DNA of 51,707 nt, filler included, from Jimgerdemannia flammicorona (lineage: Eukaryota), in assembly GCA_003990765.1 (NCBI GenBank). It is 2 parts of 2 records of this genome, joined end to end, with 100 filler letters (N's around TTAATTAATTAA, not from the genome) between each part and the next. Parts side by side here need not be neighbours in the genome. Positions count along the whole stretch, not along the records: positions 25,910 to 51,707 come from RBNJ01000791.1; 1 more part is not named here. One strand, given 5' to 3'. A program made the position numbers and the translations under genes. The notes beneath the pieces are model-generated. The model was not told the origin of the DNA, did not search any database, and was given only the letters and a program-made list of their open reading frames with translations. How positions within the stretch are numbered: the first letter of the stretch is position 1; every line of letters starts with the position of its first letter. Of this stretch, positions 1-51,707 are shown in pieces.

Positions 1-31
<31 letters not shown>

Positions 32-346
32 GGGGGGGGTGGTATTCACTTTGTTACGAAACTGTTGAACATCCAATATTGTTACATGTAGAATTTTAGA
101 ATTATTTTCACATGCATGGAAGAAATCGTTATTGAAAAAATAATAATCAAGAGCACGTCGACAAAGAAGTTTATCTATTGCTCGAATCATAAGAATTTGC
201 ATTTCAGGATAGCAATGTATACACGACGAGCCAAACGGCTGTAGGTTTGTTGATCTTCAAAGAATGACCATATATAAATAAAACTCGTTTAAACCCGGAA
301 CTCCTGTAATACTGTCGATAATACCGTTTCCACTTTTGGTTGTCGT

Positions 347-760
347 TCGAAAACCAGACTAATTCTACAACAGCATCCATCCATCGTCGCAAGGCCCGTT
401 TCTCAGATCCTTCAAACGCTCCTCATCCAGCTTTCACTAAAAGCGACAGGAAAGATCCCTCACGACCTCCAAATACTCGAACCTTACCTCGCTTCATCCA
501 TCGTCGCAAGGCTCGTTTCTCGAAAAACACACCGTCCAGCATTCACTAAAAGCCAAAAAAAAAAAAAAAAAAAAAAAAATATTGCGACAAGAAAGATCCT
601 TCACGACCTCCATATGCTCGAACCTCACCACCTCGCTTCACTATTTGGCTGCCTCCCATCGCTCGAAAACCAGACTAATTCTACGGAAGCATCCATCCAT
701 CGTTGCAAGGCTCGTTTCTCGGACCCCAACCACACCCTTCAAACGCTCCTCACCCAGCTT
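347..760. repeat. Patchwork imperfect tandem duplication with an internal poly-A run
   Basis: tcgaaaaccagactaattctac..catccatccatcg..gcaagg..cgtttctc at 347 and 663 (offset 316). gcgacag/agaaagatcc..cacgacctcca..ctcgaacct at ~444 and ~585. A third tccatcgtcgcaaggctcgtttctc at ~497. Confidence 0.8.
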
Positions 761-1030
761 GGAGTCCCAGAGCTCGCGTAATACATTGGTTGGATTTCAC
801 ACAACCGGTTCATGAACATCAATCCTATTCATGAGGGTGGATCCGCCAAGGTGTATAAAGGAACCATCGCCGCAGACATTTGAAAGATGGAATAGAGGAG
901 GTACGATATTGACCCTTCAACTGTTTTCGGAGATATGCGCAAGACAATTACGTTCAACTTCGTCTTATTCCAACTCGTGCTGCCAATTTTATTTACACAG
1001 CTGGTCTTAAACGTCCCCCTAATCGACCTA

Positions 1031-2178
1031 CCCAAGAAATACATATACCATATATCACTCCTTGAAATAGAAGTTGTCAAGAAAGAACTAGAAGAACTAC
1101 TTGCCCAAGGAGCCATCCAATCCAGCAAGTCACCCTTTGGCTCACCAGTCCTTTTTGTTAAGAAAATGAATGGGACTTTGCAAATGTATATAGACTACTG
1201 TATACTCAACAAGCTTGCAGTCAAGAACTGGTACCTGTTATCTCTCATTGATCAGATCTCAAGAATGCCAAATACTTCACCAAGCTAGACCTCATATCTG
1301 AGTATCACCAAATTTGAATCAAGCCAGAAGATATGTATCTTTAAGACTACTTTCATAGTCTTCTTCAGACTCTATAAATTCCTGGTCCTAGTATTTGGTT
1401 TCACCAATACACTTACTACTTTCCAGACTCTCATGAATAAGATATTCAAGAATTAATTCTTTATTTTCCTATTGGTATATCTTAACAATATTCTGATATT
1501 TAGTATAACTAAAGAAGAATATCTCAAGTATATCTACCTTATTTTGAAAATTCTTCAAAAATATAAGTTAAGAAATGTGAATTTTTCAAGAAACAAGTTA
1601 AATATCTTGACTACATTGTCTCTGTATATAGAATCTAAGTAGATCTGCACAAGATAGAGATAATCCAAAAATGACTCAAACTAGTAAATCTTACAGAACT
1701 CAGATTCTTTCTTAACTTAGCTGATTACTATTGCCAATTTGTCAGAAACTTTACTAAGATTGCTAAGTCTCTTACAAACCTGATAAAGAAGATATTATTT
1801 ACAGAATACTATATATCTTATATCTAGAACCTCTTCTATTAATAAGTATTCCAAAAACTTAAGAACTATCTAACCAATACTCTAGTCTTATAAAATCCTA
1901 ATTTAAGTCTAAAATTTACTATTACTACTAATACTTCAAATTTTGCTATTGGAGTAGTTTTATTATAAAATGATAAAAAAGGATACTATTCTATCACCTT
2001 TGAGTTATAAAAATTATTTCCAGTAGAACAGAAGTTAGTTATCTATAAGAAAGAACTACTAGTGATTATATATATCTTAGATCACTAGAGATATTATCTA
2101 GAAGGTATTGAATTTGATATTATTACTAACTATTAATCTCTTAAGTATATCAACACTCAACTGACTTTGTCATATCAA
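1031..2178 (+). pseudogene. Ty3/gypsy family B pol fragment (RT to RNase H), degenerate
   Basis: KKELEELLAQGAIQSSKSPFGSPVLFVKK..YIDY; colinear with 20730-21895; many stops; no LTR. Confidence 0.9.
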
Positions 2179-2199
2179 TGCAAAAAACCCCTCCTACAT

Positions 2200-2550
2200 C
2201 TTGTTGACTATTCCCACCTCAAAAACTGATCCCTTTCATAAGGGCACCACTCTTTATATTACCCATACACCTACTGGGGCCCCATGTGCCATTCTCCTCC
2301 TCCAAGCCCTCTTTCTTTCCTTCTCGGCCCCCCCTTTTCCGATGCACAGGTGATGCCCCATTTACCTGCATATGGCTTCTATCTGGCTTATGGACCCTCC
2401 TCACTGCCATCAGACTCCTGGCATTCACTTATGCTGGACATAGTTTTGGTATTGGGGCTGTCTCCGATGCTGCTGAGGCCGGGTTCTCAGATTATGAGAT
2501 TCAAATTCTTGGGCAGTGGCGTAGCAATGCCTATTGATTCTACATCCAGA
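2200..2550 (+). pseudogene. Tyrosine recombinase C-terminal fragment (Ngaro/DIRS-type)
   Basis: LTIPTSKTDPFHKGTTLYIT, then after a frame change YAGHSFGIGAVSDAAEAGFSDYEIQILGQWRSNAY. These match the YR motifs SKTD, HSFRIG and GRWxSxAY. Confidence 0.85.
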
Positions 2551-2650
2551 TGCCAACATCCCGGATACTCCATCTGACGACTGCTTTAGCCTCTCGCTAT
2601 CTGATGTTATCTGACACCATTTGGTGTCAGTTTTCTCACCACCATGGTAT

Positions 2651-3020
2651 ATGACTATGGCCTGGCTTTGCCCCCATGATGAGAATCGGCCCACAAAGAC
2701 CCACGTAGGCCATGCTTCGGCATTTTGTCCCACAATCGTGGTAGTGTAGGATTTGAGGACTATGGGCTGGCATTTACTATTATGATTTCATGCCATTGTT
2801 GGCATCTATTTCTCCGCCACCATGATGCAGAGCCGGCCCATGACGATCTGCGTAGGTCGTCTTATATGACCCAAGACTGCGGTAGTACAGGGCTCCATGA
2901 CCATGGCCTGGCTGTGCCCCCATGATGAGAATCGATCCACAAAGATCCACATAGGACATGCTTCGGTATTTTCCCACAATCGTAGTAGTATAGGATTCGT
3001 GGACCATGGGCCAGCATTCT
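2651..3020 (+). repeat. ~125-bp direct repeat pair in the 3' region of the YR element
   Basis: atgac(t/c)atggcctggct(t/g)tgcccccatgatgagaatcg...cccacaatcgt(g/a)gtagt(g/a)taggatt at 2651 and 2897 (offset 246). Confidence 0.85.
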
Positions 3021-3104
3021 ATCTTCACTCATGCAGGGCCTTTGAGCATGGATATATTCCATGTAAGCCCTATGGCCGCGAGGTAAGTATAGTTTCTTTG
3101 GGCC

Positions 3105-3705
3105 GAGTTCTTCGAACTGACCGATGCAAAGCATTCGAGACAGAAACATTCCTCATGCACACATACACCCAAATACACACTCAATAATATACTCATTCAA
3201 TCTATTATTATCTATGACCTGGTATTCACGGTTTGGTATTCACGGTCAGATATCCACGAGTGGCCGTTGATAGTGGGTGGGTTATCGAAGGAGTAGAATG
3301 GAGATTTAATGAAGGGATCCCAAGGGATAGCGCATTAAAGTTGCATTTACTCGATTAGGCAATCAATAAATATAATTATATGTATAGCACAGAATCCATT
3401 TGTACGTCCAACATCTTGTCTCCTTCCCCTTACACTCAATCGTCGTCACCATACATTTCACTCCCACCCACCTCCCTATTTTGTACACCTCTTGTATGTC
3501 GGGTTCTTTGAACTGACTGATGCAAAGAATTCGAGACAGAAACATTCCTCATGCACGCATACGCCCAAATACACACTCAATAATATACTCATTCAATCTA
3601 TTATTATCTACGACCTGGTATTCACAGTTTGGTATTCACAGTCAGGTATCCACAGGTGGCCGTTGATAGCGGGTGGGTTATCGAAGGAGTAGAACGGGGA
3701 TTTAA
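3105..3705 (+). repeat. 205-bp direct repeats (3105-3309 and 3501-3705), probable B1-A2-B2 terminus of an Ngaro-like element
   Basis: Near-identical 205-bp copies separated by 191 bp, downstream of the YR fragment. Confidence 0.8.
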
Positions 3706-4839
3706 CTAGGTTTATTGTCTGTAGATTATATCCATTCAAGCTTTCATACTAGGCAAATATGTCGGTTTTTTTTTTTTTTTTTGTCCTCATCATATGGCTA
3801 CCAACTTTATATATATACAATGTAACAAAAAGATTTAATTTGTATTTTTCTGTCCTTAATAATGATCTATGAATTTCGCATTCTATCTTAGATAAATTGG
3901 TATGTATGCATGAATTGGAGAAATCTGAACATTATGAAAAATAAACTAAACCAAAAAATAAATAAATACCAATAGCACATACATTATTATTTAATAAATC
4001 TCTAGTTTCTACACTTACTTGTCAAATTCGAAAGCTATCTTCTTTTTTTATTTATTTTATTTATTTTGATTTTTTAGTGTAAACGTTTTGGTGTCGAAAG
4101 ACGTTCATGTAGATGGCGTCCACCCCAATCACGTTGAATTCACCCTTCGTGAATCACGACTGGAAGTGAAAGGAATCCCTGTCTCCGTGTACTAGGCGTT
4201 CAGGATGCTTGACATTAAAGCCGGTTGCGTAAGAGAAAGAATAGCTGCACGATTCAGGCACTCGCCGATATCGTAATTAATAATGTAGAAATTCGGGTTA
4301 CATCTAATTACGTGTTTCACGAGTTGCTGGATACGCCAATGTGACGCTCTTGCGTATGATACGAAGGAAAAAAAAAAATAAAAATAAAAATAGACTGAGC
4401 TTGGCATCTGGTTCTGCCTTGACGAAATTTGTACCTGACGACATGCGAGGTTACTCCATGCCGGAGGAAGTCCCTGTTCACTCGAAACATCTTCGATTAA
4501 CGACACATTCTGCCTCTTCTTCCACTAATAGATCTCTCCTCGCCACCGTCTCGCTACGCGCGTTTGGAACGTGGAGGGTACGTTGGTGATTGTTTATGCG
4601 TGCACATTTATTCAACCAATTCGCCTTGGACCATTATAAGATTTGGACTCACAACCCACTTGGTCAGCACACGCTTGAAATCGATCCTTTTTCATGCGAT
4701 GCAAAGTCAACAATTTGATATCGTTCCTGGCCAAATGTTGAATTATTTGAATATATTTTTTACTTTACAAACTGGCTCTAAATTGATCAAGCAAAACTCA
4801 TTGCCTTTATCTCTATAATATTCCAAACAACGCACAAAA

Positions 4840-6070
4840 CTATTTCATAAGTGGTAGATCGGTTTCTTGCAGACCCTCCAGGCCACGGTTGTAACCCTGG
4901 AGGTAGAGCGAGAGTAGGTCCTCCCGCCGGCGAACCTCTGCGGGCGGGAAATACCGAAAAAGTAGCTGGAGGTACCCCCTAGAAATAACAACAAATTCGT
5001 TATCAGGTTGGCAAGAGGTCTACATTTTGATATCAGGCAGTTGAGAGGATAAAAAATAAATTTACCAGGGTCGGTAAGGGCCTGTATCAAATGGCGTGGG
5101 AGGGAGGAGATGCATGCGGGGAAAAAATTAGCTATTGCTTACGAATAGCATACAATGCTAGCAATAAACTGGAAAAATGAAGAACCCATCTACCAACCTC
5201 TACCGGTAATGATAACGAATGCGGATAAAAGCGAGGAGAGCAGCGCGACGGTGGAACTTAAGATGGCGAATGCATTGGTTGGATGGAACTCGACGGCTAC
5301 CGGCACAGTCCAGTCGCCTTCCAGATAATATATAATGGCGATCATAGGCAAGTTCAATATCGTGGTCCGGGACTGATTCGAAGTGTAACTGGGACACAAA
5401 GAGCAGTAATGAGCATAGAAACCTCACCAACAACGAAGCCAAACACGTCCTCTTTCACATCGTTGGGAAAGAACTCGGTGCGGTACTGTAGACTGGTGCG
5501 AATAGACTTGTCTATCGTCTGGTGCTCCGAGTACGAGTAGGTAACGTATCTACGCTGAAAGTTTATGTTACTGTTCCACATTGGCACCAGCAAGTACAGG
5601 GAGTCCACAAAGCTCGTCCCAGGCGCCCAAATGGCAAATGAACTTGTATATTGTATCGCTGTCGACATCTGGAACGGGGTCTCGATTAAGGCCAGCGGAG
5701 CCATCATTCCCCGCGTAAGGTTGGGTGCCAGGGCCGGGTCTAATACATAACAGCGGTCGAAGTTGTCGGTCAATCCTGCGGGGACGTTGGGGATAGTCGC
5801 GAGCATGTACTTGGTGATGTAACAGTCAGCATTTGTCCCAGTATTGTTGAGAACAGTGGCATTGTATTTACAACTGAAGGTGAGGTTAGCGCCGTCGTAG
5901 CAGATAGTGAGGCCCGGAAGGGGGAGTGAGGTGCGGTTGTCGTACCGCAGGTGGATGGCGATGTCGGAAAGAGAGTTGATGGCGGAGCGGGTTGACCAGG
6001 CGAAGTAGGCGCAAATAACTGCGAACAGCAGCAGGGACAAGGAGTTGATTATGCCTTTCTTAAATGACAT
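4840..6070 (-). CDS. Uncharacterised 305-aa two-TM membrane protein with a large Cys/N-glycan-site-rich loop (4 exons: 6070-5428, 5317-5198, 5081-5066, 4978-4840)
   Basis: GT..AG introns join into one 918-nt open frame: MSFKKGIINSLSLLLFAVICAYFAW..LPLPGLTIC..GDWTVPVAVEFHPTNAFAILSSTVALLSSLLSAFVIITGRGPYRPWGYLQLLF..LMK*. The intron 1 acceptor (AAG) is the least certain junction. The DNA is CpG-rich and undegraded. Confidence 0.7.
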
Positions 6071-7175
6071 TATTACACTGAAGGCGTAGAGGGTGTTCAC
6101 GGAAACGGGACTATTTATTGCCTCTAATTATAATTAATCGTAGCCCCATTTGGATACGACGTTTCCGATTACGACATACGCACAGTAGTTGGTGGTTATT
6201 AATGGCCTTCTGCTGCGTAATATTTTCATTTGCTTGGCAACTAATTTGGGATTAACTCGCAGTGAGGTACGCCGTCCCGAGTCAAAAATTTGTGTGGGCT
6301 GAATGTGATGAACCAGGGGTCAATGAGCTAACTATAGCTAGCTAATCAGGTCAGGCAAGTAAATTTGCCAATGAGGAAAAATAATCACTTCCATATGGAA
6401 AAAATGCAAAACCCCACCTGGAAAAAATACAGAAAAATATGAAATCTTAATAAAAATGAGCAGGTTTTGTCAGCCTTGAGATATCAAGAAAAAGCCACAT
6501 CCAAGCAGGTTAACAAGAGTCATACAGAATTATTTTCACTAAGGTATATAACTGAGGTACACTGACTTCTATTATTATTTTTACAATCAAAAATCCATAT
6601 TAATGAAAATAAATATATTGAGCATATTCTCAAGTTCCTGAAGCAATACCTATATTAATAGTTTGATATAGATTTATAAAAAAAATTATATTATAATAAT
6701 ATCTTTTGTGAAAGATAAGAAATTTTGGTAAAAATTGATGATAGTTAAAAAAAATATATGAAACCCAGTTATATATTTATATTATAATATTTTTATAAGT
6801 TCATTATATGAAGAAATTTACAGAATTCATCAAAATATATATAAATATTATATAACTATAGCTTAAAAGATTGAGATGTATCAATTTTATATAAATAAAG
6901 AACAAAATATAAAGAGTAATAAATTTCAGTATAGTCATATAGTAATTATACTATTCACTAATAGAAATATCATAATGTCTTCATAAGTTTAGAAATCTAT
7001 AGAATTTAGTAAAAATATATATAAATACTATATAACTATAGCTTAAAAGGTTGAAATGTACTGATTTCTAATTATAGTTATATAATTTAGTCCTAAGTAA
7101 TAATTTATAATATAAGATAATAATTTAAAAAGCTCAAGACCCATTAAGAGGTTCAATATATATCTCTTTGACTGT

Positions 7176-7642
7176 TGTGATAGTATAGCCAGATTTGGAA
7201 GAAGAAAATAGAGAACAGACACTTAATCGCACCTAGTCCCAAAGTAGTATAGCCACATAGTTAGCAGTCCTCAATTCTGCCATTTACTAAATATTTCACA
7301 AAGTGCAAGATCGAGCTTCTCGATTTAGTATAGCATTTCGCAACTGGGGAAATATTTTTCAAAGTATTAAATGATTCATAACTTAGCCATATAACCCAGT
7401 AACCATCTCATAGCTAGCAAACTTATATAAATAACCCAGGATCTTCGAGTGAATAAACCTCAGATCAAAATAGTTCAAAGCAAAGAGATAGCAAAGGAAC
7501 TAGTAAGCCTGTGGGCAGATACACTTCGAACTCACCCACCCTCCCCTGCAACTTCAAGAGACTCTGCGAGAGTCAGAACAGTCAAGTTTTCAAGATACAG
7601 AAATCCGACGTACTTTTAAGAGTAAGCATCTGCTATGTTACA
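7176..7642 (+). repeat. 5' LTR of A1 (467 bp)
   Basis: tgtgatagtatagcc...ctatgttaca; matches 13422-13855 apart from a ~33-bp indel and transitions. Confidence 0.95.
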
Positions 7643-7756
7643 ACTTGGTGCCCATTGGCTGGTGATTCAAGACAAATCTCTCACTTTTAAGCTGAACAAT
7701 GAACAACTGCCACTACCCGAACAACCACACAAACCAAGCCCCAATATCTAGACAAG

Positions 7757-10700
7757 ATGGATATAAGACCACCAGTATTCTATGGATATCTCAGACGAAT
7801 CAATCATCACCTTTATTGATGATTTCGAACAGTATGCTGTGGTAAGAACCCTGATAGCAGCACAGCAAGTAGCCCTCATGCCATTCAGCCTACAAGGTCC
7901 TGCTAGAGCAGCATTCACAGCTGCAACCTATACAAGAAATGATGCCGATACTATACTAACAGTACAGAAGACCTGGCTCTGTAATATATATTATACAGAC
8001 AAGATCAAGCAAGCCCTGAAGGATCAGCTCAATACAACATGCCAAGGAATGAGCGAGAATCTAAATATATTCTATACCAGAATTCGATATCAGATAATCC
8101 TTACAGATTATGCTGCTGCTATCCAAGATCAAGTAGCCAAAGCAATCTTCATAAAAGGAGTCTATCCAGAAATAGCCATGGCCATCTGCTCATCACCAGT
8201 GATTCTGGATCTGCCACAAAAGGTCACCTATGCTCAGCAATACTGGATAGCCAGACACCCACAAGACCATATAATGGAGAGAGTTACAGGAGTCAGAATC
8301 AAAGTACCCAAGACAACCAGTGTGATCTCTACCACAATGATCAATCGAAACACACCTCAGCCAAAAGCTACAGAGCAGCAAAAGAACAGTGACCCTATGG
8401 AGGAACTTGCCAAAAGGTTTGCCAAAATGACTGCCCACCTGGGAGATGTGGTAAAGGAAATTCGAGGAAGAGACCACTGCCCTGTTCAGAAGTTTACCAC
8501 CACTTCAGATAAGAAGAAAGGTACCTGCTACAGCTGCAGAGAAGAAGGCCACTACTCTTATAAATACATGAGCGAAATAAAGTGCAAGGCTCAACCAAGT
8601 AATGCTATACGAAACAAGGAGCAGGCCAATACAATCACCTTTGAAGAAATCAGAGAATCTGATGAAGAGGAATGGGAGGCCTATCCTGCTCAGACCACCA
8701 AGAAGGATGTTCGCAAAGAACCCTACAAGAGACTACCAGGAAGACCCAAGAAGAACCCAGTGGAAAAGCAGATGGAAACTGCCACAGAAAGCCAAGCTGA
8801 AGAGATGGACCAAGATATAGAGCTGGAGCAAGTAGTTTAAGATATCATCTGAGAAACCACTCCAGCCAGTGAAGGAGAAAAAGAAAAGAAGTTTTGCAAG
8901 ACCAAGACCTTCAAGTATGATATCTTCAAGGACCTCAGTCAACAAAAGGTCAATACAACCTTTGGTCAGCTTGCAGAAATCCCAACATTCAGACAGCAAA
9001 TGAGATTTGGACTTGCCGAAACAACTAAGGAATAAGAATAGAAGATAACTGAGACCAATAACATTCAAGAGGACTTAGGAGAAGAAAGTGAGGACAATCG
9101 CAAAACCTCTGCATATGCAACATGCCAAATCGAAGATAGAATCTTTGAAGCCATCATCAATATGGGAGCAGGAGGATGTCTCCTCAGCAAGAAGGCAGCA
9201 GACCACCTAGGTTGGAATATGGAAGAAGCAACTAAGCTGGTGTTTATCACAGCCAATAGCATAAGAGCCATATCTCTGGGAAAGATCCAAGATGTTCCCA
9301 TCAAGATTGGAGGAGCAACAATCCCAGTAGATGTAATTGTAACTAATGCCACTAACTATGACATCCTCATCAGCAATTAATGGCTTCACAAAGCCAAGAC
9401 AGTAATCAATCTCAATGCCCAGAAGATGCAGATCACCTACTGGGGACAGAAGATACAAATTCCCATTAATGTCAACAAAGGAGTCCTGCCTGATATGGAG
9501 GAAGAAGAGAGCGAGCAAGAGGAAGCTTATATGGTGACTACTCCAAAGAAGAAGAAAGTTGGATGGATGAGTGAAGAAGAATGGTATAAGAAGATGGCAG
9601 AAGGCTATGCACCACAAGGAGTCTGTCCTTATGGGATCAAGATGTACTGTATAGAGCATATCAATGATTGCTACCAGTGTACCATCGGAATCAGGAAGAT
9701 CCACCAGGAAAGAAGACAGAAAGCTCTTGAAAAACAGATCAGAGAAGAAGAGAAGGAGGAAGATGATGAACCACCAGCTCTCCTAGAGGACAGTGATGAT
9801 GAAGAAGAAATCAAGGTCAAGATTCGAAAGATCCACCCTGATGTAGTCTTGCTGGAATATAAGTCAGAAAATGCAGCTGGAATGGACATCACTACAGTAG
9901 AAGAGACTGTACTGGAATCCCAGACAACCACCCTACTTGCAACTGGACTAGAGATGACCATCCCAAAGGATCATATCAGGATTCTCAAGACAAGAAGCAG
10001 CCTGGCTAGAAGCGAAATCACAATCGAAGGAGGAGTCATCGATTCAAACTATACTGGAGAAATTCTACTCATTACTAGGAATCACAATCCTACAATCCCA
10101 TTTCCAGTCAAGAAGAAGGACCAATTGGTACAAATGTTGATCTTTCTGATACTACAACCAAAGATCATAGAAGTTAAGAAGCTGGAGGAAACAAAAAGAG
10201 GAAAGAAAGGATTTGGATCTACAGGAAGAGGAGTATTCACCAACATCAAGATCACTGAACTCAAGCATAAGAAGGAGAAAAACACAAGCAAGCACAGCTA
10301 CACCATTGAAAATGAATTTCCACTCAAGAAAGAACTCAAGGAAATACTCTACAAATTTAAAGATATCTTTGCCACAGATTTCAAGGATATCAAAGGAAAG
10401 ACCCCATACTACTATCATGAAGTAGATACTGGAGACACTGAACCAATTTATCAGAAGGCAAGACCTGTCCCACCAGCCTACCAAGAATGGCTTAGAGAAG
10501 AAATCAAGCAGATGGAAGAAGCTGGCATCATTAAAGAAGCAAGCAGCCCCTGGTCCTCACCTGTTGTACTAGCCCCCAAAAAAGGCAGCAAGCCTGGAGA
10601 ATTTGCCCCAAGACTCTGTGTTGACTACAGAAAGCTCAACATGGTTACCAAGAAGGATCGCCAACTACTGCCCCTCATCAATGACATCCTCATAACACTG

Positions 10701-11732
10701 GAAGATGAAGTACAGTACTACAGCACTTTGGACTTATACTCAGAATTCCACCAAATCAGACTCACAGACATGGCAAGTGAAAAATCAGCTTTCATCACCC
10801 CAGATGGAACCTACGTCTACCTATGAATGCTATTTGGAATGTGCAATGCACTAGCAAGTTTCCAGCAAATGATAAACAAAATCTTCTACTATGATATGGG
10901 AAGATAGATGATGGTCTATGTTGATAATGTAATCATCTACAGCCAGACACCAGAAGAATACCTGCAGCACATCTGGCAGATAATGGAAAGACTGAGAAAG
11001 CATGGCCTATACATCAAGCCCAAAAAATGCAAATTCGCAGAAATCAAGATCTCCTATCTCAGCCATATTATCAACCAAGATGGAACACACATGGACCCCC
11101 TCAAGATACAAGTGGTGGCAGTATACCCAAGACCCACCACTGTTATGGAAGCCCAAGTCTTCATGGGACTTGCCTCCTATTATCACAGATTTATTAGAGG
11201 ATTTTCTAATATTGCAGGACCAATCTATGAACTTAACAAGAAGGATACCAAGTTCCAGTGGACTGGTAGACAACAAAAAGCATTTGATGAACTCAAGGTC
11301 AGACTGACCCAGGCACCCATCCTCAGAAGACCTGACTGGACTCAAGAATTCATCCTACAGACTGATGTAAGTGTACAAGAACTAGGAGTAGTCCTAGCTC
11401 AAAAGAAAGATAAAGTAGAGTATGTCATCTCATACCTCAGCCACAGAACTCGAGGAGCTGAAAAAGAATATGAATCCTACAAGTTGGAATACCTCACAGT
11501 TATCTGGGCCATAGAAAAGTTCCACTACCACTTGGCCAGAAGACACTTCATCATCTAAACAGACTACTCAGCTCTCATCTGGCTACTGACAACCAGACAA
11601 CCCAAAGGAATCTATGTCAGATAGATAATGAAGTTGCAAGCTTATGACATAACCATCGTACACTACTCTGGAAGAACCAATGCCAATGCAGATATCCTCT
11701 TATGAACATCCCAAACTACCTCCAACCAATAA
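7757..11732 (+). pseudogene. A1 gag-protease-dUTPase-RT-RNase H polyprotein (one frame after a 2-nt deletion near 7789; in-frame stops)
   Basis: Start MDIRPPVFYG inferred from the sister copies; zinc knuckle CYSCREEGHYSYKY; protease AIINMGAG (from DTGA); RT SPWSSPVVL..RLCVDYRKLN..YVDN; RNase H LQTDVS..ANAD. The provided ORFs at 7782, 9162, 9426 and 10908 share one frame. Confidence 0.93.
9810..10226 (+). other. dUTPase domain of family A, between protease and RT
   Basis: AAGMDI, TRSSLA, GGVIDSNYTGEI, DQLVQM, RGKKGFGSTG correspond to the five trimeric dUTPase motifs. Confidence 0.95.
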
Positions 11733-11739
11733 ATCAATC

Positions 11740-12933
11740 ATGAATAAGGAGTTCTATTATGGAATTATCACATATCTGGGACAGTGAAAGATGCCCCAAT
11801 ATCTGGAAGAATGGATACAAATGATTATCAACAGAACATGGAAATAATTCAAAACTGACGGAGAAATACTAAAGAAAGAAAAACTACTAGTCATACCAGA
11901 ACATAAGAAGGAGCAAGTGATGAAATCAGTATATGAACTTGGCCATCTAGGAGGAACGAATATATATGATAAGGCAAGAAGAACAATATGGTGGCCAGAG
12001 ATAGAGGAAGATATCAGACAATTCATCAAGACCTGTGACAAATGCCAGAAACAGAAACAAGACCAACAAAATCGAGCCCCAGGATCAGCACATATAGAAC
12101 TAGTACTATTTACCCACATTGCAATAGATGTAATCGGCTCTCTACTCTTGACTTTGACTGGTAACTGATACATCATCATCATCATAGACCTTTTTACAAA
12201 ATAGATAGAAGCAGGACCCCTCATAGAAGTCAATATATAGTTAATCGCTGATTTCTTCTACAAGGAAATCATCTACCAGTTCAAGATCCCAACACAAGTA
12301 ACTACAGATAGAGGAACAGAATTCATGAACCAGTTCTTCGAAGTTCTCTACAAGAAGTACAAGATCCAGCATATCCAGATCACAGTATATCATCCTTAAG
12401 GAAACAGACAAGTAGAAAGGACCAACAAAACTCTCAAGAACATTATTACCAAGATCTGTGATAACTATGAGAACTGGGATCACTATCTGCCAATAGTATT
12501 ATTTGCTCTCCAGGATATCTGATCACAAAGTATCCACTTTACCCCTTGAGAAATGTTATTTAGAGAAGAATGTTCTCAGGGAACCCTATCTTTCAATAGA
12601 GATGCTGTATGGAAACATATGGACATGGAAATATGGAGACTACACCAAATCAGGAAGAAGGCTGAAGATTACATAACCAAGGTACAGATACTACAATAGA
12701 GGAATGTGGAAAAAACCCACAAATTCTTGGAGATTATCAAGATAGGAGACAAAGTTCTAGTATATCAGAATATGATAGAAGCTTCTTGGTCACGAAAACT
12801 GGAGCCCAAGTGGGAAGGACCTTACCTGGTGCAAGATATAAAAGGGACCACCTTTTGGCTATAAAAACCCTCAGGCACAATAATCCCCACTACCATTCAC
12901 CGAAACTGACTCAAGAAATATCATGGCCAGTAA
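11740..12933 (+). pseudogene. A1 integrase (own ATG, different frame from RT-RH; in-frame stops)
   Basis: GHLG..CDKCQ zinc finger, IAIDVIG, TDRGTEF, QVERTN and a GPY/F module (LEPKWEGPY); no chromodomain. Confidence 0.92.
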
Positions 12934-13426
12934 CAAAAGTACTGCAATGGCACTCAAGATCACTAGTGCTGTCCAAAGAGCCATCGAGAGATAATGGTGC
13001 ACCACCAAGCCTCTGACCATAGAGGAGTCCTATGACAGTATCCAAAGCATTGTACAGGCTCATCTCTCTTGGATCTCACACTTCAAGGCCTATCAGCATC
13101 GAAATTAATTCCAAGAGTACTTTAAACTTGGCCAAGTTCTCAACCAAGACCCAGAAATGACCAAAGAAAATTGGATTGCAGAATGCTAGCTCTCCTATTC
13201 TCAGATCACCATTGCTAAGAGAATCCACAAGCTATTCTGAGAGAATGAATCAGCATTAGCCCACCTGCAAGGAGTGACTCTCTCAGACTTCGACTGAGTC
13301 AGGCAACACTATTGGGAAACAGTAATGCAACAAATCACACAATATAAGACCATACAGACCATTGAAGCTTGGGAGTTTGAATAGATGCTTCAAGGATGAG
13401 ATCATCTATTCAGGAGGAAGTTGTGA
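12923..13426 (+). pseudogene. A1 accessory ORF3 (167 codons, 7 in-frame stops), unknown function
   Basis: ATG overlaps the integrase end and the frame runs into the 3' LTR. FQEYFKLGQVL..IAKRIHKLF*..LAHLQGVTLSDF aligns by eye with the family C LTR ORF. Confidence 0.7.
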
Positions 13427-13855
13427 TGGTATAGCCAGATTTGGAAGAAGGAAATAGGGAACAGACACTTGATCGCACCCAGTCCCAAAGTAGTATAGCC
13501 ACATAGTTAGGCAAAGTGCAAGATCGAACTTCTCAATTTAGTATAGCATTTTGCAACTGGTGAAATATTTCACAAAGTGTTAAATAACTCATAACTTAGC
13601 CATGTAACCCAGTAACTATCTCATAGCTAGCAAACTTGTATAAATAACCCAGTATCTTTGAGTGAATAAACCTTAGATCGAAATAGTTCAAAGCAAAGAG
13701 ATAGCAAAGGAACTAATAAGCCTGTGGGCAGATATACTTCAAACTCACCCATCCTCCCCTGCAACTTCAAGAGACTCTGCGAGAGTCAGAATAGTCAAGT
13801 TTTCAAGATACAGAAATCTGATGTACTTTCAAGAGTAAGCATCCACTATATTACA
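13422..13855 (+). repeat. 3' LTR of A1 (434 bp)
   Basis: tgtgatggtatagcc...ctatattaca, followed by TSD ctgt. Confidence 0.95.
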
Positions 13856-14199
13856 CTGTAGATAAGATTGTCTTTTAAAATAATTTAGCAGATAAATTAA
13901 AGTTTGAAAAAATGATTTTTTGAAATATTGTTTTTTTGTTAAAAATATATCTTAATTTGCTTAAAAAAAAAATTTACTAAAGATAGAATTATTATATAAA
14001 AAATTATTGGTAATTTTTTTTTTTTAAAAACTATTATAATTTTAAAGTTATAAACTTTTAAAATCTTGTCTTGAAATATAGGTACAAAATAGTCAAAGAG
14101 ATATATTATATGGATCTTATTATAGATTAATAAGTAGCATATATCTGACTTAACATATATATGTATCATTAAATTACTCATATTATAGCCAGTATATGT

Positions 14200-14640
14200 A
14201 TGGCTTATATATAGTAAGCTCAATACATGTATAGTGAGCTTATATTGATAAGTAGCATATGTCTGACCAAGCTTTCATCAATATATTATCATGAGAATTA
14301 ATTGTTTATATTATGACCAATATATATAGTAAGCTCAACATATATATAGTAAGTATATATAGTAAGCTCAAGCTCAGTATATATATAGTGAGCATACATT
14401 AATAAGCAATATATATCTGGTCAAGCTTATTTGTATCTACTTATCAATATAAAAGCACCTCTCTTATTCTCTCCACTTTTTCATTCTTATACTTACTCAT
14501 GCTTACACAATTATTATTATATTGTTATATTACACTCATATTTATCACTCATGCTTATTACTCATATTCATACTTATTACTCATACTTACACTCATACTT
14601 ATTGCTCATACTTACACTCATGCTTATTACTCACTATCAT
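14200..14640. repeat. Low-complexity tandem repeats
   Basis: Repeated tatatagt(a/g)agctca and ctcat(a/g)ctta units. Confidence 0.7.
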
Positions 14641-17600
14641 AATATATAAGTCAAACTATTAAAATCTACTCAATCTATCTACTCACTCATATCTACTATT
14701 TAGAAATATAACATCTAATTAAGCTCAAGATATGTTCTCTATGATCTGCTATATTAAACTTCTTAAGAAATACAAAGTCAAAGTATTCTGATCAGAAGAG
14801 AATGATCAAGCTTGAGCTTCTCAGATATATAATTGTTGTTAATATGTAGTCAAATGAGGAGGAATAAGAAAATACCCTCAAGAAGATATCTGAATATATG
14901 GGTTTTGACTTAGAAGTGATGATTGCAAAATACAGTAAGATATATATTGAATTATTACTATATATTTATCTCTTTCTTATTTTATTTAATTATCTTTCAT
15001 TCATAAATTATAGTTTGACTAAGCAATATGAGGAGACAGATTTTTGAAGTTGTCAAATCCAATCTTTTCTCCAAATTTACTTCTATTCTTTTAAATATTT
15101 TCAACCTTAATAAGAACTATTAATTCAGATAGTTAATACTTAACTCTGATAAGATGCTTATGGCTTATGAAAAATACAACCCTAAGTTCAACCTTTCAAT
15201 AAATTAAATTGATAGAACATTTGACCTCAATGCTGCTTAATAAGTGAAGTTCAAGAAGTATACAATTAATCAGATCTATACAGGCTCTACTTCAAAGAAA
15301 TAATTTAGATTATATCATAGGTTGAAGAGGTTACAAAGTTTAGTCCAAATATATCAACTAAAGACATTAGATAGAAGAATAGTAGCTTTTGCTATTATCA
15401 TGATAAATTTATATGATATTAATATTTTTCACTTATAGATTATAGAATCTAATTATATTTTATTTATTTTGGATATATATTGCTATCATAAGATCAAAGT
15501 TCAAAAAACTAATTTGGAAGGCTTAGTATGAGAATATTCTTACAATAATCAATAGAGTTGACTTGCAGAAAATATACTAATAATTGGATATAGCCTGGAC
15601 TACTATAATTAAAACATAAGAAAAGTTTAGAGATGGAGAAATATTAGGTCTAAGTGAAGAAGATCATAAGTATATTTTTGCATTATATCTATCAAAATAA
15701 ATTTTATATGAATAATTAACAGCTTATATAGTTTTAAATAATTAGATACTCTCTGAATTCTGAAAAAATATAAATAATACTATATGAATAATTAGATTCC
15801 CTCTAAATTCTAAAAAAAAAATGTAAATAATAATATATAAATAATAATATTATAATTTATATAAATATAAATATATACTTCTAAATGGCGATTTTATATT
15901 TCATTTCTCAGAATAAATATGATATATTAGAAATTAGTAAAAATAAGCTATTCTTTAGCTTAAATTTGCTATTTATTAGTATATTCAGCTGATTTTTATC
16001 AAATTTAAATTTAAATTACTTACTAATATAATCTATGAATATATTTATTTAAAAAGGAGATTCTTTAGTACTATTAATAAATGGTTTATAAGGCTTTATA
16101 TAAAGATCTCTAGAAGTATGATAGATATTATTTGTGCTAACCATATACTATACATATTATAATAGTCAAACTATCAAACTCAATACTCCATCTACTCCAA
16201 ATATACAACTGTTGAATATCCTATTTTGGACTTATATAATGATACTAGTACTGTCATCCATCTTTTTAAAAAGAGTGAGTATTATAAAGATATTACTTTA
16301 TATAATCTGTATTATATAAATCACTCTCAAATCAATCCTTAAATATTAGATAAAACAAAGAATCATATATATAAATATGATTATACTTATTAACTTTGGT
16401 AAAAAGTATATCTGGCAAATTACTATAGTGGACTTTTTAGTTCAAATAGGTATGAATTGAACATATGTACTTTATGTAATCATTATAATATAAATAAAAT
16501 AGTTATATTCCTTTAGATACATGATAGAGATTATTAGTTCAAATGAAATAGAGTTATCAAAATTAAAGTTAATAAGTGAAACTTACCACTAATTTGATGG
16601 GTTTTGTGAAAATCTAATGTTAAGATAATTTGTATTCTATCTAATATATATATATTTAATATATCTCTATTATATCTGCAAAGCTTCATTACTATATAAA
16701 AGATAAAGAAATATAAATAAATAAATACACTATGATATATTAATAATAATATATATTTGACTGATATTAAAAAAAATAAATAAAAATATTTATATATTAT
16801 CTAGCTCCAATTATATCTTTTATTTGACAAAGTATATGAAGAGCTTTTATATCATTACTTGTCAATACTCAAACAAATTCAATATTATTACTTATTTGTA
16901 TCTTATACTTATATAGACTCTATATATATCTACTGACTTTTGTAAATAATAATCCATTTCTTCTCTATATAGTATCACATAGTAGTCGCTGAGTCCTTCA
17001 AATATATCAGATTCTCCAAGGTATATCTCTTAGACTAACCTCAAGTTTGTTATAAGTAAGTTCTTATTAGAGTATCTTCCCAAGGTCTTATAGTTCTCAA
17101 ACTTCTTATCTTTAAACTATCTTGTTATCTTTTAGATTACTTATGTGGAATTAAGGGTAAATAAACTGGAACTGACTTTATTTCAAAGAAAATAAGAGAG
17201 GTATTTATACAAAATATAATTCAATAGTTTGCTAAGTTATAAAGCTAAATATAAATTCTAATAACTAAATAAAATACTGGAATACAGAAAACTATGGTTG
17301 TAAGTATAAGTTTAAGTATCTATATAAATAGTTGTATAAGTTCAGAATATCAGCAGAATTTTAGTGGTATAGAAAAAGAATATCAGAAGAATTTCTGAGT
17401 TATGTAAGATCAGAATGCCAGAAGAATAATAGTTATATAGGAAAAGAATACTAGTAGAATCTGGTATTACTAAGAACTTAGAGCAAAAAGTTCAGGACTA
17501 TAGGGGCTTTATCTTCATTACTATCATTAAGGCTAGAGGTTGGAGATAAGATGTCTTCGAAGGAGATGAGGTCTACAAACAATTTATCTGTTTTATATGT

Positions 17601-19668
17601 GTCATGTATTTTGCATATATTGCACATTTTGCATAGGATGATATTATTGCCAATGATGTCATTATGGGTGATATTATCTCATTTAGTTAGGGGGAAAGCA
17701 AGGAGATCTAGGGCTCTTCAATCTATAAGATTCTCTTTCATAAAATAAGGGACAAATGTGGGGTCTTAGAGAGATCTAACTTAGATGCTGGGGCCTTTAA
17801 ATGCTGAGATCAATCCTTGTAGGAATTGATCAAGATTGTCTTTGAAGATAGGGTTCCAGAACTCTCCTATCTTATTACTGTTGAGGATGATAGTAGACTA
17901 GACTTCTGTGACCACTATGGCCTCCAGTATATTGATACAGCAGACTGATAGTTTCTTGAAGTCTGAGGTTCTAGTATACTCCAAGTTGGGAATTGATCAT
18001 AGTATATACCTGAAGATCTGATGGATCTTCTTGGCTATTCTTATTTTGTATATATCTATGAGAGTAGCATTTTATATTTATTAGTAACTGGCCTGAGAGA
18101 ACTTCCAGTAGAGGAGATTTTCTATTTCATACTCCTGCCACATCTAGAGGTATTTTGTAATAATTTCACAGTCATATTTAGTCTTAGTATATTTTTCACA
18201 TCTTTTAGTCAGTCTTTTCTTATTATTTCTTGAATATTCTACTATGTTCTGTTATCTTCTACTTGCTTAGAAATCTTCTCTCAGTACCCAGATACCACTA
18301 GAACATTCTTGTCTTTCTTTGGTGCCAAGTATCTTATCTTAACTAGTCATAGAATCTTTTGGAACATTGTAGAATAGTATTAGTCAGCTTTGCTGAGAAT
18401 CTATTTCTTGGTATTTCTCTTTCTTTCCAAGATCCTTCCAGATCTTTCTTTCAGATCATGTATAAATATCCTTGTTCTCTGCCTGAATAAAGCTCAGAAT
18501 ATTTTCTCCTAGAAATCTTTTGAGAACACTTGAACCTTTAAGTATCTCTTCAAGCTACTTTAAACCAACTAGAACTTCCAGATTTAGCCACTTCCTCTTA
18601 AAGAAACTAGAACTATTACACTTGGTAGCAGTGGTGTTATTATACCTTGCCTTATTAAGAAACCTCACACAAATTCGGAAACCAGTCACAACTAGTCACA
18701 TAAACCCGAAATGAGCCACGAAGAGACAGTTTATTAGCCAGACCCCTCTGCTACAGAAGAAGTAGAAGGATTGCAGCTTAACATAGAAGATATGATTAAT
18801 GCTAATTCAAGAACTGCAAGCACAACTAAAAATACAAACTATGGGAACATCAAATCCTACTATAGCACTAGTTAGTTTCAAGTCACTCAAGCCAGATACC
18901 TTTGATGGCCATCAAGGAGAACTATCTATAGATGCATGGACCTTTCAGTTGGACCAATACTTCAAACTCACAAGAATGGAAGATAATATGTAAGTCCAAT
19001 TTGCCACCACACTTCTCCAAGGAAATGCAGCTATCTGGTGGCACAATTATATTATGGTTATATCTGTATACTCATATGTATGAATCAGAGATTGGGAAGC
19101 TTTCAAGAGAGCCCTTCACAAGCAGTTCAAGCCTGCTAATGCCACCAAGCTAACCAGGGATAAGCTAGTAAATATCAAGTAACTCAAGTCTATATAAAGC
19201 TACAATGCACAATTCTTGTCAATCCTACTTGAGCTACCAGTAGTATTTAAGGATAAAAAGATAGACTGCTATGTCCGAGGTCTGAAGAAAAACACATAAG
19301 TCAAGATCAAGCTAGAAGAGCCCAAAACTCTTAATGAAGTCATAAGAATTACTAATAAATTTGATATCATTATCTTTGGCAACCACTTTGAACCAGAATG
19401 CCACAAAAAGAACCACTTCAAGAACTGCTACAGAAACCAACCAAGGACAGTTGGCCTGGCACCAATGGACTTAGATACTATGAACAAAAAGAACACCAAG
19501 CTCACCCCTGAAGAAAAGGACTATCTGAAGAAATCTGGAGCTTATTTCTTCTATTGCCAAACAGGACACATTGCAACAAAATGTCCTAGGAAGACTAGCA
19601 AATCCTTACGACCAGTCACTGTGTTGTCCAAGGACACATCTGTCAATCCCACTATCAGTCAACTTGAG

Positions 19669-20079
19669 CTTAAGGTCAAGAAGCTTTATCTGAAGGCCCA
19701 GGTCTCTCAATATCAAACAGAAGGAGCCATTGATCTTGACCTACACTCAGTCAAACAAGTCACTATTTCAGTCAAGGGCTATACTCTGATACCTACTGAA
19801 ATTTCAGTTCAATACCCTGAAGAATATTATACTAGAATTGTACTGTGATCAGGACTCAGTATCAAACATCATTTGGATATAAGTACTAGTATCATTGATC
19901 CAGACTTTTGAGAATAAGTTCAAGTCTTGCTTATCAATCAGAAGGATCAAGACTATACAGTTAAAGAAGAAGACTGAGTTATGCAAATGATTCTGGAAAG
20001 AGCCAGTCAACTCAAGATTACAGAAGTCCAAGAACTCTCTGAAACCAAATGAGATCAAAAGAGTTTCAGTAGTACTGAT
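19669..20079 (+). other. dUTPase domain of family B, between the gag zinc knuckle and protease
   Basis: LKVKKL..GAIDLDL..*SGLS..SIIDPDF*E*V..ED*VMQM..TK*DQKSFSSTD are degenerate versions of AGxDL, RSG, GVIDxDFRG, GDRIAQ and RGxxGFGSTG, in frame with gag and PR. Confidence 0.85.
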
Positions 20080-23000
20080 CAAGCAGCAAGTCTTAGTGAT
20101 AATCAAGCTCAAGCTATACTCATTTTCAAAGGACTAGTTAAAGGAAAAGAAGTTCAAGTACTTATAGATAGTGAAGCTACAAAGAACTTCATTAATCAGA
20201 ATCTCATCAAAAGCCTCAAGATCCTCACCAAGTCTATACTTAAAAATAACAGTATAGTCACTGCAGACAGTACTCTACACTCCATTGAGTCAATTGCCAC
20301 CAAACTGCCCATCAAGATCCAGAAATATTGGGAATGAGTAGACTTTGAAGTTGTATCACTAGGAGATCATGACTTGATCTTAAGAAAACTCTGACTCATG
20401 AAACATAATCCAGATATTGATCAGTATAAGAATGAAGTCACTCTACTTCAAGATGGAGCCAACATTACTATCAAGACAGACAAGACCACAAGTAAGACCC
20501 AGATTGCAACACTGTCAGCTATACAGTCCAAGAAAGTACTCAAGAAGACAATACATGCCTTTATTGTAATGATCCACCCCAAGAAACAAGACAAGAGACT
20601 ATCAGTCAATAAAAGCATCAAGCTATTGCTAGAGGAATTCAAAGATGTCTTTTCAGACAAGCTACCTAGTCTACCACCTATACGAGAAGTTGATTATGAA
20701 ATTGAACTGACCCCCAGAGCTATACCACTTAAGAAACACATATACTGTATGTCATCACTTAAAATTGAAGCAGTTAAGAAGGAACTAGAAGAACTACTTG
20801 CACAAGGAGCCATTCAGCCAAGCAAATCTCCTTATGGCTCATCAGTCTTATTTATCAAGAAGAAGGATGATACTTTGTAAATATATATAGACTATTATAC
20901 ACTCAACAAACTCACTATCAAGAACCACTATCTACTACTCTTGATTGATCAAATATTTGATGCTCTCAAGAATGCCAAGTACTTCACCAAGTTAGACCTC
21001 ATGTCAGGATACCACCAGATCTGAATCAAGCCAGAAGACATTCTCAAGACTGTATTTATAACCCCCTTTGGACTCTACAAATTCCTGGTCTTAGCATTTG
21101 GTCTCACCAATGCACTTGCCACATTCTAGACTCTGATGAACAAGATATTTAAGGACCAACTATTTATTTTCCTATTGATATATCTTGATAACATTCTGAT
21201 CTTTAGTGCAACTAAAGAAGAATACCTTAAACATATTCAAATAGTTCTGGAGATCCTGCAAAAACACAAGCTTTATACCAAGCTCAAGAAGTGTAAATTC
21301 TTCAAGGAACAAGTTGAATACCTTGGCCACATTGTCTCTGTACAAGGAATTCAAGTAGACCCATACAAGATAGAAGTAATTGAAGAATGGCTCATTCTGT
21401 TGAACCTCATAGAACTCCAATCCTTCCTTGGTCTAGCTGGCTATTACCACCACTTTGTCAGAAACTTCTCTGGCATTGCCAAGCCACTGACTAACCTCAT
21501 GAGGAAGGCCCCATACTCAGACCACTATATATCTTATACATACCTGGGACCTCTTCTGTCAACAAGCCTTTCAAGAACTCAAGAACTATCTGACTCATGC
21601 TCTAGTTCTACATAATGCAGATCAAGGCCTAAAATTCATAGTTACTACTGATGTATCAAAATTTGCCATTAGAGCAGTCCTATTACAAGATAATGGCAAA
21701 GAATATCACCTTATTGCTTTTGAGTCCCACAAGCTGGCCCTAGCTGAACAAAAGCTAGCTACTTATAAGAAGGAACTGCTAGCAATAATACATGTACTAG
21801 ATTACTGGCAATGCTATCTAGAAGGTGTTGAGTTTAATGTCATTACTGATCATCAATCTCTCAAGTATATTAACACCCAACCTACTCTATTATGTCTATA
21901 AGCTAAGTAGAGCCTCAAGCTTCAAACCTTCAATCTGACAATCATCTATAAGTCTGGCAAGACACTTATAATACCAGATGCCTTATCAAGATACCCAGAC
22001 CTCATCACAATTATGCAAGTCACCTTGGCATTAGAATTTCTAGACCAAATCAGGCAAGCTTATAAAGAAGATACAGTTGCCACTAGAGTTTTTTCAAATG
22101 AACTCAAGGATATATATACTATTGAGAACAATCTGATCTATCATCAAGACAAAGTCTACCTACCTAAAAACATAAACCTATGCTATAAGGTTTTGCAAGA
22201 ACACTATGATTCCCCTCTTGCTGGTCACCTGGGAATTGAAAAGACCATCAAGAACATCCAATGATGCTATTATTGGTCAAATATAATTAAGGAAATCAAG
22301 AACTATGTTGCTAGCTATGATCTATATCAGCACAATAAGTCTACCAACCAAGCATCTGCCAGTTTGCTATAACTACTGCCAATTTCTACCAAGAAGTTCG
22401 AGTAAGTCACTATGGACTTTATAACTCAACTACTATAAACTCAAGCTGGTGCTGATACTATCATCATATTTATTGACTACCTGACCAAGACTATGATTGC
22501 TGAACCAACCACTACCAATGCTACTGCACTCAAGATTGCAAGAATCTTTTTCAAGTCTATCTTCTATCACTATGGTCTACTATGAGTAATTATTGGCAAT
22601 CATGACCCCAAGTTCACCAGCTACTTCTGGAAAACCCTCTTCAAGACTCTGGGAACTTAATTGGCTATGTCTACTGCCTTTCACCCACAAACTGATGAAC
22701 AAACTGAGTACATGAACAGAACTCTAGAACAAATGCTTAGAAACTATGTTTCTTATAAGCAAGATGATTGGGACATCTATTTGACTTATATAGAGTTTGT
22801 ATATAACAATGCTGTCCAATTATCTACTGGTCTTTCTCCTTTTCAGTTACTCCATGATCAAGATCCCAAGACTCCTGCAAGTCTATTCCCTTTCAAGAAA
22901 ACCAGTCAAATATAAGTCTCAACTGCTAAGAACCTTACAGACAAAATGGGCAAACTACTCAAGATTGCTACCATGAATCTTCAGAAGGCTTAATAGCATC

Positions 23001-23311
23001 AAGTCAAGTATACTGACAAGAAATGCTGTGATGTCATCTATACTATTGGAGATCAAGTCTTACTATCTACTGAGAACCTCAAGATATAATCTCAAGTCAA
23101 CCACTCTTTGAATAAGTTCCAACCCAAGTATATTAAATCTTTCGAGATCACTGAACAAGTCTCTGCATCTTTCTATCACCTCAAGCTACCTGAAATCATG
23201 AGAGTATACCCAGCCTTTTATATATCACACCTCAAGACCTGAAACCAGTCACCACCCTACTCTGGTCAAATTTCTAAGCCTTCTGCCCCTGTAATTATTA
23301 AAGATTATATT

Positions 23312-23460
23312 GAGTATAAAGCTGAGAAAATTCTTGACAAATAAATCTGTTACTACCATTCTGAATATCTAGTCAAGTGGATGGATTACTCTGAATATAA
23401 TGCTACCTAGAAACCACTGGTTAATCTTAAGAACTCTCAAGATCTAGTTCAAGACTTTGA
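23312..23460 (+). other. Chromodomain at the integrase C-terminus of B1
   Basis: EYKAEKILDK..EYLVKWMDYSEYNAT*KPLVNL. Confidence 0.9.
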
Positions 23461-24771
23461 GGTAAAATACATTGCCTAATCTCTATAGTGACTTTCTTAG
23501 ATTATTGATGACCTATAGCAATGACCAGTGTCTTATACATTGGAAGTTTACTTTGGAACTCCAGAATCAGTAGAACATTTAATAAACAAAAAGTCTATTG
23601 AAATGAAGCTACTAGCTGGATTTAAATTCCTCCCAGTTGGTTAGTCTAGTAATAGGCCCTCTGTCCTATATAAGGATAATCAATTCTCACTAATACACCG
23701 ATTCAAGTTTGAGAAATTTTGGTTAAGTATATCTAGTCTTGTGTTACCTAAAAATTCAATAAGGACATTGGTTCTTAAAGAGGGAGAGATGTGTAATAAT
23801 TTCACAGTTATATTTAGTCTTAGTATATTTTTTACATCTTTTAGTCAGTCTTCTTTTGTTATTTCTTGAATATTCTACTATGTTCCATCATCTTCTACTT
23901 GCTTAGAAACCTTCTCTTGGTGCCCAGACACTACTAGAACATTCTTGTCTTTCCTTAGCACTAAGTATCTTGTCTTAGCTAGTTATGGAACCTTTTGGAA
24001 CATTGTAAATATTCTTATTCTCTACCTGAATAAAGCTCAGAATATTTTCTCTCAGAAATCCTTCAAGAACACTTGAACCTTTAAGTATCTCTTTGAACTA
24101 CTTTAGGCTAACTAGAACTTCCAGATTTAGCTACTTCCTCTTAAAGAAACTAGAACTGTTATATATTTAGTAGTAATAGTGATCCTTGTTTTCATTTTAT
24201 GGTGGTAGAGAATATAATTATAGGGGTCACCAGTATCCAGGTTAAGACTAAGAGTCCTTCTTGTACAGGTTCTCATAGCTCTTCTGATGTCTTAGAATAT
24301 TCTTTCCTAAACTATAGGGCCTTAGTAATTCCTGGACCTTGAGGTTTGATGAGCAATAGGCATTTATTTATAGTAAGTCATTAGAACTATTTCAGTAAGC
24401 TTATTTAGGCTATTGCTACTGTGGTTTCTTGATCTTTCTTTTATATTCCTCAAGATATCTGTCTTGTGGTCACAATGACTCATAGTTGGTCATAATTACT
24501 CATCTTATAGCCTGGATGAGTCATGCTATATGATCTTCTTATACTCTAATCTGATGGCTTATAAGGAAAGGCTGTCTTCTATGCTGATGTCATCATTCTG
24601 AGGTCACTATTATATCTTTCTCCTGAATAAGGATCTTCTCTTAAATGTTCTTATTCATTGGTCCAATCTAAAAAATTTGCTAATCTCATAATCTCTAACA
24701 GGAGATTGAAAAGTGATATTTATAGGCTGATATCTTCTCTATATATTTTGGCATGATGGTGAAGGGTTGCT

Positions 24772-25809
24772 CTCCAGCGCTCCTTTCTCTGCTACCTTAC
24801 CGGTCACAAGGTTTGGTAGGCGACCTTCCGAGTCCCCTTTCCCCTATTATTACCCCCTCTACCTCGGGTTGGTTTGCTGTGCCTGCAGGGGCATGGTGGG
24901 AGGAGGGCAATGGTGATGAGTTGCCCCTTTATCGGTGTCGGATCGGTGTCTTCTCCACTTTTTCGTGGTTTCTGGTGTCTTCGGCTGCATCTGGAGTGCA
25001 TCCGTTTTAGTGCGGTGCCTTCTTCCTTTTACCATCGTCAACAAGGTGCTGTCTCGGTGTGTCTCGGGCTACGTAGGAAGTCAGCCAACCTTGGGCGTCA
25101 AGTGCTCAGTATAGGTTACCTGCAGGTCCTCGGTGCCTGTGGTGGGGCCCTCTGGCTTTGGCGAGCTTCCCGGCGAGTGCAGTTCTGGTGTAGGTGACTG
25201 CTTTTCGGGTGATGTCGGGATGGGAGGGGAGATGGCCATCACAGATAGGAGGAAGGGCGATTACGGTGAACCAGTGGGGTACCAGGCTGGGGGCGGTCAT
25301 CGGGGCTGGGGTGGACAATATTTCGGTGGGGTCTTTCGATTGGCTGGTGGGGGGTGGGGTGGTGCAGGGGCCGGCATCCTGGCTGTACCCAACTGGAACC
25401 AGGAGCTGACGCGGCAACACGATCGAGGCCCACAGGCTTGGGGAGTGGGACCTTCCTCATTTGGCAGTACCCAACTGGAACCGGGAGCTGACACGGTAAT
25501 GTGATCGAGGCCCGCAGGCTCGGGGAGTGGGAGTGGGGTCTTTTTAGACCCTAGCCCATGTGTAAGTCCTTTGGGGAAGGTGCTGTGTGTAAGTCCTTTA
25601 CTCACCTGCTTTGAATCTACTTTGCTCTCTGTTGGTTGGTTGGGGGGTTTTTTCTTTGCCTCGGGCTTTCTTTTGGGGTTCGGGGGGCTATTCTTTATTC
25701 AGTCCCGGTGCTGCTAGATCCGACGTGTAGGTGTGCTCTCGCGTGTAAACGATGATCCAGCCCTGGTGAGCAGACAAGTCTAGTCTATGTCGTTGGAGTC
25801 GACGTAGCC
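24772..25809. other. GC- and CpG-rich unassigned segment with an 82-bp-period duplication (25385-25450 / 25467-25532)
   Basis: Abrupt compositional change at ~24772; no recognisable protein domain in any frame. Confidence 0.6.
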
Positions 25810-25909
25810 NNNNNNNNNNNNNNNNNNNNNNNNNNNNNNNNNNNNNNNNNNNNTTAATTAATTAANNNNNNNNNNNNNNNNNNNNNNNNNNNNNNNNNNN
25901 NNNNNNNNN
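25810..25909. other. Artificial assembly linker: N44-TTAATTAATTAA-N44
   Basis: 100-bp spacer carrying a six-frame stop cassette at 25854-25865. Confidence 0.97.
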
Positions 25910-25926
25910 AAAAAAAAAAAAAAAAA

Positions 25927-26632
25927 CCTGCAGTTTGTATTTTCTGCTGTTCTAGTTGTGCTTGAAGTTCTTGGATTTGATAGGCCATAGCATTGATCAT
26001 ATCTTCTATGTTGAGCTGTAATCCTTCTACTTCTTTTGTAGCAGAGGGGTCTGGCTGGTAGACTGACTCTTTGTGGCTCATTTCAGATTCATATGACTAG
26101 TTGTGACTGGTTTCTGAATTCATGTGAGGTTTCTTAATAAGGTAAGGTATAATGACACTGCTGCTACCAAGTATAACAGTTCTAGTTTCTTTAAGAGGAA
26201 GTGGCTAAATCTGGAAGTTCTAGTTGGTCTAAAGTATTGAAGAGATACTTAAAGATTCAAGTATTCTTGAAGGATTTCCATGAGAAAATATTCTGAGCTT
26301 TATTCAGGCAGAGAACAAGGATATTTATACATAATCTGAAAGAAAGATCCAGAAGAATCTTGGAAGAAAGAGAAATACCAAGAAATAGGTTCTCAGCAAA
26401 GCTGACAAATACAATTCTACAATGTTCCAAAAGGTTCCATGACTAGCTAAGATAAGATACTTGGTACCAAGAAAAGATAAGAATGTTCTAGTAGTGTCTG
26501 GGCACCTAGAGAAGGTTTCTAAGCAAGTAGAAGGTGACAGAACATAGTAGAATGTTCAAGAAATGACAAGAAAAGACTAACTAAAAGATGTGAAAATGTA
26601 CTAAGACTAAATATAACTGTGAAATTGTTATA
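25927..26632 (-). mobile_element. Family B copy B2: 5' LTR (26632-26172), PBS and gag start, truncated at the gap
   Basis: Reverse-complement match to 18156-18845; MSHKESVYQPDPSATKEVEGLQLNIEDM. Confidence 0.93.
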
Positions 26633-28632
26633 GTGCATAGGAACAGACTCAAGAAGTACTACAAACCTATATAAGAGAAGCAAAACATAATGATCACCTG
26701 TAAGGTTCTAGTCTGAAAATCATAACAGTATATCCTATAACCAGCAGACAATCTGTTTGGATCATTCTTTAAGGGATATGGTATCAGCAACTACTTATTT
26801 ATGAGACTTTTGAAGCCAGAAGAGTTCAAACCATCAACTGATTGGTCAAGATCAGAATCAGGCCCTTGCTCTATATGAAGATAGCAACTCTTCACCATCA
26901 TACCAAAATACATAGGGAAGACATTAGCCCATAAATACCACTTTTTAACCCCCTGCCAGAGGTTATGGGATTAGCAAATTTTTCAGGACTAGATCAATGA
27001 ATAAGGATATTCAAGAAGATCCTTATTCAGAAGGAAGATATAATGGTGATCTTAGAATAATGACATCAGTACAGAAGACAGCCTTTCCTTACAAGTCATC
27101 AGATCAGAGCACAAGAAGATTATATGGCATAACTTACCCAGGCTACAAGATGAGCAATGATGACTAACTATGAGTCATTGGGACTACAAAACAGATATCT
27201 CAAGGAATATAAAAGAAGGATCAAGGAACCACAGTAGCAGTAACTCAACAAGACCCACTAATTCTGAAATAGCTCAAAGACTTACCATAAACAAAATGTC
27301 TGCTGCTCACCAAACCTCAAGGTTAAGAAACCACCAAGGTCTCTCAGTCTAGAAAAGAATGTTTCAAGATATCTGAAGAGCTATAAGGACCTGCACCACA
27401 AGGACTCCTAGTGTCAATCTAGGTACTGGTGACCCTTATCATTATATTCTCTATCACTATAAGATGGAAACAAGAATCACCATTGCTACCAAATATCTCC
27501 AGATGTAGCAAAAATACAAAATAGGAAACATTATCTGTCAGGAATTCCCTCAAGCCAGCCCTCAAGAGTTACAAGATACCACTTCTATAGATATATATAA
27601 AATAAGAATAGCCAAAAAGATTTATCAGATCTTCAGGTATACACTATAGTCGATCTCCAACTTAGAGTATACCAGAGTCTCAGACTTCAGGGATCTGTCA
27701 GTCCACTGTATCAATATACTAGAAGCCATTGTGGCTACAGAAGCCCCATCCACTATTACTCTCAATAGTGATGAGATAAAAGAGTTCTGGTATCCTATTC
27801 TCCAGGACAACTCAGATCAATTTCTACAAGGATTGATCTCAGTATTCCAAGACCCAAGTATCTAGATTAGACCTCTCCAAGACCTCACATTTGTCTCTTA
27901 TTTTGTAAAAGATGACCTTATAGACTGGAGAGCCTCTGATCTCCTTGCTCTACCTATTACCAAATGTGATGACATCATTGGTGATGATGTCATCCTGCAC
28001 AACATATGCAAAATATACAATGAAGTATGTGAAATAGATGAAACATTCACAGACCTCATCTTCTTTGAGGATAGTGATGAGAGTGAAGCCCCCATAGTCC
28101 TGAACTTTCTGCTCTGAGTTCTTAGTGACACTGAATTCTGCTAGTATCCTTTTTTTGTATACATAACAGTTAATCCTTCTACTAGCATTCTGATCCTGTG
28201 TGACTCTGAATTCTTCTAGCATCCTTTTCCTATACAATCAAAATTCTACCAGTACTTTGAACTTATACAATTATCTATATCAATACTGAAATCTGTACCA
28301 ATAACTATAGTTTTTTATGTTCCAGTATTTTATTTAATTATTGGAATTTATATTTAGCTTTATATCTTAGCAATCATTGAATTATATTATATATAAATAT
28401 CCCTCTTATTTTCTTCAAAATAAAGTCAGTTCCTCTCAGTATAATATATACAATTCCTTGTAGGCAATCTAAAGAGATAATAAGACAGTTTAAAGATAAG
28501 AAGTTTGAGGACTATAAGACCTTGGGAAGGCACTCTAATAAGAACTTACTTATAACAAACTTGAGTAGTCTAAGAAATACACCTTGAAGAGAATTTGACA
28601 TATTTGAAGGACTCAGCAACCACTATATGATA
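26633..28632 (+). mobile_element. Family C 3' end (copy C2): integrase tail, PPT and ~1594-bp LTR (27039-28632)
   Basis: VHRNRLKKYY integrase end at 26633; PPT agaaggaaga, then tataatggtga (tgtaatagtga in copy C3 at 51053); similarity to C1 ends at ..atgata (28632). Confidence 0.88.
27296..28117 (+). pseudogene. ORF inside the family C LTR (~273 aa, 5 in-frame stops, no frameshift), homologous to A ORF3
   Basis: Four of the five stops are sense codons in copy C3. Indels versus C1 in the 3' third are 15, 9, 3 and 30 nt. tataaaag lies ~85 nt upstream in all three copies. Confidence 0.8.
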
Positions 28633-29485
28633 GTATATATATTTTGACACCCTGTCAATCCTGAGCATAGTTGTAATATACTTACTATACTCTGTCTTTC
28701 AATTATATTTTAGAATCTTATAGAATGAGAATATATCTATGGTAATCCCATCTGGACTCTTTTTTTTTTTTTATTTTATTTTTTTATTTTTATTATGCAT
28801 TACCAATTTTTGTACTACATTTATAAATATGTACAAACCTTGCATATCATCCTGTAATATAATCTTATATAGTTTGAAATATATTTCCACTTCTCTTACT
28901 CTCTCCCTTGAATCTCTCTCAGGATCCTAATATTTCATCAATACTTATATCTTATATTCAGTTTTTCTTTTCCTTTTTTTGTCTAGAAAGAGCATTGAAA
29001 ACTTTATTATGGTCAAGTGATATAGAGGTTCTCTTTATTCAAAGTATATCATCTCTATCTATATAAATATATTAGGTTTGATTATATTATTATTAACTAG
29101 ATTATATAATTTAGATTCTATAATAGAATAAATCTTTCAATCTGATAATTAGCTTGAAGTTATTATATTTATCTAAACTAAGACCCATAAAGGACATATA
29201 TTATAATTATCTCTTCATTTCCAAAAATGTCTAGGTTATTTATATATTGTGACGTATGGTATGAAATAGAAACAGGAAATAGACATTTGATCGTAGTACC
29301 TAAATCCGATTTCCAATTTAGTATAGTCTTTTACTGCGGACACTGCATCTAAAACATTATCAGTGAAACTCTTGTTACTTTCACGAATTTCAGATAGGAT
29401 TTCACATGAGATTCTACCTGAGAATTTCACATGAAAAGACTTAATACTTAGCCGCATATTTAGTAGCAGAATTAGCACACAAATC

Positions 29486-29719
29486 TGTATAAATAACTCA
29501 GTATTTTAGAGTGAATAAACCTCAGTCAGAACGAGTCAGATCGAAATAGTTCAAAGCAAAGAGATAGCAAAGGAACTAGTAAGTCTGTGGGCAGATACAC
29601 TTCAAACTCACCCACCCTTCCCCTGCCACTTCAAGAGACTCTTCGAGAGTCAGAACAGTCAAGTTTTCAAGATACAGAAATCCAACATACTTTCAAGAGT
29701 AAGCATCCGCTATGTTACA
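29486..29719 (+). repeat. 5'-truncated family A LTR fragment
   Basis: Matches the 3' half of the A1 LTR and ends ctatgttaca; no PBS follows. Confidence 0.9.
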
Positions 29720-30097
29720 ATATAATAATCATAAACTGATGATAATACTAATTTTTAATTATCTATAGTATCATGAAGAGAGGTTGATTTTATTGAAAAT
29801 ATATAAGTTATATATTTTATATATTACTAATGAATGATATAAAACTGATGAAATGGTATAATCATATTGAGTTGTCAACTCAACACTCTTGCCCAATGAG
29901 ATATATAACTCAAAAAAAAGAGACTGTAATTTGGTAGTAAAAAAATAAAAAACAATACTATATATGCAAAAACTGGAACTGTATATAACTCAGAATTACT
30001 ATTATAAAATCCTATATCTAAGGAATTTTTTGTAGGTTAAAAAGTGTTCTAAAATATCCAAAATATCTGACATATCTACAAAATACAATATATGTAC

Positions 30098-33000
30098 CTC
30101 CTTTGCCCCCTTGTCCCCAATCGAATTTCCAGACCAGTCCAATGAGGTGAGAGGAAGATGGAGGGAGTGAATCGGAACAGAAAAGACAGAATTACACCCT
30201 TGGAGATCGATTTGTCGCAAAAATGGTTGAGTAAAGAGTAGAGCTATGTCAAGAGTTTTCAAGTTGCTATTATGAGTCAGGATTACTTCCATCAACTTTG
30301 TGTTATCCAGTTGGAGACACTGGAGGACTGGACAGTTGGGCAGATCCAACCTTTCAAGTAGAGGGGTCTGCAGCTGAATTTCTTGTCGATTGGCACACTC
30401 TTTCATTACCAGACGTTTGAGGGATGGAAAGTAAGCTGGAAAAACCTGAGATGACGTGACATCAAGAGACGTGAGAGATTTGATCCAGGGAGGGTTTTCG
30501 ACATGGCCTACGAAGGTAAGTTGTGGGCAACAACTCAAGTTCAAATACTCCAGGAAATCACCGCAGGCATTGTGAAGCGCTTTAAACCCTGAATTGTTGA
30601 AGGCTTGAGCGCCGCGTAAATCGACACTGGTGATGTGGTGCTTGCGGCCTTGAAAAGCTAAGGTGTTGAAATGTTCTTTTGTCAGATAGCGGCTATTGAC
30701 AAACTCCAGACTCGTGTGTGGAGTCTTGTCATCAAAGAGGACGTTGAGAATATTTTTCTCCTCCTCCGGAGTATGGATGGTCATATCCCACTTTTTGTCC
30801 AGCACCCACCCTCCTTCTAAACGCCTTATAAGAGCCTCGTTTTCGGCTTTAATGTTTTGACGCAAGTCCTGAAATCTATCCAAGGCTTCATGAGGACCAG
30901 TACAAAGCAATTTCCGCCTTTCATGATCTGCAATAAGTGCATATGCATCAATCTCAAGGATATTCAGTATCTCTTTGGTATTGATTGAAGAGATGGCATC
31001 CCTTGTATTACGTCGTTGATAGAGGCTTTTAGTCACGCTACAAAACCTGCCCTTCAATGTTAGCCCTTGATCAAGAACTTTGCCATAGCTCTTGGCAACA
31101 TAAGGCTCAAGCTTGCTAAGAAGTTCGATGTGGGTGAGGTGTGGATTTTGCAAAACTTCCCTTTGCAAACGATGAGCCTTGCGATAAAGATTTTCCATAG
31201 AGAGTAAAGGTAGTGGAAGGCGCAATATTGTTCCTTTATGAAACAGTTGTTGACGTTGATCTGCAGTGCAAAGCTTTTGATAGGCCATTTCAACGGTTTC
31301 CAGCTCTTTCATCCAGGCGGTTAAAAATTTATCGATTTCCAATGTGTGAATCTGCTCTCTTACAACTGAGGGGAGTGGATCGCGCATCTGTGATAGACAA
31401 AATACCAAAGTTTTGGCTTGTAACTGAGGGATTACCTTAGAGGGAGCACCAACACCTTTGCCTTGATAAAGGACGCCAGGCAGAAAAGCATGATCGTTGT
31501 CGATGGGAATGCAACGCCGCCTGTCAGCACTGAGGATAAAGTTGTCTTCCTTGCTATCTTCAGGATTGAGCAGCATGGAAGCGACAATCAGTCGGCTTGT
31601 GAACACTGGATCCAGGCGGGTAAAGATGTCGTCGTTTTCCCAGACTGTATGAAGAACATTTCCCCTAACGGCTTGGTTTACGAGGACAGGATACGGTCCT
31701 TTCTTGGGGTCATGAAACATAAAGAGCTCGCAAAAAGGTATGCCCTGGAGGCTCCAGCCACGTAAAAAGCGAGTGACGGCATATTCATAGCCTGGAAGTT
31801 CTGGATAAGCTTTGAAGAAGAGTTCTGGGGTATCTTGCGGATAAAAAGGTAACAGTGCTGCGTCCTGTGAGTGTTGTATCACCTTGGAATTGTCCTTTTT
31901 TATTCAATATGCGCTTGCTGAGGTTCGAGTTGAGGTGGCGCTCCCCCGGAAATGCGCCTTTTACGGTCAAAAATGGTTCGTCCTCTGGAGCAGGGCCACG
32001 CGGCAAGGCTTTAGCGATGGTGAGGCGCCATGCGAGTTCAGGGTTGTGTGGCAGGAAGGGGTCAAACATCCGGGTCGAAACCGCCGCGATGTCGGCGCCA
32101 TATTGGACTGGATGGTTGCGCATGTGATGCTGGGCGTCTTCCCAAAGGTTTTCCGCGAGCTCGGCATTGTTGAGGTTGAAAAATCCCTCACTTTGTAAGA
32201 GGTAGAGGTCTTGGAATAGACGGCCAAAGGCAAAAACATTTGTGGAAAATTGCTGCGCATAATTCTCCAAAACATGATCAACCATGGGAAACTTGTCAAT
32301 TGTGAGAGAGGGCAAAAATATTTCTTTGAATCGAGCAGGGTCTTCGTTCTGCACTTGAGAGGTGGCCGATTCCAGCAACTGCTTCACTGTAGTGCCATCG
32401 GAGAGATTCCAACCGTCATTGAGGAGAGATACAATCTTCAAATCACCATGATAGAGATGGTCGAGCGCCTCCGTAGGAGATGGCAATTTCTTTCGGAGTT
32501 CGGTGTAATAGTGGCCGAGCAACGGATCGATCGCGTTGAAGAGATCTTGTGGAGTGGTAACTGGGTTTGCCAACACTTGCTTGAGCTTCTCCAGAATCCC
32601 GCGCAGTGTCAAGGGCATTTTGAAGGGTAATCCTAGATCATTCCAGAGGTCATCCATCTCGTTTGCCGCCAGAGGAGGGTGGCCATGAATTAAGGTGGAA
32701 AGAATAGTCTTTTTGAGAGTTGAGTATTCTTGATTCTTGACTATCAAGGTATTGGCCCAGGCCAGGAGGACAGCTTCCGGCACTAGGTTTTTGAAGGCAA
32801 TACGAGTTTTTTGAGGAATGGCGTGATCCATCAACGGTAAGAGGTAGAGAAGAGATTTGTTGTTGACACGGCCGTGTTGAATACTAGGAGCGAACACTTC
32901 CTCGTTATCAATGCTGACCAGACTACTTGTGGAGGATTCATAGATGAAGTTGTCAGGTTTGCCGTCGGATGGTTGTGTCAGTAGGGCACCAACGACTTGC

Positions 33001-33971
33001 CGGGCATATAGATCAACATCAAGAGAGGCCAAGATGTTCTTCCCTTCGTCCTCAATTTGCAAGATCTCTTCAGCCGTCTGCCCTGGAATCGCTTTAGAAG
33101 CTAGCAGTATACAAGGTTCTGTGTTTTCTGCATCGAAAGCCGGAACGAGGACTACCAGGGTGGTGGCGGGCATGGGAATGTCTAATAGCTGATAGAGGCT
33201 GTGGGCGAGAGTGTTGTTGCCCGGCCGTATAGGGGGAAAGCCATTTGCTTTAAAATATATATTTGCGGTATGTCGATCGTCTTTGGGAAGGAAGCTGACG
33301 GGATGATTGCCGGTATGGACTGGCCCATGGCATATGTGATCGGCAATTTTTTGAGTCACCCTGTAAAATTTCCAGAGCGAAAAACCCTCCCCCATCATCA
33401 GGGTTTTGTGAGCAAGCAGCTCACGCAAAAAATGATTCCGGTCGTACTTTTGGTCTTTGCCTGCGGCGCTAAACTCCTGCATTGCATGGATGACACGCCG
33501 TTTGTAGTTTTCGTAAAAGGTTTTGGTCTGCTCCAGAGCCTGGATCTCGGCGTAGTTCTTAAGGGCTTTTTGGAAATCGGCGATGGTGGCAATATACTGA
33601 TTCAACTTGTGGAACTCCTGGCCTTCTCCAATCGTTGCATTTTTCATGGATTCATCAATCTAGCTATGTCTTTTCGGCATGAGAGCCTCAGGGGGTATAG
33701 GACCGTCCTTGAAAAGGAAATTCCACAGACCCAATAACTCGCCGTCCATTCGAATATGATTGCAGAGGGTTTCGAAGAGGGCATAGTGGACCTGACGGGG
33801 CACATCGGGCTCGGCTTGGGTGACTTGGAGGATTTTGTCGGTCAAAGAGTCGGGGTTCGGCGCAGCGGACTCGGGGGATAAAAACCCTAAAAAGCGGGAC
33901 TGATCTTCAGGCGTAAGGTGCCGTTGGGCACCGGGCTCTCGATCCTGAGGAATTCGCTCTTCACGATTCAT
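30098..33971 (-). pseudogene. Intronless ~1290-codon protein with two tandem PI3/4-kinase/HipA-like domains and C-terminal LRRs; in-frame TAG at 33660-33662 and +1 frameshift at 31843-31847
   Basis: Kinase 1: IYFK..LLTQPSDGKPDNFI..LVSIDNE. Kinase 2: LFFK..LLNPEDSKEDNFI..IPIDND. LRRs: LEYLNLSCC, LERLDLPNC, LTSLDWSGNSIGDKGAKE. The three provided ORFs join across one stop and one extra T. Confidence 0.82.
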
Positions 33972-36900
33972 TGTGTGGTGTGGTCTGGCGTGACGATGAC
34001 TGAAAATGAGATGTCCAGTTTCCCTTCGAACATCCTTTTATTGGAAGGCTGAGCACGAAATATTTCAAATTCGTAACTGCCAAATTAAGGACCAAAGGAA
34101 TCGGGGACTCAAGGTCACTGGTCAGATCGCTTACAAAACATTTGAGCAACCTTGGGATGCTGCGACAAACTGAATATATCCATTGCTGTGAACTCAATTT
34201 TGTGGGGCAAAGATACAAGTCATGTTGTTCACATCGATGTTCAATTCCTTGGAGGCTATTTTGTGCCAAATATCTTACACGGCAAACCGACCTTCAGCAC
34301 GTTGTATAAATTGGCGGGGTATCCTTCCAAGCCAAGGATTTGAGCTCGGTGGTATGTGTCACATTTGTCTACACGCCCTACACTGAAGCGTAGTTTCACC
34401 GGGCACGTGCCCTTACTACATTCACGTCTAAGCCTCCTGGTCTCGCTATGCAGCTTTGGAGTAGGCGTTTGCTTCAACCTGAACCATCTTACTCGTGGCT
34501 CCATTTGACAACCCCACCCTCAAGCGCGCCATACGCAGCACCATTGAGATCAACCTCTGTTCCTAGGATAGAGGTATGTTCATCCCGTTTTTCGACGATC
34601 GAAGATAAAGGACGGATTGGAGAAGTATGTGAGTCTTAATTCCGATACTCTGAACGATTTATTCGCCATCATGTAACCACGTTTCCTTGGCAGGCGCCAC
34701 TCAACTTTCGCGAACCGTGGATAAAGGGTTGTGAGCGGTAGGTAGGTGAAGCCTTTTATTATTATGGGGGGGTTATTGGAGTGGAACGGAGAAGAAGAGT
34801 GTAATGAATGGGTAGAGGTGGATCGAACCGGCCCGGCGACTTGCACATCTCGCAAAACCATACACCCTTTTTGTCCTCTCCATTCCCACGACTCTACATA
34901 AGCGCAGGATGATTCTGTCCCAATCAATGCTGTCCTTTCTACTTTCTATCATCCCGAAGTTCTATCATCCCGAAGCTTAACGTCCTCCTTCACCGTCCGT
35001 GACTAGAACTACAAGCAAACTCGCCTCTTCTAGTGTTAATGTCGTATCCCGGTCGGCGCCCATATATTATGCAACAACTGCGGTTGGCTTGACGCGCACG
35101 GGCGAGTCAACACAGATAGGAGGGAGCGAGACGAGCAGGGCAGATATTGTAACACCAGCAGTCGCGTGTGGTTAAAGGGGCCACGTTTGTGAAGGTGGCG
35201 TTGTGGTTAGAGAAAGACGATTTTAGGCAAGAATATTATTTCATTTTATGTTACTTCTTTATTAATAAAAATAGATAACCTCCGATCATCAGCTGCACCC
35301 GTATTCGCAACTGTACACCCGAACCTGATTTGTCTTGCCGTTCCGCCACTTGCTGAACGCAATAAATGTCGGTTGTCTGACAAAATCCCTTTCCCTTTAG
35401 TTTTTCTCACCAGACCGTTCTGCATAATCTTAACAGACACTGCTCTGCATTCACGTCGTTGTTTAGGATATGGTTTACTGGATATTCTGCTAGTGCGTGT
35501 AACGGCCCGGTCTGGAGTGAAACGGTGAATAAATCCAACGGAGTTGAAAACGGTTTGGATTTGACGGTAGTGCATATTGCCGTTGCTGGTATTGCTACCC
35601 AATGGATCGCTAGTGGGTGGGGGTCAAATTCATCAGTTGTATACAAGAAGATAGTTGGGGTAACATCAATATTCTTATGATAAATAATGGAAAGAAAGCA
35701 TAGAGAGTGAGTCTTTGCGAATTTGCGTCTACGGATGATGCAGTGAAAATCATGCTTGAACGTTTGAGGTGGGATGAAAATCAGAATTTGCAAACGATGA
35801 AAGCAACGACATTACAAGACACTATAGCAATGGTTACAATACTGATGCAACTGAAAATATTCCACAAGTATATATCCTGATTCCTGATTACAGGGACGTC
35901 GGTCTCCCAGGATGTTGCAACTCTTTTTCAGATGGGTGAGATGCTTTACGGATTGAGAGGACGAATTTTGGTCTGTATCTTATGCATGTGGCGGTGGTCT
36001 CTGGAAGCTAACAGAGAATTTGAGTTCCAAATAAAATTCAATTTTTTTTTTAAAAAAAAAAAAACCTCTTCAGTGAGTTCAAATATCGTGATATTTGCCG
36101 ACATTTTAATTCGAAATTCTGGGCCCAAATAGCAAGTTGAGATATAATATTCATGGTGAAGATACCGTGCAAGCGAGACGATGAACGTACGGGCAGTTCT
36201 TCGGTAAGGGAGGTTGTGGGTGGAGGAATCGGGTGGTTGCAGGGTATTTGTAGAATTTTTTTTTTTTTTTTGCTTGTATGTATATAATATCCTGCATGGA
36301 TATGTATGATAATTACGTATCCTTTCGATATACAGAACCTTGTACCACCGGAAGAGTGACACGTCAGATAGGCTTACTTATTTTTACCACAATTTTCGCA
36401 TTACTCGAACTGTTCGCAAAAATGCGGGCTCACAGTTCCTGCGAGGAATGGCAATAGACACATTGTAATTGGCGAGGGTGATGGCACCAAACCAAGCGCG
36501 ACCTTGATGACTCTTATCGTTGCAGAATGTGCCATCGCATGATGAAAGACATGGAAGTCATCGAATGAGGAAGACATCCAAACTGTGGGTGGGGCACTGG
36601 GGGGGGGGGGCTACTGTTGTAATAGGGATGGCTGTAAGAGAAGGAATGGGATGGTAAGGCTAATTGATCGATGCGGACATGTATCGATTCGGGGAACCGA
36701 TTCGATCGAGCGAGCAAGTGTCTTTTCAAATTCTCCTTGTCAAAAAGTGCTCCAAGCATGACAGGATGGGATAATATTTGTCTCATCTTGATCTTATCTC
36801 ATTCCAGTCTTGATCGAGAACGTGATAATATCATCCCAGTTTTGGGTGAGACTGAGGTGCCACCATTTCTGTCATTAGGAAATGTATCAAGCATTTCAAA

Positions 36901-37762
36901 TTCTGGCGTGCTATGTGATCCTGTTCCGTTTATAAAAGGTGGAAAAATAAGCGACCGCATTATCATGAAAAGGCAACATCCTTATCAACCACGTGCACGA
37001 GTTGGTCACATCGCAGGTTTCAACACTTGAACACTCCTCCACCTTGGTGCCACCGTTACAGCAAAAGCCGAAAGCCAAGACCTCCGTATTTTTGCAGATT
37101 GGACTCAGAAAGCCATCAGCCGTCAAGCGGGATGCTCCGGCCTCCGAATACCGATCTAGCAACTACAACTCGGACAGAGCCAGGTTGTTCACGACGAGCT
37201 CAGAGGTGTGTCTTTGAGAGAGTCTGCATAAAAAAACAATGAGAGGACGATAATGAAGGCAAATATAAAGATAGATGTGTAAGTATATCTATAGAAGTCT
37301 TAGAGAGCGCACGCGTCTACCTTGGGATTTGCATTTTTGTTAGAACTGATGGTCTTTCTACATCTCTACACATTCCGAATGTTTGAATATATTGACTACT
37401 CTTTTTTTTTTGTTAATTTTTTTTACTGATATCCAAAACATTGCACCCATCAGATCGGAAGTGTTCGCGTGACCTATCTTTTCGCATATAGACATTTTGT
37501 CTTCAGTCTTGTGATGCACAGATCATAAATTTCAAAGCAAACATTAAAGCCGCGACCCTCACTTTCAAGGCAAAAAAATATCAGAAGTTACAATAAACTG
37601 TTCAGAAATTCCAGCCCTCAATGGAAAAATACCGATCTAACACATTAAACCAAATTCACTATACCATGGTAGTGGAGAAAATTCTAATTCCACCTATTGT
37701 TCAGAACTTTCCTGAGTCTTTTAACCTTTATCACTCCCTCACAACTATCAATACTACATATG

Positions 37763-40737
37763 TATAATACTTTAGAGTATATGGCATAGCATCATATTGT
37801 TGGCAGTATCAAATATTAGAACTAATAGTAAATATTGCCCCTCACTCTCACATAGTAGAGATATACATATAGCTTCTGTAAGAGAGTACTTTATTAGAGT
37901 ACTATTACATAGTTCTGAAAGGGTTTTCAGGAAGTTCTGGATATTCTGGAAGACCATTTTCTTAAGGTCAAGATCAATTTCATACAGAGTATATCCTCTA
38001 TACTTATTGATTTCAAGATTAGGTTGAAGTCCTTTTCCAGACTTATTCTGAGTATTCAGAATTTTCCATATTTTAGAAAGTTCAGGGAACTAAGACTAGC
38101 TTAGTTGAATTGGCATATTGCTACAGATAATACCCAATCAGGAAATTTTGGAATCTGGTTAGAAGTGAAACCTAATATAGTACAGATTTACTTAGGAGTA
38201 ATTTGTAGATTATTAAATAGGTTTATTTGCTATTTATGATATTGCTATTGGCTAATATTAGGAGTAATATAGGAAGGGATATTTGTGTAGAGAAGTGTTC
38301 TTGTCTTATTTATCTGTGTTTTTATCTTAGTTTCTAAGATCTAAGTAAGTAGGTATTTATACTAATAGGAGGTTATCTGAACTATGCTAAATATGAGTAT
38401 AGTACTTAGTACTTTGATAAGTCAGAATACAGTCATATAGTACAAGTGTGAACTGATATATCAAGCAATTGACTGACTGTTGAGTTAGTATATATATAAT
38501 TATATAAGATAAGACTAATCTAACTATACTAATGACTGCTATACTATTTATAGATTTTAGATACTATCTGGATATTCTTTAATGAGGTCACCATTGATGA
38601 TATTATTCCTGATGAAATAGTTATCTAGGAAGAGTGGTTCTTGGAATATATCTCTCTGTTTATTTATATAGTAATATGTTGGAACTATATCAATATCCTA
38701 TAGAATAGTACCATCTGTATCATATGCTGAGTATGGTGTTAGTGGGTAGAGAAGGAGTATACTATCTTTGCTTTCATCAGATTTACTGTTAGTATACCTT
38801 TAGTAGGTAATGGTGCTATGTATTACAGAGTTATAGTATGCTAGTAGCTGTGGTTTATTTTACTTATACTTGAGAGATAGAGTTATTGTTCTATCTTAAG
38901 AATTGTCTGGAGGTATAGGTTGTATTCCCCAGTCTCTTCATTATAGTTAAAGTAATCAGATATGAATGTAGATTAGTATTCATATCAATGGTCATTATTA
39001 TAATAGATTTTATATATGTTTATGAATTGTTATAAGTTTATTAGCAAAGTTGACAGAATAATCAGAGTTGGTAGAGATCCTTAGCTGAAGATCATATTGA
39101 TATTTGAGAGATCATTATCTTCTACTTTGTTATTATCAAACTAGATTATATCATAGATATCATTCTTGGTATATTTAATTTAGAGCATTTATATGATATG
39201 GTCATCAGGATATAGAAAGGATCTGTCTGTAATTTGAGCATACTTAATATACTTATTATTGAGTTCTTATACCATGTTATCAATTTGGCCATAGATCAGA
39301 GTGGCAATCATTTCAGTAGTAGTAACTTAAAGATAGGGAATAAAGATACTATACTTATAAAAGAGTTCTTAGTATTTGTTAGTAATAAGTTTCTGATATT
39401 GAGACATTTTAGTAATATCTATATCTAGTGCTCCTAATGAGTCAATTTAATCTGGATTTGATTTGGATTGATTTGGATTGAATTCCATCTAGATCAACTC
39501 ATTCAGAGCACTATCTATATTATAGTGATGGTTAACTATATCTTCTAGAAGATAGCCAATCTAGTAGTAGCTTAAAATTTGTCTAATTCAGTAGACCTTA
39601 CTAAGTATGTTCAGGGCATTCTATTAGACTTCTATGAAATAAAGAGGTACTAAACTATAGATATTCATAAGGGGCAGAGGAGCTGTGACTTCATTGATAA
39701 TAGTATTTCAAATATCAGTACAGATATGGTTGTAGATTTCAGTAATATCTGAGTATAAGATTAAAAATTATAGTTCATGTTTAGTTTGTTATAGTTCTCT
39801 ATTTTGACATACTGTATATTTAGTATATATGTTTTTGGTCCTCATTGGTAAGATCTTGTCTTTATAAATCTTATATTTCATAACTTCAAGTTGACTCAGC
39901 TTTATGATCTGTAACTTTGGTTTAACTCAGCTATATGATCTGATAGATGATTTCTGAATTTATTCTGAGAGTGATATATAATTTTGTTGGCTTGGAGATT
40001 ATACACTTACAACTCTCTCCTTCTTAATTTTTGATCCTCATTAAGGTCTTCTAATTTGGTCTAGTGTTGTTATATCATTTTAAGAGTCAAAAGTCCAATA
40101 ATATCTATTTTTCTCAGAAAGTAACATGCTCATAGTACAGTTGTCTAATATATTGAATTTATACATTAAAGGGTCATATGTTCAATACTATATACCAGAA
40201 GTGATTTTGATATCATTCACCACTAGAGAATTTCCTCTAAGGAATCTTCTTAAATATCTATACCTCACTTTCCACTAGTAGTATGGGGAGAATAGGCTGG
40301 CTTTCAGTTTTGCTATTTTCCTAAAAATTTAGTATTTCTTTTATTCTTGATTTCTGAGTTCTTAATTTTGTTTGTGATAATTATAAGGGTACTTTTAATA
40401 CTATTCAGGAGGGATAATAGATAGTATAAGAATAATAAGTATTGAAATATTTAAACAAGTTGCTTGAAGAATCATATTTTTGAACTAAGTTGGTAGTATT
40501 CTAGAGGTTTTATTTGAGTTCCCATATAGGATTATGGATAGGGTAACCTTTCCACTTGATAAGGTATTCCAGATGGCTCTTGTGACTATATTTGTTGAGT
40601 ATTTGTTAACTTTGTATTCTTCTTGATCATTAATCATAACAGATGCTGGTGGTTTTGTAGTTTGATTTAGAAATAGCTTATTATTATTTTTATTATATTA
40701 CTTGAGATATTAAATATTAAAAATAGAATAAATCTTG
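37763..40737 (-). mobile_element. Family D chromovirus 3' end: integrase tail, chromodomain (~40630-40470), PPT and a long LTR starting at 40011 (distal end approximate)
   Basis: EEYKV..LEYLIKWKGYPIHNPIWE; aagaaggagagagt then TGTAAG at 40011; heavily AT-shifted. Confidence 0.7.
39030..39760 (-). pseudogene. Degenerate ORF downstream of the family D PPT, probable homologue of A ORF3 and the C LTR ORF
   Basis: ICTDI*NTI..QILSYY*IGYLL..QKLITNKY*ELFYKYSIFIPYL*V in a single frame. Confidence 0.5.
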
Positions 40738-43700
40738 ACTAAGCTTCACTTAGTTCTGAACTGTTTCAGAGTTGGTTTATACTATTCTAAAAGTATTAGT
40801 GTGTTTTATTTTGTCTTAAATATATTGGTTTTACATACAATTGCAAATTCATCTGTCTAAGACTTATGTGTGAGATATTGTATAAAACTAGAAGTAAAAC
40901 ATAGTAATAAACGAGTGTCCTGACTCCCACAGAGTTCCCTTAGCTGTTTTGGAAGCTTGGCAGTTTGCCTTCTTCCTTTAGACCCCTAAAACGTTTTTTT
41001 TCTAACTATGAACCATGAAAAACTTCAACAGCAACAGCAATAGGCCACCTTGGCTGAACAGGCCAAGTTTATTTGACAGGTTACAGAAGTTGTCACAGTC
41101 CATCTCTGCCCTACTTTACTGAATCCAGCTATCATGATTAATTGTGAACAATAGTGTGTTATTAATTCTCTCTTCCTCTGATAGACTGAATGTATTAGAG
41201 GCCCAGCTCCTGGACCTGATGAACAACCCAATGGTATGGATGATGATGCCCTCATCAACAATAATGGTAGCAATAAGGAATTTCTTACTACTACAAGAAT
41301 AAGAGCCATTGACTGTTTTACTATCTTGCCCACCTTTACTAATATCATTTCTACCAAATACATCCATGTATATATACCTCACTCCTCCCAGTCTCAGGAA
41401 GCTCATCTACTGTACCCCAGAGCCCAAGGGTGGTGTCTTTCAAACTCTCTCCATTGATAAGGCATTCCTCAACAATTTCTCCAAAACTACTCAGGATGTC
41501 AACTATATCCTTGCTAACCCACAATGTATAATCTACAATATGCTCCACTCTGTCACCGTCCTCCTCTATGCCCTTGAGCTACAGAGTAATGGGGCTGATA
41601 TTCATCAAGGCTTGATCTATGAAGCTATCATTGCCTCCATGGTAGAAAAACTCCAAGATTCCCTCTGGATCAGATTCCACAAAGCTGAAAGCATCCACAT
41701 CTGCTGACATATCAATCTCACCAAGGCTGCTGGATGGTCTCCTGCCCTCATCTCTGTATATCACATGGTTATCTCTAATTCTTGACCTCTTCAGCACCAA
41801 TTTCATCCACTATTTTCATGATGATACCAAATATCAGAAGTACTGACTTACAGTCCAAGTGGTCTCCAGCAAGTCCTCTATCTCTTGGAGTAACTCCTTC
41901 TTTGCCTATGGCAAATTCACCTCTTGGAGCTAGGGCCAGAAAAACAGATCTTGGGATGATCAATGCTCTGACTTCTGCCACTCTCAACAATCCTCTCAGA
42001 ACTGTACTCCAAGTCAACAGGACAGCTTCCAGAGCTGGACTCCAGGGCCAGATATATCAACAACTACTACCAATATCTGAAGGATCCTCCTCTATATCAA
42101 TCACTAGTCTTGAAGGTACCCAATATCTCTAAAATAGACACCTAACTGGCTCAAGTCTCCAAATTGGTTTGGCAGGTACTGGGTGTCAACCACTGAGTGA
42201 ATTATATGGCCTACAGTAAGATATATATTGACTAGACATACCTCCTGACCCTGCTATGCTTCCAGCCCTACTTCTCATACAAATAAGGCATGACTGCTAT
42301 GGAGAAGGCTCTGGTAGACACTGCTATCCAGAACTTCTTCAACAAAGAGGCCATCTATGAGGCTCATTCTGGAGAAGAGCTCTTCTTTTCCAGTATCTTC
42401 ACTATCTCCCAGATTGACAAGAATTGGGCCTCACTCAATACATATTTACTGAATGAGTTCATACAATGATTATACTTCAAGATAGAAGGTATTCAAATGC
42501 TCCACCATATGGTATATCTGGGGAACTTCCTCATCAAGATAGATATCAAGGACACCTACCTCTATGTCTCTCTTTATCCTACTGACCAATAATTTCTAAC
42601 CTTCTAATAGTGACAAATCAACTGGAAATTCCAGACCATACTATTCAGCCTATCCTTGGTCCCTCAGATTTGGACAAAGATGATGGCTGCCATTCTGAAA
42701 CCACTACAGTAATATAGCATTCACCTTACTTACTATATTGACAACATTTACCTCCTAGCCTCTAGCCACAATAAAGCTGTTTACTATAGCCAGTTGGTTC
42801 ATAACTATATGGAAACCCTGGGGTTTCTCCTTTATCTGACAAAATATATATAAGACTCTAAGCAAGTTCAGACATTTCTCAGATTTCTGATAGATACTAA
42901 TGCTATAGAGCTATGCTTACCTATAAACAAGATATGTAAGATCTACAAGAAGATGGCTTCCCTCCTTTGTCTGGTCTCTGAATCCAGCATCCTGATTCAC
43001 AAAGTGGCCTCTCTAGTTGGTCTATACAACTCTATAACCCAGGTGAATTTTTCTGCTTACTTCTGTATCTAAGCACTCATCTATGATATACAGGCCACTC
43101 TCTGTCATTCTGATTAGAATGGATAAATGACACTCTCTCCAGCATCATTGACTGACCTCTGCTGGTGGTCCTATGAACTGCTGGAATGGAATGGCTATTC
43201 TCTCCTCACTGAGGTTCCTGAGATCATAGTGAATACAGATACCAGCAATATGGGATGGGGTTTCAAGATATCCTCCTCCATCACCAACATCATTCATATA
43301 GTATAGCAAGTGGCTGACATCTGGACATCCTCAGAATACTGCCTGTCCATCAACTATTATAAGCTGAAAACAGTTTTCTTTATCCTATAGATCAACTCAC
43401 ACTACTGGCAGAACCATACAGTCCTGATCCAAATAGACAATATGACTATACAGGTGTTTATCAACAAACAAGAGAGCTCTCTCCACTACCTCTATGCTAT
43501 TATAGCATACATTTATCTGATCTGCATAAAGCACTATATTTGCCTCTGGGCAGAATATCTCCTAGATTTAGAGAATGTCCAAGCAGACTTTCTGAGCTAT
43601 TTGCATTCTGACTCTGATGACTGGAAGCTACACCCAGTGGTCTTCTGGCATCTATATCACCTGTGGGGCCTGATTCAGCTTGATCTGTTTACCTCCTGAA

Positions 43701-45557
43701 TGATCATACAGATCCTCCTCTTTTACAGCTAGTGGGCTGACTCTGAGGCTTTGGAGATAGATGCTTTTCAACACCATTGGCCTTCAATAAAGATGTATAT
43801 AAACCCTCCTTAGATCCTGATCAATTGTACCCTATATAAGATAAAGGAGGAATAAAGCTCTCACCTCATTCTCATCACCCCCTTTTGGTCATGACAGAGC
43901 TGGTGGTCTGAACTCCTGGGGATAGCAATAGTCCCTCTAATTCTTCTTCTATATTGGGCTCTAATAGTAGTAACATAGATGCACTATTGAGACACTCTCA
44001 CTTGGTTGATCAGTGGAACTCTCCAGATACTACAATGCTAGTAGAACCAACTTGTAATTTTATCTAAGCCAGTATCCAGACCTCTTCTTGTAAGAATTAT
44101 AAGTCTGTCTACTAACACTATATCCATTAATGTTATCAATGATATATTGATCCCCTTCATAATTTTACTAAGCAGCAGACAAATTATCTTGCTCATCTCT
44201 TTCATAAGGCATGAGATCTGATAACTCTAAGGTATCTGCACCACTATCAGCTAATGGACCCCTACATCAATGGCATCTAATTCTCCAAACTCTCTATGGT
44301 CTCTCACCTCATCTAGGGGGCAGGCAACTTATACCCGCCTCCACCTAAAGATAAAGCCCAATAGTGGGATATTTCTATTCTCATCCACTGGCTGGCCTCT
44401 TTAGGCCTCTTTGACTCTATTAAGCAGTGGATCCTGTGTAGCAAGAAAACTCATACCCTTCTGGTACTTTGCACATCATGATATATCATAAGTGATTTTG
44501 TCCAATATTGGGTAACAGTAGATTTCTAGGGCAGCCAAGTGGACTGGCCTGCTGAAATAGTTCTCACAGTAGACATGACTAAGGAATGCATACCTGATTC
44601 TCCCTACAAGACCTCCTGCCCCATCTCTGTACTTCTGGAGAATAAGGACATATGTCTGATATACTGGGTCTACTTCCGGATACATAGAATGGAACCCCTA
44701 TGACCACTATATGGTGGTGACTACCTCTTTATCAATATATGCTCTCCTCATTACAATCTAACCACAGACTGCCTCGCAACTGATTCTCAGAATACATAGT
44801 GGCTACTGACATCAACTCCATCTACTATCCCTATTCTGTTTGGGTGGAATCCTCTACTGAGGCATTGGAAGGGGAAACTCTCATTAATGAAGTCCTGGAG
44901 AGTGGAAATTGAAGCTCCAAGACCACTTTTGAACATCACTACTATCTATTCCATAGGTCACTGATTCTTTCCAAGATCTCTTGGATGAAGTCTTTGGTGT
45001 ATAGAGTCCTCCAGCACAATGCCACTATACTGGCCTAGTGCTCTGCTCATCTCCAATCTATAAATAACCAACTCTTTATAGTCTAGAACCAAGTGAAGCT
45101 TAGTCCTGGATGAATAAGGTACTATAGGCACCAAAGTCTGTCCCAGACTTTGTAAGCTTGAGGAGGACCATGAAGAGTTGGTTTTTCACTCATCTCTACT
45201 CTTTTCATTTCCTTTCTTGTAGGTTCTTCTTCCTTCCTTCTCCAGTGACCTTGGCCACTGGACTATTTTTCCTTACTTCTAATTCAGGCTCACTATCAAT
45301 CTTTCTTGGCTAAGAGAACTTTATTAGAGCTAAGATACTCTTTTATTACTATGTTTTACTTCTAGTTTTACACCATATCTCACATATAAGTCTTAGATAG
45401 ATGAATTCACAGTTATATATAAAACCAATATATCTAAAACAAAATAAAGCACACCAATACTTTCAGAATAGTACAAACTAACTCTTCATAGTTCTTCCCA
45501 AGCTTGCAAAGTCTGGGACAGACTTTGGCACCTATAGTACCTCATTTATCCAGGATA
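40738..45557 (+). mobile_element. Complete DIRS1-type tyrosine-recombinase retrotransposon, degenerate
   Basis: ITRs at 40768-40920 and 45334-45485, ICR at 45068-45184. RT KIDIKDTY..YIDN (42536-42745); RNase H TDTSNMGWG..DNMT..NVQADFLS; MTase-like LDLF..DAF..W..YINPP (43617-43813); YR YSVWVESST..GN*SSKTTFEHHY (44830-44945). Confidence 0.93.
45068..45184 (+). promoter_or_regulatory. Internal complementary region (ICR) of the DIRS element
   Basis: The left half is the reverse complement of the element's left end (40741-40775). The right half is the reverse complement of the right extension (45480-45554). The halves are joined by AGT. Confidence 0.9.
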
Positions 45558-45853
45558 GTATCTGGTAGTGCTAATTTGTAAGATGTTGAAGAGACTTGTA
45601 TAATGACTTTAAATAGTTTAATAAACTTGCTGTTCAGCTTTACAGAGAGTCTATACTTGAGGTTAACAACTTGGTATCCTTGGATATCTAGTAGAACTTT
45701 TTCTCTAATATCAAAAGTTTCTTCTTAGTAGTACTAGTTAATATATTGCAATTGTTGCTCTTAAGCTCAAGATAAATTCTCAATTACAATCTGACTTAAG
45801 TTGTATATTTAGAGTAGGAATTCTTCAATGGCTTCAATAGTAGAGAGTTTATC
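45558..45853 (-). pseudogene. Family D integrase C-terminal part, continuous with 40737 once the DIRS element is removed
   Basis: FDIREKVLL..KLNSKFIKLFKVI..SYKLALPDT joins VKIYSIFNI across the DIRS insertion. Confidence 0.85.
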
Positions 45854-47039
45854 CTATTGCTCCATAGCTCTTAGTTGAGATGTGTTTTGATTGATCACTA
45901 TGGTAGAGATTATACTAGTTGTCTTGGATACTTTAATTCTGATTCCAGTGACTCTCTCTATTGTATGATCTTGTGGATGTCTGGCTATCCAGTATCACTG
46001 AGCATAGGTGACCTTCTGTGTCAGATCCAGGACTATTAGTAATGAGCAGATGGCCAGGGCTATCTTTGGATAGATTCCTTTTATAAAGGTTACTTCAACT
46101 ACTTGATCCCTGATAGTGGCAGCAGTCTGTAAGAATTATCTGATATTGGATTCTGGTGTAGAATATATTTAGATCCTCACTCATTCCTTGGTATGTTATG
46201 TTGAGCTGGTCCTTCAGTATCTGCTTGATCTTGTCTATGTAGTATGTGACTTAGAGCCAGGTCTTCTGTACTGCTAGCATAGCATTATCATCATTTCCTA
46301 TATGAGTTGCAGCTATAAATACTGCTCTTGCTGGTCTTCAGAGACTGAAGAGTATGAGGTTTACTTGCTGTCTTGCTATCAAGCCCCTTACAGCAACATA
46401 TTGTTCAAAATCATCAATGAAGGTGATGATTGACTCACCTGAAGTATAACCATAAAAAACTGGTAGTCTTATATCTATCTTGTCTGGATATCTCAGTTGT
46501 ATAGTTGTTTAGGTAGTAGTGGTTATTTATTGTTCAGCTTGAAAGTGAGAAATTTATCTTGAATCATCAGCCAATAGGCACCAAGTTATAATATAGCAGA
46601 TGCTTAACCTCAGAAGTATGTCAGATTTCTATATTTTAAAAACTTAATCTTCTTTAACTCTGCAGAGTCCTCAGAATACAGAGATGGGTGAGTTTGAAGT
46701 ATATCTGCTCACAGACTTACTAGTTCCTTTGCTTTCTCTTTGCTCCAAACTATTTTGATCTGAGGTTTATTCACTCTAAGATATTGGATTATTTATATAA
46801 GTTTGCTAGTTATAAGGTAGCTAAGTTATGACTAAGTTATGAGTCACTTTTCACAAGTGTTAATCCTTGACATCTGTTAAATATTTAACATCTGTGAATT
46901 CTTGACATTTGTAAAAACTTAATGTTTATGAAATGACTGCTATTCATAAGGCTACACTATATTAGGAATTAGGTTCAGGTCCTATAATCAAATGTCTAAT
47001 TCCCCTGATTCTTGTTCCTAATTCAGATCAGTTGTTATA
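45853..47039 (-). mobile_element. Family A copy A2: 5' LTR (47039-46587), PBS and partial gag
   Basis: Reverse-complement match to 7380-8385 and to 47183-48390. Confidence 0.92.
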
Positions 47040-47182
47040 TTAAATATATTATAGATATATTTATATCTATTTTCTGATCATATAGCATATACTCTATATT
47101 CTGTCTCATTCTTAATAATTGCTTTAAATTCTTTAAATTTGTCTAAGACTTCACTTTTTACTGATAGAAAATAAATATATAT
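47040..47182 (-). pseudogene. Ty1/copia integrase core relic
   Basis: IYFLSVKSEVLDKFKEFKAIIKNETEYRVYAI*SENRYKY resembles the copia pattern VYFLKxKSEVxxxFKxFKAxVENETGxxIxxLRSDNGGEY. Confidence 0.8.
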
Positions 47183-50100
47183 TGTGATAGTTGATCTGAA
47201 TTAGGAATATGAATCAGGGAAATAGACATTTGATCATGGTATCTAAATCTGATTCTCAAATATAGTATAGTTTTACAAATAACAGTTATAGTATTTTGCA
47301 AATATTAAAGTTTTTACAAATGTTAAAGATCTCACAGATGTTAAAGTTTTGGTAATCATTGAAGATTTAGCAGATATTAAGGATTTAATATTTACAAAAG
47401 TGACTCATAACTTAGTTACTCTATAGCTAGCAAACTTGTATAAATATCCTAATATCTAGAGTAAATAAATCTCAAATCAAAATAGTTTAAAGTAAAGAGA
47501 AAGCAAGAGAACTAGTAAGCCTATAGACAGATATACTTCAAACTCACCCACCTCTATATCCCAAGGACTCTATAGAGTCAAAGAAGATCAAGTTTTCAAA
47601 ATACAGAAATCTGACATACTTATACAGTTATGCATCTACTATATTATAACTTGGTGTCTATTGGTTGGTAGTTTAAGACAAATTCTTCACTTTTAAGCTA
47701 AACAATGAACAACTATTATCACCCAAACAACTATACAGATCAAATCAAGATATCTAGATAAGATAGATATAAGATTATCAGTATTTTACAGATATACTTC
47801 AGATAAATTGATCATCATCTTTATTGATTATTTTGAATAGTATGCTACTGTAAAAACTCTGACAGTAAGACAGTAGGTAGCTTTCATATCCTTCAGTCTC
47901 TAAGGACCAGCAAGAGTAGTATTCACAGTCACAATCTATATAGAAAATGATAACAATACTGTATTAGCAGTACAGAAGGCCTGGCTCCAAACCACCTACT
48001 ATACAGATAAGATTAAGCAAGTCTTTAAGGATCAGCTCAATACAATATACCAAGAAATAAGTGAGGATATAAACACATTTTACACTAGAATCCAATATCA
48101 GATAATTCTTATAGACTATACTAATACTATCTGAGATCAAGTAGCTAAAGTAACCTTTATGAAAGGAGTTCACCCAGAGATAGCTATAGCTATCTGCTCA
48201 TTACTGGTAGTTCTGGATCTAGTACAAAAGGTCATTTATACTCAGTGATACTGGATAGCCAGATATCTACAAGACTACATAATGGAAAGAGTTGCTGGAA
48301 TCAGAATTGAAGCACCCAAGGTAACTAGTATGATTTCCACCATAGTGATCAATCTAAACACACCTCAGCAAAGAACTACTGAGCAGTAGAGAAACAGTGA
48401 CCCTATGGAGGGACTTGTCAAAAAGGTTTGCCAAAATAACTACCTATCTAGAAGATATAATAAAGAAAATTAGAGGAAGAGACTGCTGCCTAGTTTAGAA
48501 GTTTGCCACCACCTTAGACAAAAAGGCCACTACTTATATGAATATATAAGTGAAACCATGCATAAGGCCCAGCTATGTAAGTAATACTACTCAAAATAAG
48601 AAATACATCAATACCATCACCTTTGAAGAGATTGGAGAATCAGATAAAAAAGAATAGAAAGCCTACTCTATTGAGACTATTAAGAAGAATGTCTGCAAGC
48701 AACTCTACAAGAGACCACTAGAGAGACCCAAGATTAATCCTATAGAAAAACAGATAAAAAGTACTACAGAAAGTCAAGATGAAGAAATGGATCAAGATAT
48801 GGAACTAGAACAGGCTGTTCAAGATATCATTCAAGAAACTACCCCAGTCAGTAAAGGAGAAAAGGAGAAGAAGCTTTGCAAAACCAAAACCTTCAAGTAT
48901 GATATCTTCAAGAATCTTAGCCAACAGAAGGTCAATGTAACCTTTGGCCAATTGGTAGAAATATCCATATTTAGACAGTAAATGAGATATAGACTTGCTA
49001 AGACAATCAAGAAATAAGAATGGAAGATAATGAGACCAATAAAGTCCAAAAAGACTCTAGAGAAGAAAGTAAAGATAATTGCAAGACCTCTGCCTATACA
49101 ATCTGTCAAATCAAAGATAGAATCTTTGAGGCCATCATTGACACTAGAGTAAAAGAATGTCTTCTCAGTAAGAAAGCAACAGACTACCTAGGCTGAGAGA
49201 TTGAAGAAGTAATCAAATTGATATTCATACTGCAGATAACACAAGAGTTACATCTCTAGAAATGTTTAGAGATGTTTCCATCAAGTTTGGAGGAGCAACC
49301 ATTTCAGTAGATATCATTGTAATCAATACTATCAACTATAACATTCTTATTAGCAACCAGTGGCTTTGTAAAAAGACCTCAATGCTCAAAAGATATAGAT
49401 TATCTATCTAGGTCAGAAGTTGTGAATTCCCATCAATGTCAACAAAGAAGTACTATCTGAGATAGAGGAAGAAAAAAGCAAGCAAAAAGAAGCCTATATA
49501 GTAACCACTTACAAAAAGAAGAAGAATGTTGAATAGATCAGTGAAAAAGAATAGTGCAAAAGAATTATTGAAGGATATATACCACAAGAAGTCTGCCCTC
49601 ATATAATCAAGATATACTATATAAAACATATTGATGATTGCTACCAGTGTATCAGCAGAATCAAGAAAATCTACCATAAAAGAAAACAGAAGACTCTTGA
49701 GAAACAGGCAAGATAAGAAAAGAGGGAGAAAGAGAATAATAAACCACCAGCCCTTTTAGAGAATAGTGATGATGAAGAAGAAATCAAGGTCAAGATTCAA
49801 AGGATCTATTCTGATACAGTTCTATCAGAATACAAGTCAGAGAATATAGCTAGAATGGATATCACCATATTAGAAGAAACTGTACTCAAGCCCCAGACAA
49901 CTACCCTATATACAACTGGTCTGGAAATAACTATTCCAAAAGGCTATATTGGAATCCTCAAGATAAGAAGCAGTCTGGTCAGGAGTGAGATTATAATAGA
50001 AGAAGGAGTCATCAATTCAGATTATATTGGAGAAATACTACTAATTGCTAGAAACTATAACTTCATAATTCTATTTCTAATCAAAAAGGAGTAATTGATA

Positions 50101-51052
50101 CAGATATTGATCTTTCCAGTTCTTCAGCCAAAAGATCATGGAAGTCAAGAAGTTGGTGAAAACAGAAAGAGGAAAGAAAGAATTTGGATTTACAGAAAGA
50201 AGAGTATTTGCTAGAACTGAGATTACTAAACTAAATCACAAGAAGGAGAAAACTACAAACAAGCCTAGCTATACTATTAAAGATGAATTTCTACTCAAAA
50301 AGGAACTCAAGAAGCTACTCTATAAATTTGAGAATATTCTGGCCACAGACTTTAAGAATATCAAGAGAAAGACTCTATACTACTATTATGATATAGATAT
50401 AGGAGATACTGAACCAATTTACCAAAAAGTAAGTCCAATTCCACCTGCTTATAATGAATAGCTCAGAGAAGAAATCAAGCAGATGGAAGAAGCCAGTATC
50501 ATCAAAGAAGCCAGTAGTCCTTGGGCTTCACCAGTTGTACTAGCTCTAAAAAAAGAAAGCAAACTAGGAGAATTTACTCCAAGACTCTGCACAGATTACA
50601 GGAAGCTCAACCTGGCTACAAAGAAGGATCATTAATCACTGCCCCTTATCAGTGACATTCTTATAACTCTGGAAGATAAAGCACAATATTACAGTATTTT
50701 GGATTTATACTCAGGATTCTACCTGATTGGTCTCACTGAAGCAGCAAGTTAAAAATCAGCCTTCATCACAACAGATGAAACCTATGTCTATCTGCAAATG
50801 CTATTTAGAATATATAATACACTACTATGCTTTCAGTGAATAATGAATAAAATCTTCCACTATAACATAGGAAGATAGATGATGGTTTATATGAATAATG
50901 TTATTATCTATAGTAAGACAGCTGAAGAACATCTGCAGTACATCCAGCAGATAAAGGAATTATAGTCTTTATATCAAATCCAAGAAGTGTAAGTTTGTAG
51001 AAATTGAGATCTCCTACCTTGGCTATATAATTAACTGAGATGAAATATATAT
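47183..51052 (+). mobile_element. Family A copy A3: 5' LTR (47183-47648), gag, PR, dUTPase (~49783-50200) and RT, cut by a family C LTR
   Basis: Colinear with A1 7380-11090; more degraded than A1. Confidence 0.94.
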
Positions 51053-51707
51053 TGTAATAGTGACCCCAGAATAATGACATCAGCACATGAGACAGCCTTT
51101 CCTTGCAAGCCACCAGACCGGAGCACAAGAAGATCATATGGCATATGAGATGAGCAATGATGACCAACTGTGAGTCATTGTGACCACAGTACAAGCATCC
51201 TGAAGAATATAAAAGAAGGATCAAGGAACCACAGTAGCAGCAACCAACAAGACCCATCAATCCCAAAATAGCTCAAAGACTTACCACAAATAAAATACCT
51301 GCTGCCCACCAAACTTCAAGGTCAAGGAACTACTAAGGTATCTCAGTTGAAGAAAGGATGTTCCAAGACATCAGAAGAGCCATGAGGACCCACTCAAGAA
51401 GGACTCCTAGTGTTGATATGGGTACTGCAGATCTCTATCATTATATTCTCTACTGCTGTGAAATGGAAACAAGGATCACCATTGCTACTGAATGCCTCCA
51501 AATGTGGCAGGAGTATGAAATAGGAAACCTCCTCTGCCAGGAGTTCCCACAGGCCAGCCCTCAAGAGCTACAAGATACCACTCCCATAGATATATGTAAG
51601 ACAAGAATGGCTAAGAAGATCTATCAGATCTTCAGACATGTACCATGGTTGATTCCCAACTTGGAGTATGTTAGAGTCTCAGACTTCAGAGACCTATCAT
51701 CCTACTG
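51053..51707 (+). mobile_element. Family C LTR (copy C3) inserted into the RT of A3; runs off the window
   Basis: Starts tgtaatagtgac exactly where A-family RT similarity stops; matches 27039-27705; stop-free frame at 51337-51707. Confidence 0.92.

Follow-up and report, generated by a model that had tools for sequence, protein, structure and literature searches.

Foamy-virus Tas and Bet, MMTV sag and HIV nef are 3' accessory genes that reach into the U3 of the 3' LTR, and one of them, Tas, is an activator that binds DNA and carries an acidic activation domain. LTR retrotransposons may carry additional ORFs (aORFs) between pol and the 3' LTR, among them the antisense ORFs of plant Retand/Grande/RIRE2 elements (TRP28) and sense env-like ORFs (PMC7264820, PMC11963269). 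The CERV ORF of Cer1, also between pol and the 3' LTR, encodes 517 aa through a five-exon spliced mRNA sharing gag exons; it is reported to have no homologues outside the genus and to be required for gRNA export (PMC10309623). Boty/BcGypsy1 of Botrytis, a fungal Ty3/gypsy element, carries an extra gene, brtn (PMC7264820, PMC8365987). Extra genes are common in LTR retrotransposons, and almost none has a known function. The gene described here, ORF3, is very probably an accessory gene at the 3' terminus of Ty3/gypsy-type LTR retrotransposons of a single clade, encoded as a separate sense cistron.

The window, the whole stretch of DNA analysed, comprises 51,707 nucleotides from Jimgerdemannia flammicorona assembly GCA_003990765.1. 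Within it, a Ty3/gypsy element spanning 7176-13855, here element A, is flanked by a 4-bp target duplication, CTGT, and its LTRs (7174-7642 vs 13420-13855) match at 86 % by self-BLAST. Its parts are as follows.

7176..7642, plus strand: 5' LTR of element A, TGTGAT...TTACA, with CTGT flanks
7426 and 7452: TATAAATA and AATAAA, respectively, of the 5' LTR
7767..12933, plus strand: gag-pol of element A, decayed, from ORF segments and Pfam
7767-8837, ~9042-9377, from 9381, and 11848-12933, plus strand: gag, protease, RT and integrase, respectively
12923..13384, plus strand: ORF3 of element A, 153 codons and a natural TAG, with premature stops inside
13412..13420, plus strand: polypurine tract AGGAGGAAG of element A, aligning with the tracts of C1, Crev and L002 (see below)
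13422..13855, plus strand: 3' LTR of element A, with TATAAATA at 13639 and AATAAA at 13665

Pfam recognises Integrase_H2C2 (E 1.3e-15) and rve (E 3e-7) in element A pol, whose frame reads ...LKKYHGQ TAA at its C-terminus (stop at 12931-33), directly after an SH3-like domain. No chromodomain follows; the Pfam Chromo model is absent from ORF3 and from the element A pol frame through 13426. ORF3 lies between the pol stop and the polypurine tract (13412-20), on the same strand as gag-pol and in frame +1 relative to pol, with its ATG overlapping the pol stop (ATGGCCAGTAA) and its own stop 27 nt before the tract. The earlier note had read the frame 12923-13426 as 167 codons with seven stops. That reading is reproduced, with seven internal stops and a terminal one, but the extent is not: the window TAG at 13382 is exactly where P0017 (153 aa) and P0021, both intact relatives, end in EAWEFE, so that the true ORF has 153 codons (12923-13384), its five stops (codons 24, 62, 89, 106 and 125) are premature, and 13385-13426 lies outside the gene. 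Where the window copy has stop codons, relatives have Q at 24 (8 of 8), E at 62 (11 of 11) and Q at 89 (9 of 10), and position 12992 is C (CAA) in all covering contigs of both sequencing runs. The window copy of ORF3 is a dead relic, its mutations mostly C-to-T transitions. Two sequencing runs are listed with the region, of DNA or unknown type (word shares 0.09 and 0.07), and no RNA run is listed. A frameshift fusion of ORF3 to pol was also considered; it is unsupported in element A, where all eight N-terminally complete A-type proteins begin at the same Met, and impossible for the C-type ORF described next. The nearest in-frame stop upstream of the ORF3 ATG is 14 codons away in the decayed window copy.

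A homologue of ORF3 is found in a second repeat family, C, three copies of which occur in the window, one of them interrupted by a chromovirus, B.

27029..27038, plus strand: polypurine tract AGAAGGAAGA, 5' of the family C LTR
27039..28641, plus strand: family C LTR, ~1.6 kb, starting TATAATGG (TGTAATAG in the copy at 51053)
27296..28117, plus strand: C-type ORF3 homologue (C1), 273 codons and a stop, with 6 internal stops; profile match E 2e-144
51053..51707, plus strand: third family C LTR copy, within A-like RT, cut by the window end
16966..24774, minus strand: reverse family C copy (Crev), an LTR and a 160-nt internal stub, split by chromovirus B
24363-24160 and 18164-17481, minus strand: ORF pieces of the reverse family C copy
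18156-24163: chromovirus B, inserted in the reverse family C copy

Preceding the family C tract is ~160 nt of internal sequence (26880-27028) that the reverse copy shares. The C-type ORF, ~271-273 codons long and with intact relatives in P0014 (271 aa) and P0004 (247 aa), lies entirely within the LTR, 257 nt past the LTR start and 275 nt upstream of the TATA box; TATAAATA at 28392 and AATAAA at 28419 are both 3' of it. In the copy at 51053, whose LTR start exactly adjoins the RT sequence of the A-like element, the ORF start at 51295 has changed from ATG to ATA and the frame is open over 51337-51707 (P0001). All three family C LTR copies of the window carry the ORF, and the two earlier readings, at 27296-28117 and 51337-51707, are as quoted. 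Chromovirus B encodes a chromodomain (PF00385, E 1.9e-8, 34.5 bits vs a cut-off of 25.1), the positive control for our Chromo search, and profile searches of the window find no ORF3-family gene in it.

This distribution, a chromodomain without ORF3 in chromovirus B and ORF3 without a chromodomain after the SH3-like domain in element A, where the ORF3 ATG moreover overlaps the pol stop, would fit ORF3 as an integration-targeting tether that replaces the integrase chromodomain and binds both integrase and some chromatin feature. We consider this quite doubtful, since ORF3 is a separate cistron, the tract, an LTR boundary and ~257 nt come between gene and pol in family C, and the searches revealed no chromatin-reader fold.

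Over the ORF, the DNA of A cannot be aligned with that of C. By Smith-Waterman alignment of the proteins, A scores 73 against C1, where shuffled sequences have a mean of 29.6 and a standard deviation of 4.6 (z 9.5, with 0 of 1000 shuffles reaching it), and 55 against C2 (z 5.9, 0 of 1000). Within the window, tblastn links A and C at E 0.003. A profile built from C-like proteins only matches 13205-13345 at E 8e-5, and, reciprocally, one built from A-type metagenome proteins only finds C1 (E 0.017), C2 (E 0.082) and Crev (E 0.13); aligned with hhalign, the A-type and C-type profiles give 91.8 % and E 7.2e-7 over 99 columns. P0027/P0011 forms a bridge between A-type and C-type, sharing WHDYEIGH with C-like proteins and AIAHLQGVT with A. 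That the likeness is chance between two decayed non-coding stretches might be supposed from the many stops in the window copy and from the failure of the DNA to align, but the shuffle and profile statistics, the intact ORFs and the bridging protein refute it, and its probability is negligible. The similarity that the earlier note saw between A and C is thus above chance. Of the matching blocks that it listed, the first (RAI/RAM) stands 45 residues ahead of QEY in both proteins, whereas MAFFT and hhalign place A residues 36-44 there.

A further match had been claimed in a family D, at 39030-39760, and is unsupported. The region gives no tblastn hit at E<=10 and no match at E<=10 to profile A1, with larger profiles returning noise only (E>=6). 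Among twelve frame-by-query Smith-Waterman tests, the best z is 3.0, reached by 4 of 200 shuffles, and its stretch is 16 residues at 39779-39826, on the minus strand and outside the claimed range. Sequence resembling pol is undetectable in 37000-45800. One minus-strand match at 37373-37489 (E 0.036 by tblastn, E 1.2 by profile) reads as noise.

Intact ORFs are known from metagenomes as 12 distinct A-type proteins and as C-like lineages of 271, 323, 291, 342, 325 and 286 aa, and the ORFs proposed in decayed copies are accordingly open in relatives of both types. About seven lineages carry the gene family. All the members found come from short metagenome contigs, as unnamed or "hypothetical" proteins, and TE annotation pipelines will therefore miss the family. 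A profile search of 1.84 billion representatives returned ten matches at E<=1e-3, nine of them of 49-342 aa and none in a pol-fused form. The tenth, P0010 (983 aa, with tandem repeats), was dropped as a non-member because its E of 5.5e-14 sums 11 weak repeats, each with a BLASTP E of only 1.9. None of 25 family members reaches any Pfam threshold, the sole hint of a helix-turn-helix (HTH) being sub-threshold matches of two of the 25 to HTH_Tnp_Mu_2 (E 0.031); a PDB profile search with the family gives no match at E<=10. For P0003, the nearest ESM Atlas clusters are unnamed or phage (scores 0.88-0.92), with nothing usable, and an IMG/VR scan with the A-type profile gave 200 pattern matches, none confirmed. 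Only two loci, of 1.3-1.5 kb each, came from the metagenome scan, and long context is therefore absent. Pfam searches of 35 further ORFs, and Rfam and tRNA scans, gave no match. Against element A gag, hhalign assigns the family a probability of 0.2 % (E 0.33), giving no sign of an origin by gag duplication. The ORF3 family is a real, previously unnamed protein family, lineage-restricted and fast-evolving, in line with the earlier note, which did not recognise the domain.

Accessory ORFs can arise by transduction (PMC7264820), and ORF3 might in the same way be a gene of the host that was picked up in a single event and does nothing for the element. This explanation is already disfavoured, and we regard it as highly improbable: no cellular homologue appears among the 1.84 billion representatives, two word-indexed searches covering 5.8 billion clusters likewise show none, ~7 diverged lineages carry the gene with coding constraint, and in C, L001 and L002 a conserved leader stands directly before the ATG. 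The AG of L002, considered as a splice acceptor before the ATG, is not kept in L001 or C.

The C-type ORF is under coding constraint. Maximum-likelihood omega in the ORF frame is 0.30 (C1-C2), 0.33 (C2-L001) and 0.52 (C1-Crev), against 1.05-2.25 in the two off-frames and 0.64-1.01 in non-coding LTR. Differences fall in the order third, first, second codon position, at 23/16/40 for positions 1/2/3 between C1 and C2 (p 0.003) and 113/77/147 between C1 and L001 (p 2e-5), while the same test on non-coding controls gives p 0.94 and 0.74. Gap columns number 0 in 369 nt of ORF vs 26 in 253 nt upstream. NG86 dN/dS is biased here, giving 0.31-0.56 in non-coding controls, and the maximum-likelihood values and codon-position test are therefore relied upon. 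The proposal that the gene is kept under selection is borne out by this dN/dS check, measured on C-type DNA only (omega 0.30-0.33 vs 0.64-2.25 in controls); for the A-type, selection is argued from ORFs that are open in proteins predicted from metagenome contigs, evidence that carries an ascertainment bias.

In the repeats of the window, CpG observed/expected is as low as 0-0.18, vs 0.78 in neighbouring genes, a sign of strong CpG-directed mutation. There is no excess of TpA in the repeats, and 158 of the 164 listed kinds of difference from other copies (run X1) are transitions. This mutational background is not classic RIP. The earlier note suggested an anti-silencing factor; ORF3 would then be an adaptor that antagonises host silencing or restriction, the motifs of its acidic tail (described below) capturing a host defence protein. 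The heavy CpG-directed mutation of the repeats would fit this role, these acidic-hydrophobic motifs are conserved in position, and a narrow distribution among lineages and fast evolution, as seen in this family, are common in counter-defence genes. An omega of 0.3, however, is plain purifying selection with no arms-race signature, no likeness to any known suppressor was found, and the long tail is missing from the short A form, all of which leaves this role unlikely.

The position of the gene relative to the polypurine tract differs between lineages. In element A and L002 it lies between pol and the tract; in L002, AAGGAGGGAGGA and TTGTAATAAG, the tract and LTR start, come directly after the stop codon of the ORF. 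In family C the gene sits entirely within the U3 part of the LTR, 5' of the TATA box, and the same is probably true of L001: neither has a tract 3' of the ORF, and in both TATAAATA is followed ~26-27 nt on by AATAAA, as in the LTR of A. The check proposed earlier on position thus finds the gene 3' of pol and before the tract in A and L002, and inside the LTR in C. In either layout, the genomic transcript carries the gene at its 3' end. The side of the tract decides whether reverse transcription copies a gene into both LTRs, and sister lineages therefore differ in this respect. Since tract and LTR-start sequence is common to A, C and L002, and the TATA-AATAAA module of the LTR to A, C and L001, the more parsimonious view is that the gene was inherited within a single clade. 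The earlier suggestion of a mobile gene moving between lineages consequently gives way to one-clade descent. Chromovirus B lacks the gene. The description of its carriers as different Ty3/gypsy lineages holds for A only, the internal part of family C lying outside the window.

With 257 nt upstream of the ORF, a conserved leader at its ATG and its own polyadenylation signal downstream, the LTR of family C and its kin might be a complete gene cassette, any copy of which, even a solo LTR, would express a trans factor for related elements. If this distinctly unlikely reading were true, the terminal repeats would maintain a "helper gene" for the clade, distributed over many LTRs and not dependent on gag-pol, and the LTR-made factor would switch on or protect all related elements. 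A phrase search of the literature, a weak check of novelty, found no description of an ORF inside a retrotransposon LTR.

The encoded protein is not env. As had been observed of ORF3, no TM segment is present; the Kyte-Doolittle mean over 19 residues peaks at 0.19-1.07 in all seven representatives, and the N-terminus is polar and basic, unlike a signal peptide. Of six long forms for which charge was computed, four have a net charge of +2 to +6 over the first 30 residues, while P0007 and P0012 have +1. In five of the six, the C-terminal half is strongly acidic and the pI is 4.5-4.9; the exception is P0012, with pI 6.0 and net -5. AlphaFold predicts an all-helical core with the same helix order in both types (pLDDT 84-94 over C-type residues 61-150, 80-88 over A-type residues 41-110) and a disordered tail. 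Along the tail are several short acidic-hydrophobic motifs, conserved in position, including DLISFED and P.VLNF in the long forms; the short A form lacks the long acidic tail and ends in EAWEFE. An arginine-rich stretch near the C-type N-terminus is not conserved in other lineages.

Foldseek finds no match in PDB or BFVD at E<=0.001, and no DNA- or RNA-binding fold matches significantly, the best Z of 3.8 (C-type) and 5.4 (A-type) falling below the level that the tool calls uninformative for helical models. Among the weak fold matches of both models, ParB/KorB/SopB/VirB domains recur (Z 2.9-4.9, 74-91 residues aligned) without standing above unrelated helical rows. For the C-type model these matches, weak and below helical noise, are VirB (Z 3.8), SopB (3.6), ParB (3.5) and KorB (3.2); for the A-type, at the same standing, KorB (Z 4.9, 91 residues aligned) and SopB (4.3). 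With no sequence similarity to the ORF3 family, the ParB-type HTH is a lead, not a membership.

Our best guess, offered tentatively, is that the ORF3 protein may be a trans-acting regulator of the element's own expression. Its message would be 3'-coterminal, either subgenomic or spliced; alternatively, translation would re-initiate at the ATG overlapping the pol stop. The compact helical core, with the basic N-terminus before it, would bind the element's LTR DNA or RNA, and the acidic disordered tail, through aromatic/hydrophobic motifs, would recruit host machinery, an architecture that would be that of an activator such as foamy-virus Tas. Of a Tas/Tax-like activator, what is observed is the architecture of helical core and acidic tail. 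The AlphaFold core, basic N-terminus and acidic tail are consistent with a regulator, as are the recurrence of ParB, KorB, SopB and VirB among weak fold matches and the contrast between A, without a chromodomain, and chromovirus B, with one; the absence of a significant DNA/RNA-binding fold, the zero Foldseek matches, the sub-threshold Pfam HTH, the tail-less short A form and the unconserved arginine-rich stretch all count against it.

Several of the same features could serve a cofactor of genomic-RNA export or packaging, like Cer1 CERV or retroviral Rev, whose helical core would bind unspliced element RNA while the tail engaged host export or assembly factors. The gene occupies the position of the CERV ORF (PMC10309623), the N-terminus is basic, with an arginine-rich stretch in the C-type, and, if ORF3 were expressed by splicing, unspliced RNA would need an export factor. 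No splice sites or spliced reads were seen, however, the arginine-rich stretch is not conserved across lineages and no RNA-binding fold was found, and we hold such a function to be improbable.

Like the aORFs of plant elements, ORF3 is a supplementary gene placed between pol and the 3' LTR, apparently carried by entire element families and suspected of a regulatory or DNA-binding role, and it has the position of a sense aORF in A, in L002 and in C (at the 3' end of the genomic transcript). It differs in being sense yet not env-like, in lying inside the LTR in some lineages, TRP28 being compared by description only, and in that neither its sequence nor its fold could be linked to a named domain. 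Like brtn, it is an additional gene carried by a fungal Ty3/gypsy element, although brtn, compared by description only, is antisense by the title of its paper (PMC7264820). With CERV it shares the character of a lineage-restricted protein in the env position of a Ty3/gypsy element, and CERV acts in trans on Cer1's own RNA (PMC10309623); the ORF3 family, in a comparison again by description only, is smaller (153-342 aa) and apparently encoded by a single exon. Small, confidently folded by prediction, and without a relative in Pfam, PDB or viral structure sets, the ORF3 family is a clean case among such extra genes. With Tas/Bet, sag and nef it shares a location at the 3' end, overlapping or within U3, and Tas matches the architecture inferred for ORF3; those genes belong to vertebrate retroviruses with env, whereas in family C the entire ORF, not part of it, is in U3. 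The natural contrast across the polypurine tract offers a way to study the function of such genes and the origin of U3-embedded ones such as sag, nef or bel.

ORF3, the third gene of element A, which follows pol, belongs to a previously undescribed family of accessory genes carried by one Ty3/gypsy-type clade, an assignment we regard as well supported. Self-comparison and domain scans resolve the window into nested eukaryotic LTR retrotransposons surrounding a short gene-like island:

7176-13855, plus strand: element A, Ty3/gypsy, with LTRs of 467 and 434 bp (TGTGAT...TTACA) and a 4-bp target duplication, CTGT
47407-51045: second A-like copy, 76% identical to element A, its RT broken by a family C LTR starting at 51053
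27039-28641, plus strand: forward family C LTR, from self-comparison
24774-24163 plus 18159-16966, minus strand: reverse family C LTR, split by element B
18156-24163: element B, a chromovirus inserted in the reverse family C LTR

The gag, protease, RT, RNase H and integrase of element A are all recognizable, though decayed. Domain scans of element B found an RVP_2 protease, RVT_1, RNase H, integrase, SH3_Tf2-1 and a chromodomain (PF00385, 23315-23461, E = 1.9e-8, 34.5 bits), and a profile search of the window found no ORF3 homologue in it. That the chromodomain is missing from A and present in B would fit a rival, less likely explanation of ORF3, as an integration tether that replaces this domain. 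Element B also has a dUTPase-like stretch near 19700-19840, sub-threshold because it scores 20.2 bits and the cut-off is 22. An incomplete B-like copy, spanning RT/RNase H, occupies 1034-2179.

The two family C copies within 16966-28641 stand head to head, each consisting of the LTR and the same 160-nt internal stub with a polypurine tract. In the 2.1-kb center between them lie a solo B LTR in reverse orientation (25950-26630) and two gaps of 44 N each (25810-25853 and 25866-25909). The pair arose either by inverted duplication or as an artifact of assembly. Elsewhere, an isolated minus-strand SH3_Tf2-1 remnant (45545-45724, E = 6e-7, 29.9 bits, slightly below the Pfam cut-off of 30 bits) adjoins a reversed A-like LTR-gag fragment (45858-46849, minus strand, 80% identical to 7369-8377), and short inverted repeats pair 40768-40944 with 45485-45309.

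The reading frames quoted in the earlier note for 12923-13426 and for family C were reproduced on re-reading, and the protein similarity it had proposed between them lies well above shuffled controls. ORF3 scored 73 by Smith-Waterman against C1, the family C ORF at 27296-28117 (shuffles 29.6 +/- 4.6, z = 9.5, 0 of 1000), and 55 against C2, the copy at 51053-51707 (z = 5.9, again 0 of 1000); the A-C match is also found by tblastn (E = 0.003). Judged by these sequence comparisons, the similarity is not due to chance. The third match claimed at 39030-39760, in family D, was recovered by neither tblastn, nor three profiles, nor 12 Smith-Waterman tests, the best of which (z = 3.0) was a 16-residue stretch outside that range; no pol-like sequence is detectable across 37000-45800.

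A search of 1.84 billion representative proteins, using a profile made from the window copies and two close hits, returned ten at E <= 1e-3, and two word-indexed searches added further members. One of the ten, P0010, is a tandem-repeat artifact and not a member. The A-type now comprises 12 distinct metagenome proteins, 61-83% identical to P0017. Intact C-like proteins are P0014 (271 aa) and P0004 (247 aa), with more distant C-like lineages represented by the ORFs of metagenome loci L001 (323 aa) and L002 (291 aa) and by P0007 (342 aa), P0027 (325 aa) and P0012 (286 aa), so that the gene is indeed open in other copies. Every member derives from an ENA or JGI metagenome contig no longer than 3 kb, where it is unnamed or called "hypothetical protein" and carries no precomputed Pfam domain. 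Profile-profile comparison joins the A-type to the C-like set (91.8%, E = 7.2e-7, 99 columns); a profile with no A-type sequence recovers the window ORF3 (E = 8e-5), one made from A-type metagenome proteins recovers all three C copies (E = 0.017-0.13), and P0027 bridges both types, pairing the C-like WHDYEIGH with AIAHLQGVT of A.

Because P0017 (153 aa) and P0021 both terminate in EAWEFE, exactly at the window's TAG at 13382, the true gene is 12923-13384, of which the window holds a copy with five premature stops. At the stops in codons 24, 62 and 89, intact relatives encode Q in 8 of 8, E in 11 of 11 and Q in 9 of 10 cases, respectively; the stops at codons 106 and 125 are TGA, and relatives have R among other residues there. 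Position 12992 is C, giving CAA, in all covering contigs of two public runs. In one run, X1, transitions account for 158 of the 164 listed kinds of difference from the window, and in 102 of these the window has T or A where the run has C or G. CpG observed/expected is 0-0.18 in the repeats and 0.78 in neighboring genes; CA and TG are elevated in A and B (about 1.1-1.2) and near 1 in the second A-like copy and the most AT-rich stretches, and TpA shows no excess (TpA/ApT = 0.76 in A). Near-absent CpG with raised CA/TG and no surplus of TpA indicates a mutational background of CpG deamination linked to methylation, not of classic RIP. After decay, GC is 0.21-0.29 in the stretches 14000-17000 and 38000-41000.

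Amid the repeats, two long intronless ORFs of 633 and 624 aa occupy 30002-33659 on the minus strand, in an island that is GC-richer (0.46-0.50), with CpG observed/expected of 0.78. One has LRR_6 repeats (E = 1.4e-6). For the other, the nearest ESM Atlas clusters are all bacterial (Pseudomonadota, Chlamydiota; scores 0.95-0.96), some with LepB_N or Sca4, and a pattern scan of 185,579 prokaryote genomes found no close relative. Horizontal acquisition of the gene pair or a chimera in the assembly may explain the two.

Selection was assessed on DNA of C-like copies. Maximum-likelihood omega in the ORF frame was 0.30 for C1-C2, 0.33 for C2-L001 and 0.52 for C1 against the reverse copy, compared with 1.05-2.25 in the two off-frames of the same alignments and 0.64-1.01 in non-coding LTR segments; NG86 was left unused because it is biased by the transition excess. 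Differences fall at codon positions 1/2/3 as 23/16/40 for C1-C2 (p = 0.003) and 113/77/147 for C1-L001 (p = 2e-5), with non-coding controls at p = 0.94 and 0.74, and the ORF has no gap column in 369 nt versus 26 in the 253 nt upstream. The A-type evidence is weaker: many diverged proteins with open ORFs, a set subject to ascertainment, and one read fragment that retains IQSIV through three synonymous changes.

The ATG of ORF3 in element A shares nucleotides with the pol stop (ATGGCCAGTAA); it is read in the +1 frame and has A at -3 and G at +4. A further 27 nt separate the end of the gene from the polypurine tract AGGAGGAAG, which the LTR follows. The ORF stop of L002 runs directly into AAGGAGGGAGGA and TTGTAATAAG, a tract and LTR start resembling those of A. 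Family C differs: its tract (27029-27038) and LTR start (27039) lie 257 nt upstream of the ATG, and 27039 is the true LTR edge, since the copy at 51053 abuts foreign RT sequence exactly at that start. Downstream of the C ORF the tract is absent, and TATAAATA at 28392 and AATAAA at 28419 are found instead. The LTRs of A have this TATA-AATAAA module at 13639/13665 and 7426/7452, with the same 26-27 nt spacing, and L001 has a similar one 3' of its ORF (about 1218-1250), sharing AGTGAATAAACC with A; such spacing would put the polyadenylation signal right at the transcript start. The roughly 55 nt preceding the tract can be aligned between A and C, and a leader of about 20 nt directly 5' of the ATG, GACTTACCACAAACAAA, is conserved in C (27276-27295), L001 (~48-68) and L002 (355-375), although the L002 and C proteins are only 43% identical; it could be a translation-start context or other cis element. 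From the likenesses in tract and LTR start, module and leader, we conclude that A, C, L001 and L002 are sister lineages of one clade. Both layouts place the gene last on the genomic transcript, at its 3' end, and whether the LTR comes to include the gene depends on the tract position.

AlphaFold2, given the family alignment, predicts for both types a core of about 130 residues that is helical throughout and whose helices come in the same order. The pLDDT is 84-94 across residues 61-150 of the C-type and 80-88 across residues 41-110 of the A-type; in long forms the C-terminal 50-100 residues are predicted to be disordered. Five of the six long forms computed have a pI of 4.5-4.9 and a strongly acidic second half, the exception being P0012 (pI 6.0, net charge -5); their first 30 residues carry +2 to +6 in four and +1 in two. 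Acidic-aromatic motifs recur in the tail (DLISFED, DLIIFEDL, P.VLNF), and the short A form terminates in EAWEFE. The earlier note's view of a protein with no transmembrane segment and no recognized domain holds: maximum KD19 is <= 1.07, none of 25 members matches a Pfam family, and no PDB sequence matches. Foldseek found nothing at E <= 0.001 in PDB or BFVD, and the best Z values of an exhaustive structural scan, 3.8 and 5.4, are under the tool's informative level for helical models. ParB/KorB/SopB/VirB DNA-binding domains repeat among the weak rows for both models, so a ParB-type likeness of the predicted core may serve only as a lead. The family is unrelated to the element's gag.

Architecture and position, the only grounds for this reading, suggest as our tentative first choice that the ORF3 product acts in trans to regulate how its own element is expressed; the predicted helical core would bind nucleic acid and the acidic tail would have an effector role. 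Rivals of this reading include a CERV/Rev-like RNA export factor, for which Cer1 (PMC10309623) offers a precedent. ORF3 might also be a host-silencing antagonist. For a regulator encoded at this position, retroviral U3 genes provide one comparison. In plants, comparable accessory ORFs are reviewed in PMC7264820 and PMC11963269; those of known orientation there are env-like or antisense, whereas ORF3 is neither.

What the first reader, a model, noticed from the sequence alone, without database searches (positions are those of the whole stretch)
27039..28632. A 1.6-kb LTR that contains its own gene and TATA-like box
Seen: the LTR start is fixed by a PPT in C1 and C2 and by a clean TG insertion boundary at 51053. 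An 822-nt frame (27296-28117) lies wholly inside it, with tataaaag ~85 nt upstream in all three copies. The C1-C2 indels in the 3' third are all multiples of 3 (15, 9, 3, 30 nt). One stop position (~27863) is shared by C1 and C2. Known analogy: LTR-encoded ORFs such as MMTV sag. Inference: every solo LTR of this family would be a self-contained expression cassette for the accessory protein.
Basis: partly seen in the sequence, partly recalled or inferred. Interest (0 to 1): 0.75.

Follow-up and report, generated by a model that had tools for sequence, protein, structure and literature searches.

The report
Gene nested inside fungal retrotransposon LTR
The end repeats of a very abundant jumping-gene family in this fungus each carry a complete, evolutionarily conserved protein gene with its own predicted start and stop signals, an arrangement known from a mouse retrovirus; the copy in this window is dead and the protein's job is only inferred.

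Summary
Confirmed and extended. 27039-28632 is the 3' LTR of a dUTPase-carrying Ty3/gypsy family in a fungus. Both LTRs of paired elements are about 1.55 kb and hold the 273-codon frame. The window copy is dead (5 stops), but 30 of 47 frames from less decayed copies are open. In copies picked by non-coding DNA, dN/dS is 0.51 (95% 0.41-0.64; other frames 1.15-1.30), and 12 of 12 shared indels keep frame against 1 of 8 outside. A second TATA plus AATAAA lies after the gene (28392, 28419), so the gene sits in U3 between its own TATA and the LTR poly(A) signal; this is predicted, no RNA was available. Homologues occur in three other families, one inside a 2.35-kb LTR and two between pol and the PPT, with similarities that disagree with pol, so the gene moved. 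No Pfam, PDB or significant fold match; weak hints of a helix-turn-helix core with an acidic tail suggest a trans-acting regulator (about 45%). The shared stop at 27863 is a mutation hotspot, not ancestry. None of 7 solo LTRs examined had an open frame. This scan noted the same gene family before on other DNA of this genome.

The parts
27039..28632 (+). C1: 3' LTR of the dUTPase-carrying Ty3/gypsy family (called family I here), heavily decayed by C-to-T / G-to-A changes
27012..27038 (+). purine-rich tract (PPT) directly before the LTR
   Evidence: same tract before 3' LTRs of paired elements
26631..27038 (+). remnant of the element's 3' internal region; upstream it gives way to a reverse-strand piece of another family (25950-26630) beside an assembly gap
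27061..27068 (+). TGACATCA, CRE-like site (motif name recalled) upstream of the first TATA
27171..27177 (+). TGAGTCA, AP-1/Gcn4-like site (motif name recalled); kept in 22 of 30 control loci
27207..27215 (+). TATA 1, predicted promoter of the LTR gene
27296..28117 (+). accessory gene, 273 codons, 5 internal stops in this copy; helical core about codons 47-149, acidic variable tail
27970..27992 (+). two CRE-like octamers inside the coding tail (decayed here; intact TGACGTCA in 14 and 15 of 30 control loci)
28392..28399 (+). TATA 2 (TATAAATA), predicted promoter of the genomic RNA at the U3/R border
   Evidence: same TATA-AATAAA unit in the LTRs of families II, III, A and D
28419..28424 (+). AATAAA, predicted poly(A) signal; present in 30 of 30 control loci
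24164..24614 (-). C2, 5' piece of a second family I 3' LTR (PPT before it, TATA 1 near 24440, first 67 codons)
16973..18155 (-). C2, 3' piece; split from the 5' piece by an unrelated LTR element inserted at 18156-24163
51053..51707 (+). C3, third family I LTR (no PPT before it, so 5' or solo), cut by the window end; 137 codons with 1 stop
12923..13384 (+). distant 153-codon homologue in the window's family A element (7176-13855), between pol and the PPT, outside its 0.45-kb LTR; 5 stops in this copy

Best explanation
A real accessory gene of fungal Ty3/gypsy elements lies wholly in U3. Each LTR has two predicted transcription units: TATA 1 drives a roughly 1.15-kb mRNA over the gene to the LTR's AATAAA, and TATA 2 at the U3/R border drives the genomic RNA. 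Because the PPT lies upstream of TATA 1, reverse transcription copies the gene into both LTRs and leaves it in solo LTRs. In two other families the PPT lies after the gene, which is then internal. The product is most likely a soluble nuclear regulator that binds DNA through a helical, HTH-like core and acts in trans on the element's promoters through its acidic tail, in the manner of foamy-virus Tas. Shown: LTR anatomy, selection on the frame, distribution over four families (about 0.9). Inferred from motifs: the two transcription units (about 0.7). Inferred from weak fold hints: the regulator function (about 0.45).
For: Paired 1.55-1.6 kb LTRs, 84-87% alike, on 5 contigs; 4-bp TSDs, PPT and PBS; PBS matches the 3' end of a host tRNA-Thr(TGT) at 17 of 17 bases. 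30 of 47 full frames open. dN/dS 0.51 (0.41-0.64) in 25 of 30 loci picked by non-coding DNA, 0.38 without CpG-touching codons; frames +2 and +3 give 1.15 and 1.30, the LTR after the stop 1.15. Shared indels in frame 12 of 12 inside, 1 of 8 outside. Family II keeps a TATAAATA 71-73 nt before its internal copy in 18 of 20 loci, family III a TATTTAAG block at a fixed distance in 11 of 15. Model core at pLDDT 70-93; no hydrophobic segment, basic N-terminus, acidic C-terminus in three families. Weak HTH hints: a DUF3102 phage protein at rank 3, E 0.32; sigma-factor and TetR chains at Z 4.2-4.9, rmsd 2-3.4, 45-55 residues; Atlas rows at 0.91.
Against: No transcript data. No fold or family match is significant; the best Z (6.0) is a photosystem subunit, and the tool warns that such Z values are common for helical bundles. 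The core-only model is poor (pLDDT 60). The family A version has no acidic tail and its start overlaps the pol stop, with no TATA seen, so neither tail nor own promoter is universal. Most in-frame indels lie in a repetitive tail where slippage favours multiples of 3. Shared transversions among C1-like copies show no codon-position bias (5, 5, 7), though counts are small. None of 7 solo LTRs was open.
Confidence: 0.45

Rival explanations
1. Counter-defence protein: it shields element copies from host cytosine methylation or RNA silencing. Exchange between families would spread a shared shield against one host system.
For: Repeats here are almost free of CpG (o/e near 0 against about 0.9 in host genes) and paired LTRs differ by 166-209 transitions against 9-19 transversions, so host pressure is strong. 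The gene has moved between distant families.
Against: No enzyme or silencing-suppressor domain was found. Carrier families are decayed like others.
Confidence: 0.2
2. RNA-level helper like C. elegans CERV or Rev: binds genomic RNA for export, translation or packaging.
For: Arg-rich N-terminus (net +8 in the first 40 residues of P0001); soluble helical protein; precedent in a Ty3/gypsy element (PMC10309623, abstract read). One Atlas lead is a phage translation repressor family (0.91).
Against: No similarity to CERV or Rev was detected in Pfam or PDB searches. The Arg-rich end is weak in P0007 and absent from family A.
Confidence: 0.2
3. The gene is real but its place in the LTR is a by-product: it is made only from the 3' end of genomic or spliced RNA, TATA 1 is idle, and 5' and solo copies are silent passengers.
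For: Family A's copy overlaps the pol stop, which suggests coupled translation. MMTV sag is made largely from spliced RNAs and env promoters (PMC12789967, passages read). LTR copies are homogenised by reverse transcription whether used or not.
Against: TATA 1 is nearly invariant and at a fixed distance in families I and II, and T positions never vary in a sample dominated by C-to-T change. CRE-like and AP-1-like sites flank it (2.72 octamers per LTR against 0.14 in shuffles).
Confidence: 0.12
4. Not a gene: a chance frame or a captured fragment drifting neutrally.
For: The window copy and all 30 C1-like copies carry 4-12 stops; no named homologue.
Against: Purifying selection specific to this frame, in-frame indels, open copies, and protein-level conservation at 28-46% between families with no DNA similarity over most of the LTR.
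Confidence: 0.03

Closest known systems
MMTV sag (PMC12789967, passages read)
   Same: Whole ORF inside U3; extra promoters in U3 upstream of the main promoter at the U3/R border.
   Different: Sag is a type II membrane protein of a retrovirus acting on host immunity; this protein has no membrane segment, no similarity, and is in envelope-less fungal retrotransposons.
Foamy-virus Tas/Bel1 with internal promoter (PMC12789967, passages read)
   Same: Second promoter near the 3' end drives an accessory gene; proposed trans-activation of both promoters. Family II has this internal layout.
   Different: No sequence or fold match found; trans-activation is untested here; in families I and III promoter and gene are inside the LTR.
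Additional ORFs of plant and fungal LTR retrotransposons, e.g. Grande gene23, Boty (PMC7264820, parts 1-2 of 3 read)
   Same: Conserved extra ORF of unknown function at the 3' end; Grande's has its own promoter and is nuclear.
   Different: The review places them in the internal region, sense or antisense; none is described inside the LTR.
ORF3 types shared between bdelloid retroelements (PMC5408684, abstract read)
   Same: One extra ORF shared by unrelated lineages, several of which carry dUTPase.
   Different: Those are recognisable enzymes or env-like proteins in ORF3 position.
dUTPase-carrying fungal Ty3/gypsy elements of Postia, Phanerochaete and Tuber (PMC2864245, passages read)
   Same: dUTPase in pol, here between protease-like region and RT in family I.
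   Different: The passages read do not describe an LTR-borne gene; the figure legend lists an unspecified additional ORF that I could not see, nor the .doc supplements.
Rice Retrosat2 ORF0 (PMC3485330, passages read)
   Same: Long LTRs and an orphan ORF under selection.
   Different: ORF0 is described as lying upstream of gag-pol; the passages do not place it in the LTR.

Membership tests
Ty3/gypsy LTR retrotransposon (Metaviridae) | Two direct LTRs with TG...CA ends and a short TSD | tested here: met
   4-bp TSD exact in 5 of 7 solo LTRs and 2 of 3 paired elements with both flanks
Ty3/gypsy LTR retrotransposon (Metaviridae) | PBS complementary to a host tRNA 3' end; PPT before the 3' LTR | tested here: met
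   17 of 17 bases to tRNA-Thr(TGT), 1 of 38 tRNA loci read; PPT
Ty3/gypsy LTR retrotransposon (Metaviridae) | pol order RT, RNase H, integrase | tested here: met
   5 of 6 family I loci tested show dUTPase-RT-RH-INT; the sixth held no pol
Chromovirus | Chromodomain at the end of integrase | tested here: not met
   Family I pol ends without one. Family II shows a chromodomain-like stretch (motif recalled, not scanned against Pfam)
MMTV sag superantigens | ORF wholly in U3 | tested here: met
   Frame lies before TATA 2 and AATAAA; U3/R border inferred from motifs
MMTV sag superantigens | Type II transmembrane protein with sag homology | tested here: not met
   Highest 19-residue hydropathy 0.64-1.07; no Pfam or PDB hit
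env-like ORF3 | Signal peptide and transmembrane segment | tested here: not met
   (hydropathy only; no dedicated predictor)
Foamy-virus Tas | Sequence homology to Tas | tested here: not met
   No Pfam family at E up to 10 for P0001
Foamy-virus Tas | Binds and activates LTR and internal promoters | not testable with these tools
   needs reporter and binding assays
HTH DNA-binding domains (DUF3102-like, sigma region, TetR) | Three-helix HTH fold | tested here: inconclusive
   E 0.32 and 1.8 to one DUF3102 protein; Z 4.2-4.9 to sigma and TetR chains, tied with unrelated bundles

The most novel reading that the evidence does not exclude
An undescribed trans-acting regulator, possibly descended from a phage-type HTH protein, is passed between at least four distant retrotransposon families in one fungal genome. 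In two families a PPT shift has put it, with its promoter, inside the LTR, so that thousands of 5', 3' and solo LTRs are dispersed stand-alone genes able to switch on or protect other elements across family lines.
Probability: 0.25. Interest if true: 0.82.

Novelty: new variant of a known kind. Interest (0 to 1): 0.6.

Why it matters
LTRs of retrotransposons are treated as non-coding, and solo LTRs as spent remnants. Here the LTR holds a selected gene with predicted promoter and poly(A) signal, a layout I found in print only for retroviruses. The same gene in four families, inside or outside the LTR depending on where the PPT lies, is a natural experiment on how LTR borders move and how accessory genes are traded between elements. 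If the protein regulates elements in trans, it could help explain how these families reached high copy number under strong host mutagenesis.

Tried and rejected
No RNA holder listed for the LTR, so no reads were laid; this is no evidence on expression. Scans for related loci found nothing confirmed in metagenome contigs (243 pattern matches) or viral contigs, and tblastn of the short form found no phage record. Pfam, PHROGs and PDB sequences gave no significant family. Atlas searches gave no hit at 0.9 for the whole protein and unnamed clusters at 0.92-0.94 for the core. Fold searches had no match at E 0.001 or Z 8. Self-priming was rejected: the longest PBS complement in the LTR is 7 nt. An internal second copy of the gene in family I was not found. 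A homodimer prediction was not run, so oligomeric state is open. The protein-selected dN/dS (0.24-0.34) was set aside as biased in favour of the control sample. Five truncated rows were dropped before the indel count in the C1-like sample, where shared ORF indels were 6 in frame and 2 out of frame; those 2 are a +2 and a -5 twelve bases apart. Literature: 8 searches showed no paper on a protein gene inside the LTR of a fungal retrotransposon; subscription journals are not covered. PMC12543289 passages did not address CpG decay.

Full report
Setting. The window is a repeat-rich stretch of a 231-Mb assembly that encodes fungal-type chitin synthases (5 matches over the cut-off). CpG is nearly absent from repeats and near expectation in host genes. 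The two LTRs of single elements differ by 166-209 transitions and 9-19 transversions (4 pairs), so copies decay by C-to-T change after insertion.

The LTR. 27039-28632 finds 45 matches among 40 scored of 4259 candidates, most end to end at 79-87%. Five contigs hold two copies in direct orientation, 84-87% alike, 3.1-6.1 kb apart. Flanks show TG...CA ends, a purine tract before 3' copies, a PBS after 5' copies and 4-bp target duplications. The PBS matches a host tRNA-Thr(TGT) at 17 of 17 bases. The interior is gag-like, dUTPase, RT, RNase H, integrase, without chromodomain. C1 and C2 are 3' LTRs; C2 is split by another element at 18156-24163; C3 has no PPT. Complete LTRs measure 1488-1616 nt (55 copies).

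The frame. C1 has 5 internal stops and all 30 C1-like loci have 4-12, at a small set of recurrent codons. The stop at 27863 is TAG in C1 and TAA in C2 and occurs in 13 of 31 rows, so it is a hotspot. A search with an intact metagenome homologue (P0001, 62% identical) scored 142 of 6972 candidates; 19 of the 30 loci returned have no stop, and 30 of 47 full frames are open. These copies are about 50% GC and sit in 5', 3' and solo LTRs with the start 240-242 nt from the TG.

Selection. Protein-selected copies give dN/dS 0.24-0.34, which is biased. I therefore picked 30 loci by the non-coding 3' end of the LTR; 25 cover the frame. There dN/dS is 0.32-0.52 for kappa 1-10, and 0.51 (bootstrap 0.41-0.64) at kappa 8, or 0.38 without CpG-touching codons; frames +2 and +3 give 1.15 and 1.30 and the LTR after the stop 1.15. 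Indels shared by two or more copies are multiples of 3 in 12 of 12 cases in the frame and 1 of 8 outside (Fisher p about 1e-4, worked by hand); single-copy indels are mixed (5 of 11). Most in-frame indels lie in a repetitive tail. Against this, shared transversions among the decayed C1-like copies show no codon-position bias, with small counts.

Two promoters, one poly(A) signal. TATA 1 (27207) is kept in 30 of 32 rows. A second TATAAATA at 28392 with AATAAA at 28419 is kept in 28 and 30 of 30 control loci. The same unit, 26-29 nt apart, occurs in LTRs that lack the gene, so I read it as the U3/R border. The gene is then in U3, between TATA 1 and the poly(A) signal. CRE-like octamers occur 2.72 times per LTR against 0.14 in shuffles; two lie inside the coding tail; an AP-1-like site precedes TATA 1 (motif names recalled). 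All of this is inference from motifs; no RNA run was listed.

Four families, two positions. A profile search of 1.84 billion proteins found only 5 clusters, all unnamed. Two of them led to further high-copy families in this genome. Family III has a 2350-nt LTR pair (92% alike) with the gene starting 214 nt inside. Family II, chromovirus-like, has a 796-nt LTR, and its gene lies between pol and the PPT, with the stop touching the PPT and a TATAAATA 71-73 nt upstream in 18 of 20 loci. The window's family A carries a 153-codon form at 12923-13384 between pol and PPT (HMM E 3.8e-7; hhalign probability 85, E 6e-6; 150 scored of 2755 candidates; open in 11 of 12 loci fetched for that reason). Integrase identity is 60-65% for I-A, 35-46% for I-III and 25-31% for I-II. 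Core identity of the accessory protein runs the other way: 12-17% for I-A, 28-31% for I-III, 41-46% for I-II. II and III also share a 229-nt, 77% identical non-coding block upstream of the gene. The simplest reading is exchange of the 3' module between lineages plus shifts of the PPT; no tree test was run, and unequal rates are not excluded.

The protein. AlphaFold2 on 15 sequences gives mean pLDDT 62, with a helical core (residues 47-149) at 70-93 and a disordered acidic tail. There is no hydrophobic segment. No library gave a significant match. The weak rows lean towards helix-turn-helix proteins: a DUF3102 phage protein (E 0.32, rank 3), sigma-factor and TetR chains (Z 4.2-4.9), and an Atlas cluster with 15% HTH_3 (0.91). 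I put a DNA-binding trans-regulator at 0.45, counter-defence at 0.2 and an RNA-level helper at 0.2.

Comparison. MMTV holds sag wholly in U3 and has extra U3 promoters; foamy viruses drive tas from an internal promoter (PMC12789967, passages). Reviews place extra ORFs of LTR retrotransposons in the internal region (PMC7264820, parts 1-2 of 3), and ORF sharing between lineages is known in rotifers (PMC5408684, abstract). dUTPase in fungal gypsy elements is known (PMC2864245, passages; supplements not seen). Eight searches showed no fungal retrotransposon with a gene in its LTR. Earlier notes of this scan report the same family on other pieces of this genome; they are unchecked and are not counted as support.

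Verdict. It is a new variant of a known kind, an accessory gene in U3, with an undescribed protein family and a mobile position. Expression and function are unshown. Interest 0.6.

Noticed in passing
window 30002-34037 (-): Host-like gene region with two long overlapping frames (624 and 633 codons); the second ends in leucine-rich repeats (Pfam). Each frame has a DNF/IDN stretch that recalls PI4K/HipA-type kinases (recalled, no Pfam hit).
   Followed up: no
window 7176-13855 (+): Family A element has the same PBS as family I and a near-identical PPT, a 4-bp TSD, dUTPase, and a TATA-AATAAA block 90% identical over 60 nt to family III.
   Followed up: partly
window 18156-24163 (+): Unrelated LTR element inserted into the C2 gene near codon 65, with a 5-bp TSD; its PBS resembles that of family II; no accessory-gene hit.
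   Followed up: partly
window 45854-48389: Large imperfect inverted repeat (76%) formed by two family A-like pieces lying back to back.
   Followed up: no
window 25811-25909: Assembly gap of N with a ttaattaattaa filler in the middle, followed by a run of A; C1's upstream context is cut here.
   Followed up: no
window 27970-27992; control loci L129-L158: Two CRE-like octamers fall in the coding tail and read as DDVI-type motifs: possible dual use as enhancer and coding sequence.
   Followed up: partly
L194 237-2586, L180: Family III LTR is followed by a G-rich, non-TGG stretch instead of a tRNA-type PBS, and has 195-nt tandem repeats near its TATA-AATAAA unit.
   Followed up: no
L197, L194, L031: dUTPase occurs in families I, II, III, A and B at 22-66% identity and in different places in the polyprotein.
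   Followed up: partly
L254: ARAGORN called a tRNA with a TCA anticodon (labelled SeC) in this fungal genome.
   Followed up: no
window 29480-29720 (+): Isolated piece of a family A LTR 3' half just downstream of C1.
   Followed up: no

What the first reader, a model, noticed from the sequence alone, without database searches (positions are those of the whole stretch)
30098..33971. Intronless tandem-kinase-LRR gene resembling an endosymbiont effector: HGT candidate
Seen: ~3.9 kb with no intron, balanced GC and intact CpGs, next to fungal TEs. It has two tandem atypical kinase domains (FK..DxKxDNF..IDN) followed by Cys-containing and RI-like LRRs. The other gene in this window has three introns in 1.2 kb. 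Established: HipA/PI4K-like kinases and LRRs are common in effectors of intracellular bacteria, and Mucoromycota host endobacteria. Inference: a horizontally acquired gene or an unusual fungal signalling/immune protein. I cannot establish the donor from sequence alone.
Basis: inference. Interest (0 to 1): 0.7.

Follow-up and report, generated by a model that had tools for sequence, protein, structure and literature searches.

The report
Bacteria-derived twin-kinase LRR family, fungus
This is a recently broken copy of an expanded fungal gene family, two lipid-kinase-like domains plus leucine-rich repeats, whose closest relatives are secreted proteins of small-genome bacteria, so it probably came from an intracellular bacterium and was then kept and multiplied by the fungus; what it does is untested.

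Summary
The intronless two-kinase-LRR gene is real (minus strand, ATG 33971), but this copy is a pseudogene: in-frame stop at 33660, frameshift near 31847, LRR tail cut near 30100. It belongs to a family hitting 50 contigs of the genome; three copies have whole ORFs (1446-2391 aa) under purifying selection (dN/dS 0.20-0.27). It is not misassembled bacterial DNA: spliced GT-AG RNA lies 0.6-1.7 kb upstream, and eight other contigs repeat that junction. Both domains take the PI4K type II fold (Z 16), not a HipA-specific one; Pfam has no model. In trees the fungal clade is sister (100/98) to two signal-peptide proteins, one from a small alphaproteobacterial MAG, among Caedimonas, Dependentiae and Amoebophilus-like lipoproteins. 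Dictyostelium and Naegleria members fall elsewhere, and eukaryote monophyly is rejected. The fungal gene lacks the signal region. Best reading: a transferred endosymbiont effector turned into a cytosolic birth-and-death family with variable LRRs; a sensor role is inferred only. Named public gene models omit the kinase cores. The scan had not noted this family before.

The parts
33663..33971 (-). 5' piece of the gene (103 codons from the ATG); start codon shared by 9 of 9 aligned copies; no signal peptide
33660..33662 (-). premature in-frame TAG
32436..33416 (-). kinase domain 1 (PI4K type II-like fold); FK, DGKPDN and IDN motifs present
31013..32051 (-). kinase domain 2, split by the frameshift; FK, PELPGYE, DSKEDN and IDND motifs present
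31845..31850 (-). frameshift near 31847
30179..30646 (-). Cys-containing LRR region, shared with the bacterial relatives
30092..30151 (-). remnant of the 28-residue RI-like LRR array (about one repeat; intact or near-intact paralogs have 5-24 by a loose pattern)
25910..30090 (.). AT-rich, CpG-depleted repeat DNA that replaces the LRR tail; pieces recur elsewhere in the window
34400..35657 (+). divergent spliced transcript without a long ORF (introns 34574-34693, 34742-35006, 35368-35466); conserved islands recur upstream of 8 other family copies

Best explanation
The window holds a recently inactivated copy of a fungal gene family founded by one horizontal transfer of a secreted tandem-kinase-LRR protein gene from an intracellular bacterium (nearest known relatives: a small-genome alphaproteobacterial MAG and an unclassified bacterial-type contig). 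The fungal gene starts after the bacterial signal peptide and linker, so the product should be cytosolic. It then multiplied and evolves by birth and death. Shown: architecture, breaks, copy number, purifying selection on whole copies, eukaryotic context, tree position. Inferred (about 0.75): direction bacterium to fungus. Proposed mechanism of the intact copies (about 0.4, untested): the variable RI-type LRR array binds a partner or non-self protein on its concave face and controls the PI4K-II-fold kinase pair, which phosphorylates a phosphoinositide or a protein (about even odds), with domain 2 the usual catalytic unit and one domain free to decay into a regulatory pseudokinase.
For: Family hits on 32 and 42 contigs, 50 different in all; three whole ORFs with dN/dS 0.20-0.27; window pieces against them 0.21-0.31, so loss is recent. 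Spliced RNA contigs with 0 mismatches beside the gene; upstream junction repeated on 8 other contigs. Fungal clade plus P0012/P0013 at 98 (FastTree, 154 rows), 99 (37 rows) and 100/98 (23 rows). Eukaryote-labelled rows as one clade rejected, p-AU 1e-25; fungus plus Dictyostelium-type rows rejected, p-AU 2e-71. P0013 is the ORF of locus L041, titled Alphaproteobacteria MAG and has the whole layout including an RI-LRR tail. Homology to P0012/P0013 starts at fungal residue 19-27, bacterial residue 183-221. Family in 6 of 27 genomes of that MAG's order, 3 of 23 of the Caedimonas order, 5 of 401 sampled from its class, those five 0.9-1.9 Mb. Fold: PI4KII-alpha Z 16.1, rmsd 3.7, 256 aligned. GC3 0.51-0.52, between 4 host ORFs (0.61-0.63) and 3 bacterial relatives (0.37-0.44). 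LRR variation peaks at exposed repeat positions 8, 10, 11, 13. One whole copy has a degenerate domain 2.
Against: Identity to the nearest bacterial proteins is only 32-37%, on a long fungal stem, and the sister group is two sequences, one of them unclassified. The family is also in Naegleria gruberi and Dictyostelium citrinum and expanded in an unidentified, probably eukaryotic metagenome lineage, so hidden paralogy or eukaryote-to-bacterium capture is possible. Most tree rows are unnamed; my bacterial labels rest on signal-peptide-like N-termini judged by eye and crude hydropathy, and the outgroup taxa are unnamed. Only 150 of 792 hits were seen. LRR hypervariability is weak evidence: pN 0.57-0.61 against overall pS 0.46, 36 repeats, scaffold positions fixed by my pattern. 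No activity, ligand or expression of this copy was shown.
Confidence: 0.7

Rival explanations
1. An old eukaryotic kinase-LRR family, kept patchily (Endogonales, dictyostelids, Naegleria, a protist) and captured repeatedly by endosymbionts from their hosts; the fungal copies are native.
For: Eukaryotic members exist; the bacterial members carry eukaryote-like domains such as F-box, ankyrin, WD40, HEAT, OTU; the fold is closest to eukaryotic PI4KII.
Against: Eukaryote monophyly and fungus-plus-Dictyostelium rejected; each eukaryotic group sits among different signal-peptide proteins; the only named fungal hits are Jimgerdemannia fragments; the family is intronless in a genome with spliced neighbours.
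Confidence: 0.15
2. Transfer was indirect or the copies are selfish or near-neutral cargo: the gene came through a protist or a mobile element and spreads without a receptor role, for example as a toxic kinase or meiotic-drive-like element.
For: Most hits are broken fragments; only 3 whole and 1 once-frameshifted copy were found; bacterial relatives lie beside Tn3/resolvase genes in 2 loci; a conserved upstream module travels with a subset of copies.
Against: No CpG depletion, unlike the genome's transposons; flanks of most copies diverge except for short islands, and no transposase was seen beside the copies examined; purifying selection over all domains; the protist-like clades are not sister to the fungus.
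Confidence: 0.12
3. Assembly artefact: DNA of a co-sequenced endobacterium joined to fungal repeats.
For: No read or contig laid here bridges gene and flank; the assembly is fragmented (35,354 contigs).
Against: Dozens of diverged, mostly decayed copies; spliced RNA 0.6-1.7 kb upstream; the same gene-to-upstream junction on 8 other contigs; host-type neighbours such as BTB-SPRY; matching fragments in two locus-tag series of a named fungus, one 100% identical over 144 aa; no signal peptide.
Confidence: 0.03

Closest known systems
Phosphatidylinositol 4-kinase type II alpha (PDB 4pla, 4hnd)
   Same: Best structural match of the model (Z 16.1 and 16.0, rmsd 3.4-3.7, about 250 aligned; next family Z 11.6; also top in Foldseek); Lys, D-x4-N loop and IDN motif in matching order.
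   Different: 12-13% identity, no Pfam PI3_PI4_kinase hit; two domains in tandem plus LRRs; loop reads D-x-K-x-x-N; no CCPCC palmitoylation motif seen; substrate untested. PMC3974213 (passages) notes that PI4KII's closest analogues are protein kinases, so the fold does not fix the substrate.
Atypical protein kinases CotH, actin-fragmin kinase, CtkA, HipA/HipT
   Same: Same superfamily fold (Z 11.6, 11.3, 9.5, 8.9/8.7).
   Different: Clearly lower Z than PI4KII; no HipA Pfam hit; no HipB-like partner beside the gene.
Amoebophilus-type polymorphic effectors with signal peptide, lipobox and prodomain (PMC3482391, PMC3417536; passages read)
   Same: Relatives P0006, P0028, P0039, P0068 and L050 have lipobox-like N-termini before the kinase module; variable C-termini across the family.
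   Different: The passages found do not describe a tandem PI4K-II-fold kinase cargo; I did not test these N-termini against APD1/APD2 models; the fungal copies lack the leader altogether.
Legionella LepB N-terminal / Rickettsia lipid-kinase effectors (Pfam LepB_N)
   Same: ESM Atlas feature search of domain 2 lists a LepB_N cluster and a PI3_PI4_kinase cluster at 0.93; secreted lipid-kinase-fold proteins of intracellular bacteria.
   Different: No sequence-level Pfam match; a lead only; single domain there, tandem here.
Fungal NLR-like receptors and plant tandem kinase proteins (recalled, not searched)
   Same: Cytosolic, signalling domain plus variable repeat array, birth-and-death, kinase-pseudokinase pairing in one copy.
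   Different: No NACHT/NB-ARC domain; kinases are PI4K-II-fold, not eukaryotic protein kinases; immune role untested.

Membership tests
PI4K type II | PI4KII catalytic fold | tested here: met
   Z 16.1, rmsd 3.7, 256 aligned, model pLDDT 84.5; the match spans domain 2; domain 1 is its homologue by HMM
PI4K type II | Sequence match to Pfam PI3_PI4_kinase or to solved PI4KII chains | tested here: not met
   no hit in Pfam or PDB sequences
PI4K type II | Phosphorylates phosphatidylinositol at position 4 | not testable with these tools
   needs a lipid kinase assay
HipA-like toxin kinases | HipA_C/HipA_N Pfam match and HipB-type neighbour | tested here: not met
   no Pfam hit; fold Z 8.9, far below PI4KII; no such ORF beside the gene
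Secreted endosymbiont effector (relatives) | Signal peptide or lipobox, small-genome host, effector-like neighbours | tested here: met
   for P0012, P0013, L042, L043, P0006: N-termini by eye and crude hydropathy; neighbours with Sel1, patatin, WD40, NACHT-HEAT; genomes 0.9-1.7 Mb. Delivery into a host is not shown
Secreted endosymbiont effector (window gene) | Signal peptide and bacterial replicon | tested here: not met
   no leader; eukaryotic context
Horizontally acquired gene | Nested among donor-group sequences with support; rival topologies rejected | tested here: met
   strictly sister to two bacterial-type rows within a mainly bacterial-type clade, root on unnamed rows
Horizontally acquired gene | Physical linkage to host DNA | tested here: met
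   spliced RNA on the same contig and repeated junction; no long read available
Horizontally acquired gene | Absent from related fungi | tested here: inconclusive
   only Jimgerdemannia named among fungal hits, but gene models miss the kinases and other fungal genomes could not be searched as DNA
Fungal NLR | NACHT or NB-ARC domain | tested here: not met
   Pfam scan of P0003
Variable-LRR immune-type receptor | Positive selection on exposed repeat residues | tested here: inconclusive
   entropy peaks at positions 8, 10, 11, 13; pN about equal to or slightly above pS
Transposable element cargo | Shared element ends, transposase, CpG depletion | tested here: not met
   flanks examined for 10-20 copies only

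The most novel reading that the evidence does not exclude
An undescribed family of tandem PI4K-II-fold kinase effectors of protist-type endosymbionts has entered eukaryotes several times (an Endogonales fungus, dictyostelids, Naegleria, an unidentified protist), and in the fungus it became an NLR-free intracellular receptor family in which a variable LRR arm controls a kinase-pseudokinase pair; this would also record a past alphaproteobacterial resident of the fungal lineage, a group not known there today.
Probability: 0.25. Interest if true: 0.8.

Novelty: new variant of a known kind. Interest (0 to 1): 0.6.

Why it matters
It is a well-supported bacterium-to-fungus transfer of an effector-type gene followed by loss of the export signal, expansion and selection, in a mycorrhizal lineage. 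The kinase module has no Pfam model, has 792 relatives in a metagenomic library, and is missing from 6 of 6 public protein fragments of the family that I examined, so annotation-based HGT screens would have missed it. Intact paralogs make the substrate and ligand questions directly testable. The window copy itself is dead, which limits its own importance.

Tried and rejected
Single-sequence fold of domain 2 failed (pLDDT 33.5) and was not used. PDB sequence search gave nothing significant. Profile search with A1 returned only 1 protein (candidate cap reached), so it says nothing on range. Viral contigs: 1 weak locus, a PI3/4-kinase-like phage protein; plasmids: no match. No RNA holder listed on record; X1 and X2 are guessed RNA and show splicing; their pieces over the gene are about 88% alike and so come from paralogs. 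Upstream transcript: no long ORF, no Rfam match above threshold. I tested whether the LRR tail derives from the host's one-repeat-per-exon LRR genes noted earlier in the scan: the 4 single-repeat hits fetched looked like decayed tails of this family, so the origin stays open. No LRR tail was found left of 30100 in the window. Intron explanation of the breaks rejected, as paralogs read straight through. Literature searches listed no paper whose title or abstract start describes this family; most subscription papers are not in that library, and no supplements were read.

Full report
OBSERVATION. The feature lies on the minus strand of the second contig in the window (G000 C791; an N gap at 25810-25909 separates it from C790). 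It starts at ATG 33971, meets an in-frame TAG at 33660-33662, shifts frame near 31847 and loses homology near 30100-30140, where AT-rich repeat DNA takes over. GC is 0.475 and CpG observed/expected 0.78, against 0.10 and 0.03 in the flanking repeat DNA. Two homologous kinase-like domains are present and keep their Lys, D-x-K-x-x-N and IDN motifs. A Cys-type LRR region and about one RI-like repeat follow. The three-intron gene it cites was not tested.

A FAMILY IN THE OWN GENOME. The two long pieces hit 32 and 42 contigs, 50 different ones (lower bounds, many fragments). Three copies have whole intronless ORFs: C8027 2391 aa, C3198 1622 aa, C6533 1446 aa; C8691 has one frameshift. They are 67-75% identical and differ mainly in the number of 28-residue LRRs (24, 10, 5 and 9 by a loose pattern). 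Nine of 9 aligned copies share the start codon. Pairwise dN/dS over the non-repeat part of the three whole copies is 0.20-0.27, and 0.17-0.37 by domain (simple Nei-Gojobori). The window pieces give 0.21-0.31 against them, so inactivation is recent. In C6533 domain 2 has lost the Lys, the loop Asn and the DND motif though the ORF is whole; in the fungal domain 1 a Glu kept by the bacterial sisters is Asp or Asn.

NOT A MISASSEMBLY. Contigs of run X1 (RNA by guess) skip GT-AG introns at 34574-34693, 34742-35006, 35368-35466 and 37279-37453; the pieces over the last two have no mismatch to the window. Islands of this upstream region recur on 14 other contigs; 8 of them carry the 5' end of a family gene in the same arrangement, 3 showed no kinase in the stretch fetched, 3 were not fetched. 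Other copies neighbour host-type genes such as BTB-SPRY. Named database fragments of the family are Jimgerdemannia flammicorona proteins in two locus-tag series, one 100% identical to C3198 over 144 aa. No laid contig bridges gene and flank, and no long read was available. Six of 6 such public fragments (5 named, 1 not looked up) begin at or after residue 924, behind both catalytic cores: the kinases are absent from these gene models.

FOLD. An AlphaFold2 model of residues 1-1060 of C3198 (pLDDT 84.5, pTM 0.81) matches PI4K type II best: Foldseek top rows at E 2e-4, VIA-align Z 16.1, rmsd 3.7, 256 aligned, ahead of CotH 11.6, actin-fragmin kinase 11.3, CtkA 9.5, Vps34 9.3 and HipA 8.9 (these rows align domain 2). 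Pfam and PDB sequence searches find nothing for the kinase part. An ESM Atlas feature search lists unnamed bacterial clusters first and PI3_PI4_kinase and LepB_N clusters at 0.93 (a lead). PMC3974213 (passages) gives K152 and D308 as active-site residues of PI4KII-alpha and says its closest analogues are protein kinases. The loop here has Lys two places after the Asp, as in ordinary protein kinases (recalled). Lipid or protein substrate is therefore open.

RELATIVES. phmmer found 792 proteins at E 0.001, of which 150 were shown; most of the longer ones have both domains. Named genomic sources: an Alphaproteobacteria MAG (L041, encoding P0013), Caedimonas (L042) and Dependentiae (L043), with neighbours bearing Sel1, patatin and WD40; other bacterial-type contigs lie beside NACHT-HEAT, Tn3 or resolvase genes. 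The family was found in 6 of 27 genomes of the MAG's order, 3 of 23 of the Caedimonas order and 5 of 401 sampled from the MAG's class, these five 0.9-1.9 Mb (query genomes counted; incomplete genomes). I labelled 52 of 154 tree rows as having signal-peptide- or lipobox-like N-termini, by eye and crude hydropathy; some resemble the Amoebophilus effector layout of signal, lipobox, prodomain and variable cargo (PMC3482391 and PMC3417536, passages; resemblance not tested with models). Against a purely bacterial family: Naegleria gruberi and Dictyostelium citrinum have members, and about two dozen metagenome contigs show an expansion beside calmodulin-like, acyl-CoA oxidase and protein kinase genes, which I read as a protist (inference).

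TREES. Domain 2 of 154 rows (duplicates and rows under 230 profile positions or 110 bits dropped): six fungal copies form a clade, grouped with P0012 and P0013 at 98. Both domains, 37 rows of my choice: 99; 23 rows, mixture model with bootstrap: 100/98. Dictyostelium groups with a signal-peptide protein and Dependentiae, Naegleria with the lipoprotein group, the protist-like set apart. Holding the 9 eukaryote-labelled rows together is rejected (p-AU 1e-25), as is fungus plus Dictyostelium-type rows (2e-71); both groups were named after the tree was seen. P0013 shares the full layout, RI-LRR tail included. Homology starts at fungal residue 19-27 and bacterial residue 183-221, so the leader is what the fungal gene lacks. 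GC3 of the family (0.51-0.52) lies between 4 host ORFs (0.61-0.63) and 3 bacterial relatives (0.37-0.44) (small samples). Limits: 32-37% identity, a two-sequence sister group of which P0012 is unclassified, unnamed outgroup, and no DNA search of other fungi or of the known fungal endobacteria.

HOW IT MOST LIKELY WORKS. Shown: a cytosolic-type protein with helical bundle, two PI4K-II-fold domains, Cys-LRR and a variable RI-LRR array, under purifying selection in whole copies and decayed in most. Inferred: one transfer from an intracellular bacterium (about 0.75). Proposed (about 0.4): the LRR array binds a variable partner and gates kinase output. In 36 canonical repeats entropy is highest at positions 8, 10, 11 and 13 (2.2-2.95 bits) on the strand face, while most free helix positions are 0.6-1.8; pN there is 0.35-0.61 against overall pS 0.46 (scaffold positions were fixed by the pattern). 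This fits a binding surface under relaxed or diversifying selection and does not show immunity. Earlier scan notes describe a separate kinase-LRR family with one repeat per exon in this genome (unchecked); whether the tail here derives from it stayed open.

NOVELTY. Transfer of symbiont effector genes to eukaryotes is a known kind of event (recalled). This module has no family model, and eight literature searches (listings only, plus passages of four papers, of which PMC12592215 held nothing relevant) showed no description of it. The scan's index had no look-alike by sequence or words. Verdict: new variant of a known kind, interest 0.6.

Noticed in passing
window 34400-35657 (+): Spliced transcript without a long ORF, divergent from the kinase gene; conserved islands recur on 14 other contigs, 8 of them head-to-head with family copies and at least 3 without a kinase nearby.
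   Followed up: partly
window 36979-37571 (+): A second spliced RNA (intron 37279-37453), the deepest non-repeat contig in run X1, with no obvious ORF.
   Followed up: no
window 7767-11558, 19300-21615, 49717-50458: Ty3-type retroelement remains carrying a dUTPase between gag and RT; similar element on C6892.
   Followed up: no
window 5357-6127 (-): 257-codon GC-rich open frame with CpG o/e 1.0 and hydrophobic N-terminal stretch, no Pfam family; probably part of a host gene.
   Followed up: no
L046-L070: A large expansion of the same tandem-kinase family, many copies broken, on 31-40% GC metagenome contigs with eukaryote-type neighbours plus bacterial-type Mac and SIMPL genes; probably an unidentified protist.
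   Followed up: partly
P0029, P0055, P0080 and P0092, P0152, P0157: Dictyostelium-type (poly-N/Q) members fall in two separate places of the tree, the second beside Amoebophilus-like lipoproteins, hinting at two transfers into amoebae (labels mostly inferred).
   Followed up: no
L020:203-4540 (G000 C6533): Whole ORF whose second kinase domain has lost three catalytic motifs: a kinase-pseudokinase pair.
   Followed up: partly
L044:92-1855: Phage head-region protein with a PI3/4-kinase-like domain weakly similar to the family.
   Followed up: no
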